Positions 1-64,000 of a stretch of 64,000 bases of DNA are shown one piece after another. The notes under the pieces were generated by a model. That model ran no database searches, was not told where the DNA came from, and saw only the letters and a program-made list of their open reading frames with translations. How positions within the stretch are numbered: position 1 is the first letter of the stretch; the number at the start of each line of letters is the position of its first letter. The stretch comes from Anaerolineae bacterium (GTDB taxonomy: Bacteria > Chloroflexota > Anaerolineae > S140-20). The stretch lies in NCBI GenBank assembly GCA_027021705.1, contig JALUTT010000145.1, forward strand, positions 827-64,826, written 5' to 3'. Made by a program: the position numbers and the translations under genes.

Positions 1-1
1 C

Positions 2-253
2 AAGGTCTGGGCGCGGGAGCTGGGCCGGTACAACATCCGCGTCAACGCCGTGGCCCCCGGCTTCACCCTCACCGCGATGGTCCGCCAGATGCCGGAGAAG
101 GTCCTGGAGCGGATGCGTGCCCGTATCCCCCTGGGCCGGCTGGCCGATCCCCGCGACATCGCCAACGCCTACCTCTTTCTCGCTTCCGACGAAGCCGCCT
201 ACATCAGCGGCGCGGTCCTGCGGGTGGACGGGGGGATTGTGGTGGGGACGTGA
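2..253 (+). CDS. Short-chain dehydrogenase/reductase, classical SDR, C-terminal fragment (N-terminus lies upstream of the window)
   Basis: Open frame from position 2, reading KVWARELGRYNIRVNAVAPGF...ISGAVLRVDGG, the typical classical SDR C-terminus (FabG-like). Stop TGA at 251-253. Confidence 0.8.
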   Translation, partial: KVWARELGRYNIRVNAVAPGFTLTAMVRQMPEKVLERMRARIPLGRLADPRDIANAYLFLASDEAAYISGAVLRVDGGIVVGT

Positions 254-334
254 GACGTGAGACGTGAGACGTGAAACGTGAGACGTGAGACGTGAGACGT
301 GAAACGTGAAACGTGAGACGTGATGCGTGATACG
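247..334. repeat. Tandem heptanucleotide array (GACGTGA/AACGTGA), about 12 copies; the first unit contains the SDR stop codon
   Basis: Direct read: gacgtga gacgtga gacgtga aacgtga ... tgcgtga tacg. Period is exactly 7. Confidence 0.95.
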
Positions 335-384
335 TCCTGCATCTTGCCTCCTGCCCCCTGTATCTTTGCACAAGTGAGAGAACA

Positions 385-1911
385 ATGATTGTTGGAGACT
401 GGATCGGGCGGCGGGCGCAACTGACGCCGAACAAAGTCGCGTTGGTAGATACCCTCAATTCCGACCGGCGGATCACCTACTGGGAGTGGAGCCAGGCTGT
501 CAACCGGACCGCGCGGTTCCTCCAGGAGCGGCTGGGGGTGCGCAAGGGGGACCGGGTGGCGATCCTGGCCCACAACAGCGTCGAGTACCTGGATCTCTGG
601 TTTGCGCTGGGACGGATCGGCGGGGTGATGCAGACGCTGAACTGGCGGCTGACCCCCCACGAACTGGCGGGGCTGCTGCGGGATGGGGAGCCTGTGGCCC
701 TGGTCTACGGGGAGGAGTTCGCCGAGACGGTGGACCGGCTGCGGGACCGGGTGCCGGGCGTGCCCCGCTACGTGTCGCTGGGGGAGCCGGCTGCCCCGGA
801 CGATCTCCCCTTCGCCGGGCGGGAGGGCTTCTCCGACGCACCGCTGCCGGAGGTGGAGCTGACCTGGGACGACCCCTGGGCCATCTGCTACACCGGCGGC
901 ACGACCGGCCTCCCCAAGGGCGCGGTGCTCACCCACCGGGCCATCACCGCCAACGCCGTCAACACCGTCATCTCCTGGGGGCTCACGCCGGACGACGTGG
1001 CCATCCTCAACGCTCCCCTCTTCCACACCGGCGGCCTCAACGTCTTCACCGCGCCGTTGGTCTACGTCGGCGGCACCAGCATCGTCTGCAAGGGCTTCGA
1101 TCCAGACCAGGTGTTCGACCTGATCCGGGACGCCGGGGTGACGCTCTTCTTCGGCGTGCCGACGATGTTCATTATGCTGCAGCAGCACCCCCGCTGGGAG
1201 GAGGCCGACTTCTCCCGCCTGAAGATCGTTATCAGCGGCGGCGCGCCCTGCCCGATGCCGGTCTTCGAGCGGTTCTGGAAGCGGGGGGTGGACTTCAAGA
1301 CCGGTTACGGGCTCACCGAGGCGGGGCCTAACACCTTCTGGCTCCCGCCGGAGGACGTGCGGCGCAAGCCCGGCTCGGTGGGGTTCCCCCTCTTCCACAT
1401 TGACGTGCGGGTGGTGCGGGAGGATGGGAGCGCCTGCGACCCCGGCGAGGTGGGGGAGCTGATCATCCGTGGCCCCCACGTCTGCGCCGGGTACTGGCGC
1501 AACCCCGAGGCCACCGCCCAGGCGATCCGCGACGGCTGGCTGCACACCGGCGACCTGGCCCGCTACGACGAGGAAGGGTACTACTACATCGTCGGCCGGC
1601 TGAAGGATATGATCATCTCCGGCGGGGAGAACGTCTACCCGGCCGAGGTGGAGAGCGTGATGCACGCCCACCCTGCCGTGGCCGAGGCGGCCCTCATCGG
1701 CGTGCCCCACCCCAAGTGGGGGGAGGTGGGCCGGGCCGTCGTCGTCCTCCGACCCGGCGCTCACCTCACCGAGGAGGCGCTGATCGCCTTCTGCCGGGAG
1801 CGGCTGGCCGGCTTCAAGGTGCCCAAGTCGGTCGTCTTCGTGGACGCGCTGCCCAAGACCGGTGCGAACAAGGTGGACAAGGAGCGGTTGAGGGAGTTGT
1901 ATGGCGCGTGA
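385..1911 (+). CDS. AMP-dependent acyl-CoA synthetase/ligase (fatty-acid or organic-acid CoA ligase), paralogue 1
   Basis: 508 aa. AMP-binding motif YTGGTTGLPKG. C-terminal GDL...YYYIVGRLKDMIISGGENVYPAEVE motif of adenylate-forming enzymes. Confidence 0.9.
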   Translation: MIVGDWIGRRAQLTPNKVALVDTLNSDRRITYWEWSQAVNRTARFLQERLGVRKGDRVAILAHNSVEYLDLWFALGRIGGVMQTLNWRLTPHELAGLLRDGEPVALVYGEEFAETVDRLRDRVPGVPRYVSLGEPAAPDDLPFAGREGFSDAPLPEVELTWDDPWAICYTGGTTGLPKGAVLTHRAITANAVNTVISWGLTPDDVAILNAPLFHTGGLNVFTAPLVYVGGTSIVCKGFDPDQVFDLIRDAGVTLFFGVPTMFIMLQQHPRWEEADFSRLKIVISGGAPCPMPVFERFWKRGVDFKTGYGLTEAGPNTFWLPPEDVRRKPGSVGFPLFHIDVRVVREDGSACDPGEVGELIIRGPHVCAGYWRNPEATAQAIRDGWLHTGDLARYDEEGYYYIVGRLKDMIISGGENVYPAEVESVMHAHPAVAEAALIGVPHPKWGEVGRAVVVLRPGAHLTEEALIAFCRERLAGFKVPKSVVFVDALPKTGANKVDKERLRELYGA

Positions 1912-2014
1912 TGCGTGATGCGTGATGCGTGATGCGTGATGCGTGATGCGTGATACGTGATGCGTGATACGTGATGCGTGATACGTGATGCGTGATGCGT
2001 GATGCGTGATACGT
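1906..2014. repeat. Tandem heptanucleotide array (GCGTGAT/ACGTGAT), about 15 copies; the first unit contains the ligase stop codon
   Basis: gcgtgat x6, then alternating acgtgat/gcgtgat. TGA at 1909-1911 lies in unit 1. Confidence 0.95.
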
Positions 2015-2027
2015 CAAGGGGGCGGGG

Positions 2028-2828
2028 ATGGTCGGAAGGCTGACCGTGGGCGAGATTGCGATGGCTTACGAGGTGACCGGGGAGGGCCACCCGCTGGTGC
2101 TGATCGCCGGCGTGGGGTACGGCGGCTGGTTCTGGCACCGGGTGGTGCCGGCGCTGGCGGAACAGTTCCAGGTCATCACCTTCGACAACCGGGGGGCAGG
2201 CGCCACCGACAAGCCGGACGGACCGTACACGACGCCGATGATGGCCCAGGACACGGCGGGGCTGCTGGACGGGCTGGGCGTGCGGCGTGCCTACGTGATG
2301 GGCCACTCGCTGGGCGGCTTCATCGCCCAGGAGTTGGCCCTGGCCCGGCCCGACCTGGTGGAACGGCTCATCCTGGCCTCCACCACCTACGGCGGCCCCA
2401 ACGTCATCCCCATCACCCCGGAGGCGCTGGAGGTGCTCACGAATCGGGAGGGCGACCCCGTGGAGTTGGTCAGACGGGGGATCGGGGTGGCCTGTGCGCC
2501 GGGCTTCGCCGAGCGGCACCCCGAGGTGGTGCAGGAGCTGCTCGACTACCGGCTCACCAACCCGGTGCCCCCGGCCCAGTACCAGGCCCAGGTGATGGCC
2601 GGGGCGGAGCACAACGCCGAGGAGCGCATCGGCCAGATCACCTGCCCTGTCCTCGTCCTCTTCGGCGAAGACGACAGGGTGGTTCCTCCCGGCAACGCCG
2701 ACCTCCTGGCGCAGAAGCTGCCCAACGCCCGGGTCAAAATCCTCCCCGGCGTGGGCCATATCTTCCCCATCGAGGACCCGGAGGCGACGGTAGAAGCGAT
2801 GCTGGAGTTCCTAAAACCGGAAGCGTAG
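2028..2828 (+). CDS. Alpha/beta-fold hydrolase
   Basis: 266 aa. Nucleophile elbow GHSLGG. Core alpha/beta hydrolase layout with conserved His near the C-terminus (PGVGHIFPIEDP). Confidence 0.8.
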   Translation: MVGRLTVGEIAMAYEVTGEGHPLVLIAGVGYGGWFWHRVVPALAEQFQVITFDNRGAGATDKPDGPYTTPMMAQDTAGLLDGLGVRRAYVMGHSLGGFIAQELALARPDLVERLILASTTYGGPNVIPITPEALEVLTNREGDPVELVRRGIGVACAPGFAERHPEVVQELLDYRLTNPVPPAQYQAQVMAGAEHNAEERIGQITCPVLVLFGEDDRVVPPGNADLLAQKLPNARVKILPGVGHIFPIEDPEATVEAMLEFLKPEA

Positions 2829-2904
2829 AACGTGGAATGTGAAACGTGAAGCGTGGAACGTGAAGCGTGAAACGTGAAGCGTGAAGCGTGGAACGTGAAA
2901 CGTT
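2822..2904. repeat. Tandem heptanucleotide array (RARCGTG), about 11 copies, starting on the hydrolase stop codon
   Basis: gcgtaga acgtgga atgtgaa acgtgaa gcgtgga acgtgaa ... aacgt. Confidence 0.9.
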
Positions 2905-2918
2905 ATAGGGAGTGGTAA

Positions 2919-3911
2919 ATGCGCCACGCACAAATCCTTTCCACCGGCAGCTACGTCCCCGAGCGGGTGGTGACCAACGCCGAGATGGACCGGATCCTGG
3001 GGGAGCCCACCGACGAGTGGCTGGTCGAGAACGTCGGCATTCGGGAGCGGCGGTGGATGAGCCCCGACCAGACCACCTCCGACCTGGCCGTGGAGGCCTC
3101 CCGCCGGGCGCTGGAGCGGGCGGGGATCGGACCGGAGGCGTTGGACCTGATCATCCTCTCCACCGACACTCCCGACTACCTCTCTCCCTCCACCTCCGTG
3201 GTGGTGCAGCACAAGCTGGGGGCGGTCAACGCCGGCTGCTGGGACGTCAACAGCGCCTGTGCCGGATGGGTCACCGCCCTCGACCAGGGAGCCCGCTACA
3301 TCGCCACCGAGCCCTCCCTCCGCTACGTCCTGGTCGCCGGGGCCTACGGGATGAGCCGCTTCCTCGACCTGACCGACAAGCGGACGGCCAACCTCTTTGC
3401 CGACGGGGCGGGGGCCGTGGTGCTGGGGCCGGGTGAGGAACCGGGGTTTCTGGCCAGCAACTTCCTGGCCCGGGGCGAGTTCCACGACGCCCTGGGCATC
3501 TACACCGGTGGGGCCTTCCGCCCCTGCACGCCGGAGAACTTGGAGCGGTACGGCCCGCCGCGCGTCCAGTTCGTCCGCAAGTTCCCCAAGACCTTCAACA
3601 CCGAGTACTGGCCCCGGCTGATCCGGGGGGCGCTGGACAAGGCCGGGCTGACCGTGGACGACGTGGACCTCTTCCTGTTCACCCAACTGAACCTGCGGAC
3701 CATCGAGCTGATGATGGACCTCCTCGGTCAGCCGATCTCCAAGACCCACTGGGTGATGGACAAGTGGGGCTACACCGGCTCCCCCTGCGTGGCGATGGCC
3801 CTGGATGACGCCATCGCCCAGGGCCGTGGCCCCAACCCCGGCGACGTCATCGTCTTCTGCACCAGTGGCGGCGGGATCACGATGGCGGCGTCGGTCTGGC
3901 GGTGGGTGTGA
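2919..3911 (+). CDS. FabH-like 3-oxoacyl-ACP synthase III family condensing enzyme (KAS III / OleA-like thiolase fold)
   Basis: 330 aa. N-terminus ILSTGSYVPERVVTNAEMDRIL. Active-site Cys context NSACAGWVTAL. C-terminal GDVIVFCTSGGGITMAA. Ribosome-binding site GGGAG upstream. Confidence 0.88.
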   Translation: MRHAQILSTGSYVPERVVTNAEMDRILGEPTDEWLVENVGIRERRWMSPDQTTSDLAVEASRRALERAGIGPEALDLIILSTDTPDYLSPSTSVVVQHKLGAVNAGCWDVNSACAGWVTALDQGARYIATEPSLRYVLVAGAYGMSRFLDLTDKRTANLFADGAGAVVLGPGEEPGFLASNFLARGEFHDALGIYTGGAFRPCTPENLERYGPPRVQFVRKFPKTFNTEYWPRLIRGALDKAGLTVDDVDLFLFTQLNLRTIELMMDLLGQPISKTHWVMDKWGYTGSPCVAMALDDAIAQGRGPNPGDVIVFCTSGGGITMAASVWRWV

Positions 3912-3960
3912 CGGAGGACGCAGGGCGCAAGATGCAAGATGCAGGGAGCAAGAGGCAATG
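3908..3960. repeat. Degenerate tandem heptamer array (GCARGRN) spanning the KAS III stop and the next start codon
   Basis: tgacgga ggacgca gggcgca agatgca agatgca gggagca agaggca ATG. Confidence 0.7.
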
Positions 3961-5502
3961 TACGTAGGCGACTATCTCGGCCGGCGGGCGATCTACAGCC
4001 CCGATAGGCTTGCGATCGTGGACGCGGGGAAGGAGCCGGAGTGGCGGCTGACCTACCGGCAGATGAACGAGCGGGCCAATCGGTTCGCCAACTGGCTGCG
4101 GGGCGTGGCAGGCATCGGGAAGGGGGACCGGGTGGCGATCCTGGCCCGCGACGGCGTGGAGCACCTGGACTGCTTCTTCGCCTGCTCCAAGCTGGGGGCC
4201 ATCCACACCGCCCTCAACTGGCGGCTCCACTGGCGGGAGCTGGCGGAGATCGTTCGGAAGACCACCCCCACCGTCCTCATCTACTCCGACGACTTCAGAG
4301 AGAAGGTGGCCCGGCTACACAACGCCACGCGGAACACGGAACACGCCATACGCCATTACCTCCACGTCGAAGGCGAGGGCATCGAGGGCAGCCTCCCCTT
4401 CGAGACCACCCTTCAGGGGAGCCCCGCCGATCCGGTCACCTGTGAGACGGTCGAGGCCGAGGAGATCGTCGCCCTCATCTTCACCGGCGGCACCACCGGC
4501 TTCCCCAAGGCGGCCCAGGTCTCCCACCGGATGATCGCCTGGAACACGCTGAACACCGTCATCCACGACCTGACCCACGACGACATCTACCTCAACGTCT
4601 TCCCTCTGTTCCACACCGGCGGCCTCTTCGTCTACACCCTGCCCCAGGTCATCCTGGGCGGGACCACCATCCTGATCCGCCAGTTCGACCCGGAGCGGGT
4701 GCTGAGGCTCATCGAGCAGGAGCGGGTCACCGTCTTCGCCGGCGTGCCGACGATGTACCAGATGCTCACCCAGGCGGCGAACTGGGAGGAAGCCGATCTC
4801 TCGTCGCTCCGCTTCTGCACCAGCGGCGGCGCTCCCCTGCCGGTTCCCCTGGTGGAGCAGTACACCCGCGAGAAGGGGGTGCGCTTCAAGCAGGGCTTCG
4901 GGATGACCGAGTTCGGTCCGGGCATCTTCGCCCTGGCCCCCGAGGACGCGGTCCGCAAGGCCGGTTCCATCGGTCGCCCCAACTTCTACGTGGACGCGCG
5001 GGTGGTGGACGACGACAACAACCCGCTGGGCTCCAACCAGGTGGGGGAGCTGGTGCTCAAGGGGCCTTCCCTCTGCTCCGGCTACTTCGGCGATCCCCAG
5101 GCCACCGCCGGGATGCTGGACGAAGCGGGGTGGTTCCACACCGGTGACCTGGCCCGCTACGATGAGGAGTGGTACTTCTACATCGTGGACCGCAAGAAGG
5201 ATATGTTCATCTCCGGCGGGGAGAACGTCTACCCGGTGGAGATCGAAAAGGCCCTGTACGAGCATCCCGCCGTCCACATGTGCGCCGTCATCGGCGTGCC
5301 CGACCCCAAGTGGGGGGAGGTGGGGCTTGCCTGCGTGGTCCTCAAGCCGGGGGCCACTGCCACCGAGGAGGAACTGATCGCTTTCCTGCGGGACCGGCTG
5401 GCCCGCTACAAGGTGCCCAAGCGGGTGGTGTTTATGGACCGCCTCCCCATCTCCGGCGCGGGCAAGATCCTGAAGCGGGAACTGCGGGAGTGGTTCGCGT
5501 AA
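3958..5502 (+). CDS. AMP-dependent acyl-CoA synthetase/ligase, paralogue 2
   Basis: The track ORF starts at 3805, overlapping the upstream gene. The start was trimmed to the ATG at 3958 (MYVGDYLGRRAIYSPDRLAIVD, parallel to the N-terminus of paralogue 1). AMP-binding motif FTGGTTGFPKA. Confidence 0.88.
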   Translation: MYVGDYLGRRAIYSPDRLAIVDAGKEPEWRLTYRQMNERANRFANWLRGVAGIGKGDRVAILARDGVEHLDCFFACSKLGAIHTALNWRLHWRELAEIVRKTTPTVLIYSDDFREKVARLHNATRNTEHAIRHYLHVEGEGIEGSLPFETTLQGSPADPVTCETVEAEEIVALIFTGGTTGFPKAAQVSHRMIAWNTLNTVIHDLTHDDIYLNVFPLFHTGGLFVYTLPQVILGGTTILIRQFDPERVLRLIEQERVTVFAGVPTMYQMLTQAANWEEADLSSLRFCTSGGAPLPVPLVEQYTREKGVRFKQGFGMTEFGPGIFALAPEDAVRKAGSIGRPNFYVDARVVDDDNNPLGSNQVGELVLKGPSLCSGYFGDPQATAGMLDEAGWFHTGDLARYDEEWYFYIVDRKKDMFISGGENVYPVEIEKALYEHPAVHMCAVIGVPDPKWGEVGLACVVLKPGATATEEELIAFLRDRLARYKVPKRVVFMDRLPISGAGKILKRELREWFA

Positions 5503-5549
5503 CGGAATACGCAACACGCAATACGTGAAACGTCAAACGTCAAGCGTCT
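5496..5549. repeat. Degenerate tandem heptamer array after the ligase stop
   Basis: gcgtaac ggaatac gcaacac gcaatac gtgaaac gtcaaac gtcaagc gtc. Confidence 0.75.
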
Positions 5550-5568
5550 GGCATTCGGAGGTGACCTT

Positions 5569-6627
5569 ATGGGCGACATACCTACCCTAGAGGGTGTGAC
5601 CTCGCAGATGGTGCAGACCGCCCGGCTCAAGATGCACGTCCTCACCGCCGGGCCGGAGGAGGGCACGCCGGTGCTCTTCATCCACGGCAACGGCTCCTCC
5701 TCGACTTTCTGGGAGGAGACGATGCTGGCGCTGCCGGAGGGGTTCCGAGGCATCGCCCCCGATATGCGGGGCTACGGCGACACCGAGCCCCTGCCGGTGG
5801 ACGCCACCCTGGGCCTGGGCGACATGGTGGAGGACGTCCGCTCGCTGGTGGAAGCGATGGGGCTGGGCAAGTTCCACATCGTCGGCCACTCGATGGGCGG
5901 GGGGGTCGTGATGAAGTACGCCATCGCCTACCCGGACGATCTCCTCTCCATCACCCTGGTGGACACTATGTCTCCCTACGGCTACAGCGGGAGCAAGGAC
6001 GTGGATGGAACCCCCTGCCACGAGGACGGGGCGCCGGCCGGGGCCGCCGGCGTTAACCCCGACTTTGTCAAGCTGATGGCGGCCGGGGAGCGGGACACCG
6101 AGAACCCTATGGCCCCCCGCAACGTGATGCGCCAGTTCTACTTCAAGCCGCCCTTTATCCCCGAGCGGGAGGAGGACCTGCTCAGCTCTATGCTCTCGAC
6201 CCGGGTGGGGGAGGACTGGTATCCGGGCGACTCGGTTCCCTCGGAGCACTGGCCGGGGGCCGCACCGGGGAAGCGGGGGGTGATCAACGCCATCAGCCGC
6301 AAGTACTTCGACGCCAGCGGCATCGTGGAGATCGAGCCCAAGCCGCCTGTGCTGTGGATTCGGGGGGCGGACGACCTGGTGGTCTCCAACAACGCGATGT
6401 GGGACATCGCTGCCCTGGGGGCGATGGGCTTCGTTCCCGGCTGGCCCGGCCCCGACGACTGCCCGCCCCAGCCGATGCTGGACCAGACGCGGGCTGTGCT
6501 GGAGCGGTACCAGGCCAGGGGCGGCTCCTACGAGGAGGTCGTCATCGCCGACGCCGGCCACTGCCCCTTCATCGAGAAGCCCGGCGAGTTCAACGCGGCC
6601 TTCCACGCCTTTCTGCGAGGGGCGTGA
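5569..6627 (+). CDS. Alpha/beta-fold hydrolase (haloalkane-dehalogenase-like subfamily motif HGNGSSSTFW)
   Basis: 352 aa. Nucleophile elbow GHSMGGG. N-terminal LFIHGNGSSSTFWEE resembles the HGNPTSSYLW motif of dehalogenase/OleB-type hydrolases. Ribosome-binding site GGAGG upstream. Confidence 0.8.
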   Translation: MGDIPTLEGVTSQMVQTARLKMHVLTAGPEEGTPVLFIHGNGSSSTFWEETMLALPEGFRGIAPDMRGYGDTEPLPVDATLGLGDMVEDVRSLVEAMGLGKFHIVGHSMGGGVVMKYAIAYPDDLLSITLVDTMSPYGYSGSKDVDGTPCHEDGAPAGAAGVNPDFVKLMAAGERDTENPMAPRNVMRQFYFKPPFIPEREEDLLSSMLSTRVGEDWYPGDSVPSEHWPGAAPGKRGVINAISRKYFDASGIVEIEPKPPVLWIRGADDLVVSNNAMWDIAALGAMGFVPGWPGPDDCPPQPMLDQTRAVLERYQARGGSYEEVVIADAGHCPFIEKPGEFNAAFHAFLRGA

Positions 6628-6706
6628 GGCGAACCTGGAGGGCGAACCTGAAAGCCCGACAGGAACCGGACGAGGCGCTATCTGCACCGAGCAAGGAGGA
6701 GAAAAG

Positions 6707-8116
6707 ATGACGAGGAAAAGCTTCGCATGGTCGTTGGTGGCTGTGGTGGCGGTGTTGGGGCTGCTCCTGGCCGCCTGCAAGCCGTCCCCCACGCCCACCC
6801 CGCCGCCCCCCACGGAGGCCCCCACCAAGGCTCCCACCCAGCCGCCGGTGGAGAAGCCTACGGAGGAGGCGACCGAGGCCCCTGCTCAGCCGCCGACCGA
6901 GGAACCGACGGAGGTGCCCCCAGAAACGCCCACGGAGGAAGCGCCTTTCGCCGGCAAGCCCCTGAAGGTCGGCCTGCTCACCGACCAGTCGGGCCCCCTG
7001 GCCATCTACGGCCCGATGCAGGAGCGGGGCTTCCGGCTGGGGCTGGAGTACGCCACCGGTGGCACGATGGAGGTGGCCGGGCGGCCCATCGAGGTGATCG
7101 TCCGCGATAACGGCAGCGACCCGGAGAAAGCCGTCTCGGACGCCCGCGAGCTGATCGAGGCCGAGGGGGTGGAGGTCCTGGTCGGCACGGTCAGCTCCGG
7201 CGCGACGATGGCCGTCCAGCAGGTGGCGGCCGAGAACAAGACCATCCTCATCGTCGAGCCGGCCGCTGCCACCGACATCACCGGTAAGAACTTCAACCCC
7301 TACACCTTCCGCACCAGCCGCACCAACTACCAGGATGCCCTCGTGATGGGCCAGGGCCTGCTGGAGATGGGCGACACCTTCGTCCAGGTCGCCCCGGACT
7401 ACGCCTTCGGCTACGGCTCGGCCTGTGGCTTCTACGCCGTGGTCAAGGGGGGCGGAGGCACCTTCCCCATCAACGACACCCCTGAGCAGTGCGGTGCCGT
7501 CTTCATCCCCTTCGACACCACCGACTTCACCCCGTACCTCCAGCAGGTGTTGGACGCCGATGCGGATGTGCTGATCGTCACCTGGGCCGGGGCCGGCTTC
7601 GTGCCCCTCTTCCAGCAGATGCAGCAACTGGGCATCTTCGACGAGATGGTCGTCGGCACCGGCATCGGCGACAACCAGACGCTGGCCGCGGGCTACGTCA
7701 ACGCCATCGGCTCCACCGGCATCGTCGTCTACCACTACACCCTGCCCGACAACCCGGTCAACGACTGGCTGGTCCAGCGCCACATCGAGGAGTACGGCAC
7801 CCCGCCTGACCTATTCACCAGCGGGGGGATGGCCGCGGCCATCATGCTGGTCGAGGGGGTGAAGCGGACCAACGGCGACACCAGCGCCGATGCCCTCATC
7901 CAGGTCTACGAGGACGACTTCACCTTCGAGGGCCCCAACGGCACCTACATCATCCGCCCCTACGACCACGTCGCCCTGATGCCGCTCTACTACGTCCGCC
8001 TGACCAACGTCACCGACCCTGACTTCAAGTTCGTCGAGCTGATCCGCGAGTTCGCTCCCGAGGAGGCCGCGCCGCCGTGCCTCCTGGAGGGCGAGTACGC
8101 CGACCGCTGTCCATAG
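6707..8116 (+). CDS. ABC transporter substrate-binding lipoprotein, Leu/Ile/Val-binding (LivJ/LivK, PBP1) family
   Basis: Signal peptide with lipobox LLAAC. Long Pro/Thr/Glu-rich linker. Type-1 periplasmic binding-protein body. Ribosome-binding site GGAGGAG. Confidence 0.8.
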   Translation: MTRKSFAWSLVAVVAVLGLLLAACKPSPTPTPPPPTEAPTKAPTQPPVEKPTEEATEAPAQPPTEEPTEVPPETPTEEAPFAGKPLKVGLLTDQSGPLAIYGPMQERGFRLGLEYATGGTMEVAGRPIEVIVRDNGSDPEKAVSDARELIEAEGVEVLVGTVSSGATMAVQQVAAENKTILIVEPAAATDITGKNFNPYTFRTSRTNYQDALVMGQGLLEMGDTFVQVAPDYAFGYGSACGFYAVVKGGGGTFPINDTPEQCGAVFIPFDTTDFTPYLQQVLDADADVLIVTWAGAGFVPLFQQMQQLGIFDEMVVGTGIGDNQTLAAGYVNAIGSTGIVVYHYTLPDNPVNDWLVQRHIEEYGTPPDLFTSGGMAAAIMLVEGVKRTNGDTSADALIQVYEDDFTFEGPNGTYIIRPYDHVALMPLYYVRLTNVTDPDFKFVELIREFAPEEAAPPCLLEGEYADRCP

Positions 8117-8128
8117 GAGGCCCCCGGG

Positions 8129-8171
8129 GTAGGGGCGACCGGCCGGTCGCCCGTCCGCCGGTCGCCCCTAC
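8129..8171 (+). promoter_or_regulatory. Perfect 14-bp inverted repeat (stem-loop) between the substrate-binding and ATPase genes, likely an mRNA-stabilising/attenuating hairpin
   Basis: gtaggggcgaccgg ... ccggtcgcccctac with a 15-nt loop. Confidence 0.55.
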
Positions 8172-8196
8172 CCGCCGTCGCCCTGGGGGATGTGCC

Positions 8197-8952
8197 GTGG
8201 AACCACCCATCGTCCTGGAGACCCGGAACCTGCGCAAGGAGTTCGACGGGCTGGTCGCCGTCGCCGACGTCTCGATGAAGGTGCGGGAGGGCCACCTGCA
8301 CGCCATCATCGGCCCCAACGGTGCCGGCAAGACGACCCTCTTCAACCTCATCAGCGGCCACATCCCGCCGACCGCCGGGCGCGTCTACCTGCGGGGGCGG
8401 GAGATCACCGGCCTGCCGCCCCACCGCATCGCGCGGCTGGGGATCGGGCGCTCCTTCCAGATCACCAACCTCTTCCCCAACCTGACCGTGCTGGAGAACA
8501 TCCGGCTGGCCGCCCAGGCACGGGGCCGGGACAGCCTCAAGTTCTGGTCCTCCCACCGCCGCTTCCGCCGGTATCGGGAGCGGGCGATGGAGGTGATCCG
8601 GCAGGTCGGCCTCTCCGGCCGTGAGCAGCTCCCGGCGCGGGTCCTCCCCCACGGCGACCAGCGGAAGCTGGAGATCGGCATCCTCCTGGCCTCCGACCCC
8701 CAGGTGCTGCTCCTGGACGAGCCGACGGCGGGGATGGCGGCGGAGGAGGTGCCCCTGCTGGTGGAGACGATCCGCCGCATCCAGGAAGAGGGCAACCGGA
8801 CGATCCTGCTGGTGGAGCACAAGATGGACGTGGTGATGACCATCTCCGACCGGGTCACGGTGATGCACCAGGGTCGCGTCCTGGCCGAAGGAACTCCGGC
8901 CCAGATCGCCGCCGACGAGCGGGTGCAGCGGGCTTACCTGGGGGAGATGTAG
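8197..8952 (+). CDS. ABC transporter ATP-binding protein (LivG-like)
   Basis: Walker A GPNGAGKTT, signature and Walker B motifs. Start taken at GTG 8197 (VEPPIVLETRNLRKEF), because the track ORF's ATG at 8077 overlaps the upstream gene. Confidence 0.85.
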   Translation: MEPPIVLETRNLRKEFDGLVAVADVSMKVREGHLHAIIGPNGAGKTTLFNLISGHIPPTAGRVYLRGREITGLPPHRIARLGIGRSFQITNLFPNLTVLENIRLAAQARGRDSLKFWSSHRRFRRYRERAMEVIRQVGLSGREQLPARVLPHGDQRKLEIGILLASDPQVLLLDEPTAGMAAEEVPLLVETIRRIQEEGNRTILLVEHKMDVVMTISDRVTVMHQGRVLAEGTPAQIAADERVQRAYLGEM

Positions 8953-8954
8953 CG

Positions 8955-9665
8955 ATGGGGCGATACCTGCTGGAGGTCCGGGAGATCCACACCTTCATCG
9001 GCCAGTTCCACATCCTTCAGGGCGTCTCGCTGGCGGTGCCGGAGGGGAGCATCACCGCCGTCCTGGGCCGCAACGGGGCCGGCAAGACGACGACCCTCAA
9101 GTCGGTCCTGGGCCTCACCCCGCCGCGCCGGGGCAGGGTGCTCCTCGCCGGGCAGGAGGTTCAGGGCCGGCCCGCCTACGAGATCGCCGCGATGGGGGTG
9201 GGGTACGTCCCCGAGCACCGGGCCATCTTCACCGACCTCACCGTCGCCGAGAACCTGCGCATCGCCGAGCGGCGGCGGGGCGACCTGGAGCGGCGGGCCG
9301 ACTTCATCTTTGGCCTCTTCCCGGACCTGAAGCGGCTCTACCGGCTGCCCGGAGGCCATCTCTCCGGCGGGCAGCAGCAGATGCTCGCCATCGCTCGGGC
9401 GCTGGTGCCGGACAACCGGCTGCTGCTGATTGACGAGCCGAGCGAAGGGCTGGCCCCCATCCTGATCCAGCAGTTGATGGAAGCAATTCGTCGCCTCTCC
9501 GAACGGGTGACCGTGGTGCTGGTGGAGCAGAACTTCCAGATGGCCAGCCAACTGGCCGACCGGTACGTGATCATTGACGACGGGCGTTCGGTCCGCTCCG
9601 GCCCGATGGCCGAGCTGCTGGAGGATGAGGCGACGGTCCGCCGCTACCTGGGCGCGGTCGTGTGA
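8955..9665 (+). CDS. ABC transporter ATP-binding protein (LivF-like)
   Basis: Walker A GRNGAGKTT. LSGGQQQMLAIARAL signature. Confidence 0.88.
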   Translation: MGRYLLEVREIHTFIGQFHILQGVSLAVPEGSITAVLGRNGAGKTTTLKSVLGLTPPRRGRVLLAGQEVQGRPAYEIAAMGVGYVPEHRAIFTDLTVAENLRIAERRRGDLERRADFIFGLFPDLKRLYRLPGGHLSGGQQQMLAIARALVPDNRLLLIDEPSEGLAPILIQQLMEAIRRLSERVTVVLVEQNFQMASQLADRYVIIDDGRSVRSGPMAELLEDEATVRRYLGAVV

Positions 9666-9704
9666 GGGCGGCGGGTCGGCACGCTCCGAGGGAGGTCGAA
9701 GCCA

Positions 9705-11249
9705 ATGGGAAAGCGGTCCCGCGCTGCGATCGCATCCATCGTCCTCGCCCTGGTCCTGGTGGGCCTGGCCTACGCCGGGTTCGGGGCCACGAAGACCGCC
9801 TCGGTCTTCCTCTCCGGCCTGACCCTGGCCGCCCTCTACTTCCTCCTGGCGGCGGGGCTCTCCCTGATCTTCGGACTGATGGATGTGCTGAACTTCGCCC
9901 ACGGGACCCTCTTTATGATCGGGGCCTATGCGGGCTACAGCACCTTTGGCAACCCCCGCCTCCTGTTGAACACCCTGCCCCTCTTCCTGACGCTGCTGGC
10001 CGGCGGGATGGTGGGGGCGGTGGCGGGGCGACCGCTGCGGGCCTGGGAGCGGACGGTCCGACGACGCCGGGCCGGCGAGGGGCAGGACGAGGGCGGCCGG
10101 CAGGGGTTGCCGGCCATCCTGGTCCGGCTGCCCCCCTCCCTCATCCTGGCCCTGCTGGCCGTCGGGGTCCTCCTCTGGGGGGTCCGGGGCTTCCCTCTGG
10201 GCCGGCTGGTCGCCTTCGAGGCCACGGCCACCGGTGGGGCGATCCCCACGGCCGAGGCCCAGGAGCCCCTTTCGAGGATGCTCCTCCGCCTGGTCCTGAT
10301 GGCGTTGGCGGGGCTGCTGGCGGGGCCGGCCCTGGTCCGAGGGCGGGAGAGGCGGGGGGTGTGGGGGGAGGTGGCGCTGGCGGTGGGGATCGCCCTCGCC
10401 GGCCTCCTCCTGCTGCTGGCACGCGATCCCCTGGAGGGGTTCCTGCTGGGCCTCTCGGTGGACCTGCGGTTTCTGCTGGCGCTGATCGCCGGGGCTGCCG
10501 TCGGCGGGCTGCTGGGGGCGCTGATGGAACGGACGCTGATCCGCCCCTTCTACGGCAACCCGATCACCCAGATCGTGCTCACGCTGGGGCTGATGTTCGT
10601 GGGGACGGAGCTGGTCAAGGCGGTGTGGGGCCGGGAGGGGCACCCGCCGATGACGGTGCCCAGCCTCTTCGCCGAGAGCTGCCGTTCCGAGACCTTCCTG
10701 GCCTGGCTCACGGAGCACTGCTCTTCCATTGGTGTGCTCGGTCGGGCCTTCCCCACCTACCGGCTGTTCATCATCTTCGTCGGCGGGGTGATCCTGGTGG
10801 GGGTTGGGCTGCTCCTCCAGTACTCCCGGCTGGGGATGATCATCCGCGCCGGGGTGCAGGACAGCGAGATGGTGGAGGCCCTGGGGATCAACGTCCGTCG
10901 CGTCTTCACGCTGGTGTTCGGCCTGGGCTCGGCGCTGGCGGCGCTGGGCGGGGTGGTGGCTGCCCCCTTCGTGGGGGTCTATCCGGAGATGGGGGGGATT
11001 TTCCAGCTCCAGGCCTTCATCGCCGTCGTCATCGGCGGGATGGGGAGCTACGCCGGCACGGCCGTCGGGGCGCTCCTGCTGGGGCTGGCCCGCGCTTTTG
11101 GCGACGCGCTGGTCACCAGCGGCATCGCCCTCCCCTGGGCCGAGCAGGCGCTCAGGGCCTCCCCCGCCGTCGCGCGAGCCTCCACGGTGCTTATCATGGC
11201 CATCGTCCTGCTGGTCCGACCGGCGGGGATCTTCGGTCGAAAGGAGTAG
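9705..11249 (+). CDS. Branched-chain amino acid-type ABC permease (LivH-like) with a large low-complexity internal insertion
   Basis: 514 aa. Multiple transmembrane segments and Liv permease core. Gly/Arg-rich insert of about 200 aa. Confidence 0.8.
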   Translation: MGKRSRAAIASIVLALVLVGLAYAGFGATKTASVFLSGLTLAALYFLLAAGLSLIFGLMDVLNFAHGTLFMIGAYAGYSTFGNPRLLLNTLPLFLTLLAGGMVGAVAGRPLRAWERTVRRRRAGEGQDEGGRQGLPAILVRLPPSLILALLAVGVLLWGVRGFPLGRLVAFEATATGGAIPTAEAQEPLSRMLLRLVLMALAGLLAGPALVRGRERRGVWGEVALAVGIALAGLLLLLARDPLEGFLLGLSVDLRFLLALIAGAAVGGLLGALMERTLIRPFYGNPITQIVLTLGLMFVGTELVKAVWGREGHPPMTVPSLFAESCRSETFLAWLTEHCSSIGVLGRAFPTYRLFIIFVGGVILVGVGLLLQYSRLGMIIRAGVQDSEMVEALGINVRRVFTLVFGLGSALAALGGVVAAPFVGVYPEMGGIFQLQAFIAVVIGGMGSYAGTAVGALLLGLARAFGDALVTSGIALPWAEQALRASPAVARASTVLIMAIVLLVRPAGIFGRKE

Positions 11250-11253
11250 TCGG

Positions 11254-12354
11254 ATGGAGAGGACCGGACTCCCCTCCTGGCTTCGTCGCCGGTGGCCCGG
11301 CCTGGTCGTCCTGCTCGTTTTGGTCCTCTTCCCCTTCGTCGCCGGCCTGACGATGGGGGACCCAACCGCCATCCCGCCGGAGGTCCAGGGGATGGCGCGG
11401 CTGCTGGCGCTGGCCGGGACGGGGCGGGCCAAGTTCTGGCAGGGGATGATCATCCAGGTGCTGATCCTGGCCGTCTTCGCGATGAGTTACGATCTGCTGT
11501 TGGGGTACACCGGCATCATCTCCTTCGGCCACGCCATGTTCTACGGGGTGGGCGGGTACGTCGTCGGCATCCTCCTGAAGCACTTCGCGTGGCCCATCGG
11601 AGCGGCGGTGGGGGCCGTGGTGCTGGTGGCCGTCGTCCAGAGCCTGCTCATCGGCCTCCTCTCCCTGCGGGTCAAGGGGGTCTACCTGGCGATGGTGACC
11701 CTGGCCTTCGCCGAGTTCTTCTTCATCCTCTCCGAAGCGACCGACTTTCGGCGGTACACCGGGGCCGACGATGGGCTGCACGGGATCTACCTCCCGCCGG
11801 CGATCAGCCCCACCGACCACCGGACCCGCTTCTACTTCCTCACCCTGGTCTTCTTCGTGATGATGTACCTGGCGGCGCGGCGGCTGGTGGACTCCCCCAC
11901 CGGGCGGGTGATGGTGGCGATCCGGGAGAACGAGCAGCGGGCGGCGACGCTGGGGTACAATACCTTTGCGTACAAGTTGATCGCCCTGGTGGCCTCGGGG
12001 CTGCTGGCCGCGTTGGCCGGCGCACTTCACGCCACCTTCAACCTGGGGGTGACCCCCTCCACGCTGAGCGTGGGGACCACCATTGACGTCCTGGCGATGA
12101 CCATCGTCGGCGGCGCCGGCACCCTGACCGGCCCCGTGCTGGGCGCGGCCATCGTCCACCTCCTGGGCTACTGGCTCAACCGCCTCTTCGGCCCGGCGTG
12201 GACCCTGATCTTCGGTGCCGTCTTCGTCCTCATCGTGGTCTTTCTCCCCTACGGCATCGTGGGCACGATCCGAGCCCGCTCCCTTCGGTGGCAGGCCGGC
12301 CGGCGGCGATGGCTGCGGCTGCTGGGTGTGGAGGGGTGGAAAGCGGGAGGATAG
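11254..12354 (+). CDS. Branched-chain amino acid-type ABC permease (LivM-like)
   Basis: Start at the ATG after ribosome-binding site AAGGAG (MERTGLPSWL...). Hydrophobic permease body. Confidence 0.8.
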   Translation: MERTGLPSWLRRRWPGLVVLLVLVLFPFVAGLTMGDPTAIPPEVQGMARLLALAGTGRAKFWQGMIIQVLILAVFAMSYDLLLGYTGIISFGHAMFYGVGGYVVGILLKHFAWPIGAAVGAVVLVAVVQSLLIGLLSLRVKGVYLAMVTLAFAEFFFILSEATDFRRYTGADDGLHGIYLPPAISPTDHRTRFYFLTLVFFVMMYLAARRLVDSPTGRVMVAIRENEQRAATLGYNTFAYKLIALVASGLLAALAGALHATFNLGVTPSTLSVGTTIDVLAMTIVGGAGTLTGPVLGAAIVHLLGYWLNRLFGPAWTLIFGAVFVLIVVFLPYGIVGTIRARSLRWQAGRRRWLRLLGVEGWKAGG

Positions 12355-12403
12355 CGCGACAACGGCGCACCTACGCCACCAACGGAAGGGGTATAAGAGA
12401 CTG

Positions 12404-12442
12404 CCCCAGCACTGCAAGCGGTGCTGGGGCTTGATCTTCTGG
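12404..12442 (+). terminator. Putative intrinsic terminator after the liv-type operon
   Basis: ccccagcac-tgcaagcg-gtgctgggg hairpin followed by cttgatcttct. Confidence 0.5.
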
Positions 12443-12545
12443 CGGACAGGGGGTAGAATTGAGGGGCCTCGGCCGGAGGACAACGGCAGGAGGTACGGGG
12501 GGGGCGAAGTCCTTCCCTCACACCACGCGACCGGAGGTCAAAACG

Positions 12546-13394
12546 ATGACGCGACAACGGATGTTGGTCCTCGTGGGGCTGGGGCTCGTGACCGGTGGAG
12601 CCCTGCTGGTCCTGGCCGCGCTGGCGATGAGCCTGCTCAAGTCGGCCGCACCCCTTCCCACCGTCACCCCGCCTGCCCCGACCCAGGTACCGGTCTACAC
12701 CCCGCCGCCCCCACCGCCCACCTTCACCCCCACGCCCACGGCGACCCCCACTCCCACCGCCACGCCCAGCCCCGTCCCCAGCCCCACCGGCACGGCCACG
12801 CCAACCCCAACCCCCTGGCCCACCTGGACCCCTTCCCCCACGCCCCAGGTGACGCCGGTGGCCGCCCTGCTCCAGAACCCCGAGTTCGAGGGCATCCTGC
12901 CCGGCCTCATCCCCGGCTGGTCCTGGTCGGCGGTGGACAACTTCGAGCCGGGCGGGGAATTCAACCCCGACACCAGCTTCGAGACGCCGCTGATCAAGCA
13001 GGCCGACGATCCCCGCCGCTTCATCCACGGTGACACCCTGCAGATAGACGGCGTGCACTACCTCAAGTTCAAGGCCACCGTCTACCAGACCGTCACCGTG
13101 ACGCCGGGGAGTCGCCTCCTTTTCCGGGCCAAAGCTGGCGGCTACTCCGACGGCGGTGGCATCATCGTGGCCGCCGGCGTGGATCCCGAGGGGCGAGAGG
13201 GGTGCGACCAGGCCCAGTGGGGACCGATGCTGACGGTGGACCAGACCAACAGCCCTGTGGTCGTCGAGGCCCCTTCCATCATCGTGGGGGAGGGTGGGCA
13301 GGTGACCGTCTGCCTCTACGCCGAGACCAAGTACGCCCAGGTCAGCAACGCGGCCTTCTTCGACCAGGCGGAGCTGGAGGTGGAAGCGCCGTGA
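12546..13394 (+). CDS. Hypothetical membrane-anchored or secreted protein with a Pro/Thr-rich linker and a beta-rich C-terminal domain
   Basis: Start taken at MTRQRMLVLVGLGLV after ribosome-binding site GGAGG. N-terminal transmembrane segment or signal. PTFTPTPTATPTPT linker. Confidence 0.6.
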   Translation: MTRQRMLVLVGLGLVTGGALLVLAALAMSLLKSAAPLPTVTPPAPTQVPVYTPPPPPPTFTPTPTATPTPTATPSPVPSPTGTATPTPTPWPTWTPSPTPQVTPVAALLQNPEFEGILPGLIPGWSWSAVDNFEPGGEFNPDTSFETPLIKQADDPRRFIHGDTLQIDGVHYLKFKATVYQTVTVTPGSRLLFRAKAGGYSDGGGIIVAAGVDPEGREGCDQAQWGPMLTVDQTNSPVVVEAPSIIVGEGGQVTVCLYAETKYAQVSNAAFFDQAELEVEAP

Positions 13395-13425
13395 GGAAGG
13401 CTCCGGGCTACGCGGGGGCGCTGCC

Positions 13426-14595
13426 CTACCCCGCCATCGCCTGGTCCAGGTCGGCGATGAGGTCTTCGACGTCCTCGAGGCCGACGGCCAGCCGGACCAG
13501 GCCGTCGGTGATGCCGGCGGCCAGGCGGGCCTCCCGGGGGACGCTGTGGTGGGTTGTGCTGGCGGGATGGGTGATCAGGGTCCGGGTGTCGCCCAGGCTC
13601 ACCGCGCGGGTGCAAAGCTGCACCCGGTCGAGGAGGTGGGCTCCTGCGCTCATCCCCCCTTTCAGTTCGAAGACGACGACCCCGCCACCGCCGTTGGGCA
13701 TCTGGCGGCGGGCCAAGTCGTGCTGGGGATGGTCGGGGTGCCAGGGGTAGCGCACCCAGGCCACGGCCGGGTGATCGGCCAGCCACTCAGCGATCCGCAG
13801 GGCGTTCTCGTTGTGGCGGGCCATGCGCAGTGGGAAGGTGTGGAGCCCCCGGGTGATCAGCCAGGCGTTGAAGGGGCTGATGCAGCCGCCGAAGTGGCGC
13901 AGCGGCCCCTGCAGGGCCTGCTGGATGAAGGCGCGTTGACCCACGATCACGCCTCCCAGCGCGTCGCCGTGCCCTCCCAGGAACTTCGTGGCCGAGTGGA
14001 TCACCACGTCTACGCCCAGCGTCAGGGGGCGCTGGTTGTAGGGCGTCGCAAAGGTGTTGTCTATCATCGTCAGGATGCCCCGCTCCCGGGCGATGGCGGC
14101 GATGGCAGCGATGTCGTTGAGGGAGAGGGTGGGGTTGCCGGGGGATTCCAGGTAGATGACGCGGGTGGTGGGGCGCAAGGCGGCCTCGAAGGCCGCCGGG
14201 TCCGTGGCCTCGGCCAGCGTCGTCTCCACGCCAAAGCGGGGCAGGTCGTGGACGATGAAGTGGTAGGTGCCGCTGTAGAGGCCGGTGGTGGCCACCACGT
14301 GGTCGCCCGCCTGGAGGACGGTCAGGAGGGCGGTGCTGACCGCGGCCATGCCCGATGCCGTTGCCAAGGCGGCCTCCCCGCCCTCTAAGGCGGCGACCTT
14401 GGCCTCCAGGATGGCGGTCGTCGGGTTGCCCCAGCGGGTGTAGATGGGCAGCGCCTCGCTCTCAAAGGCGTAGACGGCTTCCTCGGCATTCTCGAAGCGG
14501 TAGGTGGTCGCCATGTGGATGGGCGGTGCGACATCTCGCTCCGCCGCGCCCTCGCCAACGTGGATCGCTGTGGTGTGGGGACCCCAGGAATGCAT
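13426..14595 (-). CDS. PLP-dependent trans-sulfuration family enzyme (cystathionine gamma-synthase / O-acetylhomoserine sulfhydrylase / methionine gamma-lyase family)
   Basis: 389 aa. Cys/Met-metabolism PLP family hallmarks (TTAIHVG..., SATKFLGGHGD lysine region). Ribosome-binding site AAGGAGGA. Confidence 0.88.
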   Translation of the reverse strand: MHSWGPHTTAIHVGEGAAERDVAPPIHMATTYRFENAEEAVYAFESEALPIYTRWGNPTTAILEAKVAALEGGEAALATASGMAAVSTALLTVLQAGDHVVATTGLYSGTYHFIVHDLPRFGVETTLAEATDPAAFEAALRPTTRVIYLESPGNPTLSLNDIAAIAAIARERGILTMIDNTFATPYNQRPLTLGVDVVIHSATKFLGGHGDALGGVIVGQRAFIQQALQGPLRHFGGCISPFNAWLITRGLHTFPLRMARHNENALRIAEWLADHPAVAWVRYPWHPDHPQHDLARRQMPNGGGGVVVFELKGGMSAGAHLLDRVQLCTRAVSLGDTRTLITHPASTTHHSVPREARLAAGITDGLVRLAVGLEDVEDLIADLDQAMAG

Positions 14596-14863
14596 AGGAT
14601 GTTTCCTCCTTGTAGCTTGGGATCGTGGTGGGTGCCCAGAGTGCTGGGCATCCGCCTTGGTCTACGACACCTTAGCCTGAGGGGGCGTAGGGAAGCCGTA
14701 GGGGAAGCGTAGGCAGGCCGTCCAGCATCCCTGCAACGAAGGGAATAAGATGGACACGGATTTGGCGGATTCTCTTCTTCTCCTCCTCATTTCGGCGAGA
14801 GCCGGGGATGTCGGCGGTCCCGGCTCTCGCTGATTGTTCCCACCTCTTCCTCTCTCATCTCCC

Positions 14864-15787
14864 TCATCTCCTGGTTCCTCCGGTGGTGGAGAACGGGGAG
14901 GGCTCGCCTCCCCGCGAGAAGGGCTCGATGGCCTGGCGCACCTGCTGGGTCAGACGGCCAAAGGTCTCGCTGGACAGGATCTCTCCATAGCGAGGGCGGG
15001 GCAGGGGGATAGGGATGATCGCCCGGATGTGACCGGGGCGGGCGCTCATCACCAGCACGCGATCTCCCAGGAAGACGGCCTCGGGGATGCTGTGGGTGAC
15101 CATCACCACCGTCTTGCGCTGGGCCTGCCAGATGCGCAGCAACTCCAGCGCCATCTGCTCCCGGGTCAGCGCGTCGAGGGAGCCGAAGGGCTCGTCCAGC
15201 AGCAGGAGTTCGGGATCGTGGATCAGGGCCCGGGCGATGGCCACCCGCTGGGCCATCCCCCCGGAGAGTTCGGCGGGGTAGGCGTCTTCAAAGCCGGAGA
15301 GCCCCACCAGGGCGATGAGGGCTTCGGCCCGTCGGCGGGTCTCCTCGGGGTCCAGCCCTGCGATCTCCAGGGGCAGGGCCACATTCTGCCGCACCGTCCG
15401 CCAGGGCATTAGGTTGGCCTTCTGAAAGACGATGCCGATCTGACGGCGGGGGCGGGTCAAGGGCTCTTCGTTCAGCCAGACGGCCCCCTGGGTTGGCCGG
15501 ATCAGGCCGGCCAGCAGGCGGAGCAGGGTGGACTTCCCACAGCCCGAGGGACCGACGATGCAGAGGAATTCTCCCGGGGCGACGGCCAGGGAGACGTTCT
15601 CCAGCGCCTGGATCTCGCCGGAAGGGCCTGTGAAGAAGACGGAGAGCCCTTCGGCCCGGAGCAGGGGGGTGGGGGTATTGGACGCCGGGGGGGCGATGGG
15701 CGCTCCCCCGACCTCGAGGAGGGAGGCGCGGGAAGGCGCTGCCCCCCCCTCCGGATCAGGGCAGGAAGTCATTGTTGAAGAGGTCAT
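14864..15787 (-). CDS. ABC transporter ATP-binding protein, NitT/TauT (SsuB/TauB-like) family
   Basis: Walker A GPSGCGKST. Short ABC ATPase. The N-terminal 50 aa is low-complexity, so the true start may be further downstream. Confidence 0.8.
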   Translation of the reverse strand: MTSSTMTSCPDPEGGAAPSRASLLEVGGAPIAPPASNTPTPLLRAEGLSVFFTGPSGEIQALENVSLAVAPGEFLCIVGPSGCGKSTLLRLLAGLIRPTQGAVWLNEEPLTRPRRQIGIVFQKANLMPWRTVRQNVALPLEIAGLDPEETRRRAEALIALVGLSGFEDAYPAELSGGMAQRVAIARALIHDPELLLLDEPFGSLDALTREQMALELLRIWQAQRKTVVMVTHSIPEAVFLGDRVLVMSARPGHIRAIIPIPLPRPRYGEILSSETFGRLTQQVRQAIEPFSRGGEPSPFSTTGGTRR

Positions 15788-16733
15788 CCACGTTCAGCTC
15801 AACGTCCAGGAGGCCGGCTGCCTGCATCACCTGGATGCCCTTCTCCCACGTCTCGCGCTCGGAGTAGCCCAGCCGCTCGGCCCGCCAGTAGTCCAACGTG
15901 GCTTGCAGGACCGCCCGTTGCACATCGGCGTTGTCGGCCAGCCCCTCGACGTAGTGGGTGCTGATCTGGAAGGCGGCCTCGGGATCGTCCAGCGTGTCTT
16001 GCAGCCCCCGCAGGAAAGCCCGCACGAAGGCGCGGACCAACTCTGGCTCCTGAGCGATGGTCTGCTCATTGGTGATGAGGCCGTTGGCCGGCAGGTCGGC
16101 GTAGTCGGCCACCGGGATGACCTGCAGGTCGTACCCCTCCTGTTGTAGCAGGATGGGCTCGTTGTTGACGTAGACGACGGCAGCGTCCACCCGACCTTCC
16201 ACCAGGCTCTCCTTCTGTGTGTAGCCGATGGTCAGGAGCTGAACCTTGGTCTCGTCCAGGTGTGCTGCCTCTACCAACGCTCGCCAGCCGATGAAGCTGG
16301 CCCCGAAGGTCTCGGGGATGCCCACCCGCCGTCCCTCTAGGTCTTGGGGCGAGCGGATCCCGCTCTCGGTCAGGGCGACCACCGCGATGGGGAAGCGTTG
16401 ATACCACTCGGTGATGTAGACCACGGGCAGTCCCTGCGCCCGGGCCAGGATCACCTGATCGCCGCTGGCGATGGCGAAGGGGAGCTCACCTACCCCCACC
16501 AGTTTGACCCCGTCGGTCTCAAAGCTGTAGTCGAACTCGAGGGCGAGACCCTCCTCGGCGAAGTATCCCCGCTCCACCGCCACGTAGATGGGGGCGAACT
16601 GGACGTTGGGGATGTACCCCATAGGTAGCCGGATGGTGCGAAGGGTCGGTGTGGGGGAGGCTTTCCCCGTACAGGCCGTCAGCAGGAAGGCTACGATCAG
16701 GGCGACGCTTGCTAGACCTTTCTTCTTGCGCAT
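15756..16733 (-). CDS. ABC transporter substrate-binding lipoprotein, NMT1/SsuA/TauA-like
   Basis: Lipobox LLTAC. PBP2-type sulfonate/nitrate-family body. Confidence 0.8.
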   Translation of the reverse strand: MRKKKGLASVALIVAFLLTACTGKASPTPTLRTIRLPMGYIPNVQFAPIYVAVERGYFAEEGLALEFDYSFETDGVKLVGVGELPFAIASGDQVILARAQGLPVVYITEWYQRFPIAVVALTESGIRSPQDLEGRRVGIPETFGASFIGWRALVEAAHLDETKVQLLTIGYTQKESLVEGRVDAAVVYVNNEPILLQQEGYDLQVIPVADYADLPANGLITNEQTIAQEPELVRAFVRAFLRGLQDTLDDPEAAFQISTHYVEGLADNADVQRAVLQATLDYWRAERLGYSERETWEKGIQVMQAAGLLDVELNVDDLFNNDFLP

Positions 16734-16736
16734 CGT

Positions 16737-17525
16737 TTACATCCTCCAGGGCTCTCTCCTCACCTGCCAGCGGAGCAGCCGTCGTTCCAGCCAGGCCGTT
16801 CCGCCGTAGAGGGTGAGGGCGATGGCGATAAGCGCGGCGATGGCGACGAAGATGAGGGGGGTGTCGAAGAGGCCCTGTCCCAGCCGGACCAGGAAGCCCA
16901 GCCCCTGGTCGGCGGCGACGAACTCGCCTACCACGGCCCCGATTACCGAGAGGGTGGCGCCGACCTTCAGCCCGCCCAGCAGGACGGGCAGCGCGGCGGG
17001 TACCTCCAGTTTAGTGAAGACCTGCCAGCGGCTGGCCTCCAGCGAGCGCATGAGGTCCATCAGTTCGGGCTCCACCGAGCGGATACCGACCATCGTGTTG
17101 ACCAGCATTGGAAAGAAGATGACCAAGGCGCAGACCAGCACCTTGGAGAGCAGCCCCGGCCCGAACCAGATCACCAGTAGGGGGGCCAGGGCCACCATAG
17201 GCACCGCCTGGGAAGCGACGATGTAGGGGGCCAGCAGCCGCTCCACCAGGTGGGATTTGCCCAGCAGGTAGCCCAGGGCGGTCGCCGTGGCTATGCCGAC
17301 CAGCAACCCTCCCAGGACCTCCTGCAGCGTGACCCAGGTGTGACGAAGCAGGGTCCCGTCGGTCAGAAGCCCCCAGAAGCGTTGCCAGACGCGGTCGGGG
17401 CCGGGTAAGATGAAGGCCGGATAGTCCCCCAGGTAGACCACGGCGATCCACAGCCCCAGGAAGAGGATGGCCACCAGTGGTGTGAGCCAGACCTCTGGAC
17501 GACGGTTCCACCAAGGCATCCGCAA
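16737..17525 (-). CDS. ABC transporter permease, NitT/TauT family (SsuC-like)
   Basis: 262 aa, six transmembrane segments, BPD-transporter EAA-loop region. Confidence 0.82.
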   Translation of the reverse strand: MRMPWWNRRPEVWLTPLVAILFLGLWIAVVYLGDYPAFILPGPDRVWQRFWGLLTDGTLLRHTWVTLQEVLGGLLVGIATATALGYLLGKSHLVERLLAPYIVASQAVPMVALAPLLVIWFGPGLLSKVLVCALVIFFPMLVNTMVGIRSVEPELMDLMRSLEASRWQVFTKLEVPAALPVLLGGLKVGATLSVIGAVVGEFVAADQGLGFLVRLGQGLFDTPLIFVAIAALIAIALTLYGGTAWLERRLLRWQVRREPWRM

Positions 17526-17543
17526 GGCTCCCTCCAGACCTGA

Positions 17544-19148
17544 TCACTCGATGGGGGGACCTGCTGCCATCACCTCCGGCCCCACGCGGCCGGCGAACTG
17601 CTGGAAGTTCTCGTGGAACATCTGGACCAACTGGCGGGCCTGTTCGTCGTAGGCCCGGGGGTCGGCCCAGGTCTCACGGGGGTGCAGCAGCCGGTCGGGC
17701 ACATCGGGGCAGTGGACGGGCACGGGGAGGCCAAAGATGGGGTCGGTTTCCGTGGGCACATCGTCCAGCTTCCCCTGCAGCGCAGCCCGCACCATCGCGC
17801 GGGTGTAGGGCAGCGCGATCCGCTCCCCCACGCCGTAGGGCCCCCCGGTCCAGCCGGTGTTGACCAGCCAGACCCGACTCTTGTGGCGGGTGATCCGTTC
17901 TCGCAACATCTCGGCGTAGACGACCGGGTGGAGGGGCAGGAAGGGCGCTCCGAAGCAGGCGCTAAAGGTCGCCTGCGGCTCGCGGATCCCCTTTTCCGTC
18001 CCGGCCACTCGGGCCGTATAACCCGACAGGAAGTGATAGAGGGCCTGATCCGGCGTCAGGCGGGCGATGGGAGGGAGCACGCCGAAGGCATCAGCGGTGA
18101 GGAAGACCACGTTGCGGGGGTGTCCCCCTACACCCTCTTCCACGATCCGGGGCAGGTAGTTGATGGGGTAAGCACCCCGCGTGTTCTCCGTCAAGGAATC
18201 GTCGTCCAGGTTCACCCGTCGGGTCTGGGGGTTGATGGTCACGTTCTCCAGGATGGTTCCGAAGCGGCGGGTCGTCTGGTAGATCTGGGGTTCGTTCTCC
18301 CGCGAGAGGCGGATCACCTTGGCGTAGCACCCGCCCTCGAAGTTGAAGACGCCGCCGTCGTGCCAGCCGTGCTCATCGTCCCCGATGAGCGCCCGCTCCG
18401 GGTCGGTCGAGAGGGTGGTCTTCCCCGTTCCCGAGAGGCCGAAGAAGAGGGCCACGTCGCCGTCCGGCCCCACGTTGGCCGAGCAGTGCATTGGCAGCAC
18501 CCCTTGGGCGGGCAGCAGGTAGTTGAGCACGGTGAAGATGGACTTCTTGATCTCACCGGCGTAGCTGGTCCCTCCGATGAGGATGAGCCCCCGCTCGATG
18601 TTGACGATGATGAAGACCTCCGAGTGGGTGTTGTCCAGCTCCGGCACAGCGTGGAAGCGGGGCGTGTGGATGATGGTGAAGCGGGGGACGTGGTCGCCCA
18701 ACTCCTCCCAGGTGGGCAGGATGAAGAGGTTGCGGGCGAAGAGGCTGTGCCAGGCGTACTCGGTGATCACCCGGATGGGCATCCGGTAGCGAGGGTCGGC
18801 ACCCGCAAAGAGGTCCTGGACGAAGATGTCCTTCCCCTGGAGGTAGGCCAGTTGGCGGCGGTAGAGGAGTTCGAAGTTCTCCTGGCTCATCGGTTGGTTG
18901 ACGTCTCCCCACCACACTTTTCCCTGGCTCTCCGGTCCCTCCACGATGAACTTGTCGCGGGGGGAGCGGCCCGTGTGGTGGCCGGTGCGGACGACCAGGG
19001 GACCCAGGTGGGCGATGAGCCCCTCGCGCCGACGGACGGCCTCCTCGTACAGGGTCGCCGTGGGCAGGTTCCAGTAGACCATGTTGACGTTCTTGATGCC
19101 GTGTTCTTCGACACCGTAGGAGCTAGGATTGCGACCGATGTACTGCAT
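17544..19148 (-). CDS. pckA: Phosphoenolpyruvate carboxykinase (ATP)
   Basis: 534 aa. P-loop [11 protein letters not shown]. Canonical PckA N-terminus and kinase-1a region. Confidence 0.95.
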
Positions 19149-19181
19149 ACTTCCCTCCGACTTGTTGTGATCTGCGATCTA

Positions 19182-19285
19182 CAATTCGCAACTTGCAACT
19201 TGCAACTTGCAACTTGCAATCTGCAACCTGCAACTTGCAACCTGCAACTTGTAACTTGCACCTTGCACCTTGCACCTTGCAACTT
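19182..19285. repeat. Tandem heptanucleotide array (CAACTTG, with CAACCTG/CACCTTG variants), about 15 copies, in the pckA 5' leader
   Basis: caacttg x4, caatctg, caacctg, caacttg ... caccttg x3. Confidence 0.95.
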
Positions 19286-19286
19286 T

Positions 19287-20285
19287 TCAGGTGACCACTT
19301 CCACCCGCAGAGCCTCCAGGACCGCCTGGATGGGGTTAATGAGCGTCGTAACGTCGGATCCGGCGAAGAGCAGGCCGACGACCCGGCGTTCCATGTCCAG
19401 AACCGCCGATCCCGAGTCCCCTGGGGCACTCATCGCCCCGGCCATCAACTGTCCCACGAAGGTGGCCGTTGGGCCGTTGTAATCCACCCGCACGGTGACA
19501 TCTATCTGGGTGATCTGACCGGTGGTCAGGCCGGTGGTGCGCCCCGATTTCTGCACTCGGGTGCCCAAGGTGGCCTCGGCGACACCGGTGGGGACGCCGA
19601 TCTCCAGGATGTCAGCGCTCACCAAGTCGCCGCTGAGGGGGCGGGCCAGGGCGGCGTCCACCCGGTTTTCCCCCTCAGCGGTGGGTTGAGCCGGGCGTCG
19701 CCCGCCGAGAAGTCCCCAGAGGGAGGCCGCGCAGCCGGGAGGCTGTGCGCCGAAGTCAATGGGCACGTAGTCGGCCAGTTCGGCAATCTTGTCGGCCTGG
19801 GTGCCGCCGTCGGCCGGCCCTGGTTGTAGGATGGCATCGCCTGGCCGGCCTTGGTTGATGTTGGCCAGAACGTGGTTATTGCTCAGGATGAAGTGCTGAT
19901 CCTCCCGGCGCACCAGACAGCCGAAGGTGCCCGCCGTGATGGCGTAATGGCCGACGGAGATCCCGGGCCGGGCGGGTCGCCATCGGTCCTGATGCCCCTG
20001 GAAGGCCCGGATCACGCCCGTTTCGACGACGTCGGTGGGAACACCGTCCACCATTTTGGGGACCAGGTCTTCGCGGGACAACTGGGCCACGGGGAGCTTC
20101 TGAGTGACCGAGACGATGACGGCCAGCTCATCGGTCACCTGACCGCCGGTGATCTTGTAGCCGATGCCACAGGCCACCGTATTGCGCTTCCGTAGCAGGT
20201 CCATCCCATAAGTCAGTTTCACGGACCGGGCCGCCTCCATCGTGACACGCATTGCTCTAGCTCCTTTCTCTACCCAGGGCCGCAC
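19287..20285 (-). CDS. Trypsin-like (S1 family) serine peptidase
   Basis: His motif SNNHVL. Ser motif GDSGSAV. No PDZ domain evident. Confidence 0.65.
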   Translation of the reverse strand: MRPWVEKGARAMRVTMEAARSVKLTYGMDLLRKRNTVACGIGYKITGGQVTDELAVIVSVTQKLPVAQLSREDLVPKMVDGVPTDVVETGVIRAFQGHQDRWRPARPGISVGHYAITAGTFGCLVRREDQHFILSNNHVLANINQGRPGDAILQPGPADGGTQADKIAELADYVPIDFGAQPPGCAASLWGLLGGRRPAQPTAEGENRVDAALARPLSGDLVSADILEIGVPTGVAEATLGTRVQKSGRTTGLTTGQITQIDVTVRVDYNGPTATFVGQLMAGAMSAPGDSGSAVLDMERRVVGLLFAGSDVTTLINPIQAVLEALRVEVVT

Positions 20286-20420
20286 GCTCGGGGAAGATGA
20301 TGTGGGCTCATTTTACTCGAATCTGCCCCGGATGCAAATCACCCGTTGGGGCAGGGTGACCGGTGATGCTCCCGTTTTTATGGGTTGGTGTTGAAAAGCT
20401 CCGTTGGTGTGGCAAATTGG

Positions 20421-20449
20421 TTGACGCGCAAAACCAGGTGTGCTATAAT
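20421..20449 (+). promoter_or_regulatory. Near-consensus sigma-70-type promoter (TTGACG-17-TATAAT) driving a roughly 420-nt C-rich leader of rho
   Basis: TTGACG at 20421-20426, 17-nt spacer, TATAAT at 20444-20449. Confidence 0.6.
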
Positions 20450-20872
20450 TGGGGCAACATTGCCTCAGCTTATACGATCATCGCAGGCATTCCAGGTGGG
20501 AGCCTGTATGTGCCTCGTTTGACGAAGCACCTCCCCTCAACGACCCAAGAGCTCTCCTAAATGGTACAATCCTGAGAAGCCATCATTGCATATCTCGTCT
20601 CAACCTCTGCCAAGGGGAAGACGAAACGTTTCGTCCGACGTGGACTGATCTCCCCACGGTCGGCTTCTTATGCCTGACCGGCTTGGGCTCCCGTCCTGGA
20701 TCTCACCTGGACAACAGCCCCAGGATGTAGGCAGATCCCGTTGGAAGTGGAATTGCCCTCCGGAAGGAACCCTCCTGAACGCCTGGAAGGCCCTGGGTCC
20801 CTCTGGGAGGTCCTGCTATGGGCACACCCCCTGCTGTGAATCCCCGGGGGAAAACCGATTTTCTGATCAGGA

Positions 20873-22168
20873 GTGAATGCCGTGGACCTAGATATTGCTG
20901 AACTGGAAACGCGCACGTTGCACGAATTGCGAGAGCTGGCCCGAGAAATGGGGGTATCGGGCTACAGCCGCTTGAAGAAAGACGAACTCATCCTCCGCCT
21001 TTTGCGGGCCAAGGCGGAACAACAGGGCCTCATCTTTGGAGGCGGTATCCTGGACATCGTGGATGAGGGGGTGGGGTTCCTCCGTTCCGATCACTACCTG
21101 CCCGGCCCCGAGGATGTCTACGTCTCCCAGTCGCAGATCCGGCGCTTCGGCCTGCGCACGGGCGATATGGTCGTCGGCCAGGTTCGCCCTCCCAAGGAGA
21201 ACGAGAAATACTACAGCCTGCTCCGTGTGGAGGCGGTGAACGGCCTGGATCCAGAGCAGGCCAAGTATCGCCCCCATTTCGATCGGCTGACCCCCATCTT
21301 CCCCAACGAACTCCTGGACTTGGAGACGGACTCCAACAACCTGACCACCCGGTTGCTCAACCTGATCGCCCCCATCGGTCGGGGACAGCGTGGTCTGATC
21401 GTTTCCCCCCCCAAGGCGGGCAAGACCACCGTCCTGAAGCACATCGCCAACGCCGTCTCGGCCCGCTATCGGGACATCCACCTGATGGTCTGCCTCATCG
21501 GAGAGCGGCCCGAGGAGGTGACCGATATGGATCGTTCCGTGGAGGCGGAGGTGATCAGTTCCACCTTTGACGACCCGGTCGAGAACCACGCCCGGGTGGC
21601 TGAGATGGCTCTGGAGCGGGCCAAGCGGTTGGTGGAGTGTGGCCGCCACGTGATGATCCTCCTGGACTCGATCACCCGCCTCTCCCGGGCCTACAACCTG
21701 ATCGTCCCCCCCAGTGGGCGTACACTTTCAGGAGGTCTGGACCCGGCAGCCCTCTATCCTCCCAAGCGTTTCTTCGGATCGGCCCGCAACATCGAGGAGG
21801 GAGGGAGCCTGACCATCATTGCCACCTGCCTGGTGGACACGGGCAGCCGGATGGACGATATGATTTACGAGGAGTTCAAGGGGACGGGCAACATGGAGCT
21901 CCACCTGAGTCGGCGGCTGCAAGAGCGCCGTATCTTCCCCGCCTTCGACATCGAGCGCTCTGGCACGCGCCGGGAGGACCTGCTCCTGGACCCGGATACA
22001 TTGGCCAAGGTGTGGACGATGCGGCGGATGTTCACCCAGTTGACCACGCCGCCGCCTTCGGGGGCCGGCTACGACATCGCGACGGCCACGGAGGCCCTGC
22101 TGAACCGGCTGCGGCGCACCAAGACCAACAAGGAGTTTCTCGACACACTGCACAAGGATGCGCTGTAG
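20873..22168 (+). CDS. rho: Transcription termination factor Rho
   Basis: 431 aa. N-terminal RNA-binding domain. RecA-like ATPase with [23 protein letters not shown] start after ribosome-binding site CAGGAG. Confidence 0.95.
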
Positions 22169-22210
22169 CGAGGACAGGTAGGCTTGCGAGAGTTCGGTCC
22201 ACAGCGACAA

Positions 22211-22250
22211 GCCCCATCCCTGCGAGCCGCGGGATGGGGCTTCTTTGTGG
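22211..22250 (+). terminator. Intrinsic terminator between convergent rho and histidine-kinase genes
   Basis: gccccatccc-tgcgagccgc-gggatggggc followed by ttctttgtgg. Confidence 0.6.
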
Positions 22251-22271
22251 CCTCTTTCCTTGCAGAGCAGG

Positions 22272-25037
22272 CTAAGGGGGGGAGGGACCGGAGACCGGCT
22301 GCAAGGCTGTCTCGATCTCGTCCAGCAGCTCTCCGATGCTGAAGGGCTTGGGGAGGAAGGCGGCGGCTCCCAGAGCGATGAGGCGCTTGCGCTCCTGATC
22401 CACGTCGGCCACGTGGGCCGAAATGGCCACGATGGGGATGGTCTGGGTCACCGCGTCTCGCTTCAGGTGCGTCAGGGCCTCGTACCCGTCCATGCCGGGC
22501 AGGCGCAGGTCCAGCAGGATCAGGTCGGGCCGGTGGCGGCGGGCCATTGCCAGGGCCTCGTAGCCATCGGCGGCCACCAGCGGCGTGAAGCCGATCCGGC
22601 GCATCGTGGCGGAGAGCAATCCCACGGTGTCGGCGTCGTCCTCGACGATGAGGACCCGACCCTGCCAGGTCAGCGCCTCCTCCACGCTGTGCAGCAGTTC
22701 TTCTTCCTCGATAGGCTTGGTCAGGTAATCCACAGCCCCCAGGCCCCGGGCCGTCCCATCGTCGGGCACGATGGTCAGGACGACGACGGGGATGTCCGCC
22801 GTGGTCGAGTTCTCCTTCAGCTTGCGGAGCACTTCCAGTCCATCAATGTCCGGGAGGAGCAGGTCCAGGAGGATGAGGTCGGGCTGTTTCTCTTCGGCCC
22901 AGGTGACGACGGAGCGACCGCTCCCCAGGACGAGGACCCGATAACCGCTGTTCTCCAGGTGCATCTTGATGAGGTTGGCGATGTCGGGGTCGTCGTCCAC
23001 CACCAGGATGGTGCGCATACGGGCCATTAGGTGGGGCATGGGGCGACGCCCTTCGTCCTCCTCCATCCGCGTGGGCACGGGCAGGATGAAGGTGAAGGTG
23101 CTCCCTTTGCCCAGCTCGCTCTCCACCCAGACCCGCCCGCCGTGCATCTCCACGAACATCTTGACGATGGGGAGCCCCAGGCCGGTCCCGCTGGTCTCTT
23201 GGACCAAAGGGTGATCGGCCCGGTAGAACCGCTCGAAGATGCGCCCCAGGTCCTCCGGTGCGATACCGATGCCCGTATCCCGCACGTCCACACGCACCGC
23301 GCCCTCGACGAGGTAAGCCCGCACCTCGATGGTTCCCCCTTCGGGAGTGTACCGGATGGCGTTGCTGACCAGGTTCGTAAGCACCTGGTTCAACCGATCC
23401 CGATCCCCCATAATTTCGGGGAGTCCTCCCATCACCTCGTAGGTGAGTGTCTGGTGCTTGGCCTCGGCCTGGCCAGCGAGGGCATTGACCACGTCGGCGA
23501 TCACCTCGCCGATCTGCACCGGCCGGGGTTCGAAGCGAACCCGCCCGGTCTCCACCCGTGATATGTCCAGCAGGTCGTTGATCAGCGCCGTCAACCGGTC
23601 CGTGTTGCTCTTGATGATCTGGAGAAACCGCTTCTGCTCGGCGTTGATGGGACCGACGGCACCGGCGTAGAGCAGGTCTGTGTACCCCTTGATGGCGGTC
23701 ATCGGAGTGCGGAGTTCGTGGGAGACGGTGGAGACGAACTCACTCTTGGCTCGATCCGCTTCCACCTCCTTGGTGATGTCCCGGAAGATGATGACCACGC
23801 CCAGGAACTCCTCGCGGCGGGTGAGGACAGGGGAGAGGTGGGCGTGGATGACGCGGTTGTCAATCTCCAGGATCGTCTTAAAGGCTTTGCTCACCCCCAG
23901 GTCGGAGGTGCTCAGGAGCGTCTCCATCGCGGTCGTTGCCTCTTCCCGTCCCTGAGCGCTGAAGGCAGAGAAGAGGGCGTGGAAGTCGTGGCCGATGAGC
24001 TGCTTCGCCGAGGTCCCCAAGATGCGCTCGGCAGCCGGGTTCACCAGGATGATCCGCCCCTCGGTATTGCTCACGACGACGCCATCGGCGATGGAGGTGA
24101 GGATGGCCTGACTTTTGGTCCCTTCCTCCTGTTGATGGCGGAGCATCTGGCCCAGTTCCTGGGCCTGGCGGCTGATCAGGCGATAGACCTCGGCGTTGCC
24201 GATGGCGGTGGCGATCTGGCTGAGGACGGTGCGGAGCAACCGGACGTGGGTAGCGTCGAAAGCGCCGGCTCGGGGGCTGGCCACGGCCAGGAGACCCCGG
24301 AACTCCCCGTTGGCGACCAACGGAGCGACGATCAGCGCCCGCACCCGTTCGCCGGCCAATTGGTTGAGCCAGGTTTCGGCTCCCTCAGCCTGCAGGTCGT
24401 CCACGATGAGCAGGGGGTCCGGCTGTCCCAATTGCCACTCTGAGGGGATCGCTCGTAGGGGCACGTCGCCGCCGTCCCAGTTGATGGTGGCCTCGACGGT
24501 CACTTTGCCGGCGGCACCGTCCACCAGGAAGACGGCTCCCTTCTCCGCCGCGATGGCCGAGGTCACCTCGGCCAGGGTTTTCTGCAGCACCCGGGGCAGG
24601 TCCAAGCTGGAGGTCAACTCTCGGGTGATCTCGTAGAGCGTTTCCAACTGCGCCTTCGCCGTCGCCAGTTGTTCAGCCCTGTCGGCGAAGTAGCGGGCCA
24701 GGGCCGTGGAGATCTCGGCGCGGTAGTGGATGGCCCGAGAGGGGTCTTCTTCGGGAGGGAGCATGGTCTGGATCGTGCTGGAGAGACCTTCAGCAATGGC
24801 AAAGACCTCGGAGGGGGCCAGCCCATGCTGGGTCACTACCTGGTCAACCCAGCGGTACGCCTTTTCCGACAGCGGCTCTGCTCCATCCGTGATAAGGGTT
24901 TCCAGGAGGGAGTTCCAGACAGCGAGGCCCTTATGGGAGGTGGCGAGATGGGGCGATGCCGTTTGAATGGCAGCCGGCCATTGAGCCTCGATTTCGGCTT
25001 TGTGCTGGCGCAACCATGAAAAAAAATCCCAACCCAT
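22272..25037 (-). CDS. Hybrid sensor histidine kinase (GAF/PAS sensory region, HisKA + HATPase_c, two C-terminal receiver domains)
   Basis: 921 aa. H-box SHELRTPMTAIKGY. G-boxes. Two REC domains with conserved Asp (VLVVDDDPD...; VLIVEDDADT...). Confidence 0.88.
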   Translation of the reverse strand: MGWDFFSWLRQHKAEIEAQWPAAIQTASPHLATSHKGLAVWNSLLETLITDGAEPLSEKAYRWVDQVVTQHGLAPSEVFAIAEGLSSTIQTMLPPEEDPSRAIHYRAEISTALARYFADRAEQLATAKAQLETLYEITRELTSSLDLPRVLQKTLAEVTSAIAAEKGAVFLVDGAAGKVTVEATINWDGGDVPLRAIPSEWQLGQPDPLLIVDDLQAEGAETWLNQLAGERVRALIVAPLVANGEFRGLLAVASPRAGAFDATHVRLLRTVLSQIATAIGNAEVYRLISRQAQELGQMLRHQQEEGTKSQAILTSIADGVVVSNTEGRIILVNPAAERILGTSAKQLIGHDFHALFSAFSAQGREEATTAMETLLSTSDLGVSKAFKTILEIDNRVIHAHLSPVLTRREEFLGVVIIFRDITKEVEADRAKSEFVSTVSHELRTPMTAIKGYTDLLYAGAVGPINAEQKRFLQIIKSNTDRLTALINDLLDISRVETGRVRFEPRPVQIGEVIADVVNALAGQAEAKHQTLTYEVMGGLPEIMGDRDRLNQVLTNLVSNAIRYTPEGGTIEVRAYLVEGAVRVDVRDTGIGIAPEDLGRIFERFYRADHPLVQETSGTGLGLPIVKMFVEMHGGRVWVESELGKGSTFTFILPVPTRMEEDEGRRPMPHLMARMRTILVVDDDPDIANLIKMHLENSGYRVLVLGSGRSVVTWAEEKQPDLILLDLLLPDIDGLEVLRKLKENSTTADIPVVVLTIVPDDGTARGLGAVDYLTKPIEEEELLHSVEEALTWQGRVLIVEDDADTVGLLSATMRRIGFTPLVAADGYEALAMARRHRPDLILLDLRLPGMDGYEALTHLKRDAVTQTIPIVAISAHVADVDQERKRLIALGAAAFLPKPFSIGELLDEIETALQPVSGPSPP

Positions 25038-25323
25038 ATCACTCCTCGGAGCTTGTCCCCGTAGAGGCTACTGCCTCCCAAGCGAGGTACGATCGGTCGT
25101 CGGTGAGGGTTAGCCATACTGGGATGATAGCACAAGGTCTCATAGAAGGCAAGGGGACAATCGCTCCTGCCAGGGTACAAGGTGCAATTTTAGGGAGAGA
25201 CGAGGGCAATGCCCTCGCCCGGTGGGGCAGGGTGTAGTTTTCCTTGTTCATTGTATCCTCGCCCCTCGGCGGACGGGTTACAAATTCGTTACGGTTGGGT
25301 GACAGCTTGGTTTTCGTTGGCGC

Positions 25324-25352
25324 TTGACGGTGGGGCCGATATATGGTAAAAC
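25324..25352 (+). promoter_or_regulatory. Candidate promoter (TTGACG-17-TGgTAAAAC extended -10) for the DUF4177 gene
   Basis: TTGACG at 25324-25329. TG at 25344-25345 and TAAAAC at 25347-25352. Confidence 0.35.
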
Positions 25353-25414
25353 CAACATAATCGTTCAGGAGACGAATGGCCCGGTGTGCCGCTGCAGGCG
25401 GAGGAGGAGTTCCA

Positions 25415-25765
25415 ATGCAGCAATGGGAGTATTGTGAGCTACGCCTCGACATCAGCGGTACGGTGATGATTCGCCAGTCGGTCCGTTTCTACCAGGTTGA
25501 GGGACCTTCTCGGGAGATCATCGTGTCCAGCCGGGACCAGGCCATCGCCGAGTTGGGATTGGCGGGTTGGGAGATGGTAGGTGTCGCGGGTTCCCTGATG
25601 CAGGATGGTGGTGGGTTGAGCCTTTTCTTCAAGCGCCCCTTGCCCTCTTCGGACGAGACGAGCGCCCCTTCTGGTGTGGAAGCTCGCAGCCGTGTGCCCT
25701 TGCCGGCTGATCCCAGCGAGGAGAACGACGATGCAGACACCCCCCACACCCCAGTCCTCGACTAA
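25415..25765 (+). CDS. DUF4177-like small protein
   Basis: MQQWEYCELRLD...GWEMVGV...FFKRP resembles the DUF4177 signature. Ribosome-binding site AGGAG. Confidence 0.55.
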   Translation: MQQWEYCELRLDISGTVMIRQSVRFYQVEGPSREIIVSSRDQAIAELGLAGWEMVGVAGSLMQDGGGLSLFFKRPLPSSDETSAPSGVEARSRVPLPADPSEENDDADTPHTPVLD

Positions 25766-26396
25766 GGTTCGTCTATTGCTGGCCATCGCCCTGGGCAGTG
25801 GGGCCGGCCTGATCGCTGGGCTGTTGATCTCAGCAGCTATCATCTTCCTACTCCTGGTTCGGGTTCCAACGGCTCCCCAGCAGACCGAAGGGGCCAATCC
25901 GACGGTGCCGGGTGGGACGGCTCCACCCTCCACATCCCTGCCTGAGGTATCTCCCTCACCCTCTCTCTCCTCTCCTACGCCCACGTTTCTCCCGAGCCCC
26001 ACGGCGACGCCTCAACCCCCGATCCAGGTGACCGTTCCGTCGTCACCGCCACCGCCTCCTCCGACGCCCACGGAGCCGACGGCGGTGGTGACGCCAACGG
26101 CCACCTCTACCCCGGCTCCCCTCGACTTCACGACCCCGGAACTGGTCGAATGGTCGGTGGACCCGGAGAGGGGGGAATGGCGAGGCGTGCTGGCTTTCAC
26201 ACCCAGCGGCGGCGATGGCACCTACCGTTACTACCGGGACGTGGTCAGCCCTGAGACCGAGTTCTTCGATGCCCGGCTGGAGTTCGTCTGGGCTCGCTGC
26301 AAGCCGGCGATTCTGACCATCATCGTCCAGTCAGCGGGTCAGGAGAAGCGTTGGAAAGGGTTCATCCCCTATCCCAATCCGGACGAATGCCAATGA
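25731..26396 (+). CDS. Hypothetical membrane-anchored protein with a Pro/Thr-rich linker
   Basis: Transmembrane helix LLLAIALGSGAGLIAGLLISAAIIFLLL. PT-rich spacer. Conserved-looking C-terminal domain. Overlaps the previous gene by 35 nt. Confidence 0.5.
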   Translation: MQTPPTPQSSTKVRLLLAIALGSGAGLIAGLLISAAIIFLLLVRVPTAPQQTEGANPTVPGGTAPPSTSLPEVSPSPSLSSPTPTFLPSPTATPQPPIQVTVPSSPPPPPPTPTEPTAVVTPTATSTPAPLDFTTPELVEWSVDPERGEWRGVLAFTPSGGDGTYRYYRDVVSPETEFFDARLEFVWARCKPAILTIIVQSAGQEKRWKGFIPYPNPDECQ

Positions 26397-26570
26397 TAGG
26401 ACTGCGGTGATTACCTACAAGTGAGCGAGAGAGTGGTCCGTAGCAGGCCGTCACGAATTTCTCACAAATGCCCGAATGAGGTGGTCCTTAATTCGTGTAT
26501 TCGTGCCCCATTCGTAGACGGCTAGTCTCCTTATCTCCAAAGATATGGGTAATCACCGGATAGGACTCCG

Positions 26571-27802
<1,232 letters not shown>

Positions 27803-27966
27803 GCGCATCCCGTTCCGGTCACCATCGCTCGATAACCTGTCGGCAAGCAGGGGCGCACGACCGTGCGCCCTTGCTCCAGCCCCTTCCCGGCTTCCTTCCT
27901 GGATTGGACACGAGCGATGAAATGGGACCCGAATGAGCACGGGGAGAACCATCAGGAGAGCAGACG

Positions 27967-29154
27967 ATGAACAAGAAGACCCTGCGGGACGTGGAGGTGC
28001 AGGACCGGCGCGTCCTGGTCCGCGTGGACTTCAACGTCCCCATTCAAGAGGGACGGGTGACCGATGATACCCGCCTGCGGGCTGCCCTGCCCACCCTCCA
28101 GTACCTGCTGGACCACGGCGCGGCCGTCATCCTGGTCTCTCACCTGGGACGACCGAAGGGGAAGGTCGTGGAGGCTCTGCGGATGGACCCGGTGGCGGCC
28201 CGGCTTTCCGAACTGCTGGGCCGGCCCGTCCGCAAGCTGGATGACTGCGTCGGCCCTCAGGTCGAGGAAGCCGTGGCGGCCATGCAGCCGGGCGACGTCA
28301 TCCTGCTGGAGAACAGCCGCTTCCACCCGGAGGAGCGGGCGAACGACGAGGCTTTCGCCCGTCGGTTGGCGGCTCTGGCCGATCTCTACGTCAACGACGC
28401 TTTCGGCTCGGCCCACCGAGCCCATGCCACAACGGAGGGAGTGGCCCGTGCGATGCGGGCCCAGGGGAAACCGGCGGTCGCCGGTTTCCTGATGGAAAAA
28501 GAGTTGACCTACCTGAGCCGAGCTACCGAGGCCCCCGAGCATCCCTACGTCGTCATCCTGGGCGGGGCCAAGGTCTCCGACAAGATCGGCGTCATCCGCA
28601 ACCTGTTGACCCACTGCGATCGGCTCCTCATCGGGGGGGGCATGGCCAACACCTTCTTCAAAGCCCAGGGCTACGCGATGGCCGATTCCTTGGTCGAGGA
28701 GGAAGCGGTCGAAGATGCCAGGACACTCTTGGAGGAGGCGGAGGAAAAGCTGGTCCTGCCGGTGGACCTGGTGATCGCCGACGCCTTCGCCAACGATGCC
28801 CGGCGGAAGACCATCCCCGTCGGCGATGTGCCCGACGGCTGGCGGGTCTTGGACATCGGTCCGCAAACCCTGGAACGGTTCCGAGAAGCCCTGGAGGGGG
28901 CCCGGCTGGTGGTCTGGAACGGGCCGATGGGGGTCTTCGAATTCCCCAATTTCGCCCAGGGGACCTTCGCCTTGGCCCGTCTCCTGGCCGAGGGCGATGC
29001 GGTGACCATCGTCGGGGGAGGCGATTCGGCAGCAGCCGTCAACCAATCGGGCCTGGCGGACCGGTTCACCCACATCTCCACGGGAGGAGGGGCCAGCCTG
29101 GAGTTCCTGGAGGGGAAGACCCTCCCCGGCGTGGCCGCCTTGGACGATCGGTAG
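27967..29154 (+). CDS. pgk: Phosphoglycerate kinase
   Basis: 395 aa. Canonical N-terminus (RVDFNVP) and C-terminal GGGASLE. Confidence 0.95.
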
Positions 29155-29157
29155 TGT

Positions 29158-29196
29158 CATCCTCCCGCAGGTCATTGGAGGCGCTGCGGGAGGGTC
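29158..29196. repeat. REP-like palindrome (CCTCCCGCAGG / CCTGCGGGAGG arms) immediately after pgk
   Basis: cctcccgcag-gtcattggaggcg-ctgcgggagg. Same arm sequence as the MITE-like elements at 33004 and 57478. Confidence 0.7.
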
Positions 29197-29215
29197 AGTA
29201 GTCGGGAGAAGGGGG

Positions 29216-29917
29216 ATGACCACTATCCTTGTGGTAGATGATGACGACATCGTGGCCAAGAGCATCGAGTTGAGCCTGCGGCGGCAGGGGTTCAACGTCC
29301 TCATCGCTCACACAGGTGTGGAAGGGCTCAAGACAGCCCGGCGTGCTCCGCCTGACCTGATCATCCTGGATGTCATTATGCCCGGTATGGACGGGTTCGA
29401 GGTCTGTCGCCAGCTGCGGGAGGACCCCTTGCTGAGCGACATCCCTGTCCTCTTCCTCACAGCCCGGGGGAAGACGGAGGACAAGATCGCCGGCTTCCGG
29501 GTGGGGGCCGATGACTACCTGAGCAAGCCCTTCAACCTGGAGGAGATGATCCTGCGGGTGAAGGCGATCCTGCGCCGGACCCAGCCCTCTGCCAGCGCCC
29601 GTCCACGCCCCCGTCAACTCCAGGTCGGTCAACTCACCCTCGATTGTCGGACCTACGAGTTGACGACGCCGGAGAAGCGGGTGCTCCTGACGCCCATCCA
29701 GTTCGATCTGCTCTACCACCTGATGAGTCATCCGGGAGAGATCTTCTCACCGGAGCGGCTCTTGCGGGAAGTGTGGGATTACCCCTACGACGCGGGTAGT
29801 CCTGAACTGGTCCGGGTTCACGTGCGCAACATCCGGGAGCGGATTGAGCCGGACCCTCGCAACCCTACTTATCTGCGCACGGTGCCGGGTCATGGCTACA
29901 CCATTGCGACGGAGTGA
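29216..29917 (+). CDS. Two-component response regulator, OmpR/PhoB family (REC + winged-helix)
   Basis: ILVVDDDD...LIILDVIMPGMDG receiver. C-terminal trans_reg_C ([10 protein letters not shown]). Confidence 0.9.
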   Translation: MTTILVVDDDDIVAKSIELSLRRQGFNVLIAHTGVEGLKTARRAPPDLIILDVIMPGMDGFEVCRQLREDPLLSDIPVLFLTARGKTEDKIAGFRVGADDYLSKPFNLEEMILRVKAILRRTQPSASARPRPRQLQVGQLTLDCRTYELTTPEKRVLLTPIQFDLLYHLMSHPGEIFSPERLLREVWDYPYDAGSPELVRVHVRNIRERIEPDPRNPTYLRTVPGHGYTIATE

Positions 29918-32021
29918 GGTCGGGGAAGCGGTGGAGGAGAGGAGCCTGGCCCAGCCCATCCCAGACGCCCGCATCCTGGTCGTCGAGGATCACGTGGGAA
30001 CGGCCAAGCTGATCAGCCGTCTGCTGGAGAGGGCGGGGTATACCGCCCTGGAGTTCCACAGCGGTGAGGAGGCCCTGGACTTCGTCCAGGCCGTGGCGGC
30101 TGGTCAGGAGCCCCCCATTGATATGGCGATCCTGGATGTGATGATGCCCGGCGTGGACGGCTTCCAGGTCTGCGAGCGGATCCGCCAAACGGATCTGCCC
30201 GGCTACGTGCCGGTGCTGATGCTCACCGCGCTCACCTCGATCCGGGACAAAGTGAAGGGGCTGGACCTGGGAGCCGATGACTACCTGACCAAGCCCTTTA
30301 ACCACCAGGAGCTCCTGGCTCGGGTGCGGGCAGGGCTGCGGGTTCGCCAGGCAGAACAGGCCCTCTACCAGCGCAACCGACAACTGGCAGTCCTCCACCG
30401 GATCACCCAGGCGGTCAACTCCAGCCTGGAACTGGACGATGTGCTGACCATCGCGATGGAGGGGATTCAAGAACTCCTCCACGTCGAAGGGGGGTCTCTG
30501 CTCCTCGCCGACGACAAGCGGCAGACACTGACCTTCGTCCGCGCCTTGAGCCGGAATCGTGTCTCGGTGCTCAACCACACCATCGCCATCGGCGAGGGCC
30601 TCGTCGGCCAGGTGATCCGGGAGGGGCGGTCCATCTTGCTCAACGATCTTCAACAAGACCCTCAGTGGGAGGACTGTTTCAACCGGATTCTGGGGCTCAC
30701 CGCCCGGAACCTCCTCTGCGTTCCCCTGCAAGTCCGGGAGCAGGTCATCGGGGCCATTGGGGTGGTCAACAAGTGGGATGGTCCCTTCACCCCGGAGGAT
30801 CAGGGGATCCTGGAGTTGATGGCGGCTTCGGTGGCGACGGCCACGGAGAACGCCCGCCTCTTCTACGAGTTGGCCTCGGCCTACGCCGGTCTGGAGAGCA
30901 GCCGACAAGCGATTATCGAGCACCGCAACCGGCTCCAAGCTCTCTTCGACGGCATCTCTGACCGTATCTACGTGATAGATGTCAACTATCGCCTGCAAGC
31001 GGTCAACGCTGCTCAGGCTCGATGGTTGGGCAAGAAGCACGACTCACCACTGGAGGGCCTTTGCTACGCTATCCTCTACGGACGCAGGATCCCTTGTGAG
31101 GGATGTCAAGTGATGGCGGCCTTCACCCACCGCACAGTCCAGAGCTGGTCGGAGCGCCGCCGCCGGCCCGATGGACGCCGGGAGGAGTGGGAGATCAATG
31201 CCTACCCGGTCCTCAATCGGGGCGGGGAGGTGGAGCAGGCGATCCTCTTTGTCCGCGATGTGACCAAACAGCGAATGCTGGAGGCCTCGTTGCACCAGTC
31301 GGAGAAGCTGGCCGCGCTGGGCCAACTGGCTGCCGGCCTGGCCCACGAGATCAATAATCCCCTCACCGCCATCCTGGCCAACACCCAGCTCCTCCTGCTG
31401 GATACACCTCCCGAAGACCCCGCCTACGAGTCCTTGGACCTGATCCTGCGGGCCAGTGAACGGGCCATCCGGGTGGTGCGCAACCTATTGGACTTTGCCC
31501 GGCAAGAGGCTTACGATTTCGAGCCGGTAGACCTGAATCAGACGATCCGCAATGCCCTGGACCTGGTGCGCCATCAGTTCGACCTAGCCGGCATCGAGGT
31601 CATCTGCGACCTGGCTCCGGGCCTGCCCCCCGCCTACGCTAGCCGTGATCACCTGCAGAGCGTCTGGCTGAACCTTCTCCTGAACGCCCGGGATGCCCTC
31701 CTGGAGGCCGCTGAGAAGCCTCAGCGCTGGGTGCGGATCACCACATCCATCGAAGCCGACTGGTTGCAGGTCCAGGTGATGGACAATGGTGTGGGCATCC
31801 CGGAGCCCCACCTGAGCCGCATCTTCGAGCCCTTTTTCACCACCAAGGCCCCCGGCAAAGGGACCGGTCTGGGCCTCTCCACCTCTTATCAGATCATCCA
31901 GCAGCACCAGGGCCAGATCCTTGTGGACAGTGACCCGGATCAGGGGACGACTTTCACGGTGCTTCTACCGACCGCCAGCCGCAGACCGCCGACCAGGCGG
32001 CCAAGCGGCCAAGCGGCCTAG
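29892..32021 (+). CDS. Hybrid sensor histidine kinase with N-terminal receiver, GAF and PAS domains (REC-GAF-PAS-HisKA-HATPase_c)
   Basis: ILVVEDHV...[11 protein letters not shown] receiver. H-box [11 protein letters not shown]. HATPase G-boxes. Start uncertain (29892 ATG overlaps the regulator gene by 26 nt). The 3' end is encoded by a short tandem-repeat tract. Confidence 0.8.
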
Positions 32022-32116
32022 CGACCTAGCGACTCGGCGGCGAACTGAGGACCGGGGACTGAGGACCGAGGACTACCTGGCCAAGCGACCATCCGACCAA
32101 AGCGAGGAGTGAGACG

Positions 32117-32887
32117 ATGCGCAAACCCATCATCGCCGGAAACTGGAAGATGCACAAGACGGTCGCCGAAGCAGTCCAGATGATCCGGGAGTTGATCCCG
32201 GCGCTGGCGTCGGTGGACCCGGAGGCGGTAGATGTGGTCGTCTGCCCGCCCTTCACCGCGCTCCAGGCGGTGCGCGAGGCGATTGGTCCGGCCCCCATCG
32301 GCCTGGGGGCGCAGAACATGCACTGGGAACCCCAAGGCGCTTTCACCGGCGAGATCTCCCCCCGGATGCTCAAGGAGCTCTGCCAGTACGTGATCATCGG
32401 CCATTCGGAGCGGCGGCAGTACTTCGGTGAGACGGATGAAGGGGTCAATCGGAAGCTCCAGGCGGCATTGGCCCACGGCCTGACGCCCATCGTCTGCGTG
32501 GGGGAGAACCTGGAGCAGAACGAGGCCGGGCGGACAGAGGCGGTTGTGGGCGGACAGGTGCGGGCCGCCTTCGCCGGCCTGACGGCCGAGCAGGCTCAGC
32601 AGGTGATCTTGGCCTACGAGCCCATCTGGGCCATCGGCACGGGAAAGCCGGCCACGGGACCGGGAGCCAACGCCATCATCGCCCAGGCGATCCGAGGCAC
32701 GCTGGCCGACCTCTATGGGGAGACGGTGGCCCAGGCGATCCGGGTCCAGTACGGGGGGAGCGTGAAGCCCAACAACATCGCCGAATTCATGGCCCAGCCA
32801 GAGATTGACGGGGCCCTGGTGGGCGGAGCATCCCTCAAGGCAGAGAGCTTCGCCGGCATCATCCGCAACGGTCTGGCCGCCCTGTAA
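32117..32887 (+). CDS. tpiA: Triosephosphate isomerase
   Basis: 256 aa. IAGNWKMHK. AYEPIWAIGTGK active-site loop. Confidence 0.95.
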   Translation: MRKPIIAGNWKMHKTVAEAVQMIRELIPALASVDPEAVDVVVCPPFTALQAVREAIGPAPIGLGAQNMHWEPQGAFTGEISPRMLKELCQYVIIGHSERRQYFGETDEGVNRKLQAALAHGLTPIVCVGENLEQNEAGRTEAVVGGQVRAAFAGLTAEQAQQVILAYEPIWAIGTGKPATGPGANAIIAQAIRGTLADLYGETVAQAIRVQYGGSVKPNNIAEFMAQPEIDGALVGGASLKAESFAGIIRNGLAAL

Positions 32888-33003
32888 CGTTGTGGGGGGC
32901 GGAATCGGGTTCGGTGTCCCCGCTGCACGCCGATACGCGGTAGGCGCTCAGCCGTGCGCTCCTCCTTTGGGCCGGTTCTCACGGCGCAGCAGGTTTTATC
33001 AGC

Positions 33004-33124
33004 GTAACTGTTCACCCTCCCGCAGGTTAGGCGCATTTCCGACGCGAAACCGTGCTTCCAATAGCCCATCGGGGCTGAAGGCGCCCTCGACCGGTGACCT
33101 GCGGGAGGGTAGGCTGAATAGATA
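33004..33124. mobile_element. MITE-like non-autonomous element, about 121 bp, with about 25-bp imperfect terminal inverted repeats containing the CCCTCCCGCAGGT/ACCTGCGGGAGGG palindrome, flanked by a 9-bp direct repeat (TTTATCAGC / CTTATCAGC)
   Basis: Near-identical copy at 57478-57593. Direct repeat at 32995-33003 and 33125-33133. Confidence 0.7.
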
Positions 33125-33137
33125 CTTATCAGCAACG

Positions 33138-33938
33138 GTGGACAGCCTCCTCCTTGCCTCCAACGGTCGCCTGGAACTACTCCTCTTGGGGGTTGTGCTC
33201 ACCTTCTCAGCCCTCTGGTTCGTCGTGCGCTGGATCCACCGCCACTTGCAGGGCGTGGCCCTGCTGTTGACCGGCGATCCCGACATCGCTCTCTACCTCT
33301 ACGCCCTCTTGCTCTTCCCCGGCGTTCTCCTCCACGAGCTGAGCCACTGGCTGGTGGCTCGGGCGTTGGGCGTGCGCACGCGGGGATTCTCCCTGCGCCC
33401 TGCGGCCACATCCCAGGGGGCAGTCCAGTTGGGCTTCGTCGTCATCCAGCGCACCGATGTCGTCCGCTCCAGCCTCATCGGCCTGGCCCCCCTCCTGTCG
33501 GGCATCGGGGTGGTCCTGCTCATCGGGCAGCAGGTCTTCGCCGTTGAGCGGATCGCCGGGGCCCTGGTCGCCGGCGACCTGGGCCGGGCGCTGGAGGGGG
33601 CTGTCGCCGCCTTCCAGGTCCCTGATGCCTGGCTCTGGCTCTACCTCGTCTTCGCCGTCAGCAACGCCATGCTTCCCAGCGCCTCCGACCGTTCCGACTG
33701 GGGGGCGCTGGCTTTGCTCCTCCTGTCCGGTGGTGCGCTCTTCTTCTTGTTCCAGGACGGTGAGCGAGGGGGGCTCTATCGGCTGCTCCAGGGGTGGATA
33801 CCCTCCCTGGAGGCGGGCCTGGCACTTCTGACCATGGCCTTCGGGACGACGCTGGCCGTGGACCTCCTCTTCGCCTTCATCATCGGCCTGCTGGAGCAGC
33901 TCATCGGCGGGCTCCGGGGACGGCGGGTGGAGTATTAG
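33138..33938 (+). CDS. Membrane protein with HExxH motif (M50/site-2-protease-like putative metalloprotease)
   Basis: HELSHW within a hydrophobic core. Several transmembrane helices. Start uncertain: GTG at 33138 is the first start downstream of the inserted element, and the frame is open upstream through the element. Confidence 0.5.
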   Translation: MDSLLLASNGRLELLLLGVVLTFSALWFVVRWIHRHLQGVALLLTGDPDIALYLYALLLFPGVLLHELSHWLVARALGVRTRGFSLRPAATSQGAVQLGFVVIQRTDVVRSSLIGLAPLLSGIGVVLLIGQQVFAVERIAGALVAGDLGRALEGAVAAFQVPDAWLWLYLVFAVSNAMLPSASDRSDWGALALLLLSGGALFFLFQDGERGGLYRLLQGWIPSLEAGLALLTMAFGTTLAVDLLFAFIIGLLEQLIGGLRGRRVEY

Positions 33939-34974
33939 AGAGCAGGAGCAGGACGACGGCCATCACCCCCCAGAGGAGGGAGAGGGCGATAAGCTTATAC
34001 AATCCTCGGGGCAGGAGCAGGGCCAGGAGGCCGAAGCCGGCGCTGAAGGCGTAGTACCCGAGCACGATGGCCCGCTGGGAGAGCCCCAGGTCCAGCAGCC
34101 GGTAGTGCAGGTGGTCTCGACCGGCGCGGGCCGGGGAGCGGCCCCGCCGCCAGCGGTCCACGATGAGCCAGGCCACGTCCAGGATGGGGACTCCCATCAC
34201 CAGCAGGGCGGTGGCGATCTTGGCCGGGGCCAGGATAGAGAGGGTGGCCAGGCCGTAGCCCAGCGTCATCGCACCGCCGGAGCCCATAAAGATGCGGGCT
34301 GGGTGGAAGTTGAAGGGGAGGAAGCCCAGACAGGCCCCGGCCAAGGCCAGGGGGAAGAGGGCCACGATTGCCTGGCCGACGTTGCCCGTCTGGACGGCCA
34401 GTTGGTAGGCGTGGGCGGCGAAGAGGAGGGCAGCGATGGCCCCGACGCCGGCGGCCAGTCCATCCAGCCCGTCCAGCCAGTTCACCGTGTTCACCATCCC
34501 CATCACCCAGAAGAGGGTGAAGGCGATGGTCACAGGAAGGGGGAAGACGACCTCCCGACCGGTGAGCGGGTTGGTGATGCGCTCGATGAAGACGATGTGG
34601 GCGATGGCGATGAGGGCAGCCGCCGCCTGACCGAGGAACTGGAGGCCGGGGGGGAGGTCGAGGCGATCGTCCAGCAGCCCCAGGGCGAAGGCGAAGAGGG
34701 TGCCCAGCAGGACACCCCGCAGGCGGCGGGCGTCGTCGGCGATCTGGGGCGAGGCCGGGGGCTCTGCGACGTAGGCGAGGAGGTAGACCGTCAGGGCGAC
34801 GGCGAAGAAAGCTCCGAAGAGGGCGATCCCACCCAGCCGGGGGGTGGGGCGGCGGTGGCCCCGCCGTCCCTGGGGCCGGTCCACGATCCCCCAGCACCGC
34901 CCCAGGTGGCCGGCCAGCGGGGTCAACAGGAGCGACAGAAAGAAGGAACTGCCGAGGACGAGGAGGGCGGGCAT
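33901..34974 (-). CDS. Glycosyltransferase family 4 (MraY/WecA-like UDP-sugar:polyprenyl-phosphate sugar-1-phosphate transferase)
   Basis: 357 aa polytopic. DDxxD-like LGLLDDRLDL. NTVNWLDGLDGLAAG motif. Confidence 0.8.
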   Translation of the reverse strand: MPALLVLGSSFFLSLLLTPLAGHLGRCWGIVDRPQGRRGHRRPTPRLGGIALFGAFFAVALTVYLLAYVAEPPASPQIADDARRLRGVLLGTLFAFALGLLDDRLDLPPGLQFLGQAAAALIAIAHIVFIERITNPLTGREVVFPLPVTIAFTLFWVMGMVNTVNWLDGLDGLAAGVGAIAALLFAAHAYQLAVQTGNVGQAIVALFPLALAGACLGFLPFNFHPARIFMGSGGAMTLGYGLATLSILAPAKIATALLVMGVPILDVAWLIVDRWRRGRSPARAGRDHLHYRLLDLGLSQRAIVLGYYAFSAGFGLLALLLPRGLYKLIALSLLWGVMAVVLLLLSNTPPAVPGARR

Positions 34975-34977
34975 CCC

Positions 34978-35604
34978 CTACCCTGTGCCAAACATCCGGT
35001 CACCGGCATCCCCTAGGCCGGGGAGGATGAATCCCGAATCGTTGAGGCGCTCGTCTATGGCGGCCACGTAGATGGGCACGTCGGGGTGGGCGGTCGTCAG
35101 TCGCTGGATCCCTTCGGGAGCGGCGATGATACCGATGAACTTGATGCGATTCGCCCCCCAGCGCTTGAGGATGTCGGCGGTGGCCACGGCCGAGCCCCCC
35201 GTGGCCAGCATCGGATCCAGGATCAAGCAGACGTCCACCGTGGGGCTGATGGGCAGCTTGTTGTAGTATTCCACGGGGCGCAGGGTGCGCTCGTCCCGGA
35301 AGAGGCCAATGTGCCAGACCTCGGCCGAGGGCATCATCTCCCAGATGCCGTTGGCCATCCCCAGGCCGGCCCGCAGGATGGGGATCAGCCCGATCTTTTC
35401 TCTGAGCGTGTACCCTTGAGCCCTCCCCAGGGGCGTCGTCACCATCACCGGCTCCAGGGCCAGGTCTCTGGTCGCCTCGTAGGCCAGGAGGATGGCGATC
35501 TCGCGCACCAGCTCTCGAAACTTCTTCGGTTCGGTCTTCTGGTCCCGCAGTAACGTCAGCTTGTGCCGGACCAGGGGATGGGTGGAGACGTGGACCTGCT
35601 CCAT
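34978..35604 (-). CDS. upp: Uracil phosphoribosyltransferase
   Basis: Start trimmed to [25 protein letters not shown]-binding [10 protein letters not shown]. Confidence 0.9.
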
Positions 35605-35689
35605 CAACCCGCTCCTCCGCGTCAGAGTGTGGTGACCTCTCGCTGCCATAGGGCAGATATGTCGGATGTCAGCTGCCTGACCGTGGTCA

Positions 35690-35784
35690 CCCTCCCGTAG
35701 GTCACGTGGTGCCCGGCGACGGCCACAGCTTATCGGAGGCTGCCTATGATCTGCTTCAGGCCGTGGGGGGAACCTGCGGGAGGG
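35690..35784. repeat. REP-like inverted-repeat element (CCCTCCCGTAGGT ... ACCTGCGGGAGGG) with a divergent interior
   Basis: Arms at 35690-35702 and 35772-35784. Same palindrome family as 29158, 33004 and 57478. Confidence 0.6.
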
Positions 35785-35929
35785 TCCCCCGGATTGTACC
35801 TCAACCTCCCTCCCCGGTCAACTATCTGGTGATGACCCTGGGTGGTCACCAGGGTCAACCATCGGTGGGCGGTGACAGCCCGGCGTGGTATAATCTCTTC
35901 GCCGGCCATCCAATTACCTCTGGCATACG

Positions 35930-36958
35930 ATGAGCGAACGAATCGTTTCCGCCCGTCCCCAAGAGAACGAGATCACTCTGGACCGGGCCTTGCGCCCCCG
36001 CACCCTCGCCGAGTTGATCGGTCAGGATCGGGTGCGGGAGAACCTGACCATTCTGATCCAGGCGGCCAAGCAGCGGGGTGAGGCTCTGGACCACATCTTG
36101 CTCTACGGTCCTCCGGGCTTGGGCAAGACCACGCTGGCCCGCATCGTCGGCCACGAGATGGGGGTCAACGTGCGGGTGACCTCGGGGCCGGCCATCGAGC
36201 GGGCCGGCGACTTGGCTGCCATCCTGACCAACCTGCGGGCGGGCGACATCCTCTTCATTGACGAGATCCACCGTCTGGGGCGGGCGGTCGAAGAGATCCT
36301 CTACCCGGCTATGGAGGACTACGCTCTGGACATCGTCATCGGCAAGGGACCATCGGCCCGCTCCATCCGGCTGAAGCTCCCTCCCTTCACCGTGATCGGG
36401 GCCACGACCCGGCTGGCGTTGGTGACGGCCCCGTTGCGGGCTCGCTTTGGCGTCGTCCTTCGTCTCGACTTCTACCCCCAGGAGGCCCTGGAGCAGATCG
36501 TGCATCGGGCCGCCGGCCTGCTCCAGGTCTCCATTGACGAAGCGGGCGCTCGGGAAATCGCCCGGCGTGCCCGGGGCACTCCCCGGGTGGCCTTGCGCCT
36601 CCTCAAGCGGGTGCGCGACTACGCCCAGGTCCACGGCGACGGTCGGATCACGGCGGAGATCGCCGATCGGGCCCTGGCTCTTTTGGAGGTGGACATGATG
36701 GGCCTCGATGAACTGGACCGCCGGGTGCTGCGCACCATCATCGAGAAGTTCGGCGGCGGGCCGGTGGGGCTGGAGACCATCGCTGCGTCCATCAGTGAGG
36801 AGCCGGACACCGTGATGGACGTGGTGGAGCCCTACCTGCTCCAGTTGGGCTTTCTGGAACGGACGCCCCGGGGACGGGTGGCTACCCGCCGGGCCTACGA
36901 GCACCTCCAAATCCCCTATCCCGACGAGACGCTTCCTCGGCAACCCTCTCTGCTCTGA
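35930..36958 (+). CDS. ruvB: Holliday junction branch-migration helicase RuvB
   Basis: Walker [15 protein letters not shown]+ body. C-terminal winged helix. Confidence 0.95.
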
Positions 36959-37253
36959 CGCCTAACAAAACCTTAACCGATTTTTTACCACCCTGTAATT
37001 GACTTGGGGCCTGGGCTCCTATACCATGGTGGCGTGATCCTATGGCGGTGTGGGGACCAGGGCTGGCTTTGTCCAGTGATGGGGATTGCTGGAACCGGCG
37101 TAGATGCCCAGTATTGTGGCTCCGCCATGGATTGGGTCACCGTTCCGACAGAGCTCCATAGCCGAGGCCGGTTCTGCCGGGGGCCGACCTCGAACTGCAA
37201 CGTTCCTGTGTCTGCCCGCCAACAGCTAGATCGCTTCTCAATGAGGCCACGAC

Positions 37254-39524
37254 ATGGTCGACCTAACAGGGCAACAGATCGGTCAATACTACATTGTGGC
37301 GCGGATTAGCAAAGGGGCTACCTCGACCATCTACAAAGCGTACCAGGCCAAGCTAAACCGCTTTGTCGCCATCAAGGTTCTCTCCCCCTATTTCACCGAA
37401 GACCCGGGCTTCTTGGAGCGTTTCGCCCGGGAGGCCCAGGCCGTCGCCCGACTGGACCACCCCAACATCCTCCCCGTTTACGACTTCGACCGCAAGGGAG
37501 ACCTGGCCTACCTGGTGATGAAGTATGTCGAGACCGGCACCCTGCGGGATATGCTCAAAGGGAAGCCGCTTGACCTGGAGACCATCTACGAGATCGTCAG
37601 CCAGGTTGGCTACGCGCTGGGGTACGCCCATCAGCATGGGATCGTCCATCGGGATGTCAAGCCGGGGAACATCCTCATCGCCGAGGGCAACTGGGCGCTG
37701 CTCTCCGATTTCGGATTGGCCAAGATCCTGGAGTCCCCCAGCGATCTGACCAAATCCGGCGTGGGGTTGGGTACTCCCGACTATATGGCCCCGGAGCAGG
37801 CCCAAGGGCTGGCCGTGGATGCTCGGACAGACATCTACGCGCTGGGTGCCGTGCTCTACGAGATGGCGACTGGCCACGTCCCCTTCGAGGCAGAGACGGC
37901 GATGGCCGTCATCGTCAAGCACCTGACGGAGCCGTTGCGCCCACCTCGCCAGCTCAACCCTGAGCTTCCCCGGGCGGTGGAGGATGTGATCCTGAAGGCG
38001 ATGGCCAAAGACCCCGATCGGCGCTTCCAGTCGGCCGAGGCGATGATCGCGGCCCTGGAGCGAGCGGTCCAGCATCAGGATAGGCCTCTGGAGATTTCGG
38101 CCAGGCTCCGACCCGCTCCTGCCGCCGAGCGAGTCCGCGATCTGTGGGACCGGGCTCGCTGGTCAGGCTCTGTGCTGCGCTCCAAGGTGGTGGCCCGTTG
38201 GCGCGATTGGTCCCCCTGGCTGCGCTCCCGGTCCCTGGTAGCTTCGACAGCCCTGCGTCGCTCCTTCCAGCGCCTTGGACCCTGGCTGCGTTTGGTGGGC
38301 GGGGCGCTTGGCGACAGGGGCCGACGAGGAGGGCAGTGGATGGCGCAGAGGGTTGCCCACCGTGCGGTCCCTCGAGCGCGCCTCCTCGGGCGCCGACTCT
38401 ACGAGGGGATCTACCGGGGGTTGGATTGGCTGGGGAACAGGACACGGGATCTGGTCTTGCAGGGTGTCGGAACCGTTGGCGCCCGTTGGCAGCGGATGAG
38501 CCGCCGCACACAGCGGGCTGCAGGGCTGGTGGCGCTACTGCTCGTGCTGATCCTCTGCGGGGGGCTGGCCCTCTTCCGTCCGCCCAGCGCCGTGGGCACC
38601 GATGGCACTCCGACGGCCACCCTGACCCCGGCAGGGACCACCGAGGTCGTTGCCGCCCAGCCCACGTCCACGTCCACCTTCACACCGACACCTGCCCCAA
38701 CCGCCACACCAACCCCTTCGCCAACGCCGACGATCACCCCCTCGCCCACCCCTTCTCCCACGCCGATGGCGGCGAGGTCGGGGATGGTTGCCGTGCCTGC
38801 CGGTCCGGTCTGGATTGGCAGCACGATGGACCAGATCAACGCGGCCGTCGCCTTCTGCGGGAGCGATTGTCGCCCCGAACAGTTCCTGGACGAGAACCCC
38901 ATCCACCAGGTTTACGTGGACAGCTTCTACATTGACAAGTTCGAGGTCACCAACGCCCAGTTCGCCTACTTCGTCAGCAAGACGGGGTACGTCACCGATG
39001 CCGAGCGGGCGGGCGACCAGGTCACCTGGCGGACCTTCAACACACCCGACCGGAAGTACCACCCGGTGATCTACGTGAGTTGGAACGATGCCAACGCCTT
39101 TTGTCGCTGGGTGGGGAAGCGGCTCCCCACCGAGGCGGAGTGGGAGAAGGCCGCCCGAGGGACGGATAAGCGGATCTGGCCTTGGGGGGATGGCTGGAAC
39201 CCCGGTGTGCTGAACAGCAGCGAGTACGGGGCCGGGCAGCCGCTCCGGGTGGGGAGCTTCAAGGCAGGTGTGAGCCCCTACGGGGCCTACGATATGGCCG
39301 GCAACGTCTGGGAGTGGGTGGCCGACTGGTATAGCGCCGTCTACTACCAGGAGAGCCCCGTGGCCAACCCTCGGGGGCCGGCTGACCAGGGGATGGGGAA
39401 GGTGATCAAGGGGGGATCGTGGAAGGTGCGAGGCTACGAGGCCCGGGTCTCCAGCCGTCAGCAAGCCTCTGTGGATGGACGTTCCGACGACATCGGCTTC
39501 CGCTGTGCCCTCAGCGCGCCATAG
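37254..39524 (+). CDS. Ser/Thr protein kinase fused via a transmembrane segment and PT-rich linker to a C-terminal formylglycine-generating-enzyme (FGE/SUMF1) domain
   Basis: Kinase subdomains (VAIKVL; HRDVKPGNIL; DFG; APE). Transmembrane segment LVALLLVLILCGGLALF. FGE-sulfatase motifs (YVSWNDANAFCRW, GFRCA). Confidence 0.88.
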   Translation: MVDLTGQQIGQYYIVARISKGATSTIYKAYQAKLNRFVAIKVLSPYFTEDPGFLERFAREAQAVARLDHPNILPVYDFDRKGDLAYLVMKYVETGTLRDMLKGKPLDLETIYEIVSQVGYALGYAHQHGIVHRDVKPGNILIAEGNWALLSDFGLAKILESPSDLTKSGVGLGTPDYMAPEQAQGLAVDARTDIYALGAVLYEMATGHVPFEAETAMAVIVKHLTEPLRPPRQLNPELPRAVEDVILKAMAKDPDRRFQSAEAMIAALERAVQHQDRPLEISARLRPAPAAERVRDLWDRARWSGSVLRSKVVARWRDWSPWLRSRSLVASTALRRSFQRLGPWLRLVGGALGDRGRRGGQWMAQRVAHRAVPRARLLGRRLYEGIYRGLDWLGNRTRDLVLQGVGTVGARWQRMSRRTQRAAGLVALLLVLILCGGLALFRPPSAVGTDGTPTATLTPAGTTEVVAAQPTSTSTFTPTPAPTATPTPSPTPTITPSPTPSPTPMAARSGMVAVPAGPVWIGSTMDQINAAVAFCGSDCRPEQFLDENPIHQVYVDSFYIDKFEVTNAQFAYFVSKTGYVTDAERAGDQVTWRTFNTPDRKYHPVIYVSWNDANAFCRWVGKRLPTEAEWEKAARGTDKRIWPWGDGWNPGVLNSSEYGAGQPLRVGSFKAGVSPYGAYDMAGNVWEWVADWYSAVYYQESPVANPRGPADQGMGKVIKGGSWKVRGYEARVSSRQQASVDGRSDDIGFRCALSAP

Positions 39525-39636
39525 GACCGCCATCGGTCGCTGAGGGGCCGGGAGATTCAAAGACATCTCGCGCACAGCCCTGGGCTACACCCAGGGCTGT
39601 GGTTTTTCCTGTGTCAGCCGTCAACGAATGTCCAAC

Positions 39637-40177
39637 GAGTGTGACCAAAATGGGTTGGAGGCGGTAGAAGCGCAACGCCCCTGCATCTTTCCCCCAACAG
39701 CCTCCGATCACGCTCGGTCCAAAAGCCCCCGGAATCACTGAAGCACTGAGGGAAGTGAAGACACTGAGCCGTCGTCTCCCATCCGTTCAATCCGTTCCCC
39801 AATCCGTTGACAGCTCGTCCGCTCCGGCCACGGCGAGAGACACAAAGGGCACCAAGAGCTCAAAGGGCACGAAGCGGTGCGAAAGGCTGGACAAGCCCTC
39901 TTGGGAGCACCACCCCCCCATCCGTTCCAAATCCGTTCAATCCGTTCCCAATCCGTTGACAGCTATCCGTTCCCCAATCCGTTGACAGCTTGTCCGTCCG
40001 CCAACCAAGCCCTCAGAATCACTGACGCACTGAGGGAGGTGAAGACACCGAGCCTTGGGCAGTGCGGCCCAGGTCGTCGGCAAGGCCGTGACCCGACGCC
40101 GGGGAGGGAGTGCATCACTCCTCAGTGAGCTCATTTCTCTCAGCGCTTCAGTGGTTCAACAGCTTTTGGTCACGCTC
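39637..40177. mobile_element. Complex MITE-like element, copy 1 (541 bp), with about 15-bp terminal inverted repeats (GAGTGTGACCAAAA / TTTTGGTCACGCTC), an internal AATCCGTT/TTGACAGCT-rich tandem unit, and a 9-bp direct repeat (ATGTCCAAC / ATATCCAAC)
   Basis: Direct repeats at 39628-39636 and 40178-40186. Same family as 53890-54780. Confidence 0.75.
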
Positions 40178-40357
40178 ATATCCAACGAATAAGCGAATGC
40201 GAATGGATGGTGTTGACGAGGCTCCGGCTTTGCGTTACACTTGGGGTGGTCGGTTGTCGGGGCTCCCTGCTGGTCTGCCGTCCACCGGGCCACCGAATGG
40301 CGAACCCGGCGGGAGCAGAGAGGTGGGAGCGGACACGCGCGATGAGAACAAGGAGGC

Positions 40358-41053
40358 TTGATGGACGTTCAGCAACTCAAACGGCAGGCTGCCGAACGGG
40401 CCGTGGAGTTCGTGGAATCGGGGATGGTGGTGGGGCTGGGCCACGGCAGCACCACCGCCTTCGCCCTGCGCCGCCTGGCCCAACTCCTCCAAGGCGGTCG
40501 GCTCCACGACATCCTGGGGGTTCCTTGCTCCTCCCACACCGAGGCAGAGGCGCGGCGGCTGGGCATCCCGTTGACCACGCTGGAAGAGCACCCGGTCGTG
40601 GACCTGACCATTGACGGGGCCGATGAGGTGGACCCGGCCCTGAACCTGATCAAGGGAGGAGGTGGGGCGCTGCTGCGGGAGAAGATCGTCGCCCAGGCCA
40701 GCCGCCGGGAGATCATCGTGGTGGACGAATCCAAGCTCTCGCCCGCCCTGGGCACCCGCTGGGCCGTGCCGGTTGAGGTGATCCCCTTCGGCTGGCGCTC
40801 CCAGGCCGCTTACCTGGAGTCCCTGGGCGCCGAGGTCGTCCTGCGACGCCGCGAGGACGGGACGCCCTTTCGGACCGACCAGGGCAACCTGATCCTCGAC
40901 TGTCGCTTCGGTCCCATACCCGATCCGGCTCCCCTGGCCGCCCGCATCAAGGCGCGAACCGGCATCGTGGAGCATGGGCTCTTCCTGGGGATGGCGACCG
41001 ATGTCATCGTCGCCGGACGGGAGGGGATCCGCCACCTGCGACGTGACGGGTAG
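40358..41053 (+). CDS. rpiA: Ribose-5-phosphate isomerase A
   Basis: 231 aa. [30 protein letters not shown]. Confidence 0.93.
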
Positions 41054-41055
41054 GG

Positions 41056-42201
41056 ATGCACATTCTCCTCTGCGAGCCCTACTTCACCGGCTCTCACCGG
41101 GCCTGGGCCGAGGGGTACGCCCGCCACAGCCGCCATCGGGTTACCCTCCTCACCCACGCCGGCCGCTTCTGGAAGTGGCGGATGCAGGGTGCGGCCCTCA
41201 CCCTCGCCCAGGCCGCCCGGTCCCTCGTGGCCCGCGACGGTCCCCCCGACCTGCTCCTGGCCACCGATATGCTCCACCTGCCCGCCTTCCTGGGCTTCAC
41301 CCGCCGCTTTCTGGGCGATCCCCCCGTCGCCCTCTACATGCACGAGAACCAGCTCACCTATCCGCCCCCACCCGGCACGAAGCCGGACCTGACCTACGCG
41401 ATGATCAACTGGCTGAGCATGGCGGCCGCCGACCGCATCTTCTTCAACTCCGCCTACCACCGGGCGGTCTTCTTCGAGGCCCTGCCCCGCCTGCTCAAGC
41501 ATTTCCCCGACTACACCCATACCCCCCTGATCGAGGCGGTCGCTGCCCGCTGTGAGGTGCTCCCCGTGGGGGTGGACCTGCGCCGGCTGGATGGCCCCTG
41601 CCCCGACCGCGCCGATGGGCCGACCGTCATCCTCTGGAACCAGCGTTGGGAGTACGACAAGGACCCGGCCACCTTCTTCGCCGCCCTCTACCGGCTGGCC
41701 GACGAAGGGCTCCCCTTCCGCCTCATCCTGGCCGGCGAGAACTTCCGGCGCAGTCCCCAGGAGTTCGAGGAGGCCCGGCGGCGGCTGGCCGACCGGCTGC
41801 TCCACTTCGGCTACGCCGAGCCGGAAGTCTACCCCTGCCTGTTACGCCAGGCTGACGTGGTGGTCAGCGCCGCCCGGCAGGAGTTCTTCGGCGTCGCCGT
41901 CGTCGAGGCGATCTACGCAGGCGCCTTCCCCGTCCTGCCCCGCCGCCTCACCTATCCCGACCTCATCCCACCCGCCTACCACGACCGGTGCCTCTACGAC
42001 GACTTGGAGGGGCTGGTGACGCGACTGCGCTGGGCCGTGATCCACCGGGAGCGAGCACGAGCCATCGCCCGGGCGCTACGTCCCATCGTCGCTTCTTTCG
42101 ATTGGGCCGAACTGGCACCTCGCTACGACGAACGGCTGGCCGCCCTCCGGCAGGCCGACGAGGATCGGCCGCCTCCTGCAGCCCATCCCCCAGCAGGTTG
42201 A
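41056..42201 (+). CDS. Glycosyltransferase family 4-like protein with DUF3524-type N-terminus
   Basis: [17 protein letters not shown]...[17 protein letters not shown] matches the DUF3524 pattern. GT-B C-terminal half. The 3' 240 nt overlap the convergent gene. Confidence 0.6.
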
Positions 42202-42949
42202 CGGCCAGGACGGTGAGGGAGAGGGCCAGGCCCGGCGCGACGGCGATCCAGGGGGCCGTCCGCAGGTAGGTCCGCCCCTCGTTGAGCATTGCCCCCCACT
42301 CCGGCGTGCCTAGGGGGGGGCCTAGCCCCAGGAAGCTGAGGGCCGAGACGTTGAGGATTGCCCAGCCCAGTTGGAGGGTGGCCATCACCAGGACGGGGCC
42401 GGCCACGTTGGGCAGCAGGTAGCGCCGCAGCAACCGGAGGTGCCCCACCCCCACCGCCCGGGCGGCCAGGATGTAGGGCTGGCGGGAGACGGTGCGGGTG
42501 GCGCTGCGGACGACGCGCACGACGCCGGGAAGCCCCGTCAGCCCCGTCGCCAGGGCGATGTTGCCCATCCCCGGTCCCAGCAGGGCGACGACGCCCAACG
42601 CCAGCAGCAGGTGGGGGAAGGCCAGGAGCAGGTCCATCCCCCGGCCGATCAGTTCGTCCAGCACGCCCTCGTAGAAGCCGGAGAGCAGCCCCAGCAGGAC
42701 GCCGGGCAGCGTCGCCAGGGCGGCTGCCAGGAGCCCCACCCCCAGCGTCCAGCGCCCGCCGTAGAGGAGCCGAATCAGCAGGTCCCGGCCCAGCAGGTCG
42801 GTCCCCAGGGGGTGAGCCGGGCTGGGGGGGGCCAGCGGATGCTGGGGGTCCGTCGCCAGAGGGTCGAGGTGGAGCAGGGAGGGCAGGAGCCCGACGGCCA
42901 GGCCGGTGAGGAGAAGCCAGGCCAGGGCGATCCGGGTCTTGCCGGTCAC
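41963..42949 (-). CDS. Peptide/nickel-type ABC permease (DppC/OppC-like)
   Basis: GTG start after ribosome-binding site GGAGG. N-terminal region with [13 protein letters not shown]-transporter core. Unusually long C-terminal tail. Confidence 0.75.
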
Positions 42950-43875
42950 CAGGACGCCTCCCGCAGGCGGGGGTCCAACCAGAGCTGGGCCAGGTCGGCG
43001 AGCAGGTTGACCAGGGTATAGACGGCGGCCCCCAGCAGGACGATGCCCTGGACGAGGGGCAGGTCGTGGACGAGGACGGCATTGAGGGCCAGTCGCCCCA
43101 GCCCCGGACGGGCGAAGATCGTCTCGGTGATCACCGTCCCGCCCAGCAGGAAGCCGGACTGGAGGGCCAGGAGGGTGAGGATGGGGGGCAGGGCGACGGT
43201 TCCGACGTGGCGGAGGAGGACTTGCCGCCAGGGGAGTCCTTTGGCCTGGGCGACGGTGACGTACCGCTGGCCCAGCACCTCCAATAGGCTGGCGCGAACC
43301 ATGCGGGCGATGGAACCCGCCGAGGTCCAGCCCAGGGTGAGGGCCGGGAGGACCAAGGAGAGGGGGCCTTCCCGGCCCGAGGCGGGCAGCCATCCCAGCC
43401 AGACGCTGAAGAGGAGGATGCCCAGCAGGCCGGACCAGGCGACGGGCGAGGAGAGGCCGGTCAGGGCCAGGGCCATACAGCCGGCGTCCCAGCGGCTCCC
43501 CGCCCGCAGCGCGGCCACCGTCCCCAGCACCCCGCCGATCAGGAGGGCGAGTCCCAGGGCGGCTACCGCCAGCTCGAAGGTCGCCGGAACGGCGTCGGCC
43601 AGCACCTGGAGGACGGGGCGGTTGTCGGACCAGGAGCGGCCCAGGTCCCCTTGCAGCAGCCGCGTCAGGAAGCGCAGGTACTGGGTTGCCAGGGGATCAT
43701 CCCAGCCCAGGGCCGCCCGCCGCCGGGCGATCTGGGCGGCCGAGGCACCGGAGCGGGCCATCTGCACCGTCACCGGGTCGCCGGGCAGCAGGTGCAGGGC
43801 CAGGAAGGTGAGGGTGGCCGCTGCCCACAGGACCAGGAGGCCGGCCAGAAATCGTCGCACGAGGATACGGAGCAT
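42946..43875 (-). CDS. Peptide/nickel-type ABC permease (DppB/OppB-like)
   Basis: Start trimmed to MLRILVRRFLAGLLVL. LPGDP motif. Six-transmembrane core. Confidence 0.8.
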   Translation of the reverse strand: MLRILVRRFLAGLLVLWAAATLTFLALHLLPGDPVTVQMARSGASAAQIARRRAALGWDDPLATQYLRFLTRLLQGDLGRSWSDNRPVLQVLADAVPATFELAVAALGLALLIGGVLGTVAALRAGSRWDAGCMALALTGLSSPVAWSGLLGILLFSVWLGWLPASGREGPLSLVLPALTLGWTSAGSIARMVRASLLEVLGQRYVTVAQAKGLPWRQVLLRHVGTVALPPILTLLALQSGFLLGGTVITETIFARPGLGRLALNAVLVHDLPLVQGIVLLGAAVYTLVNLLADLAQLWLDPRLREASW

Positions 43876-43895
43876 ATCTCCCCCGTTGAATCGGC

Positions 43896-45500
43896 TCACC
43901 GGGACGCCGATGGAGCCCACTCCAGGTCCACCAGCCAGGGGAACCAGCCCCGGGCGTCGTAGCGCAACCCTCGCAGCCGGGCGTCGGCCACGTTCAGGTT
44001 CACGTAGTCCCGGATGGGCAGGATCCAGGCTTCTTCCATGATGCGCTGCTGCACCCGGCGGTAGAGGGCGGTTCGGGCTGCCGGGTCCTGCTCCCGCGCA
44101 GCCTGGTCCAGCCAGCCGTCCACCTCGGCGTCGGCGACGCGGGCCATGTTGAAGCCTCCCTCCGAGTGGAAGAAGGTGCGCAGGAGGTCTGGGTCGCTGC
44201 CGGAGAGGAAGAAGGCGGCCAGGTGGTGAGCTCCCTTGCCCGTTGCCTCCAGCAGCTCCCCGAAGGGGACCACCCGGGCGTTCACCCGGATGCCCACCTG
44301 CTGCCACTGGTCCTGGAGGAGCTGGGTCACCTCCGGCAGGAAGCCCCAGCTGCCGATGTAGACCTCCAGTTGCAGGGGCTGCCCATCCCGCTCCCGCACC
44401 CCGTCGCCGTCGGCGTCGGTCCAGCCGGCCTCCTCCAGCAGCGCCCTGGCCCGGTCGGGGTCGTAGGGGTAGAACTGCCGGACCGCCGGGTCGTACCCCA
44501 GCGTCACCGCCGTCAGCGGTCCGTAGGCCACCGGGGAGGTGCCGCCGAAGACCGTCTGGACGATGGCCTCCCGGTCGGTGGCATAGAGGAGGGCCTGGCG
44601 GATCCGGCGGTCGTCGGTGGGGGCTTTCTGGGTGTTGATGTGGAACTGGAGGGACATCCCCGGGATGGGGACGGGGTAGAGGCGGAATCGCTCGTCGGCC
44701 TCCAGCCGCTGGGCGTCCTGGGGCGGGACTTCACCCATCACCTGGGCCTCACCCGATTCCAGGGCCAGGGCGCGGGTGGCCGGGTCCACGTAGAAGCGGA
44801 ACTCGATCTCCTCGATGGCCGGCGGCCCCTGGCGGGCGAAGAGGGAGGGCCCCCACCGGTAGTCCGGGTTGCGTCGTAGGAGCAGGTGGTCGTTGGGGAC
44901 GTACTCAACGAAACGATAGGGGCCGGTTCCCACCTGGTGGAACTGGTAGTCGGCCCCCCACCGGCGGAGGGCGGCCGGTGAGGCCATCCCCAGGTAGACC
45001 TGGCTGAGCCCGTCCAGCAGCGGGGCGTAGGGTTCCTTCAGGTGGATGCGGACCGTTCGCTCGTCCACCACCTCGGTGCGGTCGTAGGGGCCTAGCAGGA
45101 AGACGGCCTTGCGGGAGCCAGTCTCCGGGTCGGCGATGCGGTCCAGGTTCACCTTCACCGCCTCGGCGTTGAAGGGGGTGCCATCGTGGAAGTGGACGTC
45201 GGAGCGCAGGTAGAAGGTGTAGGTGCGCCCGTCGTCGGAGACCTCCCAGCGTTCCGCCAGCCCTGGGACGAAGGCGCCGGTCTCCGGGTCCTGGTAGACG
45301 AGGGTGTCGTAGACGCTGGTGAGGGGGATGCCCAGCTCCGAGGAGGCCCCGATGTGGGGGTCGAAGCCGGAGACGGGGGCCAGGGTCAGGCCGTAGACGA
45401 TGCGGGTGGGCTCTTTGGCCTGTCGGGAGGTGCAGCCCACCAGAAGCAGGGAGAAGATCACGAGAAGGCTTGGGATGCGCAGGCATTGCCGTGGCTTCAT
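43896..45500 (-). CDS. ABC transporter substrate-binding lipoprotein, family 5 (DppA/OppA-like)
   Basis: Start trimmed to MKPRQCLRIPSLLVIFSLLLVGC (lipobox). SBP_bac_5 body. Confidence 0.82.
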   Translation of the reverse strand: MKPRQCLRIPSLLVIFSLLLVGCTSRQAKEPTRIVYGLTLAPVSGFDPHIGASSELGIPLTSVYDTLVYQDPETGAFVPGLAERWEVSDDGRTYTFYLRSDVHFHDGTPFNAEAVKVNLDRIADPETGSRKAVFLLGPYDRTEVVDERTVRIHLKEPYAPLLDGLSQVYLGMASPAALRRWGADYQFHQVGTGPYRFVEYVPNDHLLLRRNPDYRWGPSLFARQGPPAIEEIEFRFYVDPATRALALESGEAQVMGEVPPQDAQRLEADERFRLYPVPIPGMSLQFHINTQKAPTDDRRIRQALLYATDREAIVQTVFGGTSPVAYGPLTAVTLGYDPAVRQFYPYDPDRARALLEEAGWTDADGDGVRERDGQPLQLEVYIGSWGFLPEVTQLLQDQWQQVGIRVNARVVPFGELLEATGKGAHHLAAFFLSGSDPDLLRTFFHSEGGFNMARVADAEVDGWLDQAAREQDPAARTALYRRVQQRIMEEAWILPIRDYVNLNVADARLRGLRYDARGWFPWLVDLEWAPSASR

Positions 45501-46018
45501 CGCGTTCCTCCGGGGTTGTGGGTGATCGCTGTCCAGCGGTCGCCGGCCCGCGTCCACTCTTGGCGGTGGCCGAGGCCGGCCCGGTTGTCAATCCAACGCA
45601 GCCAATGCGGGGTGATGCGGTATAGGGCTGCCTGGGAGAGGGCGCGGAACAGGGCGGGGTCGGTGAGGACGAAGGGGAACTTGGCCGTGTAGCGGACCCA
45701 AGCCCTGGTCCGCTCCCCGCCGGTGACCCGGTGGCAGAGGCCCTCCATTTGGAGGCCCCGGATCTCCCGCCAGTGGGCCGAGGTGGCGTGGATGGTGACG
45801 GCCACCCGGGGGTCCCGGGCCACGTTGGCCGCGTGGCGGCTGTCGGTTGCCGAGACGAAGTAGAGGATCAGGTCGTCGGTCTCGGCGTAGTAGAGGTCGG
45901 CGGCCTGGGGTTCTCCGTCAGGACCGACGGTGGCGAGGGTGAGGGTGGTGTGGTCGGCCAGGAAGGCCCGAATCTGGGCGGGGAGGGGGTGGGTCACCGG
46001 TCTGCCAGTCCTTTCCAC
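45497..46018 (-). CDS. Pyridoxamine 5'-phosphate oxidase-like FMN-binding family protein
   Basis: About 150-aa PNPOx-like domain (LTLATVGPDGEPQAADLYY...). Start is approximate: GTG 46018 or GTG 45997, with no in-frame ATG. Confidence 0.5.
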   Translation of the reverse strand: MERTGRPVTHPLPAQIRAFLADHTTLTLATVGPDGEPQAADLYYAETDDLILYFVSATDSRHAANVARDPRVAVTIHATSAHWREIRGLQMEGLCHRVTGGERTRAWVRYTAKFPFVLTDPALFRALSQAALYRITPHWLRWIDNRAGLGHRQEWTRAGDRWTAITHNPGGTR

Positions 46019-46575
46019 GGGGTGAAAAGGTGGTTCTCGATTCCCAGGCGGGCCAGGATGCGGCCCACGGTCTGGTCCACCAGCGCCTCTACGGATGGGG
46101 GGCGGGCGTAGAAGGCGGGGACGGGGGGGAAGATGATGGCGCCCAGTTCGGCGGCCTGGACCATCAGCCGCAGGTGGCCCAGGTGCAGAGGGGCTTCGCG
46201 CACGACGAGGAGCAGTGGCCGGCCCTCTTTGAGGGTGACGTCGGCGGCGCGGGTGAGGAGGTCGGCGGCGTAGCTGTGGGCGATGGCGCTGAGGGTCTTG
46301 ATGCTGCACGGGATGACGACCATGCCGTCGGTGGGGAAGGAGCCGCTGGCGATGGCGGCCCCGATGTCGTGGGGTTTGTAGACGACGTCGGCCAGGGCCT
46401 CGATAGCGTGCAGCGGGCGGTCGGTCTCGCTGCGAAGGGTGATGCGAGCAGCCGGGCTGATGATCAGGTGGGTCTCGACGGTGCTGTCTTGGGCTAAGGC
46501 ATCCAGCAGCCGGACGGCGAGGATGGCGCCGCTGGCCCCGGAGATGCCGACGATCAGCCGTTTGGGTGAGGACAT
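45994..46575 (-). CDS. ubiX: UbiX-family flavin prenyltransferase
   Basis: GISGASGA flavoprotein motif. 193 aa. Confidence 0.9.
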   Translation of the reverse strand: MSSPKRLIVGISGASGAILAVRLLDALAQDSTVETHLIISPAARITLRSETDRPLHAIEALADVVYKPHDIGAAIASGSFPTDGMVVIPCSIKTLSAIAHSYAADLLTRAADVTLKEGRPLLLVVREAPLHLGHLRLMVQAAELGAIIFPPVPAFYARPPSVEALVDQTVGRILARLGIENHLFTPWKGLADR

Positions 46576-46596
46576 TAATGTTCCTCGGCGTCCAAG

Positions 46597-46650
46597 GTAG
46601 TCGGGTGGTCGGGTGGTCGCTTGGTCAGGTGGTCAGGTGCTCGTTTGCTC
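46597..46650. repeat. Heptamer-periodic array (GGTCRNN), the inverted counterpart of the array at 48020-48110
   Basis: gtcgggtggtcgggtggtcgcttggtcaggtggtcagg is the reverse complement of cctgaccacctgaccaagcgaccacccgac at the other border. Confidence 0.8.
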
Positions 46651-46684
46651 AGATAGCGTCGGAATGTGAAACCTGATTACCTCC

Positions 46685-46912
46685 TCATAGCAACTCCAGA
46701 AAATCCTCCACACTCAATCGTGCCTGTTTCAAGATGTGTGCTAATGTGGAACGCTTGACAGGACGGTGCGCCGGGACAACGATCTTGAGCACCTCATCTC
46801 CCACACGCTTCTGTAACCGAATATGACTCCCCCGTTGGCGTACCACGGTCCAACCATCCCTTTGCAGGGCACGAATGATGCGGTAGTATGGCAAGCTGGG
46901 CACTTTGCTCAC
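46685..46912 (-). CDS. hicA: HicA-family mRNA-interferase toxin
   Basis: 75 aa. ...GWTVVRQRGSHIRLQK... matches the HicA core (GW..vr.kGSH). Confidence 0.75.
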   Translation of the reverse strand: MSKVPSLPYYRIIRALQRDGWTVVRQRGSHIRLQKRVGDEVLKIVVPAHRPVKRSTLAHILKQARLSVEDFLELL

Positions 46913-47118
46913 AGCTCGACCTCCTGCACTACCGCACTCTCCCGCAGCAGCGGGATCAAATCATCTTCCACTGGTTCTAGATACAGCTCGATCGCTTCTT
47001 GAATATTTTTCAAAGCTTCCTCTACCGTCTCTCCCTCGCTGATGCAACCGGGCAGAGAAGGAACATATACGGTATATCCACCCTCCTCACTGGGTTCAAG
47101 CACTACTTTGAAGCGCAT
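46909..47118 (-). CDS. hicB: HicB-family antitoxin (UPF0150-like)
   Basis: 69 aa. YTVYVPSLPGCISEGETVEEALKNIQEAIELYLE matches the HicB N-domain. 4-nt overlap (ATGA) with hicA. Confidence 0.75.
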   Translation of the reverse strand: MRFKVVLEPSEEGGYTVYVPSLPGCISEGETVEEALKNIQEAIELYLEPVEDDLIPLLRESAVVQEVEL

Positions 47119-47226
47119 TGCGACCTCCCCTTGACCGAATTATCTTCAGCATAGTAAGACACTGCAGGCTTCAGTGCTACTACTGCCTGCCACAACCCCT
47201 CACGGGAATCCTTGCATCCGAGTGGC

Positions 47227-47571
47227 TTACCGACGGTTTTGGATGATGATCTCAGAGAGTAGACGGTTCAGATCGTTCAGCTTTGTCTGGAGAGCTTGCC
47301 TTCGTTCTTCGGGCAACTCACGCCAGCGCCGGGCGCGGGCACGCATCTCGGGAGTAGGTCGAGCGATGGGCATACCGTGGGCCTCGAGCCAGGCGATGAG
47401 TTCGTCGCGGGTGGGCTCCCGCCCTTCGAGCAGCCAGATGGGGGGCTCGGCGACCGGGGAAGGTTCCTCTCGCCCCCGTCGCAGCTCGGCCACCGTCCGC
47501 TCTAGGACTTGTACTCGCGCTTCTAGTTCTTCCAGCCTTTCTTTTACTGAGAGGGAGGGTTGATGATCCAA
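47227..47571 (-). CDS. Hypothetical coiled-coil small protein
   Basis: 114 aa. The N-terminal heptad ERLEELEARVQVLERTVAELRR is shared with the neighbouring small protein. Confidence 0.45.
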   Translation of the reverse strand: MDHQPSLSVKERLEELEARVQVLERTVAELRRGREEPSPVAEPPIWLLEGREPTRDELIAWLEAHGMPIARPTPEMRARARRWRELPEERRQALQTKLNDLNRLLSEIIIQNRR

Positions 47572-47711
47572 TGGCGTTCTAGTCCTTGTACTCTGTCGAA
47601 ATCTGTGTCGTCAGATGCGATAGCTGTCAGACCCAGGCGTTGGATGATTGCCATATGCAGCGCATCGCGCGGGAGTAGTTAGTATCCACATATACCGAGC
47701 CGCTATGCACT

Positions 47712-48008
47712 TCATCGAGCTTCATAGAGGCCACCGATTTTCAGGGAGAAATCATAGTCTGCGGCTTTCTCTTGCCCTAGGCATCCGGCCAATTCGTCCA
47801 GTATCTCTTCGGGCTGGGGAGCCTCCATAGGGAGAATGCGGATTTCGCCCGCTTCAATGACGATTCGCACTTGCTTGCCCAAGCCGGCTGCTTGTAGAGT
47901 CTCCTGGTTGATGATCAGATTCCCTGGGTGGCTTACTTGTTTCAGTTCCGCTACGGTTTGCTCCAACCGGCGGACGCGCTTCTCCAGCTCTTCCAGTGTT
48001 GTTGCCAT
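47712..48008 (-). CDS. Small protein with N-terminal coiled coil and an AbrB/MazE/SpoVT-like swapped-hairpin domain (putative antitoxin or transition-state-regulator-like)
   Basis: Start ATG 48008 after ribosome-binding site GGAGGAGAG. ...GKQVRIVIEAGEIRILP... pattern. The long ORF in the track is over-extended. Confidence 0.55.
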   Translation of the reverse strand: MATTLEELEKRVRRLEQTVAELKQVSHPGNLIINQETLQAAGLGKQVRIVIEAGEIRILPMEAPQPEEILDELAGCLGQEKAADYDFSLKIGGLYEAR

Positions 48009-48019
48009 CGTCTCTCCTC

Positions 48020-48110
48020 CGCTGACCGCCGACCGCCGACCATTCGACCAGGCGACCACCTGACCACTCGACCAAGCGACCACCTGACCACCCGACCAAA
48101 TTATAACCGC
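48020..48110. repeat. Heptamer-periodic array (CGACCRN), the inverted partner of the array at 46597-46650
   Basis: cgaccgc cgaccgc cgaccat tcgacca ggcgacc acctgac cactcga ccaagcg accacct gaccacc cgaccaa. Confidence 0.8.
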
Positions 48111-48124
48111 CCTTCTTCCCCCCG

Positions 48125-48865
48125 TCAATCGGCCTGACGCCAGGGGCAGAGCCGGCGGTCGAGGCCGTCTACGACGAAGTAGAGGGTCAGGCCCAGCAGG
48201 CTCATCGCCAGCACGCCGGCGTACATCTGGGCGTAGCGCAACGCCCCCCAGCTCTCGACGATGATGTAGTAGCCCAACCCGGAGGTCGTGGCGTAGGTCT
48301 CGGCGATGAAGAGGACGGCGATGGCGGTCCCCACGCTGACCCGCAGGGCGGTGAGGACGGCCGGCAGGGAGGCCGGCAGGTAGACGTACCGGAAGAGCGC
48401 CCGCCGCCCCGCGCCCAGGGAGCGCACGGAGAGGATGAGCTCCGGGCGCAGGCCGGCCGCCTCGTCGCGCACGACGACGAGGATCTGGAAGAAGAGGATC
48501 AAGGCGATGAGGAAGACCTTGCTCCCGTTGCCGGATCCGAGGAGGACGAGGATGACGGGCAGGAAGACGATCTTGGGGATGGGGTGCACGATGTAGATCA
48601 GAGGCGAGAAGAGGCGGTCGAGGGTGCGGATCTGGCCTAGCCCCAGCCCCGCCGGCACGGCGACCAGGACGGCCAGGACGATGGCGGCCACGACCCGCCC
48701 GGCGCTGACCAGCAGGTGTCGGCCCAGGTCGCCCGGGAGCTGGCGGGCGAAGACGAGGAGCACCACCGTCGGCGGCGGGAAGACGGGCCGGGCGATGAGC
48801 AGGGAGAGCAGTTCCCACAGGATCAAGGTGGCGACGAACCCCAGAGCCGCATCACGCCAGCGCAT
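48125..48865 (-). CDS. ABC transporter permease, NitT/TauT family
   Basis: 246 aa, six transmembrane segments, SsuC-like. Confidence 0.82.
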   Translation of the reverse strand: MRWRDAALGFVATLILWELLSLLIARPVFPPPTVVLLVFARQLPGDLGRHLLVSAGRVVAAIVLAVLVAVPAGLGLGQIRTLDRLFSPLIYIVHPIPKIVFLPVILVLLGSGNGSKVFLIALILFFQILVVVRDEAAGLRPELILSVRSLGAGRRALFRYVYLPASLPAVLTALRVSVGTAIAVLFIAETYATTSGLGYYIIVESWGALRYAQMYAGVLAMSLLGLTLYFVVDGLDRRLCPWRQAD

Positions 48866-49649
48866 TGGCCTCCTCTCCCATCAGCGTTCGCAGTTCGTTG
48901 CAGCGGGTGAAAAAGCGTTCCTGGTGGCGGTAGCCGGGCTCGCCGGCCTGGGGGTTGGAGACGACGACGGCCTCCCGATGGGGCGGGTGGCCCAGGACCA
49001 GAATCTTCTCGCCGATGAAAACGGCTTCCTCGATGTTGTGGGTGACCAGGATGGTCGTCAGGTGCTGCTCGGCGTGCAGCTCCCGGGTGAGGTTCTGGAG
49101 GTCCTCCCGCGTCAGGGCGTCCAGGGCACCGAAGGGCTCGTCCATCAGCAGCAGGTCGGGGTGCAGGGCCAGGGTGCGGGCGATGGCGGTCCGCTGGCGT
49201 TGGCCGCCGCTGATCTGGTGGGGGTAGAGGTGGGCGACGTGGGCGATGCCCAGCCGGCGAAGCCAGTAGGCCACCCGGTCCTGGGCGTCGTCAAACCGCT
49301 CGTCGGCCGGGGCGTGCACGCCGTCGGGGCCGTAGAAGGCACGGATCTTCAGCCCCAGGGCCGCGTTCTCCTCGACGGTGGCCCAGGGGAGCAGGCCGTA
49401 GTCCTGCAAGATCAGGCCGGTGCGGGGGCGGGGGCGGGTGAGGGGCCGGCCGTCCACCAGGACCCGGCCGGCGGTGGGGCGGCGCAGGCCCGCCAGCAGG
49501 TAGAGCAGCGTCGTCTTACCGCAGCCGCTGGGACCGATGACCGCCCAGGCTTCTCCCCGCTCGACGCTCCAGGAGAAACCCTCGAAGAGGGTGATGCCGC
49601 TGGGATAGGCGAAGGTGAGGTCCTGGACCTGGATCATCGGATCGTTCAT
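48852..49649 (-). CDS. ABC transporter ATP-binding protein, NitT/TauT family
   Basis: Walker A GPSGCGKTT. LSGGQRQRTAIARTL. Confidence 0.88.
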   Translation of the reverse strand: MNDPMIQVQDLTFAYPSGITLFEGFSWSVERGEAWAVIGPSGCGKTTLLYLLAGLRRPTAGRVLVDGRPLTRPRPRTGLILQDYGLLPWATVEENAALGLKIRAFYGPDGVHAPADERFDDAQDRVAYWLRRLGIAHVAHLYPHQISGGQRQRTAIARTLALHPDLLLMDEPFGALDALTREDLQNLTRELHAEQHLTTILVTHNIEEAVFIGEKILVLGHPPHREAVVVSNPQAGEPGYRHQERFFTRCNELRTLMGEEANALA

Positions 49650-50509
49650 CGCGCGTACAGGGCGAGCAGCGTGGCGACGAAGAGGGTGACGGCGATGTAG
49701 CCGTTGACGTTGAAGAAGGCGACGTTCACCCGGGAGAGGTCGGTGGGCGAGACCAGGGAGTGCTCGTAGATGAGCAGGCCGGCGGTGATGGCCAGCCCCA
49801 GCCAGTAGGGCCAGCCCAGCCCCACGCTCCGGCCGACGGCGGCCAGGAAGCCGACGGTCAGGAGGTGGTTGGCCCGGGCCAGGCGCAGGGCGACGGCGTT
49901 GCCGAAGCGGGCCGGCACGGCGTGGAGCCCTTCGGCCCGGTCGAATTCGGTGTCCTGGCAGGCGTAGATGAGGTCGAAGCCGGCGATCCAGAAGGTGACG
50001 GCAGCCAGGAGGAGCCAGGCGGGGCGGTCGGCCGGCGTGAAGAGGCTGGCCCGCACGGCGACCCAGGCCCCCATCGGGGCCAGCCCATCGGTGAAGCCCA
50101 GCACCCAGTGGCTGAGCCAGGTGAAGCGCTTGGTGAAGCTGTAGCCGACGAGGAAGAGCAGCGCTCCCGGCAGCAGCTTCAGGGCCAGCGGGTTGAGCTG
50201 CCAGGCGGCGATGGTCAGGACGACGGCGGCGACGAGGCCATAGGCCAGCGTTGCCCGGGGGGAGAGCCGGCCGCTGGGGATGGGGCGGTGGGCCGTGCGG
50301 GGGTTACGGGCGTCGTAGACCCGGTCGGCCCAGCGGTTGACGGCGAAGGCGACCGTCCGGGCCGCGGCCATCGCCACGGTGATCCAGAAAAAGTGGCGTA
50401 GGGAAGGCCAGCCTCCGGCGGCCAGCACCATCCCTAGGTAGGCGAAGGGCAGGGCGAAGACGGTGTGCTCGAAGCGGATGGTCTCCAGGAAGAGGCGGAG
50501 GGAGGTCAT
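49646..50509 (-). CDS. ubiA: UbiA-family aromatic prenyltransferase (4-hydroxybenzoate polyprenyltransferase-like)
   Basis: 287 aa polytopic. NRWADRVYDARN (NDxxDxxxD-type) motif. Confidence 0.88.
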   Translation of the reverse strand: MTSLRLFLETIRFEHTVFALPFAYLGMVLAAGGWPSLRHFFWITVAMAAARTVAFAVNRWADRVYDARNPRTAHRPIPSGRLSPRATLAYGLVAAVVLTIAAWQLNPLALKLLPGALLFLVGYSFTKRFTWLSHWVLGFTDGLAPMGAWVAVRASLFTPADRPAWLLLAAVTFWIAGFDLIYACQDTEFDRAEGLHAVPARFGNAVALRLARANHLLTVGFLAAVGRSVGLGWPYWLGLAITAGLLIYEHSLVSPTDLSRVNVAFFNVNGYIAVTLFVATLLALYAR

Positions 50510-51981
50510 CGGATGCCGTACTCGTCCCAGCGTCGGTCTACCAGTGCCTTGATCTCAGGGCTCATCACGATCTCGTCGGGCCAGCCGCGCTTGTGGCCGT
50601 CCTCAGGGCCCTTGGCGGTCGCGTCCACGCCGATCTTGCCGCCGTAGGAGTGGCGGACGGCGCTGTGGTCCAGATGGTCCACCGGCCCCTCCACGATGAC
50701 CACATCCCGACGCCAGTCCACGTTGCCCAGGACCCGCCAGGCGACTTCGGAGAGGTCGTGGACGTTGACGTCGTGGTCCACGACGACGATGGCCTTGGCC
50801 AGCATCATCAGCCCCAGCCCCCACAGGCCGTGGATCACCTTGCGGGGGTGGCCGGGGTAGCGCTTCCTGATGCTGACGATGACCAGGTTGTGGAAGACGC
50901 CCTCGGCGGGCATGTTCACGTCCACAATCTCGCCGAGGAATAGGCGCATCAGGGGTAGGAAGAGCCGTTCGGTGGCCTTGCCCATCCAGTAGTCCTCCAT
51001 CGGCGGGCGGCCGACGACGGTGGTGGGGTAGATGGGCTCCCGGCGGTGGGTGACGGCGGTGACGTGGAAGACGGGGAAGGGCTCGGCCGGCGTGTAGAAG
51101 CCGGTGTGGTCGCCGAAGGGGCCTTCGAGCCGGTGTTCGTGGGGGTCCACGTAGCCCTCGATGACGATCTCGGCGTCGGCGGGCACCTCCAGCGGCTGGG
51201 TGACGCAACGCACCAGGTGGACGGGCCGGCCCCGCAGCCAGCCGGCCAGGAGGTACTCGTCCACGTCGGGGGGGAGGGGGGCCGAGGCGCACCAGATCTC
51301 GGCGGGGTCGCCGCCCAGGACGACGGCGGCCGGGATGTGCTCGACACCTCGCTCCCGGGCCACTCGTTCGTGCTCCGCGCCCCCTTTGTGGCGCTGCCAG
51401 TGCATCCCCAGCAGGGGAGGGCGGCCCGGTGCCCCGGCGTCGAAGAGCTGGAGGCGGTACATCCCGACGTTGCGCCGACCGGTGACCGGGTCGCGGGTGA
51501 CCACCTGGGGGAGGGTGATGTAGCGGCCGGCATCCCCGGGCCAGCACTTGAGGATGGGGAGCCAGTCCAGGGTGGGGTTCTCCGTCTCGACGACCTCCTG
51601 ACAGGGGCCGGATTTCACGATGCGGGGGCCGATGCGGGCCACATCCAGCATCTCCAGCCCCCGGCGCAGCTTCTCCCCCAGGGTGCGGGGCATCGTCAGG
51701 TCCAGCACCTTCTCCAGGTTCCGGCCCAGGTCGTCCAGCGCCTCGACGCCCAGGGCCCAGGCCATCCGCCGGGCGGAGCCGAAGGCGTTGATGAGGAGGG
51801 GGACGGTGGAGCCGGTGACCTGCTCGAAGAGGAGCGCCTTGTTCTGGGCCGGCGGCCCCTTGACCACCCGGTCGGCGATCTCGGTGATCTCCAGTTCGGG
51901 GCTGACGGGAACCCGGACGCGCACCAGTTGGTCGCGCTCCTCCAGGAGCCGGATGAACTCACGAAGGTCTTTGAAGGCCAT
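50506..51981 (-). CDS. ubiD: UbiD-family (prenylated-FMN-dependent) decarboxylase
   Basis: 491 aa. UbiD N-terminus MAFKDLREFIRLLEE. Conserved core. Confidence 0.9.
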   Translation of the reverse strand: MAFKDLREFIRLLEERDQLVRVRVPVSPELEITEIADRVVKGPPAQNKALLFEQVTGSTVPLLINAFGSARRMAWALGVEALDDLGRNLEKVLDLTMPRTLGEKLRRGLEMLDVARIGPRIVKSGPCQEVVETENPTLDWLPILKCWPGDAGRYITLPQVVTRDPVTGRRNVGMYRLQLFDAGAPGRPPLLGMHWQRHKGGAEHERVARERGVEHIPAAVVLGGDPAEIWCASAPLPPDVDEYLLAGWLRGRPVHLVRCVTQPLEVPADAEIVIEGYVDPHEHRLEGPFGDHTGFYTPAEPFPVFHVTAVTHRREPIYPTTVVGRPPMEDYWMGKATERLFLPLMRLFLGEIVDVNMPAEGVFHNLVIVSIRKRYPGHPRKVIHGLWGLGLMMLAKAIVVVDHDVNVHDLSEVAWRVLGNVDWRRDVVIVEGPVDHLDHSAVRHSYGGKIGVDATAKGPEDGHKRGWPDEIVMSPEIKALVDRRWDEYGIR

Positions 51982-51990
51982 CGTTGGGGC

Positions 51991-52287
51991 TTATCCGCCG
52001 ATTGCCTGCACGGCTGAGTACTGAGGCACGGCCAGGTAGCGCTCAGGGCGGTGGCGGTGGTATTCGCTCAGGAACTGGTCCAGTTTCTCCGAGATGTTCG
52101 CTGAGATATATGCCTCCCCACATTGCTCGCAGACATCGGCCGGGACATCGCGGATGATGATGAGGTCTTCCCCGCGCCAAATTTCCAGTGTCGTCGTTCC
52201 GGGCCCTAGTTCTCCTCCACAAAGGTCGCAGCGATCCAGGTGTTCGTTCATTTTTGCACCTTCCGTGTCTTGTAATCGCTTTCCCAT
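51991..52287 (-). CDS. YgiT/MqsA-type zinc-ribbon small protein
   Basis: CDLCGG ... CEQCGE four-Cys ribbon. About 90 aa. Confidence 0.55.
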   Translation of the reverse strand: MGKRLQDTEGAKMNEHLDRCDLCGGELGPGTTTLEIWRGEDLIIIRDVPADVCEQCGEAYISANISEKLDQFLSEYHRHRPERYLAVPQYSAVQAIGG

Positions 52288-52308
52288 AGCCTGTCAGAAG
52301 AGGCTTGC

Positions 52309-53535
52309 TCATTGCTTCTCGTAAGGCTTGCCGATGGCCGCCGGCGGGATGGAGCGCCCGATGACGCCGGCCAGGACGATGACGGTGAGCACATAGGGGA
52401 CCATCTGGAGGAACTCGGCGGGGATGCCCACCCCCAGGATCTGCATCTTGTCCTGGAGGGCATCGGCGAAGCCGAAGAGCATCCCGGCTCCCAGCCCACC
52501 CAACGCCGTCCACTTGCCGAAGATGAGGGCGGCCAGCGCGACGAAGCCCTTGCCGTTGGTCATCGCGTCCTCGAAGCGGCCCACCTCGCCCAGGGAGAAG
52601 TAGGCCCCACCGATGCCGGCGATCAGCCCGCCGATGAGGACGTTGATGTAGCGGGTGCGGTTGACGTGGACGCCCAAGGTGTCGGCGGCCTGGGGATGCT
52701 CGCCCACCGCCCGCGTGCGCAGCCCCCACCGGGTGTGAAAGAGGACGACGTGGACGATGACCACCAGCACCATCATCAGGTAGACCGTCGGCTGGTGCAG
52801 GAAGAAGATGGGGCCGATGAAGGGAATCTTGGAGAGGCCGGGGATGGCGAAGGCGGTGAAGGTTCCCGGCGCGTTGTGGCCGCTGGGCGTCAGCAGCCGG
52901 ACGTTGAGGTAGCGGGTCGCCCCCACGGCCAGGATGTTGATGACGGTGCCGCTGATGATCTGGTCCACCTTGTAGCGGATGGAGAGGACGGCGTGCAGGG
53001 CGGCCATCAGGGCGCTGACCAGCATGGCCGCGCCGACGCCCACCCAGTGGCTGCCGCTGAGGGAGGCGGCGGCGACGGCGGTGAAAGCTCCGGTGAGCAT
53101 CATCCCTTCAATGGCGATGTTGATGACGCCGGAACGCTCGCACCAGAGGCCGCTGAGGGCTCCCAGCACCAAGGGGGTGGACCGCACGATGGACTCGCGA
53201 AGCATCCCCAGCAGGCTCAGGCTCCGCCCCCGGGTGAGCCAGACCAGGAAGGCGCTCACGATGAAGAGGGAGACCAGCCCCAGCAGCAGGTCGCTCCAGC
53301 GGTCTCCCTTGGCCCACTGAACGCCGGCGGCGAAGAGGGAGAGCAGGGCCAGGACGTAGAGGGCGGCCCGGGTGGGCAGGGTGACCAGCGGAGTGTCGGC
53401 GTCGAATTGGGTGAAGGCGGAGCGGTGGGCCGGCGTCACCGTCAACGCGGTCACCAGCAGGATGATGATCCCGCCGGCCAGGAAGAGCAGGCTCAGCAGT
53501 CGCTCGCGGGGGATCCCCTTGGATGTTGGACTCAC
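52309..53535 (-). CDS. ABC transporter permease, BMP/nucleoside-type (paralogue of the gene at 56195-57457)
   Basis: 408 aa polytopic. Shares CERSGVINIAIEGMML and other blocks with 56195-57457. Confidence 0.82.
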   Translation of the reverse strand: MSPTSKGIPRERLLSLLFLAGGIIILLVTALTVTPAHRSAFTQFDADTPLVTLPTRAALYVLALLSLFAAGVQWAKGDRWSDLLLGLVSLFIVSAFLVWLTRGRSLSLLGMLRESIVRSTPLVLGALSGLWCERSGVINIAIEGMMLTGAFTAVAAASLSGSHWVGVGAAMLVSALMAALHAVLSIRYKVDQIISGTVINILAVGATRYLNVRLLTPSGHNAPGTFTAFAIPGLSKIPFIGPIFFLHQPTVYLMMVLVVIVHVVLFHTRWGLRTRAVGEHPQAADTLGVHVNRTRYINVLIGGLIAGIGGAYFSLGEVGRFEDAMTNGKGFVALAALIFGKWTALGGLGAGMLFGFADALQDKMQILGVGIPAEFLQMVPYVLTVIVLAGVIGRSIPPAAIGKPYEKQ

Positions 53536-53630
53536 TTCGGCATATCTCCTTGCTTCTGACCTTGAGCTTCGCCTCAGGCGACCGTCTCCTTCCGGGTTCC
53601 GTCTGGGACAAAGGCACCAGGATGCCTTGG

Positions 53631-53867
53631 CTATTTGGGGGGCGGAGCTACCAGGATTCTTGCCTGGACCGATTCCAGGAAGAAATCCCGCAGGAACGTG
53701 CTCGCGTTCAAAATCTCGATGCCAATGAGTTCGCCTCGATCGTTCAACTCGGCGGTCACGTTGGGATGGATTTCGACGCTGCCCGCTTCTGGTTCATCGG
53801 AGAAAGCGAGGTGCAGGACATCCTCTTGCTCAAAATACACCATCCGGGTCGTCCTCTTGTCGCTCAT
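53631..53867 (-). CDS. DUF2283-like small protein
   Basis: Start trimmed to MSDKRTTRMVYFEQEDVLHLAFSD...GELIGIEILNAS (DUF2283 pattern). Confidence 0.5.
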   Translation of the reverse strand: MSDKRTTRMVYFEQEDVLHLAFSDEPEAGSVEIHPNVTAELNDRGELIGIEILNASTFLRDFFLESVQARILVAPPPK

Positions 53868-53889
53868 GCAAGTACCTCTGATTTCAAAC

Positions 53890-54780
53890 GAGTGTGACCA
53901 AAATGGGTTGGAGGCGGTAGAAGCGCAACGCCCCTGCATCTTTACCCCAGCAGCTTCCGGTCACGCTCGGTTCAAAAGCCCCCGGAATCACTGACGCACT
54001 GAGGGAAGTGAAGACACTGAACCGTCATCCCCCATCCGTTCAATCCGTTCCCCAATCCGTTGACAGCTCGTCCGCTCCGGCCACGGCGGGAGACACGAAG
54101 GACACCAAGAGCTCAAAGAGCACGAAGCGGTGCGAAGGTCTGGACAAGCCCTCTTGGGGGCACCACCCCCCCATCCGTTCCCAATCCGTTCAATCCGTTC
54201 CCAATCCGTTGACAGCTATCCGTTCCCCAATCCGTTGACAGCTCGTCCGCTCCGGCCACGGCGGGAGACACGAAGGACACCAAGAGCTCAAAGAGCACGA
54301 AGCGGTGCGAAGGTCTGGACAAACCCTCTTGGGGGCACCACCCCCCCATCCGTTCCCAATCCGTTCAATCCGTTCCCAATCCGTTGACAGCTATCCGTTC
54401 CCCAATCCGTTGACAGCTCGTCCGCTCCGGCCACGGCGGGAGACACGAAGGACACCAAGAGCTCAAAGAGCACGAAGCGGTGCGAAGGTCTGGACAAACC
54501 CTCTTGGGAGCACCAACCCCCCATCCGCTCCAAATCCGTTCAATCCGTTCCCAATCCGTTGACAGCTATCCGTTCCCCAATCCGTTGACAGCTTGTCCGT
54601 CCGCCAACCAAGCCCTCAGAATCACTGACGCACTGAGGGAGATGAAGACACTGAGCCTTGTGCAGGGCGGCCCAGGTCGTCGGCAAGGCCGTGACCCGAC
54701 GGTGGGGAGGGGGCACACAACCCCTCAGTGAGCTCATTTCTTTCAGTTGCTCAGTGATTCAACGGCTTTTGGTCACGCTC
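53890..54780. mobile_element. Complex MITE-like element, copy 2 (891 bp), with the same terminal inverted repeats as 39637-40177, about 3.5 internal ~175-bp tandem units, and a perfect 9-bp target-site duplication ATTTCAAAC
   Basis: ATTTCAAAC at 53881-53889 and 54781-54789. Terminal repeats gagtgtgaccaaaa / ttttggtcacgctc. Each internal unit has three TTGACAGCT and multiple ATCCGTT. Confidence 0.8.
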
Positions 54781-54957
54781 ATTTCAAACTTCCTCACGAC
54801 AGCGCTTGCCGTCTTGTCATCTGCGCAAAATGTCTCAAAATCCATTCCCTCTACAAATGTCTCGATGCTCTCCATGGCGGCTAGGATGTCCTTCAGGTAC
54901 AATCGGTAGTCTCTCATATCGGTACGACCTCCGACAGTACCCCCAAACCGTCCTTTG

Positions 54958-56160
54958 CTACGCTCCCCACCCCCGGCTGAAGACGACTTCCTCTTCCTCG
55001 ACCCGCCGGGGCGGGCGCAGGCGGAAGAGCCCTCGGATGATGGCAGGGGCGGCAATGAAGATGATGACCATCGCCTGGACGATCTGGACGATCTCGATGG
55101 GGATGGAGGCGACGGACTGCATCCGGGTGCCGCCGGCCCGCAGGAAGCCGAAGAGCAGCGCGGCCAGGGTGACGCCCAGGGGGTGGCTCTTGCCCAGCAG
55201 GGCCAGGGCGATGCTGTCGAAGCCGTAGCCGGCCGAGAAGCCCAGCGCCATGTTGTGGGTCACGCCCAGCACCTGGACGGCACCCGCCATCCCCGCCAGC
55301 GCTCCGCTCAGGAACATGGCCAGGACGAAGCTGCGGGCGACGTTGATGCCCCCGTAGCGGGCTGCGTTGGGGTTGGCCCCCACCGTCCGCAGCTCGAAGC
55401 CCCACACCGTCTTCCAGAGGAACCACCAGACGAAGAAGGCGGCTGCCAGGGCGATGAAGAAGCCGGCGTGGAAGCGGATGGGGTGGGGCAGGAAACGGGG
55501 CAGGACGGCCGTGGGGGCGATCTCCGGCGTGCGGGCGGTTCCCTTCATCCCCTCCATCGGCCCGTTGAGGAGCCACTCGCTCAGCTTGAAGGCGATGTAG
55601 TTGAACATAATGGTGTTGATCACCTCGTGGGCTCCGGTGCGGGCCTTCAGGTAGCCGGGGACGGCCCCCCACAGCCCGGCGCCGACGATGCCGGCCAGGA
55701 GGGCCAGGGAGACGTGGAGCAGGGCGGGGAGGCCGGTGACGGCGTAGCCCACGTAGGCGGTGCAGAGCCCACCGATGACCAATTGGCCTTCGGCCCCGAT
55801 GTTGAAGAGGCCGGCCCGGAAACCGAGGGCGACGGCCAGCCCGGCGAAGATGTAGGGCACCGAGTTGACCAGGCTCTCGCTGAAGGGGCGCAGGGCCGAA
55901 TAGAGCTTGCGGGGGTTCCCACTGCTGCGCCACTCGCCGAAGGCGCTGGTGATACGGGCCGGGCTGCCAAAGGCCCCCTCGAAGAGGGTGACGTAGGCTT
56001 GCCAGGCTTTCTGGCCGGCCAGCTTGAGCACTTGGCCGGCCGGCTCTTGCCCCGTCGCCTCGATCACCTCGGGGTCGGTGACGATGACGATGAGGCCGGC
56101 GATGAGCAATGCCGTGAGGACGGCCAGGACCGGGACGGTGAAGGTCGTCAGTTTGCGCAT
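54958..56160 (-). CDS. ABC transporter permease, BMP/nucleoside-type (paralogue of the gene at 57594-58868)
   Basis: Start trimmed to MRKLTTFTVPVLAVL. Polytopic. Confidence 0.8.
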   Translation of the reverse strand: MRKLTTFTVPVLAVLTALLIAGLIVIVTDPEVIEATGQEPAGQVLKLAGQKAWQAYVTLFEGAFGSPARITSAFGEWRSSGNPRKLYSALRPFSESLVNSVPYIFAGLAVALGFRAGLFNIGAEGQLVIGGLCTAYVGYAVTGLPALLHVSLALLAGIVGAGLWGAVPGYLKARTGAHEVINTIMFNYIAFKLSEWLLNGPMEGMKGTARTPEIAPTAVLPRFLPHPIRFHAGFFIALAAAFFVWWFLWKTVWGFELRTVGANPNAARYGGINVARSFVLAMFLSGALAGMAGAVQVLGVTHNMALGFSAGYGFDSIALALLGKSHPLGVTLAALLFGFLRAGGTRMQSVASIPIEIVQIVQAMVIIFIAAPAIIRGLFRLRPPRRVEEEEVVFSRGWGA

Positions 56161-56194
56161 AGGCGGACTCGCAGGAACGCTTGGATGGTCTGGG

Positions 56195-57457
56195 TCAGGC
56201 TTTCTCGTAGGGTTGACCGTCGGCGGCGGGCGGGATGGCGCGGCCAACGATGCCGGCCAGCGTGATCATCGTCGCCAGGTAGGGAGCCATCAACAGGAAC
56301 TCCGAGGGGATGGGGACCTTGAGGATGGCCAGCTTCGTCTGCAGGGAGTCGGCCAGGCCGAAGATGAGGGAGGCGGCGAAGCCCCCGAAGGGGTTCCACT
56401 TGCCGAAGATCATCGCGGCCAGGCCGATGAAGCCCTTGCCGGCCGTCATCACCTCGTCGAAGCGGCCCACGGACCCCAGGGTGAAGTAGGCCCCGCCCAG
56501 GCCGGCGATGCAGCCGCCGATGATGACGTTGACGTAGCGGGTGCGGAAGACGTTGATGCCCAGCGTGTCGGCCGCCTTGGGATGCTCCCCCACCGCCCGC
56601 GTGCGCAGCCCCCAGCGGGTGTAGAAGAGCACGACGTGGGTAATGATGACCAGCAGGAGCGTCAGGTAGACGACCAGGTTGGTGTTGAAGAAGACCGGCC
56701 CCAGCACGGGGATCTTCGCCAGCAGGGGGATGGGGACGGGGCGGAAGTTGACCGAGGCGTTGAGGCGCTCGTTGGTCGCCAGCCAGCTCGCGCTCAGAAA
56801 GCTGGTCAGCCCCACGGCGAAGATGTTGATGGCCGTGCCCGCGACGATCTGGTCTACTTTGAAACGGATGGCCAGGACGGCCAGGACGGCGGCCAGCAGG
56901 CCGCCGGTGATGAGGGCCACGATGAGCCCCAGGAGCAACCCGGTCGTCGTCCCCAGCCCCCAGATGTTCTGGGCTGCGCTGGAGACGATGACGCTGGTGA
57001 AGGCGGCGCTGAGCATCATCCCCTCGATGGCGATGTTGATGACCGCCGAGCGCTCGCACCAGACGCCGCTCAGGGCGCCCAGGGTGATGGGGGTGGCCCG
57101 CAAGAGGGTGCTGACCAACATCCCCGTCAGGCTGAAGGATTTACCCCGGGCCGCCCAGGTGAGAAAGGCGAAGACGAAGACCAGGAGCAGCGTGCCCAGC
57201 ACGGCGTTGACCGCTCTGAAGCCGCGCACGAGCTGCCAGCCGCCGACGAAGGCGCACAGCAGCCCCAGCACGTAGATGGTTGTCCGGGTCGGCAGTACCA
57301 AGTCGGGCACCGGGATGGGCGGCGTCTTGGTCACGAGGTTGAGCACGAAGGTCGAGCGCTGGTCGGGGGCCGCATCCGGTCCGAAAAGGTAGATGATCGC
57401 AATGCCGATGAGGGCGAAGACCACCCCCATCGCCCGGTCACGGCGCTTCGTAGGCAT
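56195..57457 (-). CDS. ABC transporter permease, BMP/nucleoside-type
   Basis: 420 aa polytopic. CERSAVINIAIEGMML. Confidence 0.82.
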   Translation of the reverse strand: MPTKRRDRAMGVVFALIGIAIIYLFGPDAAPDQRSTFVLNLVTKTPPIPVPDLVLPTRTTIYVLGLLCAFVGGWQLVRGFRAVNAVLGTLLLVFVFAFLTWAARGKSFSLTGMLVSTLLRATPITLGALSGVWCERSAVINIAIEGMMLSAAFTSVIVSSAAQNIWGLGTTTGLLLGLIVALITGGLLAAVLAVLAIRFKVDQIVAGTAINIFAVGLTSFLSASWLATNERLNASVNFRPVPIPLLAKIPVLGPVFFNTNLVVYLTLLLVIITHVVLFYTRWGLRTRAVGEHPKAADTLGINVFRTRYVNVIIGGCIAGLGGAYFTLGSVGRFDEVMTAGKGFIGLAAMIFGKWNPFGGFAASLIFGLADSLQTKLAILKVPIPSEFLLMAPYLATMITLAGIVGRAIPPAADGQPYEKA

Positions 57458-57477
57458 TCTCGTTCCTTAACGTTCCT

Positions 57478-57593
57478 GTAACTGTTCGCCCTCCCGCAGG
57501 TTAGGCGCGTTTCCGCCGCGAAACCGTGCTTCCAATAGCCCATCGGGGCTGCAAGCACCCTCGACCGGTGACCTGCGGGAGGGTAGGCTGAAT
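57478..57593. mobile_element. MITE-like element, copy B (same family as 33004-33124), sitting in the permease-permease intergenic gap and abutting the upstream gene's stop codon
   Basis: About 95% identical core. Arms ccctcccgcaggt at 57489-57501 and acctgcgggaggg at 57571-57583. 3' end diverged, with no clean target-site duplication. Confidence 0.7.
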
Positions 57594-58868
57594 TTATGCT
57601 CCCCATCCCCGGGTGAAAACCGGTCCGACCTCTTCCCGCTCTTCCCGCAGCCGGTAGAGCCAGCGGATGATGGCCGGCGCGGCGACGAAGACGATGACCA
57701 TCGCCTGAACGATCTGGATGATGTCAATGGGGATGCGGGCGCTGGACTGCATACGGATGGCTCCGGCCCGCAGGAAACCCCACAGCAGGGAGGCCAGGAC
57801 CACGCCCAGAGGGTGGCTCTTGCCCAGCAGGGCCAGGGCGATGCTGTCGAAGCCATAGCCGGAGGAGAAGGCCTGGGCCATAAAGTGGTTCACCCCCAGC
57901 ACCTCGTTGGTGCCGGCCAATCCGGCCAGCGCCCCGCTCAGGGCCATCGCCAGGACGAAGTTGCGGGTCACGCTCATCCCGGCGTAGCGGGCCGCGTTGG
58001 GGTTGGCCCCCACGGTCCGAATCTCGAAGCCCAGCGTTGTCTTCCACAGGAACCAGTAGACCAGCCAGGCCACCCCTAGGGCGACGAAGAAGCCGGCGTG
58101 GAAGCGCAATGGGTCGGGGAAGAAGCGGGGTAGGTAGGCGCTGGGCAGGATCGGGGGGCTGACGGGGTTGAAGCCGGAGCGCTGCATCGGCCCGGTCAGC
58201 AGCCAGTCGCTGAGCCGGAAGGCGATGTAGTTCATCATAATGGTGTTGATGACCTCGTGGGCTCCCGTCTTGGCCTTCAGGTAGCCGGGGATGGCTCCCC
58301 AGACCGCCCCGCCCAGGGCGCCGGCCAGCAAGGCCAAAGGCAGGTGGAGGAGCCAGGGCAGGCCGGTGATGGTGTAACCCACCCAGGTGGAAACGAGGGC
58401 TCCGATGAAGAGCTGCCCTTCCGCCCCGATGTTGAAGAGGCCACACTGGAAGCCCAGGGCGACGGCCAGCCCGGCGAAGATGTAGGGGGTGGTGGCGACC
58501 AGGCTCTCGCTCAGGGGGTAGAGGGCCTGGAGCAGCCGAGCGTTGCCACGCCCGGCCAGCCAGTCGGCCAGCCCACCGATCAACTCCTTCGGATTGCCGA
58601 TGGAGCCCTCCAGCAGCGCCCCATAGGCGTCCAGGAGCCGGGCAGCGCTCAGGCGCAGGGCCTGACCCGGAGCCTGGAAGAAGCGCCCCCAGGCCCCCAG
58701 CACTTCGGTGTCGGAGATGAGGATGAAGATGCTGCTGATGACGAGGGCGGTGACGATGGCCAGCACGGGGATGAGGAGGGACCGGAGCCAGGCCGACCAG
58801 CGTCGAGGACGCCGGGGCACGGGCGCTTCGACCGGTTCCCTCTCAACGGCGATCTCTGCCTGGGCCAT
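57594..58868 (-). CDS. ABC transporter permease, BMP/nucleoside-type
   Basis: 424 aa polytopic. Confidence 0.82.
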   Translation of the reverse strand: MAQAEIAVEREPVEAPVPRRPRRWSAWLRSLLIPVLAIVTALVISSIFILISDTEVLGAWGRFFQAPGQALRLSAARLLDAYGALLEGSIGNPKELIGGLADWLAGRGNARLLQALYPLSESLVATTPYIFAGLAVALGFQCGLFNIGAEGQLFIGALVSTWVGYTITGLPWLLHLPLALLAGALGGAVWGAIPGYLKAKTGAHEVINTIMMNYIAFRLSDWLLTGPMQRSGFNPVSPPILPSAYLPRFFPDPLRFHAGFFVALGVAWLVYWFLWKTTLGFEIRTVGANPNAARYAGMSVTRNFVLAMALSGALAGLAGTNEVLGVNHFMAQAFSSGYGFDSIALALLGKSHPLGVVLASLLWGFLRAGAIRMQSSARIPIDIIQIVQAMVIVFVAAPAIIRWLYRLREEREEVGPVFTRGWGA

Positions 58869-58938
58869 AATCTTCTTTGCTCCTCAGCTTGGGCTCGCTT
58901 CCCAAAAGGGCTTTTCGTCTGATCCCAGGACCAGGGTG

Positions 58939-60513
58939 TCATCCATCCTGGTCCCTCTCGGCCCCATCGTCGCTCCCTCGTGGTCCGACATCGCCTTCGG
59001 GCGCGGAGGCGATCCCTGCCATCAGGAGCCCCAACTGCTCTCGGGTTGCCTGTTCGGCCGACAGGATGTCCATGATGTGCCCTTCGTACATCACGGCGAT
59101 GCGGTCGGAGAGGGCTATGATCTCGTCCAGCTCCGTGGAGACGAGGAGCACCGCGCAGCCCTGGTCGCGCTTCTCCAGCAGTCGCCGGTGGATGTACTCG
59201 ATGGAGCCTACGTCCAGCCCCCGGGTGGGCTGGGCGGCGATGAGCAGCCGGATGGGGCGGGAGAACTCCCGCGCCACGATCACCTTCTGCTGGTTGCCGC
59301 CCGAGAGGCTGGCGACGGGGGTGTAGATGCTGGGGGTGCGCACGTCGAACTGACGCACCCGCTCCTCGGCGGCCCGTTCGATGGCCGGCCGCTGGATGAC
59401 GACGCCCTGGGCGAAGGGGGGGAGGTAGTAGGTGTTGAGCACCAGGTTGTCCATCACCGGGAAGGGCAACACCAGTCCATCCCGCTGCCGGTCCTCAGGG
59501 ACGTGGGCGACGCCCTTCTCCAGGATCTGGCGGGGGGTGGCGTGGGTTGTCTCCTCACCGAGGATGCGCACCCGGCCGCTCTCGATGGGGCGCAGGCCGG
59601 TCAGCGCTTCCACCAACTCGGTCTGGCCGTTGCCCTGGACGCCGGCGATGCCCAGCACCTCGCCGGCCTCGATGGTGAAGCTGACGCCGTCCACGGCCAC
59701 GTTCCCCAGGTCGTCCAGCACCCGCAGCTCTTCCACCTCCAGGACGGGGCCGGCCAGCTGAGCGGGCTGCTTCTCCACTTCCAGCATCACCTCCCGGCCT
59801 ACCATCATCGCCGCGAGCTGGCGCTCGTCCGTCTCGGCCGGCCTGGTCGTGCCCACCACCCGCCCCTGGCGCAGCACGGTGATCCGGTCGGCGATGGTGA
59901 GCACCTCCTTCAGCTTGTGGGAGATGAAGATGACCGACTTTCCCTGGCTCACCAGGGAGCGGATGATGGCGAAGAGGTCTTCCACCTCCTGGGGGGTCAG
60001 CACCGCCGTCGGCTCGTCCAGGATGAGGATGTCGGCGTGACGGTAGAGGATCTTGATGATCTCCACCCGCTGCTGGACGCCCACGGGCAGGTCTTTGATG
60101 TAGGCGTCGGGGTTCACTTTGAGACCGTACTGCTCGGAGATCTCCCGGATGCGCTGAGCAGCCGCGGCCCGGTCCAGGAAGAGGCCTCCCCGCACCGACT
60201 CGACGCCCAGCATCACGTTCTCCGTCACCGTCATCACCGGGATGAGCATGAAGTGCTGGTGGACCATCCCGATGCCCTGGGCGATGGCATCGCGGGGCTC
60301 GTGGATCTCCACCCGCCGGCCTCGGATGTAGATCTCCCCCTCGTCGGGCGTGTAGAGGCCGTAGAGGATGTTCATCAGGGTCGTCTTCCCGGCACCGTTC
60401 TCACCCAGCAGGGCGTGGACCTCCCCTTCTTCCAGCGTGAGGTCAATGTGGTCGTTGGCCAGGACGCCGGGAAAGGCTTTGGTGATGCCTCGTAGCTCAA
60501 GTACTGGGGGCAT
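58939..60513 (-). CDS. ABC transporter ATP-binding protein with duplicated nucleotide-binding domains (sugar/nucleoside type)
   Basis: Start trimmed to MPPVLELRGITKAF after ribosome-binding site GAGGG. Walker A GENGAGKTT in NBD1 and a second NBD. Confidence 0.85.
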   Translation of the reverse strand: MPPVLELRGITKAFPGVLANDHIDLTLEEGEVHALLGENGAGKTTLMNILYGLYTPDEGEIYIRGRRVEIHEPRDAIAQGIGMVHQHFMLIPVMTVTENVMLGVESVRGGLFLDRAAAAQRIREISEQYGLKVNPDAYIKDLPVGVQQRVEIIKILYRHADILILDEPTAVLTPQEVEDLFAIIRSLVSQGKSVIFISHKLKEVLTIADRITVLRQGRVVGTTRPAETDERQLAAMMVGREVMLEVEKQPAQLAGPVLEVEELRVLDDLGNVAVDGVSFTIEAGEVLGIAGVQGNGQTELVEALTGLRPIESGRVRILGEETTHATPRQILEKGVAHVPEDRQRDGLVLPFPVMDNLVLNTYYLPPFAQGVVIQRPAIERAAEERVRQFDVRTPSIYTPVASLSGGNQQKVIVAREFSRPIRLLIAAQPTRGLDVGSIEYIHRRLLEKRDQGCAVLLVSTELDEIIALSDRIAVMYEGHIMDILSAEQATREQLGLLMAGIASAPEGDVGPRGSDDGAERDQDG

Positions 60514-60611
60514 GGCTACCCTCGTCTGTGCGGTGGTAATTCTTCGGCGGTGTCGGGCTAGCCCGACACCGCCGAAGTCCATGTTCCGCCGGTGGTCGGA
60601 CGATGAACCAT

Positions 60612-62717
60612 CTACCCGGTGGGCCAGCCCGTCTTGATGGTGCCGTCAATGATCCCCTGGCGGATCTCCTCCAGGTCCTTCTTGATCTGATCCGGCACCC
60701 GGTCCTCCCAGTCGTGGAAGGGGGCCAGGCCGACGCCGTCGTTGGCCAGCGTGCCCACGTAGACGCCGCAGCCGTTGAAGTTGCCCTCCACGGCTTGCTT
60801 GACGGTGTTGAAGACGGCGTTGTTCAACCGCTTCTCGACGCTGGTGATCAGGATGCCCTTCTCCTGGGGCAGGGTGTAGTACTGGTCCACGTCCACGCCG
60901 ATGCCGCCCACGTTGGCTCCGGCCTCGGCCCGCTCGCGGACGGCGACCAGGGCCCCGTTGCCGGTCTTGCCGCCGGCCCCGAAGAGCACGTCAATCCCCT
61001 CATCTAGCAGCGAGTTGGCTGCGGCCTTCCCCTTCTCCGGGGCCTCGAAGTCGCCCACGTAGGTCTTGGAGAAAGAGACGTTGGCCCCGTACTTTTCGTT
61101 GTAGTAGTTGATGCCGCTCTCGAAGCCGACGGCGAACTGGACGACGGGCGGGATCTCCATCCCGAAGACGGCCCCTACCTTCGGATCATCGGGGTCCAGC
61201 TCCGTGGCCATCGCGGCGGCCAGGTAGCCGCCCAGGAAGGCCGCCTCGTCGGAGGCGAAGACGATCCCCTGGACGTTCTCGATGCAGGGGTCGTAGGCGA
61301 AGTCCACGATGGCGAACTTGATGTCCGGGTAGAGAGGGGCCATCTTGGCCGTGGCGTCGGCCAGCAAGAAGCCGACGGTGATGATCATGTCGTAGCCCTG
61401 CTCGGCGAACTCGGTGATGTTGTTCTCGTAGTCGGCCTGGGCCTGGGACTCGATGAACTGGGCCTCGACGCCGGGGATCTCCTTGGCCGCCCGCGCCAGC
61501 CCCTCCCAGGTGCTCTGGTTGAAGCTGGCGTCGTCAATGCCGCCCACATCGGAGATCATCCCCACGCGGAAGGGCTTGACCTCCCCTTCCTCCTTCGGGG
61601 GCTTCGCCTCGCCCAGCGGCCAGCCGGTGTTGATGGTGCCGTCAATGATGCCCTGGCGGACCTCTTCCAGCTCGGCCTTCAGGTCGTCAGGCACCTGGTC
61701 CTCGAAGTCGTGGAAGGGGGCGATCCCGACGCCGTTGTTCTTCAGGGTGCCCACGTAGGTGCCGCCCTTGAAGGTGCCGTCCAGCACCGCCTTGATGGCG
61801 TCGAAGACGGCCACGTCCATGTTCTTGAGGATGGAGGTGAGGTAGACCTCTTTATACTCGGGGGCGGAGACGTACCAGTCGGTGTCCACGCCGATCATCA
61901 TCGCGCCCCGCTCCTTGACGGCGGCGGCGGTGCCCAGGCCAACGGGGCCGGCGACGGGCAGGATGATGTCGGCTCCCTCGTCCATCAGCGATTCGGCGAA
62001 GCGGCGGCCGTCATCGGTGGACTCGAAGTTGCCGGTGAAGAGGCCGTCGCCTTCGGCGTTGCTCCAGCCCAGCACTTCGACGTTGGTACCGTGCTTCTGG
62101 TTGTAGTACTCGACGCCCGACTCGAAGCCGACCATAAAGATGGTCACCGGCGGGATGTTGATGCCGCCGAAGGTGCCCACCTTGCCCGTCTTGGTCATCC
62201 CGGCGGCCAGGTAGCCGGCCAAGAAGGCGGCCTCATCGGTGGAGAAGGTCAGCCCCAGGACGTTGTCCAGCGGCGGGTCGTAGGCGAAGTCCACGATGGC
62301 GAACTTCTGATCGGGGTAGGCTTCAGCGGCCGCTTTGGTGGCGTCGCCCAACAGGAAGCCGACGGTGATGATCAGGTCGCAACCCTGCTGGATGAACTCG
62401 TTGAGGTTGCGCTCGTAGTCCGTCTGCTGCTGGGACTCCAGGTACTGACCGTCAACGCCCAGCTTTTCCATCGCGTCCTGGACGCCCTTCCAAGCGGTGG
62501 CGTTGAAGCTGCGATCGTCAATGCCGCCCACGTCGGTCACCTGGCAGATCTTGGCCTTCTTCTCCGGCTTGGGCATCTCGACCGGTTTGGTTGGCTCCTC
62601 CTTGGGGGCCATCTCCTTGGTGGGCGTGGGGGTCGGGGCTGCGCCGCCGCCACAGGCGGTCAGCACCAGCGCGACCACCGTCAGCAGGCTGAAGAAGATG
62701 AGAACCGTTTTGCGCAT
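60612..62717 (-). CDS. BMP-family (PnrA/Med-like) ABC substrate-binding lipoprotein with two tandem BMP domains
   Basis: 701 aa. Lipobox LTAC. PT-rich linker. Two roughly 330-aa repeats, each with the DVGGIDD...GVDTD BMP pattern. Confidence 0.82.
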   Translation of the reverse strand: MRKTVLIFFSLLTVVALVLTACGGGAAPTPTPTKEMAPKEEPTKPVEMPKPEKKAKICQVTDVGGIDDRSFNATAWKGVQDAMEKLGVDGQYLESQQQTDYERNLNEFIQQGCDLIITVGFLLGDATKAAAEAYPDQKFAIVDFAYDPPLDNVLGLTFSTDEAAFLAGYLAAGMTKTGKVGTFGGINIPPVTIFMVGFESGVEYYNQKHGTNVEVLGWSNAEGDGLFTGNFESTDDGRRFAESLMDEGADIILPVAGPVGLGTAAAVKERGAMMIGVDTDWYVSAPEYKEVYLTSILKNMDVAVFDAIKAVLDGTFKGGTYVGTLKNNGVGIAPFHDFEDQVPDDLKAELEEVRQGIIDGTINTGWPLGEAKPPKEEGEVKPFRVGMISDVGGIDDASFNQSTWEGLARAAKEIPGVEAQFIESQAQADYENNITEFAEQGYDMIITVGFLLADATAKMAPLYPDIKFAIVDFAYDPCIENVQGIVFASDEAAFLGGYLAAAMATELDPDDPKVGAVFGMEIPPVVQFAVGFESGINYYNEKYGANVSFSKTYVGDFEAPEKGKAAANSLLDEGIDVLFGAGGKTGNGALVAVRERAEAGANVGGIGVDVDQYYTLPQEKGILITSVEKRLNNAVFNTVKQAVEGNFNGCGVYVGTLANDGVGLAPFHDWEDRVPDQIKKDLEEIRQGIIDGTIKTGWPTG

Positions 62718-62851
62718 CTTTGCTCCTCCTTTGTGGACTCACAAGGGTTGGTGTACACACAAGAGCGTGGGCTGGCGCCCGTCGGCACCCCCGCTATTTT
62801 ACCAAAAGTGGGCCAAAGGGCAAGGGAAACGTGCGTCGGGGCGCAAGCTGT

Positions 62852-63094
62852 TCAGCGGTAGAGCAGGACCTTGCCTAACTCCTGCAATTCGAGCTTGCCT
62901 TCCCGCTTCTTTTGAAGCTCCTGTTCGACCTCCTCCAGGAAGTGCATGGTCTGGCGGCTGTAATAGCGCTCTCCGCAAGATTGACAAACCAAGACGTGAA
63001 TGGGGACATAGACGATGTCTTGTCCTACTTTCAGCTCCTCGTACACCTCTCTGGTCTGAATATCATCGCTATGGCAGACAATGCATTTCATCAT
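62852..63094 (-). CDS. YgiT/MqsA-type zinc-ribbon small protein (putative antitoxin partner)
   Basis: CIVC...CQSCGE ribbon. 80 aa. 4-nt overlap with the upstream DUF4258 gene. Confidence 0.55.
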   Translation of the reverse strand: MMKCIVCHSDDIQTREVYEELKVGQDIVYVPIHVLVCQSCGERYYSRQTMHFLEEVEQELQKKREGKLELQELGKVLLYR

Positions 63095-63411
63095 CTTCTC
63101 CTTCTGTAGTCAATCCATCGTCCGGGATCAGGGTGGTAGACGGTTATGATGATTGCCAGGTTCTCTTCTGCATTGTAAGCACAGACAATGTGGAGAGGGC
63201 GATTGGCGTGGGTCCGACCATATAGCAGCACGCTTGGATAAGGTGTATCGTCGGGATATTCTTCGATGACCTCGCCGGACAAAACGGCTTCATACACTTC
63301 CTGCTCGCTGATCGCGCCAAAGGGTTCATTTTGCATTTCACGGCGGGCGTGGCTCGTGTAGAGCACAGCATCGGCTTGGAAACACCGGATGAGGATACGA
63401 ATCCAGTCCAT
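63091..63411 (-). CDS. DUF4258-like small protein (putative toxin partner)
   Basis: Start trimmed to MDWIRILIRCFQADAVLYTSHARREM... (DUF4258-like). About 106 aa. Confidence 0.5.
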   Translation of the reverse strand: MDWIRILIRCFQADAVLYTSHARREMQNEPFGAISEQEVYEAVLSGEVIEEYPDDTPYPSVLLYGRTHANRPLHIVCAYNAEENLAIIITVYHPDPGRWIDYRRRR

Positions 63412-64000
63412 TAAGACGTCTCCTCGGGAGGGATGAGGACTTCTCGCCCTTGTCCACCCTCCGTGGCCGGCCCGATGATCCCCTTCTCCTCCATCCGGTC
63501 TATTAGCCGGGCAGCACGGGTGTAGCCGATGCGGAGCCGGCGCTGAAGCAATGAGATGGATGCCCGCCGCGTCTTGCGGACGATGGCAACGGCTTCTTCC
63601 CACAGGGCGTCTTCCTGCTCCCGCTGCGAGACGCGCGATGGCCCCTGCAGTTCTTTCCACAGCGGCGGCTGGGTGACCGAGGAAGACGGTTGCTGGGATG
63701 GCGCTCTCTGCTTGCCCGCCTTCTCCTGGTCCTGAGTTCCCCGCGCCCCCTTCCAGTAGCGGATCAACCGGCGCGTCTCCGCATCGGAGACGAAGGCCCC
63801 TTGCAGGCGGACCGGCTGGCTGGCGTCGGGAGCCAGGTAGAGCATGTCTCCCCGCCCCAACAGCCGCTCTGCTCCCGTCATGTCCAGGATGACCCGGGAG
63901 TCCACCGCCGAGGCGGTGGCGAAGGAGATGCGGGCCGGGAAGTTGGCCTTGATCAGCCCCGTCACCACGTCCACGCTGGGGCGCTGGGTGGCGATCACCA
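63411..64000 (-). CDS. ftsK: DNA translocase FtsK/SpoIIIE, C-terminal part (motor end plus gamma domain); N-terminus lies beyond the window
   Basis: Winged-helix gamma domain ISLLQRRLRIGYTRAARLIDRMEEKGIIGP. Preceding motor-domain C-terminus. Confidence 0.85.
   Translation of the reverse strand, partial: VIATQRPSVDVVTGLIKANFPARISFATASAVDSRVILDMTGAERLLGRGDMLYLAPDASQPVRLQGAFVSDAETRRLIRYWKGARGTQDQEKAGKQRAPSQQPSSSVTQPPLWKELQGPSRVSQREQEDALWEEAVAIVRKTRRASISLLQRRLRIGYTRAARLIDRMEEKGIIGPATEGGQGREVLIPPEETS

Follow-up and report, generated by a model that had tools for sequence, protein, structure and literature searches.

The window analyzed here, a contiguous stretch of 64,000 nt, comes from a Thermoflexia-like member of the Chloroflexota, a hot-spring bacterium; the genomes closest to the window are metagenome-assembled genomes of Thermoflexia and Anaerolineae. 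Its G+C content is 66 to 67%, slightly below the 68% given in the initial annotation. The window opens with an operon consisting of the following genes.

2 to 253, + strand: 3' end of a short-chain dehydrogenase gene, stop codon TGA at 251 to 253 (frame read from the sequence)
385 to 1911, + strand: ACS1, AMP-binding acyl-CoA synthetase/ligase family protein (Pfam AMP-binding, E = 4e-90)
2028 to 2828, + strand: ABH1, alpha/beta hydrolase (Pfam Abhydrolase_1, E = 1.7e-33)
2919 to 3911, + strand: KAS3, FabH-like 3-oxoacyl-ACP synthase III family (Pfam ACP_syn_III, ACP_syn_III_C)
3958 to 5502, + strand: ACS2, paralogue of ACS1 (49% identity to ACS1)
5569 to 6627, + strand: ABH2, second alpha/beta hydrolase (Pfam Abhydrolase_1, E = 1.2e-31)

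The full dehydrogenase gene, with adh_short domains, is present on a near-identical contig (L001), and the ACS1/ACS2 pair bears out the earlier description of the locus as containing paralogous genes. Among the related loci compared, the operon is conserved across the Anaerolineae. The genes upstream of it encode NB-ARC/TPR and MalT-like regulators. No sigma-70-like promoter was found in positions 1 to 9000 of the window, and a search of the whole window with Rfam models gave no matches at the gathering score.

Tandem Repeats Finder and inspection of the sequence itself revealed heptanucleotide arrays in five of the six gaps between positions 247 and 6706. The initial annotation had placed such an array in every gap, which holds for these five but not for the sixth. 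The repeats and related features are as follows.

247 to 335, + strand: array 1, GACGTGA x 12.7 (91% matches, score 136; lag-7 identity, 0.91)
1906 to 2014, + strand: array 2, GCGTGAT/ACGTGAT x 15.6, 15 units (93% matches, score 190)
2820 to 2903, + strand: array 3, about 12 units of GAAGCGT/GAAACGT/GGAACGT (scores 94 to 105)
3912 to 3957, + strand: array 4, about 6.5 degenerate YGCARGR units, filling the whole gap (lag-7 identity, 0.72)
4322 to 4356, + strand: heptamer-periodic in-frame stretch in ACS2 (acgccac gcggaac acggaac acgccat acgccat; residues about 122 to 133)
5503 to 5548, + strand: array 5, about 6.5 degenerate CGYNAAN units (lag-7 identity, 0.79 in the core and 0.63 in the gap)
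6628 to 6706, + strand: sixth gap, nonheptameric (lag-7 identity, 0.33, a value reached by 13% of windows)
19188 to 19285, - strand: array 6, AAGTTGC/AAGGTGC x 14 (score 140), outside the region initially annotated

Long, pure repeats make up arrays 1 to 3 (12.7, 15.6, and about 12 copies), whereas arrays 4 and 5 are short, with about 6.5 degenerate copies each; the measured range is thus about 6.5 to 15.6 copies rather than the 8 to 15 reported at first, and the units are, as had been noted, different yet related to one another. The first three arrays are far beyond chance, with scores of 94 to 190 compared with a top period-7 score of 38 in dinucleotide-preserving shuffles of the window (n = 30). 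Over all of the operon arrays, lag-7 identity spans 0.63 to 0.93. Arrays 4 and 5 had tandem repeat scores of 30 to 38 only. The lag-7 identity of the array 4 gap (0.72) exceeded the maximum for other 46-nt windows of the 64 kb (0.59), and that of the array 5 gap (0.63) exceeded the maximum for other 66-nt windows (0.53).

All of the arrays are noncoding and lie between the stop codon of one gene and the start codon of the next. The earlier claim that three of them incorporate the upstream stop codon proved accurate: the first unit of array 1 ends with the dehydrogenase TGA (251 to 253), array 2 has the ACS1 TGA (1909 to 1911) within its first unit, and the ABH1 TAG (2826 to 2828) straddles the first two units of array 3. 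The ACS2 stop codon TAA (5500 to 5502) is located inside the unit-like GCGTAAC just before array 5. Stop codons are present in all three sense frames of arrays 1 to 3, and the antisense strand of array 1 has none. At the downstream ends, array 1 is followed by a 49-nt tail without repeats and the ATG at 385, 13 nt separate array 2 from the ATG at 2028, and array 3 is followed by a Shine-Dalgarno (SD)-like GGGAG. The single case described as having both a ribosome-binding site and a start codon in its last units is array 4, with the purine-rich SD-like GGGAGCAAGAGG and the ATG at 3958. After array 5, the sequence GGAGGTGA precedes the ATG at 5569, and the sixth gap contains two copies of a 15-nt motif (GGCGAACCTGRA) and an SD sequence.

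Array 6 is situated between a trypsin-like peptidase gene and a PEPCK gene, beginning 2 nt past a TGA stop codon and leaving about 40 nt to the start codon of the PEPCK gene. Its anatomy is that of the operon arrays, and its unit (AAGTTGC) is unrelated to theirs. The 64 kb plus 9.6 kb surveyed therefore contain five related arrays in one operon and one unrelated array elsewhere. The heptamer-periodic stretch in ACS2 has the highest lag-7 identity of that gene (0.75), and the same in-frame position is also heptamer periodic, with other units, in 12 related loci.

We compared the arrays with those on contigs from at least four other samples (coding sequences 98 to 99.5% identical). As predicted, strains differed in the lengths of arrays 2 and 3 by multiples of 7. 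According to short-read metagenome assemblies, which break at arrays, array 2 has alleles of 13, 15, or 17 units (gaps of 102, 116, and 130 nt), and array 3 has 12, 13, or 14 units in three strains (gaps of 90, 97, and 104 nt). Every length difference is a whole number of 7-nt units, and variant units are reshuffled within the arrays between strains. Array 4 is fixed at 46 nt in four contigs (98.7 to 100% identical). Three short-read contigs (L161, L164, and L166) break inside arrays 2 and 3, and some of the copy number alleles could be misassembled. These breaks are what an assembly artefact might leave, but the probability that the arrays themselves are artefacts is practically negligible, given that an independent ENA contig of 60 kb (99.99% identity, no gaps) has the same arrays at unchanged lengths, that contigs from other samples contain partial copies, and that dozens of unrelated assemblies have comparable arrays.

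Arrays are also present at the orthologous loci of related species. Many relatives have heptamer arrays in these gaps that differ in unit, copy number, and orientation, and neither unit sequence nor orientation is conserved among the related loci. The closest species (L002; 92% amino acid identity) has arrays of CGTCAAA units in the same gaps, and minority units of each type are found in both genomes. Other relatives (L005 to L009 and L091 to L095) lack arrays and have compact gaps, ranging from overlapping genes to 26 nt, that contain little beyond a stop codon and an SD motif. This turnover extends to very close genomes: a given gap can have 10 units or none where the flanks are 97% identical, and among L084, L086, and L087 (flanks 95 to 98% identical) corresponding gaps show length differences of 14 and 70 nt or have no array.

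Tandem arrays with 4 or more copies and a period of at most 15 were counted in 1.87 Mb of related loci; period 7 dominated, accounting for 109 of 169 short arrays. The arrays in operon gaps stop 0 to 25 nt upstream of the next start codon, and 21 of 54 start -8 to +1 nt from the end of the stop codon. Among these sequences, which are related and thus nonindependent, the operon is a hot spot in many genomes (arrays per 10 kb, 1.72 versus 0.51 for the flanks; p = 4e-7); the mean unit distance is 2.24 between gaps of one genome versus 2.65 for the same gap across genomes (permutation p = 0.012); 12 to 32% of unit pairs in this clade are within one mismatch of each other, versus 2% for permuted units; the mRNA strand of the arrays is purine and A rich (A>T in 44 versus 13 arrays); and the SD motif is missing from 10 of 41 array-bearing gaps versus 5 of 104 others (p = 0.001 to 0.007), i.e., fivefold more often behind arrays. 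The strand bias could also be due to seeding on purine-rich stop codons and SD motifs. In four relatives (L083, L086, L087, and L098), an array reaches right up to the KAS3 ATG. Inverted heptamer arrays flank inserted genes in some relatives, and the distance of ACS2-internal versus intergenic units was 2.0 against 2.6, a comparison available for 5 genomes only.

We also predicted RNA folding of the arrays. The sense RNA of array 2 forms a G.U-rich periodic hairpin (-53.8 kcal/mol; z, -4.0), no such fold being found for its antisense strand, and the sense RNA of array 3 has a z value of -5.1; both fold far better as sense than as antisense RNA because of G.U pairs. The fold of array 6 is similarly strong (-54.6 kcal/mol; z, -7.75), that of array 1 is marginal (z, -2.3), and array 4 (z, +0.1) and array 5 (z, +0.3) have no structure. 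About -20 kcal/mol remains in arrays 2 and 6 at 70 C. Stability is kept only in part by the array 1 gap (-13.6 kcal/mol) and array 3 (-5.1 kcal/mol), in which helices of 4 bp are separated by 3x3 loops. The relatives also have heptamer-periodic hairpins (-29 to -51 kcal/mol; z, -6 to -8.7), and many of their arrays are inverted pairs forming strong hairpins whose arms differ in copy number. In the arrays of one subclade, a gene for a PF05635 "23S rRNA intervening-sequence protein" lies between the paired arms, an arrangement that likewise exists in rRNA intervening sequences. The self-complementarity of 64 unit classes showed no excess over composition-matched permuted units (p = 0.6).

On balance, we favor the reading that the arrays are slippage-generated heptanucleotide repeats of variable copy number (VNTRs) in dispensable spacers, which we consider reasonably likely. 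The units are head to tail, beyond chance, and noncoding, and they vary between strains by whole units in the short-read assemblies. We infer replication slippage as the generator from these whole-unit changes and from the fact that the variable arrays are the purer and longer ones. Slipped-strand mispairing during replication would create and resize arrays in the stretch from the stop codon to the ribosome-binding site, that is, in the untranslated spacers of a co-directional cluster, which would be the only place where repeats with a period not divisible by three do no harm. Array-free spacers consist of a stop codon and an SD motif, and any expansion would therefore start on or next to the stop codon; placement in the dispensable stretch alone explains why arrays begin there. 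The seed was probably the last codon plus the stop codon ([AG]CG-TGA-N), which matches the unit of arrays 1 to 3 exactly. Because 7 and 3 share no factor, a TGA-bearing unit gives stops in all three frames within 21 nt, and arrays with stop-supplying units could overrun the end of a gene harmlessly. Long pure arrays would mutate fast, and short degenerate ones would be frozen. Packed cistrons would become cistrons that are 46 to 130 nt apart with a variable spacer, presumably with loss of tight translational coupling, and the process could be nearly neutral, with no need for a sequence-specific function. Pure neutrality does not predict the operon hot spot, the likeness of units within genomes, the A-rich strand, or the absence of SD motifs, and it likewise does not predict the good sense-RNA folding of arrays 2, 3, and 6.

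Several functional readings were weighed against slippage in dispensable spacers. It is unlikely that the arrays are tunable translational spacers, i.e., purine-rich leaders that uncouple cistrons, provide standby or enhancer sites for the ribosome (through S1 protein or cold-shock proteins, for example), and can replace the SD motif, so that 7-nt slippage steps would shift how much of each operon enzyme is made relative to the others. The short distance from array ends to start codons, the excess of A over T on the mRNA strand, the SD-deficient gaps together with the arrays abutting the KAS3 ATG, the conserved hot spot, and the allelic differences between strains are all consistent with such spacers. 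A gap that tolerates either 0 or 10 units in nearly identical surroundings is hard to reconcile with them, however, as are the inverted pairs with strong hairpins, which are the opposite of an open leader, and the predicted folding of arrays 2 and 3; the SD loss, in turn, may be collateral damage of expansion. Folding itself is central to the quite improbable alternative that the arrays are processing or stability elements (e.g., RNase III sites or 3'-exonuclease blocks), in which long imperfect hairpins from self-complementary units or inverted arrays set the mRNA half-lives of the cistrons. The sense folds of arrays 2, 3, and 6, the energy left in arrays 2 and 6 at 70 C, the periodic hairpins of relatives, and the pairing across the PF05635 gene point in this direction, but arrays 4 and 5 are unstructured, array 1 is marginal, arrays 1 and 3 are only partly stable at 70 C, hairpin arms have unequal copy numbers, and the units as a class are not enriched in self-complementarity.

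A dispersed satellite family that spreads by its own means, or binding-site arrays for a sequence-specific factor, would account for a shared unit family through copying between sites or coevolution with a binding protein. We regard this as very improbable. Unit families switch between close species, the window contains the second, unrelated unit AAGTTGC, the neighborhood offers no candidate protein (the upstream genes being the NB-ARC/TPR and MalT-like regulators), and genes ending in NCG-TGA, which are common in a G+C-rich genome, can yield similar units independently. These points have to be set against the unit likeness across nonhomologous gaps of a genome and within this clade, the in-frame stretch in ACS2, the inserted genes bracketed by inverted arrays, and the transposition-like spread suggested for (GATAGRA)n satellites (PMC6749651). 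Rather improbable, too, is a more elaborate proposal, namely, that the arrays are a maintained class of intercistronic elements across the Anaerolineae, which would be kept in the operon, homogenized within genomes, SD replacing, folded into periodic hairpins with a 23S-IVS-type four-helix-bundle gene in the loop, present in frame in ACS2, and read by a trans-acting factor or RNase recognizing the 7-nt periodicity, with slippage setting relative enzyme expression.

Contingency loci of Haemophilus, Neisseria, and Moraxella contain repeats in reading frames, between promoter elements, or in 5' untranslated regions, and they switch the expression of surface protein genes. They share with the present arrays hypermutable tandem repeats with strain-dependent copy numbers, whereas the arrays here lie between the stop codon of one metabolic gene and the ribosome-binding site of the following one. 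Because the arrays are outside reading frames and core promoters, classical on/off phase variation is not expected; a phase-variable contingency locus was rejected, since the arrays follow stop codons and both frames remain intact after unit changes. The likeness to the STRR heptamers of heterocystous cyanobacteria, drawn in the initial annotation, is apt as an analogy: these are also tandem heptamers, often within operons, with genome-specific unit families, but in a different phylum and at a different G+C content. The STRR consensus sequences are CCCCAGT (STRR1), TTGGTCA (STRR2), and CAACAGT (STRR3). No tandem copies of these consensus sequences were detected on either strand of the window, and membership in the cyanobacterial STRR was rejected because the units do not match and the host belongs to the Chloroflexota.

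The role of bacterial heptamer repeats has been an open question since STRR were described, as has the preference for period 7. As summarized in PMC4679880 and PMC4692102, heptanucleotides are the most abundant class of long simple-sequence repeats in prokaryotes, for which polymerase slippage was proposed (Mrazek 2007). The operon arrays belong to this class, as do STRR, Xanthomonas GGGAATC, Beggiatoa TAACTGA, and Chloroflexus GATAGRA repeats. Like the repeats of Mrazek, Guo and Shah 2007, as far as these summaries describe them, the arrays are head-to-tail 7-nt units that are noncoding, sporadic by lineage, and variable in length between relatives; they differ in their Thermoflexia-like host and in the presence of five arrays in one operon that is a class-wide hot spot. 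The literature searched contained no mention of such repeats in Thermoflexus or Anaerolineae. In Nostoc, an array of 26 GGGGATT units lies between pecE and pecF, and in two Xanthomonas species such repeats are flanked by the same genes and vary extensively in both length and sequence (PMC4692102). Some of the Xanthomonas GGGAATC arrays form inverted pairs, as here, but their units are G rich and form G-quadruplexes (PMC4692102), whereas the present units have no G-runs. The 22 (GATAGRA)n satellites of Chloroflexus aurantiacus are in the same phylum and also constitute a heptamer-derived, genome-specific, noncoding family; they differ in class (Chloroflexia) and unit, and a position at stop codons is not described for them (PMC6749651).

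The heptamer repeat phenomenon is thus extended to thermophilic Chloroflexota, and a simple account is gained for arrays that start on stop codons. A translation-tuning role is possible, and the operon offers a natural allelic series in near-identical genes, from no array through 12 to 17 units to inverted hairpin arrays, which eases the design of comparative or reporter tests of spacer length, orientation, and structure. In practical terms, the arrays cause short-read assemblies to break up and can lead gene callers astray.

The TAACTGA repeats of Beggiatoaceae, cyanobacteria, and Bacteroidetes are, like the arrays here, heptamer direct repeats just upstream of start codons, and canonical ribosome-binding sites are often missing there as well (PMC4679880). 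The window arrays are longer than the usual 2 to 6 copies of the Beggiatoaceae genome studied (PMC4679880). The window contains no TAACTGA repeat, and membership in that repeat network was rejected because the units of the window arrays are not TAACTGA. Units resembling TAACTGA do occur in relatives, namely, ttactga taactgt ccactga in L098 and ACTGATN in L107, L111, L116, and L127.

A co-directional gene cluster occupies the first 8 kb of the window, and five arrays of period 7 (arrays 1 to 5) lie in its gaps. A further array with the same anatomy (array 6) was found elsewhere in the window.

Genes and heptamer arrays of the window, with Tandem Repeats Finder scores in parentheses
247-335: array 1, GACGTGA × 12.7 (136)
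251-253: stop codon at the 3' end of a short-chain dehydrogenase gene
385-1911: ACS1, AMP-binding acyl-CoA synthetase
1906-2014: array 2, GCGTGAT × 15.6 (190)
2028-2828: ABH1, alpha/beta hydrolase
2820-2903: array 3, GAAGCGT type, about 12 copies (94-105)
2919-3911: KAS3, FabH-like ketoacyl synthase III
3910-3958: array 4, weak rows (30-36)
3958-5502: ACS2, AMP-binding acyl-CoA synthetase, a paralogue of ACS1 (49% identical)
5523-5548: array 5, weak row (38)
5569-6627: ABH2, second alpha/beta hydrolase
Downstream of ABH2: solute-binding protein gene, then ABC transporter genes
19188-19285, minus strand: array 6, AAGTTGC × 14, between a peptidase gene and a PEPCK gene

We compared period-7 scores with those of 30 dinucleotide-preserving shuffles of the window, which never exceeded 38; arrays 1 to 3 (94 to 190) are thus far beyond chance. 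Arrays 4 and 5 are genuine degenerate heptamer arrays, as their lag-7 identity (the share of bases matching the base 7 nt away) over the whole gap was 0.72 and 0.63, respectively, topping every other equally sized window in the 64 kb. The initial annotation had assigned a heptamer array to every gap; this holds for five gaps and not for the sixth (6628-6706), in which the lag-7 test revealed no heptamer periodicity. Its placement of three stop codons (dehydrogenase, ACS1, and ABH1) inside the first repeat unit (arrays 1, 2, and 3) and of the next ATG (that of ACS2) inside the last unit of array 4 was confirmed. An ENA metagenome contig matched the window without gaps at 99.99% identity across 11.9 kb, indicating that the arrays are not an artefact of a single assembly. 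Rfam had no match in the whole window; within positions 1-9000, no promoter-like site was predicted and terminator-like sites were fewer than expected from shuffles. The closest homologues come from Thermoflexia/Anaerolineae (Chloroflexota) metagenome-assembled genomes (top ACS1 match, 92% identical). The G+C content of the window is 66-67%; Thermoflexus hugenholtzii has 67.3% and grows at 67.5-75°C (PMC8129789).

Copy numbers were then compared between strains, using contigs reached via proteins 99-100% identical to ABH1 and KAS3. Four contigs came from other samples (L161, L163, L169, and L170), and two (L164 and L166) matched the window; coding sequences were 98-99.5% identical to those of the window. 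Array 2 occurred as 13, 15, or 17 units (gaps of 102, 116, and 130 nt) and array 3 as 12, 13, or 14 units (90, 97, and 104 nt), as counted in short-read assemblies in which several contigs stop inside arrays. All length differences in these two arrays were multiples of 7, as anticipated by the initial annotation, and the order of their variant units was reshuffled between strains. The degenerate array 4 kept a length of 46 nt in each of four contigs 98.7-100% identical, where a single substitution was seen. This is the pattern expected of slippage, with long pure tracts hit and short impure ones spared. The clean signal was limited to strains at least 98% identical: with flanks 88-98% identical, the gap difference was a multiple of 7 in 5 of 15 informative pairs (about 2 expected), the signal being blurred by other insertions and deletions. 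Arrays were identical in four pairs with flanks at least 99.5% identical (L002/L081, L098/L100, L146/L147, and window/L001), which lends little weight to stability because some pairs may share one population.

One strain contig (L169; GCA_027016555.1, JALUST010000503.1; 98.7% identical) lacks 774 nt relative to window positions 5502-6275. This absent segment, whose start coincides exactly with array 5 and the stop codon of ACS2, includes the initial two thirds of ABH2 and reflects either a true deletion or an assembly join.

Roughly 70 loci, drawn from genome and metagenome collections, share the gene order ACS1-ABH1-KAS3-ACS2-ABH2. A group of lower G+C content (L005-L009 and L091-L095; 49-62%) has no arrays, and its gaps are compact, ranging from gene overlap to a spacing of 26 nt. 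In many other relatives, the corresponding gaps are occupied by heptamer arrays that differ in unit (CGTCAAA, CGTGAAA, CGTAAAA, CGCAACA, ACGGAAT, CAGTGAG, GAAAGTG, GGTTCCA, and others), copy number, and orientation. Among three loci with flanks 95-98% identical (L084, L086, and L087), one gap measured 90, 20, and 19 nt and another 19, 33, and 39 nt, indicating that arrays are quickly gained, lost, and resized and are dispensable. Across 1.87 Mb of related loci, 109 of 169 tandem arrays (at least 4 copies; period up to 15) had a period of 7. Context statistics outside the operon are approximate, as the ORF-based gene caller wrongly placed several gap arrays inside ORFs.

Several side observations concern these relatives. 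The ABH1-KAS3 gap of L098 reads TGA ttactga taactgt ccactga ctaca ATG, and ACTGATN/TAACTGA-like units recur in Anaerolineae of middling G+C content (L098, L107, L111, L116, L121, and L127); these belong to the family of units known from Beggiatoaceae, cyanobacteria, and Bacteroidetes (PMC4679880). Three Holophagae metagenome-assembled genomes (Acidobacteriota; L013, L026, and L028), with ACS1 68-72% identical, carry ATTTCGA, AGATGCA, AGAACGA, and AAGTTGA arrays directly after ACS1 and elsewhere; the heptamer habit thus extends beyond Chloroflexota. Six KAS3 homologues (P0124-P0127, P0131, and P0152; 344-347 aa) are 7 to 17 residues above the 330-aa norm, possibly because gene callers ran the ORF upstream into stop-free arrays.

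Where relatives have compact spacers, these consist of no more than a stop codon and a Shine-Dalgarno (SD) motif; a sequence expanding between the two necessarily abuts the stop codon. The array start lay -8 to +1 nt from the end of the stop codon in 21 of 54 operon-gap arrays, most of which ended 0-25 nt upstream of the next ATG. The window dehydrogenase, ACS1, ABH1, and ACS2 genes all end in [AG]CG plus the stop codon, the core of the units ACGTGA and GCGTGA, and array-free relatives have a different last codon. Either the last codon and stop may have seeded the array, or the array may have overwritten a C-terminal residue that varies. In both L014 and L011, the array provides the TGA at which the ACS2 frame now terminates. 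Units bearing TGA place a stop in each of the three sense frames within 21 nt, making array encroachment on a gene end harmless.

We consider it somewhat probable that a seed adjoining the stop codon expands by slippage, that expansion is limited to the sole dispensable stretch of a compact operon, and that largely neutral arrays result, which uncouple neighboring cistrons as a side effect. The main rival reading, that the arrays serve as a tunable translational spacer, appears unlikely. Several comparisons hint at some function. In related loci, the operon held arrays at 3.4 times the density of its flanks, units across gaps within a genome were more alike than same-gap units across genomes (p = 0.012), and the SD motif was absent after 10 of 41 array-bearing gaps versus 5 of 104 other gaps. 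The mRNA strand was the A-rich one in 44 arrays versus 13, a bias that can arise if arrays are seeded on stop codons and SD motifs, which are rich in purines. Set against these are the lack of conservation of unit sequence or orientation and the occasional absence of arrays. Predicted folds are divided: arrays 2, 3, and 6 form periodic hairpins (arrays 2 and 3 on the sense strand only, owing to G·U pairs), whereas arrays 4 and 5 are unstructured. Selection for self-complementary units was rejected (64 unit classes; real, -16.6 kcal/mol; permuted, -18.0 kcal/mol; p = 0.6), and the good folds are therefore probably incidental. Since all of these tests rest on related sequences and seeding can explain the strand bias, a tuning role is possible but unproven.

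Heptanucleotide repeats are the commonest long simple-sequence repeat class in prokaryotes, with slippage tied to the polymerase footprint as the proposed cause (Mrazek 2007, as cited in PMC4679880 and PMC4692102). Known examples include Xanthomonas GGGAATC repeats, which separate the same genes in two species and vary extensively in length and sequence, and a 26-unit array in the Nostoc pecE-pecF spacer (PMC4692102); TAACTGA repeats immediately 5' of start codons without canonical ribosome-binding sites (PMC4679880); and 22 (GATAGRA)n satellites in Chloroflexus aurantiacus (PMC6749651). The window arrays have the defining features of a heptanucleotide variable-copy-number tandem repeat and belong to this known class. 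Membership in the cyanobacterial STRR family, which the initial annotation had evoked, does not fit in unit or host; the arrays also differ in position from classical phase-variation loci and fit no Rfam family. The window has no tandem copies of STRR1-3, TAACTGA, GGGAATC, or GATAGRA. As for the lineage, the paper describing the Thermoflexus genome is silent on repeats of this kind, and our literature search on heptamer repeats in Thermoflexus or Anaerolineae found no report.

The leads of most interest, none of them established, come from related loci: the conserved hot spot, the heptamer-periodic hairpins seen there, an intervening-sequence-type gene in one such hairpin, and an in-frame heptamer stretch in ACS2. 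In one subclade (L104:4150-4640, L145:1364-1877, and L148:6991-7455; also L116, L153, and L154), the KAS3-to-ACS2 gap contains a gene for a 121-aa protein of the "23S rRNA intervening-sequence protein"/four-helix-bundle family (PF05635, E = 2e-37; TIGR02436). Inverted heptamer arrays, (AGTGGGA)n and (CCCACTN)n, flank this gene and are predicted to pair as a long-range stem (z, -4.6), and the arrangement may be likened to an rRNA intervening sequence in an operon spacer. Sister genomes (L120, L127, and L108) have the same arms with a predicted loop of about 5-15 nt. Within ACS2, positions 4322-4356 (residues about 122-133) form an in-frame heptamer-periodic stretch whose peptide equals the unit translated in all three frames. 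The same site is periodic in L011 (acggaat acggaat acgcaat acgcaat), L096, L098, L101, L123, L125, L129, L141, and L145 (cactacc × 3), with units similar to the intergenic units of the same clade.

Other repeats were also present in the window. Inverted octamer arrays, (GGTGGTCG)n and (CGACCACC)n at 46596-46652 and 48019-48099, flank a 1.4-kb island (G+C, 50-64% versus about 70% around it) encoding a HicA toxin, a HicB antitoxin, and two further small ORFs. A noncoding element occurs in two copies with similar ends (39620-40190 and 53870-54790); its internal 175-bp unit, which carries the reiterated motif ATCCGTTCCCCAATCCGTTGACAGCT, is present once in the former and 3.2 times in the latter. 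At 31990-32074, in the gap before a gene at 32117, the octamer CCAAGCGG (× 4.9) is mixed with the heptamer ACTGAGG (× 4.4).

Follow-up and report, generated by a model that had tools for sequence, protein, structure and literature searches.

The short repeat that lies between tpiA and an M50-like metallopeptidase gene in the window (the whole 64-kb stretch of Anaerolineae DNA that was analysed) is very probably a MITE, a non-coding and non-autonomous DNA transposon, the outermost 11-16 bp of which match the ends of insertion sequences (ISs) belonging to the ISBst12 group of the IS66 family. Both its ends and its 8-bp target-site duplications match those of ISBst12-group ISs, which identifies it as a non-autonomous DNA transposon, and it is most likely moved in trans by an ISBst12-type DDE transposase. 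This reading is supported by the identity of its ends with IS ends, by the 8-bp duplications, by the many copies found in many Anaerolineae genomes and by one presence/absence difference. The element itself is of an ordinary and well-known kind. The family to which it belongs is large, abundant in Anaerolineae (Chloroflexota) and undescribed so far, and constitutes a new family; the only point that goes beyond routine is a hairpin cargo common to several MITE types.

The copies in the window and their neighbouring genes

The element between tpiA and the M50-like gene (copy 1, Table 1) starts with GTAACTGTTCACCCTCCCGCAGGTT and ends with ACCTGCGGGAGGGTAGGCTGAATAGATAC. A preliminary description of this DNA had recognised the element and put it at 121 bp; it is one base longer, at 122 bp, because the terminal C is part of the GTTAC end of the family. 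The 9-bp direct repeat given there carries one mismatch, the perfect unit being the 8-mer TTATCAGC, and the imperfect terminal inverted repeats of about 25 bp were found as described. These extend over ~25-30 bp, the left reading GTAACTGTTCA-CCCTCCCGCAGGTT and the right, as reverse complement, GTATCTATTCAGCCTACCCTCCCGCAGGTC, with 8 of the 11 outer positions matched, a 5-nt indel and a perfect inner stretch of 13-14 bp (up to 15 across the family). The spacer between the two 15-nt arms measures 67 nt, and a GTAGGC bulge separates the right arm from the right outer terminal repeat. The predicted fold of copy 1 reaches -58 kcal/mol (z = -4.7 against shuffles). Copy 1 is short (<300 bp) and non-coding, the only ORFs crossing it being spurious read-throughs in DNA of 66% G+C, and it matches the family profile over its full length (model positions 1-121, E = 1e-17). 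It looks transposition-competent. The search for a clean empty site for copy 1 was unsuccessful, the related genome L109 having an extra methyltransferase gene at this position.

Table 1. Positions in the window of copy 1 and its parts, of the other family copies and of the M50-like gene
Feature	Position	Strand	Basis
MITE copy 1, intact, 122 bp	33004-33125	+	sequence and foreign-copy profile
Target-site duplication, left, 8 bp, TTATCAGC	32996-33003	.	same 8-mer on either side of copy 1
Target-site duplication, right, 8 bp, TTATCAGC	33126-33133	.	perfect match to left 8-mer
Copy 1 outer terminal repeat, left, GTAACTGTTCA	33004-33014		
Copy 1 15-nt arm, left, ACCCTCCCGCAGGTT	33014-33028		
Copy 1 15-nt arm, right, GACCTGCGGGAGGGT	33096-33110		
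Copy 1 outer terminal repeat, right, TGAATAGATAC	33115-33125		
MITE copy 2	57478-57599	+	109/115 identical to copy 1 (94.8%); profile match
Copy 3	35680-35793	.	arms, 69-nt spacing, profile match
Probable internally deleted relic	29151-29206	.	arms and degenerate termini; weak profile matches
M50-like metallopeptidase gene	33138-33938	+	weak Peptidase_M50 match; GTG start, 266 aa, HELSH motif

According to Pfam matches, the neighbours of the family copies are, on the + strand, pgk, genes for a response regulator and a histidine kinase, tpiA and the M50-like gene, further the divergent upp and ruvB, and a pair of - strand genes for branched-chain amino-acid permeases. The GTG start of the M50-like gene lies 4 nt beyond the right target duplication of copy 1. 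It had been proposed that the insertion displaced the original start of this gene, for which no ATG could be seen. However, the gene reads from GTG at 33138 for 266 aa, and the start was not displaced because the L109 orthologue (88% identical, 266 aa, start GTG GAC), which has the methyltransferase gene in place of the element upstream, shares both start and length. Other orthologues have 238-282 aa, mostly 250-266, one of them being named M50 family metallopeptidase and several carrying PF13398, and in a conspecific MAG the gene is called identically and the same element is present. The long ORF that runs across copy 1 (32805-33938) is an artefact of the 66% G+C content. For annotation, the element accounts for the apparently missing start codon and the long, spurious ORF, and it flags repeats at which assemblies of Anaerolineae break; the readings of the glycolytic operon and of the protease gene are unchanged by it. 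The methyltransferase gene of L109 (2966-4243), located between tpiA and the M50-like gene, encodes a 425-aa protein of the cyclopropane-fatty-acid-synthase type and is missing in the window; a supposed remnant of it in the tpiA-M50 spacer of the window was rejected, the alignment being noise.

Further copies were sought with a profile for which 27 foreign copies and none from the window were used, and which recovered copies 1, 2 and 3 together with weak matches at 29.2 kb and nothing beyond these in the window. Copy 2, previously reported at 57478 as 95% identical to copy 1, agrees with that report (Table 1). Its right terminus is degenerate or truncated, the last few bases having diverged, its target duplication is absent, and the profile match stops at 57592 (model positions 1-113). 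It occupies the gap between the two permease genes, and the TAA stop of the permease gene upstream of it (57594-57596, - strand) falls within its terminal positions. This permease ends in RGWGA*, as does its paralogue, so that the gene is intact and copy 2 only abuts the stop codon. Copies 1 and 2 lie on the same DNA strand, whereas the genes around copy 1 are on the + strand and those around copy 2 on the - strand; the two copies are therefore oppositely oriented relative to transcription, as had been noted. The region around copy 2 contains two adjacent paralogous sets of branched-chain amino-acid ABC-transporter genes (52316-55851 and 56202-58481) with 70-82% DNA identity, and only the second set has a MITE between its permease genes.

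Two further sites in the window had been taken for stand-alone REP-like hairpins, an assignment that neither of them bears out. The first (35690-35784) is a third full-length core, copy 3, with arms CCCTCCCGTAGGT at 35690-35702 and ACCTGCGGGAGGG at 35772-35784, the 69-nt spacing of these 13-mers being exactly that of copies 1 and 2. Its interior has diverged and is unrelated, ISBst12-type termini and duplication are unrecognisable, and the profile match (E = 3e-4) covers model positions 9-105, i.e. the element without its termini. Copy 3 is a decayed copy of the MITE family and has no ends. It sits in the divergent upp-ruvB spacer, and the ~117 bp that it occupies are absent from the orthologous spacer of L109, an 88%-related genome, and present in the conspecific MAG L110. 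The same spacer differs between the two related genomes by two other small palindromic insertions, an extra hairpin of ~40 bp in the window (35811-35850) and an extra element of ~85 bp with ends G[TC]GTGACC[AG]AAA in L109 (6873-6960).

The second hairpin (29158-29196, after pgk) is probably an internally deleted copy of the family. Its arms, TCCTCCCGCAGGT (29160-29172) and CTGCGGGAGGG (29184-29194), enclose a loop of 11 nt and are flanked by degenerate termini reading GTAGTGTCA and, as reverse complement, GACTACTGA; the profile matches at this site are weak and non-significant (E 0.26-7). The TAG stop codon of pgk (29152-29154) is inside the left terminus GTAGTGTCA, a degenerate sequence that stands in for the GTAA start of the family. 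A GTAA start would itself provide a stop codon to any gene reading into the element.

The 13-mer CCCTCCCGCAGGT and its complement recur at 35690/35772 and, shortened, at 29160/29184. When as many as two mismatches are allowed, the window has 21 occurrences where 7.1 +/- 2.3 are expected; no shuffle reached 21, and the element copies account for the excess. The palindrome had been proposed to define a REP/MITE family; it does mark the family, whereas the outer 11-16 bp are the likely transposase recognition site instead. The family had also been described as concentrated in intra-operon gaps, which is true of three of the four window copies, these lying between co-directional genes. None of the four disrupts a gene, all being located in short intergenic gaps, where two of the copies immediately adjoin a stop codon, and a target duplication is seen within the window only at copy 1.

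Such locations would be expected if the hairpins were RNA elements selected by the host (3'-end stabilisers, processing sites or operon insulators) that ride on transposon ends and are kept because they are useful. The position of three window copies between co-directional genes, the two that abut stop codons, the G+C-rich helix of 13-15 bp that forms the stem and the preservation of its pairing by compensatory changes are all consistent with this idea. However, the hairpins have no T-run or terminator-like tail, selection on stability alone leaves the conservation of arm sequence in most lineages unexplained, and location in gaps is equally expected from purifying selection against insertions in genes. 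Host-selected hairpins of this kind are very unlikely to be the correct explanation, and the MITE reading is preferred.

Termini and the ISBst12 group

The consensus terminus of the family is GTAACTGCTCAGCC, which starts with GTAA and comprises the outermost 11-16 bp. Ends of the IS66 family start with GTAA and are accompanied by 8-bp repeats (PMC11946415), and ISDge4 of Deinococcus geothermalis, a member of the ISBst12 group of this family, is reported to carry the ends GTGACTACTCAGCA / GTAACTGCTCAGCA together with an 8-bp direct repeat (PMC12898284). ISGka4 of the Geobacillus plasmid pHTA426 encodes a single IS66-like transposase of 485 aa; its ends, read from the annotated sequence, are GTATCTATTCAGCCCAGTAC and GTAACTATTCAGCCCGTAC (outer GTATCTATTCAGCC... 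/ GTAACTATTCAGCC...), with the 8-bp duplication GACGAGTT. The right terminus of copy 1, GTATCTATTCAGCC, agrees with the outermost 14 bases at one end of ISGka4 in every position (14/14). The element thus shares with the ISBst12 group (ISBst12, ISGka4 and ISDge4) the terminus GTAAC(T)(R)(Y)TCAGCC, at 14/14 positions for ISGka4 and 13/14 for ISDge4, in addition to the GTAA-starting ends and the 8-bp target duplication. The two differ in that the ISs are ~1.6 kb long with a transposase gene and no fold-back module, whereas the element has 122 bp, no transposase gene and a fold-back interior.

A protein search with the ISGka4 transposase returned a large set of metagenomic relatives of ~494 aa with DDE_Tnp_IS66 domains. 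Among the metagenomic ISs, one (P0187) is 1598 bp long, encodes a DDE_Tnp_IS66 protein of 493 aa and has a perfect 16-bp terminal repeat, GTAACTGCTCAGCCTG, which is the consensus terminus of the MITE family. Its contig also carries GrpE, all named homologues of which are from Anaerolineae, Thermoflexia or Chloroflexota and share 64-78% identity with it; this tie of a TIR-identical IS to Anaerolineae consists of one contig, which also contains a nested IS110. The same host has a 160-bp element with the same end type and the duplication ATTCTTTG between hrcA and grpE. Core-type copies were found neither in the ~20 kb around grpE of a relative of this host nor in the host's own 6 kb. A related IS, P0212, shows the 8-bp duplication CTTTTGTT. 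An abundant ISBst12-type IS (P0147/P0264) was considered as a candidate partner and rejected, as its host is an archaeon, which indicates that the ISBst12 group is widely spread.

Neither the 64-kb window nor the 108 listed loci with an arm pair yielded a transposase gene of the ISBst12 group. These loci were searched for lone arms, for long-range pairs of terminal repeat plus duplication and for an IS66 motif by regular expression, as well as by tblastn with ISGka4 and by blastn and tblastx with the metagenomic ISs, all with negative results. In the proposed mechanism, an ISBst12-group DDE transposase encoded elsewhere in the genome would bind both ends of the element, excise it and insert it at a staggered 8-bp cut, the repair of which would give rise to the 8-bp duplication. 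The fold-back module may pull both ends together in single-stranded DNA, or may form a very stable hairpin in transcripts that cross the element. Genes for ISBst12-group transposases (L117, 1020-1075; L111, the ISGka4 gene) contain ACCTGCGGGAG, which encodes a conserved H-L-R-E motif; the 11-nt match of this sequence to the MITE arm is probably due to chance.

Metagenomes were also scanned with the exact outer ends only (GTAACTGCTCA, 85-115 nt, TGAGCAGTTAC), which yielded at least 120 elements. The 120 that were listed (L151-L270) are 108-137 bp long, and their interiors form at least 60 clusters; most of the elements fold back, and 52 have a perfect 8-bp duplication. The 15-nt arms occur in only 7-10 of these 120, the others carrying other palindromic modules. 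Environmental metagenomes thus contain a very large and varied population of fold-back MITEs of ~110-135 bp with ISBst12-type ends, and fold-back cargo is a general trait of the ISBst12-ended MITE superfamily. Another well-conserved palindromic module, GTCATTCCCGC...GCGGGAATGAC, is present in some of the listed elements.

The family in Anaerolineae genomes

A scan of one genome per species for the arm pair at a spacing of 57-87 nt gave at least 108 loci. About 90% of the matches listed belong to MAGs of Anaerolineae, Anaerolineales, Thermoflexales/Thermoflexia or Chloroflexota, and these matches come from roughly forty assemblies and many species. Many of the copies among them are at the very ends of contigs, as is expected because repeats break assemblies. 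The canonical layout consists of the 8-bp duplication, GTAACTGCTCA, C, the core, GTAGGC, TGAGCAGTTAC and the same 8-bp duplication. In the 20 foreign elements with both termini recognisable, the duplication is perfect in 12 and has at most one mismatch in 15, and the 8-mer differs from site to site. The outer 11 bp are perfectly inverted in many foreign copies, compared with 8/11 in copy 1. A blastn search of plasmids with the consensus element gave no match, and no description of the element, of ISBst12-derived MITEs or of any MITE in Anaerolineae was found in the searchable literature. Matches in Sphingomonadales (L021, L050, L052, L056, L062, L071, L072, L080 and L095) represent an unrelated nested-palindrome repeat of ~95-105 nt, CCCCTCCCGCAGGCGGGAGGGG ... 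CCCCTCCCGCCTGCGGGAGGGG, that fits the search pattern by accident.

The gene contexts of the family copies are varied, and both orientations relative to the flanking genes occur; a count of orientation bias was crude and ORF-based, and too small and noisy to use. This distribution bears on the possibility that the element is an RNA, either cis-acting or small (riboswitch, attenuator or sRNA), which has been duplicated incidentally. The preliminary description had argued against a riboswitch and had added that a repeat confined to one orientation upstream of one gene class would be better read as a cis-regulatory RNA; the copies were found in both orientations and beside unrelated genes, and its argument is upheld by target duplications at many loci, varied gene contexts, the lack of any Rfam match at E<=5 and the unstructured interiors. 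An RNA would be consistent with the stable predicted folds of copies 1 and 2 (z = -4.7 to -3.4) and with their placement within operons, in 5' or intergenic regions. However, both strands fold equally well, and the stability derives from the terminal stem, the interiors (n=111) folding no better than shuffles on either strand (mean z = -0.5). Furthermore, the interiors are unrelated among subfamilies, and neither the window nor five foreign loci gave an Rfam match at gathering or permissive thresholds. Taken with the target duplications and the unrelated neighbouring genes, these results effectively refute the cis-regulatory or small-RNA reading.

Among known repeats, the Correia elements of Neisseria resemble the element: they too are ~100-150 bp long with terminal inverted repeats, lie between genes in many copies and form a long hairpin in transcripts. 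However, Correia elements duplicate TA and are not known to be related to IS66, whereas the element has an 8-bp duplication and ISBst12-type ends. In integron attC sites, which occur in arrays between cassettes, the hairpin carries R''(RYYYAAC)...R'(GTTRRRY) at its outer ends. An attC site was rejected as an identity for the element, because its GGTT/AACC is found on the inner side of the stem, GTT is not followed by RRRY across the family and its neighbours belong to the core genes.

The inner fold-back module

The inner module consists of two 15-bp arms (ACCCTCCCGCAGGTT / AACCTGCGGGAGGGT) around a spacer of ~65 nt. Conservation of the arms covers exactly 15 nt and falls to background level at the next base on either side, and the base beside CCTCCC co-varies with its partner, whereas the spacers belong to many unrelated subfamilies. 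The spacing of the arms is bimodal, with values of 66-75 nt and of 7-13 nt. Short-loop forms in other genomes retain the first and last bases of the long interior and are therefore internal deletions, and the hairpin after pgk is read in the same way. In one metagenomic relative the arms are ACCCTTGCGAAGGTT / AACCTTCGCAAGGGT, with three changes from the canonical arm, each of which is compensated on the other arm; pairing has therefore been maintained, as has the sequence itself in most lineages. The sequence CCCTCCCGCAGG is absent next to the terminal repeats of the ISBst12-group ISs examined, and since the matching IS lacks the palindrome module, the module is cargo and not a transposase site.

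The same module with 15-bp arms is central in at least six other element types that have unrelated outer inverted repeats (e.g. TAGGGCTTTCTCAAAGT, GGCYACCYGACAG and GGGTGCATTTCAA), each type being limited to one or two MAGs and showing, where readable, duplications of 9-12 bp. It is also found without recognisable ends, as in copy 3 of the window. No gene associated with the module was found; closely spaced copies (L094, L066) flank HAD hydrolases, NUDIX and LysM proteins, and the genes between such copies were rejected as RAYTs, being ordinary housekeeping genes. One core copy without ends (L088, 192-366) lies between perfect 38-bp direct repeats, far longer than the duplication expected of a DDE transposase. 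The inner module is a cargo that the transposase model leaves unexplained.

REP units are imperfect palindromes of 20-40 nt with a conserved GTAG/GTGG head, which form doublets known as REPINs and make no target duplication. The inner module, taken by itself, resembles the REPINs of the REP-RAYT systems of Pseudomonas and E. coli in its two conserved inverted sequences around a variable spacer of ~65-70 nt (~100 nt in total), its short hairpin-forming derivatives and its persistence across a clade. The module could accordingly be imagined as a real replicating REPIN-like unit, copied by a dedicated single-strand enzyme of the HUH/RAYT type or kept by a host factor, for which ISBst12-type ends are one vehicle. 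Besides the general likeness, this would fit the sharp edges of the 15-nt arms, the tight spacer length of the long forms, the three fully compensated changes, the occurrence of the module both without ends and inside other element types with different duplications, and the lack of such arms in ISBst12-group ISs. However, none of the copies examined had a RAYT or another Y1 transposase nearby, the paired copies flanking housekeeping genes instead; a single arm is not a small palindrome as REPs are, and the hairpin has no GTAG head on its 5' side. In addition, copies with recognisable ends have the clean duplications typical of DDE transposition, canonical copies combining DDE-type ends with 8-bp duplications, and the arms are rare among the listed elements with exact ISBst12 termini. 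Membership of the REP/REPIN class was rejected on the non-palindromic arm and the 8-bp duplications, and a replicating unit of this type is improbable.

The module as cargo of DDE-mobilised MITEs is the preferred reading. More broadly, and still tentatively since it is rather unlikely on balance, the inner module may be an entity of its own in Anaerolineae, a hairpin under structural constraint, as suggested by the compensatory arm changes, that would have been captured independently by at least seven end types and would also persist without ends. If this were true, it would imply either an unrecognised dedicated mobilising enzyme, similar to that of REPINs, or a function at the level of the host that favours carriage by any MITE. 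Since several MITE types have this hairpin cargo in common, the origin of MITE families and the exchange of modules between them can be tested here on a small scale.

The window contains several other repeats. Intergenic arrays of 7-nt tandem repeats, with 11-16 copies each, are present at 247-335, 1906-2014, 2820-2903 and 19188-19285 (GACGTGA, GCGTGAT, AACGTGA and GCAACTT). A 175-bp unit is repeated 3.2 times with 98% identity at 54043-54603 and contains short ATCCGTTC sub-repeats, and a related copy is found 14 kb away (39790-40089). Arrays of 8/16/24-nt repeats of the GACCAnnn type occur at 46600-46652, 48030-48099 and 31964-32041, the first two being mutually inverted and 1.4 kb apart.

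Follow-up and report, generated by a model that had tools for sequence, protein, structure and literature searches.

A MITE Family with an Expandable Tandem Interior in an Anaerolineae Bacterium and Its Probable ISKra4-Family Partner

Architecture and Genomic Setting of the Two Elements

The window analysed here is a stretch of 64,000 nucleotides from an Anaerolineae bacterium, and it holds two related elements on the plus strand, copy 1 at 39637-40177 (541 bp, GC 0.60) and copy 2 at 53890-54780 (891 bp), the latter having the architecture of copy 1 with two more 175-bp units. Copy 1 is located in the spacer between a kinase/FGE-sulfatase gene (37254-39524) and rpiA (40361-41053). A terminator-like hairpin of the former gene (39573-39601, plus strand) lies just upstream of the element, while a promoter-like site of rpiA, TTGACG-17-TACACT (40213-40241, plus strand), lies outside it, 35 bp from the right end. 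The position between these two signals is a neutral one. Copy 2 is surrounded by genes on the minus strand. The ATG of a DUF2283 gene (53631-53867) is found 22 nt from its left end, and a HepT-like N-terminal ORF remnant (54759-54917; HepT-like E 3.6e-4, profile positions 1-37 of 120) reaches into its right end, which supplies the last 7 codons and the stop codon. Because copy 2 lies inside a co-directional ABC-permease gene cluster, it is probably transcribed by read-through.

The same region contains three to four tandem paralogous ABC-permease genes of the BPD_transp_2 type (52309-53535, 54958-56160 and 56195-57457), whose blocks share 70-82% DNA identity (repeat families D3-D7) and which are interspersed with small toxin-antitoxin-like genes (DUF2283, HepT-like).

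The two copies can be aligned over their full length with about 93% identity, the sole gap being one of 350 bp (2 x 175), and the limits of their homology coincide exactly with the termini of the elements. Both bear GAGYGTGACCAAAA termini and flanking 9-bp duplications. Copy 1 begins with GAGTGTGACCAAAA (39637-39650) and ends with the reverse complement of GAGCGTGACCAAAA (40164-40177), the two being complementary at 13 of 14 positions, and copy 2 starts and closes in the same way. In copy 1 the terminal inverted repeat extends to 21 nt with 81% complementarity, from GAGTGTGACCAAAATGGGTTG on the left (39637-39657, plus strand) to the reverse complement GAGCGTGACCAAAAGCTGTTG on the right (40157-40177, minus strand), as is expected of a miniature inverted-repeat transposable element (MITE). 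When up to two mismatches are allowed, the 14-mer terminus has five matches in the window against 0.43 expected; the ends of the elements account for four, and the fifth is a decayed internal end in copy 2 (53955-53968). The 9-mers flanking copy 1 are ATGTCCAAC on the left (39628-39636) and ATATCCAAC on the right (40178-40186), which agree at 8 of 9 positions, and those flanking copy 2 are ATTTCAAAC on both sides (53881-53889 and 54781-54789), in agreement at 9 of 9.

The interior is made up of repeated modules. The first 79 bp of copy 1 (39637-39715, plus strand) form a palindromic "mini-MITE", consisting of the left terminal inverted repeat and a decayed inner right one (39694-39715) that is identical to the true right end at 17 of 22 positions. 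This module aligns end to end with free-standing MITEs of 79-101 bp (L007, L015, L042 and L044; L numbers denote contigs outside the window) and is a separate hairpin in the predicted fold. It is followed by a 48-nt CACTGAG-rich module (39723-39770, plus strand), which belongs to repeat family D9 and provides one arm of a 37-nt inverted repeat, I1. Clusters of ATCCGTT then alternate with a 97-nt core: a first cluster (39781-39815, plus strand) of three heptamers at spacings of 9 and 12 with TTGACAGCT, a TTGACA box, at its end; the single core of copy 1 (39816-39912, plus strand); and a second cluster (39920-39990, plus strand) of six heptamers at spacings of 11, 9, 11, 14 and 12 with two TTGACAGCT boxes. 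A second direct copy of the 48-nt module (40007-40054, plus strand; D9), a GC-rich spacer and an inverted copy of the CACTGAG module (40121-40157, minus strand) lead to the right end. This inverted copy acts as a sub-terminal inverted repeat through I1 (37 nt, 81% complementary) and is paired in the predicted fold.

Clusters and core together make up the 175-bp unit, which Tandem Repeats Finder detects in copy 2 as an array at 54043-54603 (plus strand) with a period of 175, 3.2 copies and 98% matches. Copy 1 contains 9 ATCCGTT heptamers and copy 2 contains 20, always on one strand and at spacings of 9-14 bp. These are 29 of the 33 matches in the window, for which 4.6 would be expected; the 4 matches outside the elements (4.6 expected) represent no enrichment. 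TTGACAGCT is concentrated in the same manner, with 3 occurrences in copy 1 and 7 in copy 2, or 10 of the 11 window matches against 0.23 expected. The earlier note on this DNA had described a 541-bp element with inverted termini and a 9-bp direct repeat, a second copy at 53890-54780 with a perfect duplication, internal ATCCGTT repeats with multiple TTGACAGCT boxes, and about 3.5 copies of a 175-bp unit in copy 2 against about 1.5 in copy 1. All of these points are confirmed.

Tandem arrays of 7-8-nt units are also present between genes elsewhere in the window (247-335, 1906-2014, 2820-2903, 19188-19285, 31990-32074, 46596-46652 and 48030-48099). They include GACGTGA x12.7, GCGTGAT x15.6, AACGTGA x10.7, GCAACTT x14 and GGTGGTCG/CGACCACC types, and they often begin at a stop codon or adjoin a start codon. 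The clusters in the interiors of the present family are of the same sort. Intergenic heptamer arrays have been reported for other phyla (PMC4679880).

Insertion Polymorphism and Target-Site Duplication

Public assemblies were searched with the two genes that flank copy 1. Occupied alleles were obtained from same-species contigs L051, L052 and L056, most of which end inside the element. Empty alleles of the same species were found in L058 (NCBI MAG DRQS01000018.1, annotated as Chloroflexi bacterium) and L057 (a hydrothermal-vent metagenome). In both of these, RpiA is identical to that of the window and the spacer measures 286 nt versus 836 nt. Empty alleles with the same short spacer are carried by a slightly more distant lineage (L053-L055). 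Once the element and one 9-mer are removed from the window, the alignment runs without a gap across the junction, at 99.6% identity over 2753 nt with L058, 99.4% over 1939 nt with L057, and 97.9% with L053-L055. The empty allele reads GTCAACGA-ATGTCCAAC-GAATAAGCG, with a single ATGTCCAAC in L057 and L058. Since the empty allele carries ATGTCCAAC, this was the duplicated target, and the right-hand copy in the window later changed from G to A. Copy 1 is therefore a precise insertion with a fixed 9-bp duplication, polymorphic within one species.

For copy 2, the insertion is also present in L060, and no clean empty site was obtained, L062 being the only contiguous relative. In L062 (5190-5560) a different 103-aa gene precedes the DUF2283 gene, and nucleotide homology with the window sets in again only 2 nt away from the duplication of copy 2; in the window lineage (53631-55055, minus strand) it is the HepT-like fragment that precedes the DUF2283 gene. 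This difference points to an earlier event at this AT-rich position, either a replacement or a rearrangement.

Dispersed Copies of the Family

The terminal pattern GAGYGTGACCAAAAnnnGTTGrA was scanned against a metagenome collection, which yielded 39 loci, most of them from sample Ga0256830. At least 20 of the 39 are the same element at 80-96% identity, located at unrelated positions in Ga0256830 and related assemblies, and the family is thus dispersed in multiple copies, two in the window and at least 20 beyond it. Scanning genome contigs for the same pattern gave two Anaerolineales relatives and otherwise chance matches only, and the viral contig scan gave no match. Perfect 9-bp duplications of unrelated sequence surround five copies, namely window copy 2, L017 (TTATCATTT), L028 (AAATTCGTG), L031 (CAATGATAA) and L007 (AGATCGTAT), the last of which is a 79-bp relative in an Anaerolineales MAG. 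A further five are flanked by duplications that agree at 8 of 9 positions (window copy 1, L018, L039, L042 and L044). On average the duplicated 9-mers have a GC of 0.37, compared with 0.66 for the window, and it follows that AT-rich targets are preferred. It had been proposed from the sequence that the element is mobile, with the counting of copies as a check; the precise empty site in conspecific genomes and the many copies with independent 9-bp duplications bear this out directly.

Copies differ considerably in their interiors. A subfamily of 320-400 bp (L009, 3094-3494; L010, 1253-1653; L014; L016; L035; L043) has the same termini and a different interior, which contains three direct and three inverted copies of ACGAATG, TGGTCGC-type octamers and a GTCAACGAATG...AACGAATAAACGAATG motif. 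A clear 9-bp duplication was not seen for this subfamily or for L019. Other members likewise keep the termini around different heptamer or octamer clusters (L010, L039, L006), and modules of the interior have been exchanged between copies (L039, L026). Two copies are one-ended, bearing the right terminus alone (L026, 3649-4492; L037, 1053-1565); in their interiors the 97-nt core alternates with another module, about 95 nt long and containing GGCATAGC/GCCTAGCA/GGACTGAG repeats, between ATCCGTT clusters.

The point at which copy 1 is inserted resembles the GTCAACGAATG...AACGAATAAACGAATG motif of the 320-400-bp subfamily.

One further arrangement concerns assembly. An ENA assembly of the window's species (L061, 5340-6440) leads from the right end of copy 2, by way of a truncated copy, into the left end of L028 with its flank AAATTCGTG. 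This join is probably a chimera through the repeat, and it shows these elements corrupting MAG contigs.

Local Expansion of the Tandem Array

To compare the units, 23 cores were extracted from 15 loci, where full or partial copies carry 1, 2 or 3 cores. Cores within one locus are nearest to each other in copy 2 (three cores, 97.9-99%), in L019 (96.7-100%) and in L028 (99%). Copy 1 has one core only, and its nearest relatives are cores at other loci (L026, 97.9%; L031, 96.9%), not those in copy 2. Because the cores within a locus are nearest relatives, duplication in situ after insertion is indicated, and the comparison supports the view, put forward earlier, that the interior expands by tandem duplication.

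It should be noted that every unit count was taken from assemblies of short reads, and such assemblies demonstrably fail at these repeats, either by breaking (L051, L052) or by joining the wrong loci (L061). The difference between about 1.5 and about 3.5 units might accordingly be an artefact of assembly: same-species assemblies break inside copy 1 (L051, L052, L056), one (L061) joins copy 2 to another locus, and the units of copy 2 are 98-99% identical. Nevertheless, the units bear distinguishing substitutions, arrays of 1, 2, 3 and 4 cores occur at many loci of a different assembly, and the two copies, otherwise collinear, differ in length by exactly a multiple of 175, which makes an artefact unlikely.

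Arrays Outside Complete Elements

Arrays of the 175-bp unit are also found without any terminal inverted repeat within 700 bp, in L045 (4053-4601) and L011 (11347-11854), with 3-4 units. Their flanks are other heptamer clusters (ACGAAT, CACGAAT). Decay or rearrangement may account for such arrays, for the one-ended copies and for the members with no recognisable duplication (the 320-400-bp subfamily and L019). Transposition does not explain the interior in every place where it is found, and in these cases the array may have spread by another route. An ORF in L011 (11160-11340; ...VLIVLLDIGKNVHRAGAWTA), which looks like the N-terminus of an IS110-family transposase, is apparently interrupted by the array.

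These observations raise the question of whether the heptamer-cluster array might be a satellite in its own right, propagated by recombination or gene conversion; the terminal inverted repeats would then be unrelated short MITEs that flank it by chance, and the 541-bp or 891-bp block would not move as a whole. Arrays without terminal repeats (L011, L045) or with the right end only (L026, L037), the self-contained form of the first 79 nt and the exchange of interior modules between copies (L039, L026) are what such a satellite would leave behind. At the copy 1 site, on the other hand, the whole 541-bp block is either there or missing together with exactly 9 bp, as a single unit. Perfect 9-bp duplications lie directly outside the outer termini in five copies at separate loci, and the inner end of the mini-MITE, at 17/22, is decayed. 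For the window copies an independent satellite is largely refuted, and as an explanation it is improbable.

Coding Capacity, Promoters and RNA Structure

The internal ORFs (76-85 aa) have no Pfam match, the 175-bp unit is not divisible by 3, and there are many indels between copies. As had been stated from the sequence, the elements are non-coding and the short ORFs are artefacts. No Rfam match was obtained at gathering score anywhere in the window. The TTGACA boxes were considered as outward promoters, as the earlier note had suggested, and this suggestion gains no support: for none of the TTGACAGCT boxes in either copy is there a -10 partner at 16-18 nt, and neither copy contains a consensus promoter, whereas the insertion sequence (IS) described below has a clear promoter of its own (TTGAAA-17-GATAAT). 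Relative to shuffled sequences, folding is favourable for the plus strand (z = -3.57) and less favourable for the minus strand (z = -1.67); such folds follow by construction from inverted repeats.

A domesticated cis-regulatory or RNA element, in which phased ATCCGTT binding sites, outward promoters or an attenuating or stabilising RNA would be the function and mobility incidental, can be weighed on the same data. The co-oriented ATCCGTT sites with their spacing of 9-14 bp, about one helical turn, the plus-strand fold, and the location of copy 2 only 22 nt upstream of a start codon in a co-directional cluster where it is probably transcribed would all be compatible with it. Such a function is very improbable, given the absence of any Rfam match or TTGACA box with a -10 partner, presence or absence among strains with 99.4-99.6% identical flanks, an interior highly variable in module content and number, the lack of ATCCGTT enrichment outside the elements, and a fold that follows from the inverted repeats and is weaker on the minus strand.

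The Probable Autonomous Partner

In several Ga0256830 contigs the sequence stops 126 nt inside one of two elements' ends, A and B; each of these is 100% identical between contigs, and both start with GAGCGTGACCAAAA. The 9-mers outside these ends agree between contigs, being CCCTGCCAG in L020/L034 and CAATAAATT in L022/L029/L064. Look-up of the gene adjoining end B led to the Logan contig L064, which reads through a whole IS of 1667 bp (positions 2-1668). Ends A and B are its inverted repeats, identical at 22 of 26 positions, and it holds one ORF (131-1636) of 501 aa. The encoded protein matches NCBIfam NF033572 (ISKra4 family transposase) with 281.8 bits, above the curated cut-off of 205 (E 1e-83), over profile positions 2-422 of 422. 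It also lies just above the cut-off of Pfam UPF0236 and has a weak MULE match. Judged by these profiles, the protein is classed as an ISKra4-family, Mutator-like DDE transposase. Metagenomes contain over 3200 related proteins at E <= 1e-10, most of them encoded on contigs the size of an IS, and two relatives (76% and 66% identity) belong to ISs with ends of the same type, GGGTGTGACCAAAA and GAGCGTGGCTAAAA. In the left end of the IS (L064, 40-130), a TTGAAA-17-GATAAT promoter and an AAGGAGG ribosome-binding site precede the transposase, and both are kept in relatives L066 and L067. From this conservation it can be concluded that sigma-70-type promoters are in use in this lineage.

Compared with the IS ends (GAGCGTGACCAAAA), the right MITE terminus is identical at 14 of 14 positions and the left at 13 of 14 (T/C at position 4). 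The sequence held in common is only about 23 nt at the termini; the interiors are unrelated, and ATCCGTT, CACTGAG, TTGACAGCT and ACGAATG do not occur in the IS. One sequencing run yielded both L064 and L052, the latter being 100% identical to the window, and contig L036 holds an IS end and a MITE copy together. No IS copy lies within the window itself; linkage to the same genome rests on these shared samples and on contig L036. The elements thus have their termini in common with an autonomous element of the same host, and the partner with matching inverted repeats that the earlier note had recommended seeking has been found, with the same 9-bp duplication.

An IS with Mu-like proteins was also considered as a partner. 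Its terminal pattern match (L040, L047, L048) is due to chance: the homologue L049 has no terminal match, and the IS runs on past the pattern to CCGGTCAGAAnAGC end repeats. This IS (L040, 132-2276; L047; L048; L049) encodes an rve/Mu-transposase-C protein of 420 aa and an AAA_22 ATPase, has CCGGTCAGAAnAGC motifs at its end, and occurs widely in metagenomes, with 1460 homologues counted at E <= 1e-20.

Proposed Mechanism

Taken together, the window elements are very probably copies of a non-autonomous DNA transposon, or MITE, mobilised in trans by the ISKra4-family IS. The family has been recently active, and it is a new family within a known class of mobile DNA. In the proposed process, the termini of about 23 nt, which match the ends of the 1667-bp IS in the same organism, would be bound in trans by the 501-aa transposase, and the element would then be excised or copied. 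Integration at cuts staggered by 9 bp in AT-rich DNA would produce the 9-bp duplication. As regards the interior, the simplest reading of its sequence is that a mini-MITE of 79 bp, whose inner end has decayed, now transposes together with captured repeat modules, the heptamer clusters and 175-bp units, and with another right end. The 175-bp array, once in place, then varies in unit number through local slippage or unequal recombination.

Comparison with Known Elements

The prokaryotic superfamily of Mutator-like transposases that includes ISKra4, as group p-MULT 4, was described by Guerillot et al. (2014) as having inverted repeats of 18-39 bp and duplications of 8-9 bp and as occurring in Chloroflexi; insertion 13-17 bp upstream of sigma-A promoters is a property of part of the group (PMC3942029). 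The partner IS agrees in the family model, in its 9-bp duplications (CCCTGCCAG, CAATAAATT) and in its inverted repeats of about 26 bp (22/26), which end in G and C (5'-GAG...CTC-3'). The window elements differ in having no transposase. Nor are the two copies examined inserted 13-17 bp upstream of a sigma-A promoter, since 35 bp separate copy 1, at its right end, from the -35-like TTGACG, and no promoter-like site lies in the 22 nt between copy 2 and the ATG.

Bacterial MITEs moved in trans by resident ISs, such as RUP/IS630-Spn1, Nezha/ISNpu3-like and Correia, are described in general terms elsewhere (PMC3049150). The present family is like them in its terminal inverted repeats that match an IS of the host, its duplication of fixed length, the absence of coding capacity, the many, mostly intergenic copies, the hairpin-forming sequence and the presence/absence polymorphism. 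It differs in that its partner is an IS of the ISKra4 (Mutator-like) family with a 9-bp duplication. At 541-924 bp, the window type of element is at or above the usual size range of MITEs, has an interior unrelated to that of the IS and is less AT-rich than typical MITEs, its GC of 0.60 being slightly below the 0.66 of the window; the related members of 79-101 bp do match the usual size and composition. No MITE derived from the ISKra4 family came up in full-text literature searches, and string searches of the literature for the termini found nothing relevant.

The closest architectural analogue is the pneumococcal and streptococcal BOX element (boxA-boxB(n)-boxC), in which terminal modules flank a variable number of tandem internal modules. 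The likeness is one of architecture only. The boxB unit is about 45 bp, far shorter than 175 bp. BOX has neither a demonstrated clean target duplication nor a securely identified transposase, whereas a duplication and a partner transposase have been identified for the window family. The length of BOX varies by locus and strain, alternative internal modules occur in related species, and whole elements measure 67-637 bp (PMC3049150).

The arrays of the present family are tiny (1-4 units), no long satellite blocks were seen, and the host is bacterial; in these respects the family differs from eukaryotic MITEs that seed satellites. In eukaryotes, MITEs with internal tandem repeats, MULE-derived ones among them, resemble it in combining a 9-bp duplication of the Mutator type, an expandable tandem interior and free arrays.

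Conclusions

For the ISKra4 (Mutator-like) family, a MITE/IS pair is now available in which termini, 9-bp duplication, empty site and partner transposase have all been identified. The pair reveals no new mechanism. A more far-reaching possibility, which we consider doubtful, is that the heptamer-cluster/175-bp array is itself a functional module, with putative phased, co-oriented ATCCGTT sites for a DNA-binding protein encoded by the host or the IS, that spreads both within MITEs and alone. If that were true, the MITE family would disperse architectural or regulatory binding platforms through the genome, and the genome-wide intergenic heptamer arrays of the organism would be the same phenomenon.

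The host of the MITE/IS pair is an uncultured Chloroflexota lineage whose mobile elements have hardly been described. The elements account for the breaks and mis-joins that MAG contigs of this lineage show at these points, and they provide strain markers that are ready for use, namely the presence or absence of insertions and the number of 175-bp units. Furthermore, the captured and locally expanding satellite provides a small bacterial example of the relation between MITEs and satellites that is better known in eukaryotes.

Follow-up and report, generated by a model that had tools for sequence, protein, structure and literature searches.

How did a group of toxin-antitoxin (TA) genes come to lie between two housekeeping genes of an uncultured Anaerolineae bacterium (Chloroflexota), and are the inverted short-repeat arrays that bracket these genes the ends of a mobile element? 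A preliminary description of the locus, which lies in the 64-kb stretch of DNA analyzed here (the window), read it as a cassette inserted by recombination at the arrays. The explanation that we consider probable as a whole is that of a decaying TA islet in the leader of ubiX, flanked by generic repeats that are not element ends.

The TA genes appear to be inserted in the leader of ubiX

The islet (46596-48128) lies between an ABC transporter permease gene upstream (48125..48865, minus strand; PF00528, 3.4e-20) and the flavin prenyltransferase gene ubiX downstream (45994..46575, minus strand; NF004685, 6.5e-79), which confirms the placement given in the preliminary description; ubiX is the last gene behind the islet in the window. 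The islet contains hicB-hicA, ORF4 (a VapB-like antitoxin gene), a vapC pseudogene, and ORF3, and its GC content is 0.51-0.61, compared with 0.69-0.70 in the flanks. Permease orthologues that are 75-91% identical adjoin ubiX in relatives, and a check of this adjacency yielded eight relatives in which the site is free of the islet. The permease-ubiX gap is 2-20 nt in seven of them (L054, L091, L093, L094, L095, L096, and L098); in the eighth, L092, the two genes are parted by just a promoter and a 32-nt leader, which is followed by the ubiX ATG. These empty sites support the earlier proposal of an inserted segment and indicate that the islet is a real insertion of toxin-antitoxin genes. In more distant relatives, the permease-ubiX gap holds UbiE/MenG-like, DinB-like, and Mop-like genes rather than TA genes; therefore, TA genes do not favor this site in general.

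A sigma-70-type promoter (TTGACG-17 nt-TATAAT; 48100..48128, minus strand), absent from the preliminary description, matches the consensus at 11 of 12 positions and is the sole promoter-like site in 45900-48400. The permease stop codon falls within its -35 hexamer. An identical promoter directly precedes the ubiX leader at the empty site of L092, and it is kept in L171-L173, a sister lineage with a TA islet of its own. Since L092 keeps the TTGACG-17-TATAAT promoter together with the 32-nt leader, the islet can be placed within the leader of ubiX, directly past the -10 box, and the promoter appears to be the ancestral ubiX promoter, older than the islet. No terminator-like site was found in 45900-48400, i.e., none from the promoter to ubiX, and an Rfam search of the islet returned just a chance snoRNA match (E = 0.29). 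We propose that a chromosomal type II TA islet interrupts the ubiX 5' leader, where it immediately follows the -10 box of an internal promoter that the ubiD-ubiA-ABC-ubiX operon already possessed, and that transcription from this promoter would pass through the 8-nt repeat leader and the islet genes into ubiX. We infer promoter use, read-through into ubiX, and hicBA activity from sequence features.

One TA pair is predicted to be intact

The hicB antitoxin gene (69 aa; 46909..47118, minus strand) matches PF15919 (1.9e-13) and PF21748 (6.9e-07), and the hicA toxin gene (75 aa; 46685..46912, minus strand) matches PF07927 (1.1e-15; 57.9 bits against a cut-off of 27, with residues 11-65 covered). 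The two genes overlap by 4 nt (46909-46912), and the HicA sequence contains RGSHIRL, which we take to be the conserved Gly-Ser-His region of HicA toxins. HicB has the HicB_lk/UPF0150 domain only (the HicB_lk match spans residues 3-53), and a domain search of the 69-aa protein found no DNA-binding (RHH or HTH) domain. Such a domain, which serves autoregulation, is present in many HicB proteins but not in all. Relatives of hicA number 4772, many of them 85-95% identical across Chloroflexota; in Thermoflexus spp., a hicBA module that is 89-91% identical at the protein level is located after groES, without arrays. With both Pfam domains confirmed, the overlapping pair that had been described before appears to be genuine, and it is the sole intact TA pair predicted in the window strain, its activity likewise being a prediction.

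ORF4 (98 aa; 47712..48008, minus strand) encodes a VapB-like antitoxin whose homologues lie directly upstream of PIN genes. The protein carries a coiled coil at its N-terminus and a conserved tail (LDELAGCLGQE..YDF.LKIGGLYEAR), along with a putative AbrB/MazE-like domain. This domain, which the preliminary description had assigned outright, is weakly supported. ORF4 itself gave no match in a Pfam search, and a Pfam domain was found in none of its 69 homologues; weak matches occur among members of the family, to PF04014 (5e-5) in 2 of 33 and to PF14250 (2e-4) in 1 of 33. An AF2 model (pLDDT 67) has a helix-strand-strand topology, and its best Foldseek matches are MazE, VapB, and AbrB, all with E>=1 and a target TM-score of about 0.5. 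The family profile had no relevant match among PDB sequences.

Between the two small ORFs lies a vapC (PIN) pseudogene (47544..47725, minus strand), also absent from the preliminary description, which was located by tblastn with the intact 170-aa PIN protein of L086. Residues 1-24 of this protein align with 47725-47666 and residues 121-170 with 47696-47547, such that codons about 1-17 are fused out of frame to codons about 121-170. Compared with five sibling assemblies that are 99% identical (L086-L090), the window shows a clean 331-bp gap, i.e., a frameshifting deletion with its junction near 47678 and no microhomology of more than 1 nt. In the siblings, an intact PIN gene (170 aa; PF01850, 4.6e-12) shares 14 nt with ORF4. 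As such, the arrangement expected of VapBC, with a PIN toxin gene directly after the antitoxin, is found in L086-L090, whereas the window has a pseudogene in this position.

ORF3 (114 aa; 47227..47571, minus strand) has just three close homologues, and its family, with 17 representatives among 1.84 billion proteins, is rare and unannotated. In L171-L173, the ORF3 homologue is followed after 3-12 nt by a 159-aa PIN gene, of which no copy was found in the window. Thus, ORF3 appears to be an orphan antitoxin whose PIN partner is missing in the window, and, as PIN genes follow both ORF3 and ORF4 in relatives, the two appear to be antitoxin-like. The N-terminal motif LEELExRVxxLExTVAEL is common to both proteins, with 14 positions (residues 13-30) invariant in ORF3, ORF4, and three homologues, so that the shared coiled coil reported previously holds; the remaining members of the ORF4 family, about 80 aa long, lack it. 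We also considered a recent duplication of the coiled-coil segment, with ORF4 as a chimera formed by insertion into ORF3. Nucleotide identity between the two segments is 56% in register and, since it is 27% at third codon positions, a recent DNA duplication was rejected.

The flanking arrays resemble generic spacer repeats

The promoter-side array (48019..48099, minus strand), a predicted 5' leader, comprises, on the transcribed strand, about eight TGGTCRNN units followed by three GGTCGGC units, and reaches the ORF4 ribosome-binding site. TRF reports a period of 8 (7.8 copies), a period of 24 (3.0 copies, 89%), and a period of 7 (3.3 copies). The heptamer period of the preliminary description therefore applies to 48019-48041 only, the overall unit being the 8-nt TGGTCRNN with a 24-nt super-period. 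That inverted arrays occupy both flanks, however, proved correct: the ubiX-side array (46596..46652, minus strand) is an inverted copy of about the first 51 nt of the promoter-side array and fills the joint from the hicBA module to the ubiX ribosome-binding-site region. The two arms (46600-46650 and 48046-48096) are 86% complementary over 51 nt, with a longest exact match of 15 nt; they start 4 nt past the -10 box and end 24 nt ahead of the ubiX ATG. The pattern GGTCRNNNGGTCRNNNGGTCR has eight matches in the 64-kb window, all at the two islet flanks (0 expected). The ubiX-side copy is in register unit by unit, including a window-specific GCT unit that L171 lacks, which suggests that this array is an inverted copy specific to the window lineage. 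Because its unit variant is lineage-specific, the second array would have arisen after the insertion. The arms are invariant across the five sibling assemblies (the only array substitution, at 48035, lies outside them) and so show no covariation. An insertion that split one ancestral spacer array was considered and rejected, as the halves would then be direct rather than inverted, and the empty sites have no array.

Such arrays are common. About ten arrays occupy nine spacers of the window, all between co-directional genes, and at least seven of these nine are ordinary spacers away from the islet; we counted 83 arrays in 1.7 Mb of Anaerolineae loci. Among neighboring array pairs of the same period, 13 of 57 share their unit (6 direct and 7 inverted, with L083 excluded), against a background of about 4% between loci. 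Core genes, too, can be bracketed by inverted arrays in other Anaerolineae, as are the ABC ATPase and permease genes in L060, and the acyl-CoA operon of the window has three arrays, all direct. Whole units are gained and lost: exactly one 8-nt unit separates L172 from L173, L171 is set apart by a further unit, and array length is constant among the window's five siblings of 99% identity. Altogether, the flanking arrays appear to be simple-sequence repeats of a general spacer-filling kind that gain and lose units by slippage. The idea that they are intrinsic to TA modules was rejected, given that the Thermoflexus hicBA module after groES has none and that an ORF4-PIN pair in L083 has a different unit, upstream of its promoter rather than downstream. 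The islet array unit is also present ahead of a tpiA-like gene near 32000.

The cyanobacterial STRR are intergenic heptamer simple-sequence repeats. Heptanucleotide repeats have been noted in Calothrix (PMC4692102), TAACTGA repeats in Beggiatoaceae, cyanobacteria, and Bacteroidetes (PMC4679880), and GGGAATC and GGGGAYT repeats in Xanthomonas and Nostoc (PMC4692102). The arrays described here resemble all of these in their large number in each genome, in being built of tandem 7-8-nt units that lie between co-directional genes and often extend to the ribosome-binding site, and in changing length by whole units between close strains. They differ in that the Chloroflexota genomes hold many different units rather than one, and in that neighbors tend to share a unit, in either orientation. 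A literature search found no description of 7-8-nt arrays in Chloroflexota (Anaerolineae, Thermoflexus-like).

Could the array instead be a set of operator sites? AbrB/MazE-type antitoxins bind repeated operator sites, and a DNA-binding antitoxin such as the AbrB-like ORF4 might bind the 8-bp-periodic TGGTC sites past the promoter and ahead of ubiX and so autoregulate the islet, which is consistent both with this general habit and with the start of the array immediately past the -10 box. We consider this very unlikely. The sister lineage keeps the array but has just a relic of the start of ORF4, arrays with unrelated units fill many spacers with no regulator nearby, the same unit stands before the tpiA-like gene, and the DNA-binding fold of ORF4 is itself weakly supported.

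A sister lineage carries related modules in a different order

In L171-L173, the gene order is permease, promoter, array, 204-aa membrane protein, hicBA, ORF3 homologue, 159-aa PIN, and ubiX. The flanks are 92-96% identical to those of the window species and the modules 83-88%, at the same site but in a different order. The promoter-side array is present and the ubiX-side array absent, the PIN stop codon overlaps the ubiX ATG, and downstream of the 204-aa gene lies a relic of ORF4 that consists of its ribosome-binding site and first four codons. No array stands at the breakpoints of the hicBA and ORF3 modules. About 38 nt upstream of ubiX align with the 3' end of the sister PIN gene and weakly with the ancestral leader of L092, and the direction of some rearrangement steps appears ambiguous.

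The order of events can be reconstructed because empty-site, sister-lineage, and sibling-strain comparators exist. We propose that the ancestor of the two sister lineages acquired the islet and that its modules were later reshuffled one by one. ORF4 would have lost its toxin through the 331-bp frameshifting deletion, and ORF3 its PIN partner. The promoter-side array is common to the sister lineage; the ubiX-side array would have arisen later by inverted duplication of the first 51 nt of that array, at the joint formed when rearrangement put hicBA beside ubiX.

The arrays are unlikely to be the ends of a mobile or invertible element

If the islet were a mobile cassette delivered by recombination at the inverted arrays, these would serve as terminal repeats or recombination sites. 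Several features fit: arms that resemble terminal inverted repeats (51 nt, 86%) stand exactly at the edges of the inserted DNA, the GC content of the islet is low, the site is empty in eight relatives, and homology between the two lineages stops at or just past the arrays. MITEs and IS elements, likewise, show 51-nt inverted repeats edging an inserted low-GC segment. However, the islet of the sister lineage, which occupies the identical site, lacks the second array, such that the two ends are not conserved throughout (L171-L173), and the second array carries the unit variant specific to the window lineage. No target-site duplication was found, as the outer flanks, ending in CCAAGGTA and beginning with CAAATTATAA, hold no direct repeat. 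No transposase or recombinase gene is present among the ORFs from 43.9 to 53.5 kb, i.e., none within about 4 kb, and no second copy of the islet was found within the 64-kb window. Unlike MITEs and IS elements, then, the islet lacks a transposase and a target-site duplication, is single-copy in the window, has one "terminal repeat" that is missing in a sister lineage, and has arms made of tandem 8-mers. An integron gene cassette resembles the locus solely in that a fixed promoter is followed by variable content; there is no tyrosine recombinase within about 4 kb, and the module junctions have no shared imperfect palindrome. Furthermore, the internal breakpoints around hicBA and ORF3 are away from the arrays, hicBA and ORF4-PIN modules occur elsewhere without matching arrays, and such arrays are generic spacer fillers. 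Delivery at the arrays is thus quite improbable, and their proposed role as delivery sites or cassette borders is not supported.

The same geometry, with inverted repeats flanking a 1.4-kb stretch directly after a promoter, could also suit a segment that flips between the arrays and so makes islet expression phase-variable. The orientation, however, is identical in six of six independent assemblies, no invertase gene lies nearby, and the arms match exactly over 15 nt at most, which is short for homologous recombination; inversion is extremely unlikely.

Since the arrays appear to be generic slipping repeats, one of them a later inverted duplicate, they may be by-products of, or hot spots for, local rearrangement rather than the recognition ends of a mobile cassette. 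They may even take an active part in rearrangement, because, in the window lineage, an array marks each of the two boundaries where conserved flank gives way to variable content.

Possible RNA pairing between the arrays

Rather than a scar, the 51-nt inverted repeat beside the -10 box and the ubiX ATG could be a functional element. In the transcript, the leader array (UGGUCRNN)n might pair with its inverted copy by the ubiX ribosome-binding site to form a duplex of roughly 50 bp with the islet looped out; ubiX would be uncoupled from the islet mRNA by RNase III cleavage of this duplex or by its influence on stability or on the access of ribosomes. The predicted duplex of the 51-nt, 86% complementary arms has an energy of -95 kcal/mol, compared with -47 +/- 5 for shuffled sequence. 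One arm lies near the predicted transcript start, 4 nt past the -10 box, and the other stops 24 nt short of the ubiX ATG. The sister lineage has no second array, and there the overlap of the PIN stop with ubiX is perhaps an alternative solution for ubiX expression. There is a precedent in the hmw1 5'-UTR of Haemophilus influenzae, where RNase III cuts a heptamer repeat that is base-paired to a region further downstream (PMC12721329). Both cases have a transcribed short-period repeat right after the promoter and a complementary partner further along the transcript, but the hmw1 partner is a nearby G-rich stretch that forms a local hairpin, whereas the predicted partner here is an inverted copy 1.4 kb away.

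Other evidence makes such pairing rather unlikely. Most arrays of the window have no complementary partner, and the three of the acyl-CoA operon are all direct. Direct and inverted orientations are about equally common among neighboring arrays that share a unit, and the arms, invariant in the five sibling assemblies, show no covariation. In addition, the leader is predicted to form a still more stable duplex (-122 kcal/mol) with the array at 31980-32100, and the complementarity therefore follows from unit sharing. A broader version, in which Anaerolineae arrays act as RNA or DNA punctuation, the duplex here loops out the islet, and arrays that share a unit mark integrase-free module exchange behind a fixed promoter, is speculative and in our estimate improbable. 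If pairing or processing of the RNA did occur, it would let ubiX be expressed independently of the parasitic genes in its leader.

Discussion

TA islets that insert, shuffle, and decay are well known, and the core of this locus is ordinary. As in HicAB and VapBC chromosomal islets, HicA and HicB domains are encoded with a 4-nt overlap, PIN toxins follow small antitoxins, GC content is low, occurrence in relatives is patchy, and modules are shuffled and decay to orphan antitoxins and toxin pseudogenes. The locus differs from these islets in that it sits inside the leader of a housekeeping gene, behind the own promoter of ubiX, in that its HicB has no DNA-binding domain, and in that the ORF3 family is rare and unannotated.

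The decaying islet in the ubiX leader would offer a clean natural case of a selfish module behind a housekeeping promoter. A wider lead comes from the 7-8-nt arrays, which are abundant between co-directional Anaerolineae genes and whose neighbors often share a unit in either orientation. Where arrays are common and neighbors share units, an insert may be edged by inverted repeats that are not element termini, which calls for care in annotation.

The islet carries toxin-antitoxin modules in different states of decay

Every gene from the ABC permease to ubiX lies on the minus strand, and the transcription order is ABC permease (48865-48125, with a Pfam/NCBIfam family match), ORF4 (48008-47712), ORF3 (47571-47227), hicB (47118-46909; HicB_lk, 1.9e-13), hicA (46912-46685; HicA, 1.1e-15) and ubiX (46575-45994; UbiX, 6.5e-79; all Pfam/NCBIfam). 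The GC content of 46600-48100 is 0.51-0.61, versus 0.69-0.70 in both flanks; that of the window is 66%. Together with the PIN partners found in relatives (below), the HicA and HicB_lk matches identify the modules as toxin-antitoxin modules, as the preliminary description had proposed. Neither ORF3 nor ORF4 has a family match in Pfam or NCBIfam.

Translation of the 140 nt that separate ORF4 from ORF3 reveals both ends of a PIN-domain gene, each in its own frame. The islet is shared with five assemblies from other samples (L086-L090; 99% nucleotide identity, identical arrays), in which this gene is intact (170 aa; PF01850, 4.6e-12) and shares 14 nt with the end of ORF4 and 28 nt with the start of ORF3. 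In the window, 331 bp of it are missing and the frame is shifted. Therefore, the islet contains a toxin pseudogene, and ORF4 is the antitoxin of a dead toxin. Its homologues (n = 69) are mostly ~80 aa, lack the N-terminal coiled coil and lie directly upstream of PIN genes wherever the context is readable (L083-L085). The AbrB/MazE assignment of ORF4 is plausible, though weak: Pfam models for MazE/AbrB are matched by three members of its family, at 5e-5 to 2e-4, and the best Foldseek matches of the AF2 model (pLDDT 67) are MazE, VapB and AbrB, none of them significant.

For ORF3, a set of 1.84 billion proteins gave 17 representatives, and there are only three close homologues. Two of these three lie in a sister lineage (L171-L173), which is 92-96% identical to the window species in the flanks. 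The order there is permease, same promoter, (TGGTCRGG)n array, a gene for a 204-aa Cys-rich membrane protein, hicB-hicA, ORF3 homologue, 159-aa PIN gene and ubiX, with the PIN stop codon overlapping the ubiX ATG. Since the ORF3 homologue is followed by the 159-aa PIN gene, of which no copy was found in the window, ORF3 is an antitoxin that has been orphaned.

The islet has been rearranged between the two lineages. The hicBA and ORF3 modules, 83-88% identical, stand in reversed order, and downstream of the 204-aa gene the sister lineage keeps a relic of the array end together with the ribosome-binding site and first four codons of ORF4.

Two further genes were observed. The 204-aa CxxC protein, encoded by the first islet gene (L171, 1191-1805; L172, 3225-3839), lacks a Pfam match and has no relation to toxin-antitoxin systems. 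At 51991-52287 (minus strand), a lone gene for a 98-aa, MqsA-like antitoxin of the YgiT zinc-finger type (TIGR03831, 5e-16; GC 0.57, which is low) is wedged between an ABC permease gene and ubiD, without flanking arrays.

The islet is inserted into the ubiX leader

A single sigma-70-type site occurs in 45900-48400: TTGACG-17-TATAAT at 48128-48100 (minus strand; 11 of 12 consensus matches). The permease stop codon falls inside its -35 hexamer. The promoter-side array begins right after the -10 box and extends into GGAGGAG, the ribosome-binding site of ORF4. Between the promoter and ubiX no terminator-like site was found, and transcription probably starts at this conserved promoter and continues across the islet to ubiX.

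Comparison with relatives whose permease is 75-91% identical to that of the window bears out the proposed insertion. Permease and ubiX are 2-20 nt apart in seven of them (L054, L091, L093, L094, L095, L096 and L098). In L092 (permease 87% identical), the permease stop is followed by TTGACG-17-TATAAT, a 32-nt leader and then ATGAGTCCATCCAAACG, the ubiX start. Consequently, the promoter is older than the islet, which sits between the -10 box and the region of the ubiX ribosome-binding site. In more distant relatives, the gap holds UbiE/MenG-like, DinB-like and Mop-like genes and no toxin-antitoxin genes. By UbiD, no relative exceeds 73% identity, the nearest being Thermoflexus and Anaerolineae MAGs, which makes the source an uncultured member of the Chloroflexota.

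The ubiX-side array is a late inverted duplicate

The flanking arrays had been described as heptameric. Tandem Repeats Finder instead assigns period 8 to 46596-46643 (6.0 copies) and to 48037-48098 (7.8 copies, with a stronger 24-nt super-period), and the 7-nt unit is confined to 48019-48041. The pattern GGTCRN3GGTCRN3GGTCR has eight matches, all at the two islet flanks (0 expected). The best inverted pair joins 46600-46650 with 48046-48096 (51 nt, 86% complementarity), the promoter-side arm starting 4 nt after the -10 box. Unit by unit, the two arrays read TAGTCGGG / TGGTCGGG, TGGTCGGG / TGGTCAGG, TGGTCGCT / TGGTCGCT, TGGTCAGG / TGGTCGAG, TGGTCAGG / TGGTCAGG and TGCTCGTT / TGGTCGCC. Because this register is kept, one array is an inverted copy of the other's start rather than an independent expansion of a shared unit. 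Given that the sister lineage has no ubiX-side array and that the GCT unit common to both window arrays is missing from the L171 array, the inverted copy originated in the window lineage. It occupies the joint between the hicBA module, which ends 23 nt past the hicA stop, and ~38 nt alignable to the ubiX leader and to the 3' end of the 159-aa PIN gene; homology stops at a CGACCA motif.

Readings of the islet as a transposon, an integron or an invertible segment each fail on defining features: there is no target duplication and, within 43.9-53.5 kb, no recombinase; the element is single-copy in the window; the sister lineage lacks one end; exact matches between the arms reach only 15 nt; and all six assemblies (6/6) show one orientation. 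The 51-nt complementarity could possibly be used at the RNA level. Judged from sequence, the arms would form a duplex of -95 kcal/mol, compared with -47 +/- 5 for shuffles, and the hmw1 leader of H. influenzae offers a precedent (PMC12721329). An even better pairing, at -122 kcal/mol, is predicted for the array near 32000, however.

Arrays are a lineage-wide feature of spacers

Seven other 7-8-nt arrays occur in the window (247-335, 1906-2014, 2820-2903, 3910-3958, 5523-5548, 19188-19285 and 31980-32100), each in the spacer that separates a stop codon from the ribosome-binding site of the following co-directional gene. They reach 15.6 copies and neighbour housekeeping genes: some belong to an acyl-CoA/fatty-acid operon, another separates two genes at 17.5-20.3 kb, and the one upstream of a tpiA-like gene (31980-32100) has the GACC unit of the islet arrays. 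Three consecutive arrays of one operon have a CGTGA core in common.

In a non-redundant set of loci totalling 1.7 Mb, we counted 83 such arrays, spread over 31 loci; they are common in other Anaerolineae (L016, L022, L048, L060, L083 and L116). Leaving out L083 as extreme, neighbouring arrays of the same period share their unit (at least 85% identity) in 13 of 57 pairs, 6 direct and 7 inverted, against a background of ~4% between loci. A pair of inverted arrays, (GTCTACC)n and (GGTAGAC)n, encloses the ABC ATPase and permease genes of L060, just upstream of ubiD. Array length in L172 and L173 differs by exactly one 8-nt unit. The arrays are thus generic and subject to slippage and, with the ubiX-side one absent from the sister lineage, their proposed role as cassette borders is not supported. 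Nor are the toxin-antitoxin modules tied to arrays: HicA of the islet type is unusually well conserved, with 4772 relatives across Chloroflexota, many 85-95% identical, and in Thermoflexus spp. (L174-L183; e.g., L174, 2795-3228) hicB-hicA directly follows groES (Cpn10), 89-91% identical in protein, with a hairpin after the pair and no arrays.

In L083, purine-rich (GAGGGGGA)n arrays alternate with their complement (CCCCCTCT)n (448-500, 1477-1512, 1998-2066, 3412-3471, 3862-3945 and 4800-4900) around small genes, among them an ORF4-homologue-PIN pair and a gene of bAvd/23S-rRNA-IVP-like type; a CT-rich array seems to enter a glycosyltransferase coding region. Two other features of the window were observed. 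One is a dispersed, MITE-like element that has GAGTGTGACCAAAATGGG ... CTTTTGGTCACGCTC as inverted ends and (CCAATCCGTT)n and TTGACAGCT as interior motifs; its 175-nt internal unit is present once at ~39632-40178 and in tandem (3.2x, 98% identical) at ~53886-54786. The other, a low-GC non-coding stretch of ~590 nt at 20286-20872, upstream of the gene at 20873-22168, contains a promoter-like TTGACGCGC...TGCTATAAT and may be a long structured leader.

Intergenic heptamer arrays have been reported in Beggiatoaceae, cyanobacteria, Bacteroidetes and Xanthomonas (PMC4679880, PMC4692102); our literature search found no description of them in Chloroflexota. Here, the arrays are probably by-products or hot spots of rearrangement. 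On what the sequence shows, the preliminary description is largely right, except for the period and for the toxin pseudogene and the promoter, which it does not mention. Altogether, the islet is of an ordinary kind, though its history is instructive, and the repeat-array phenomenon around it is the more interesting lead.
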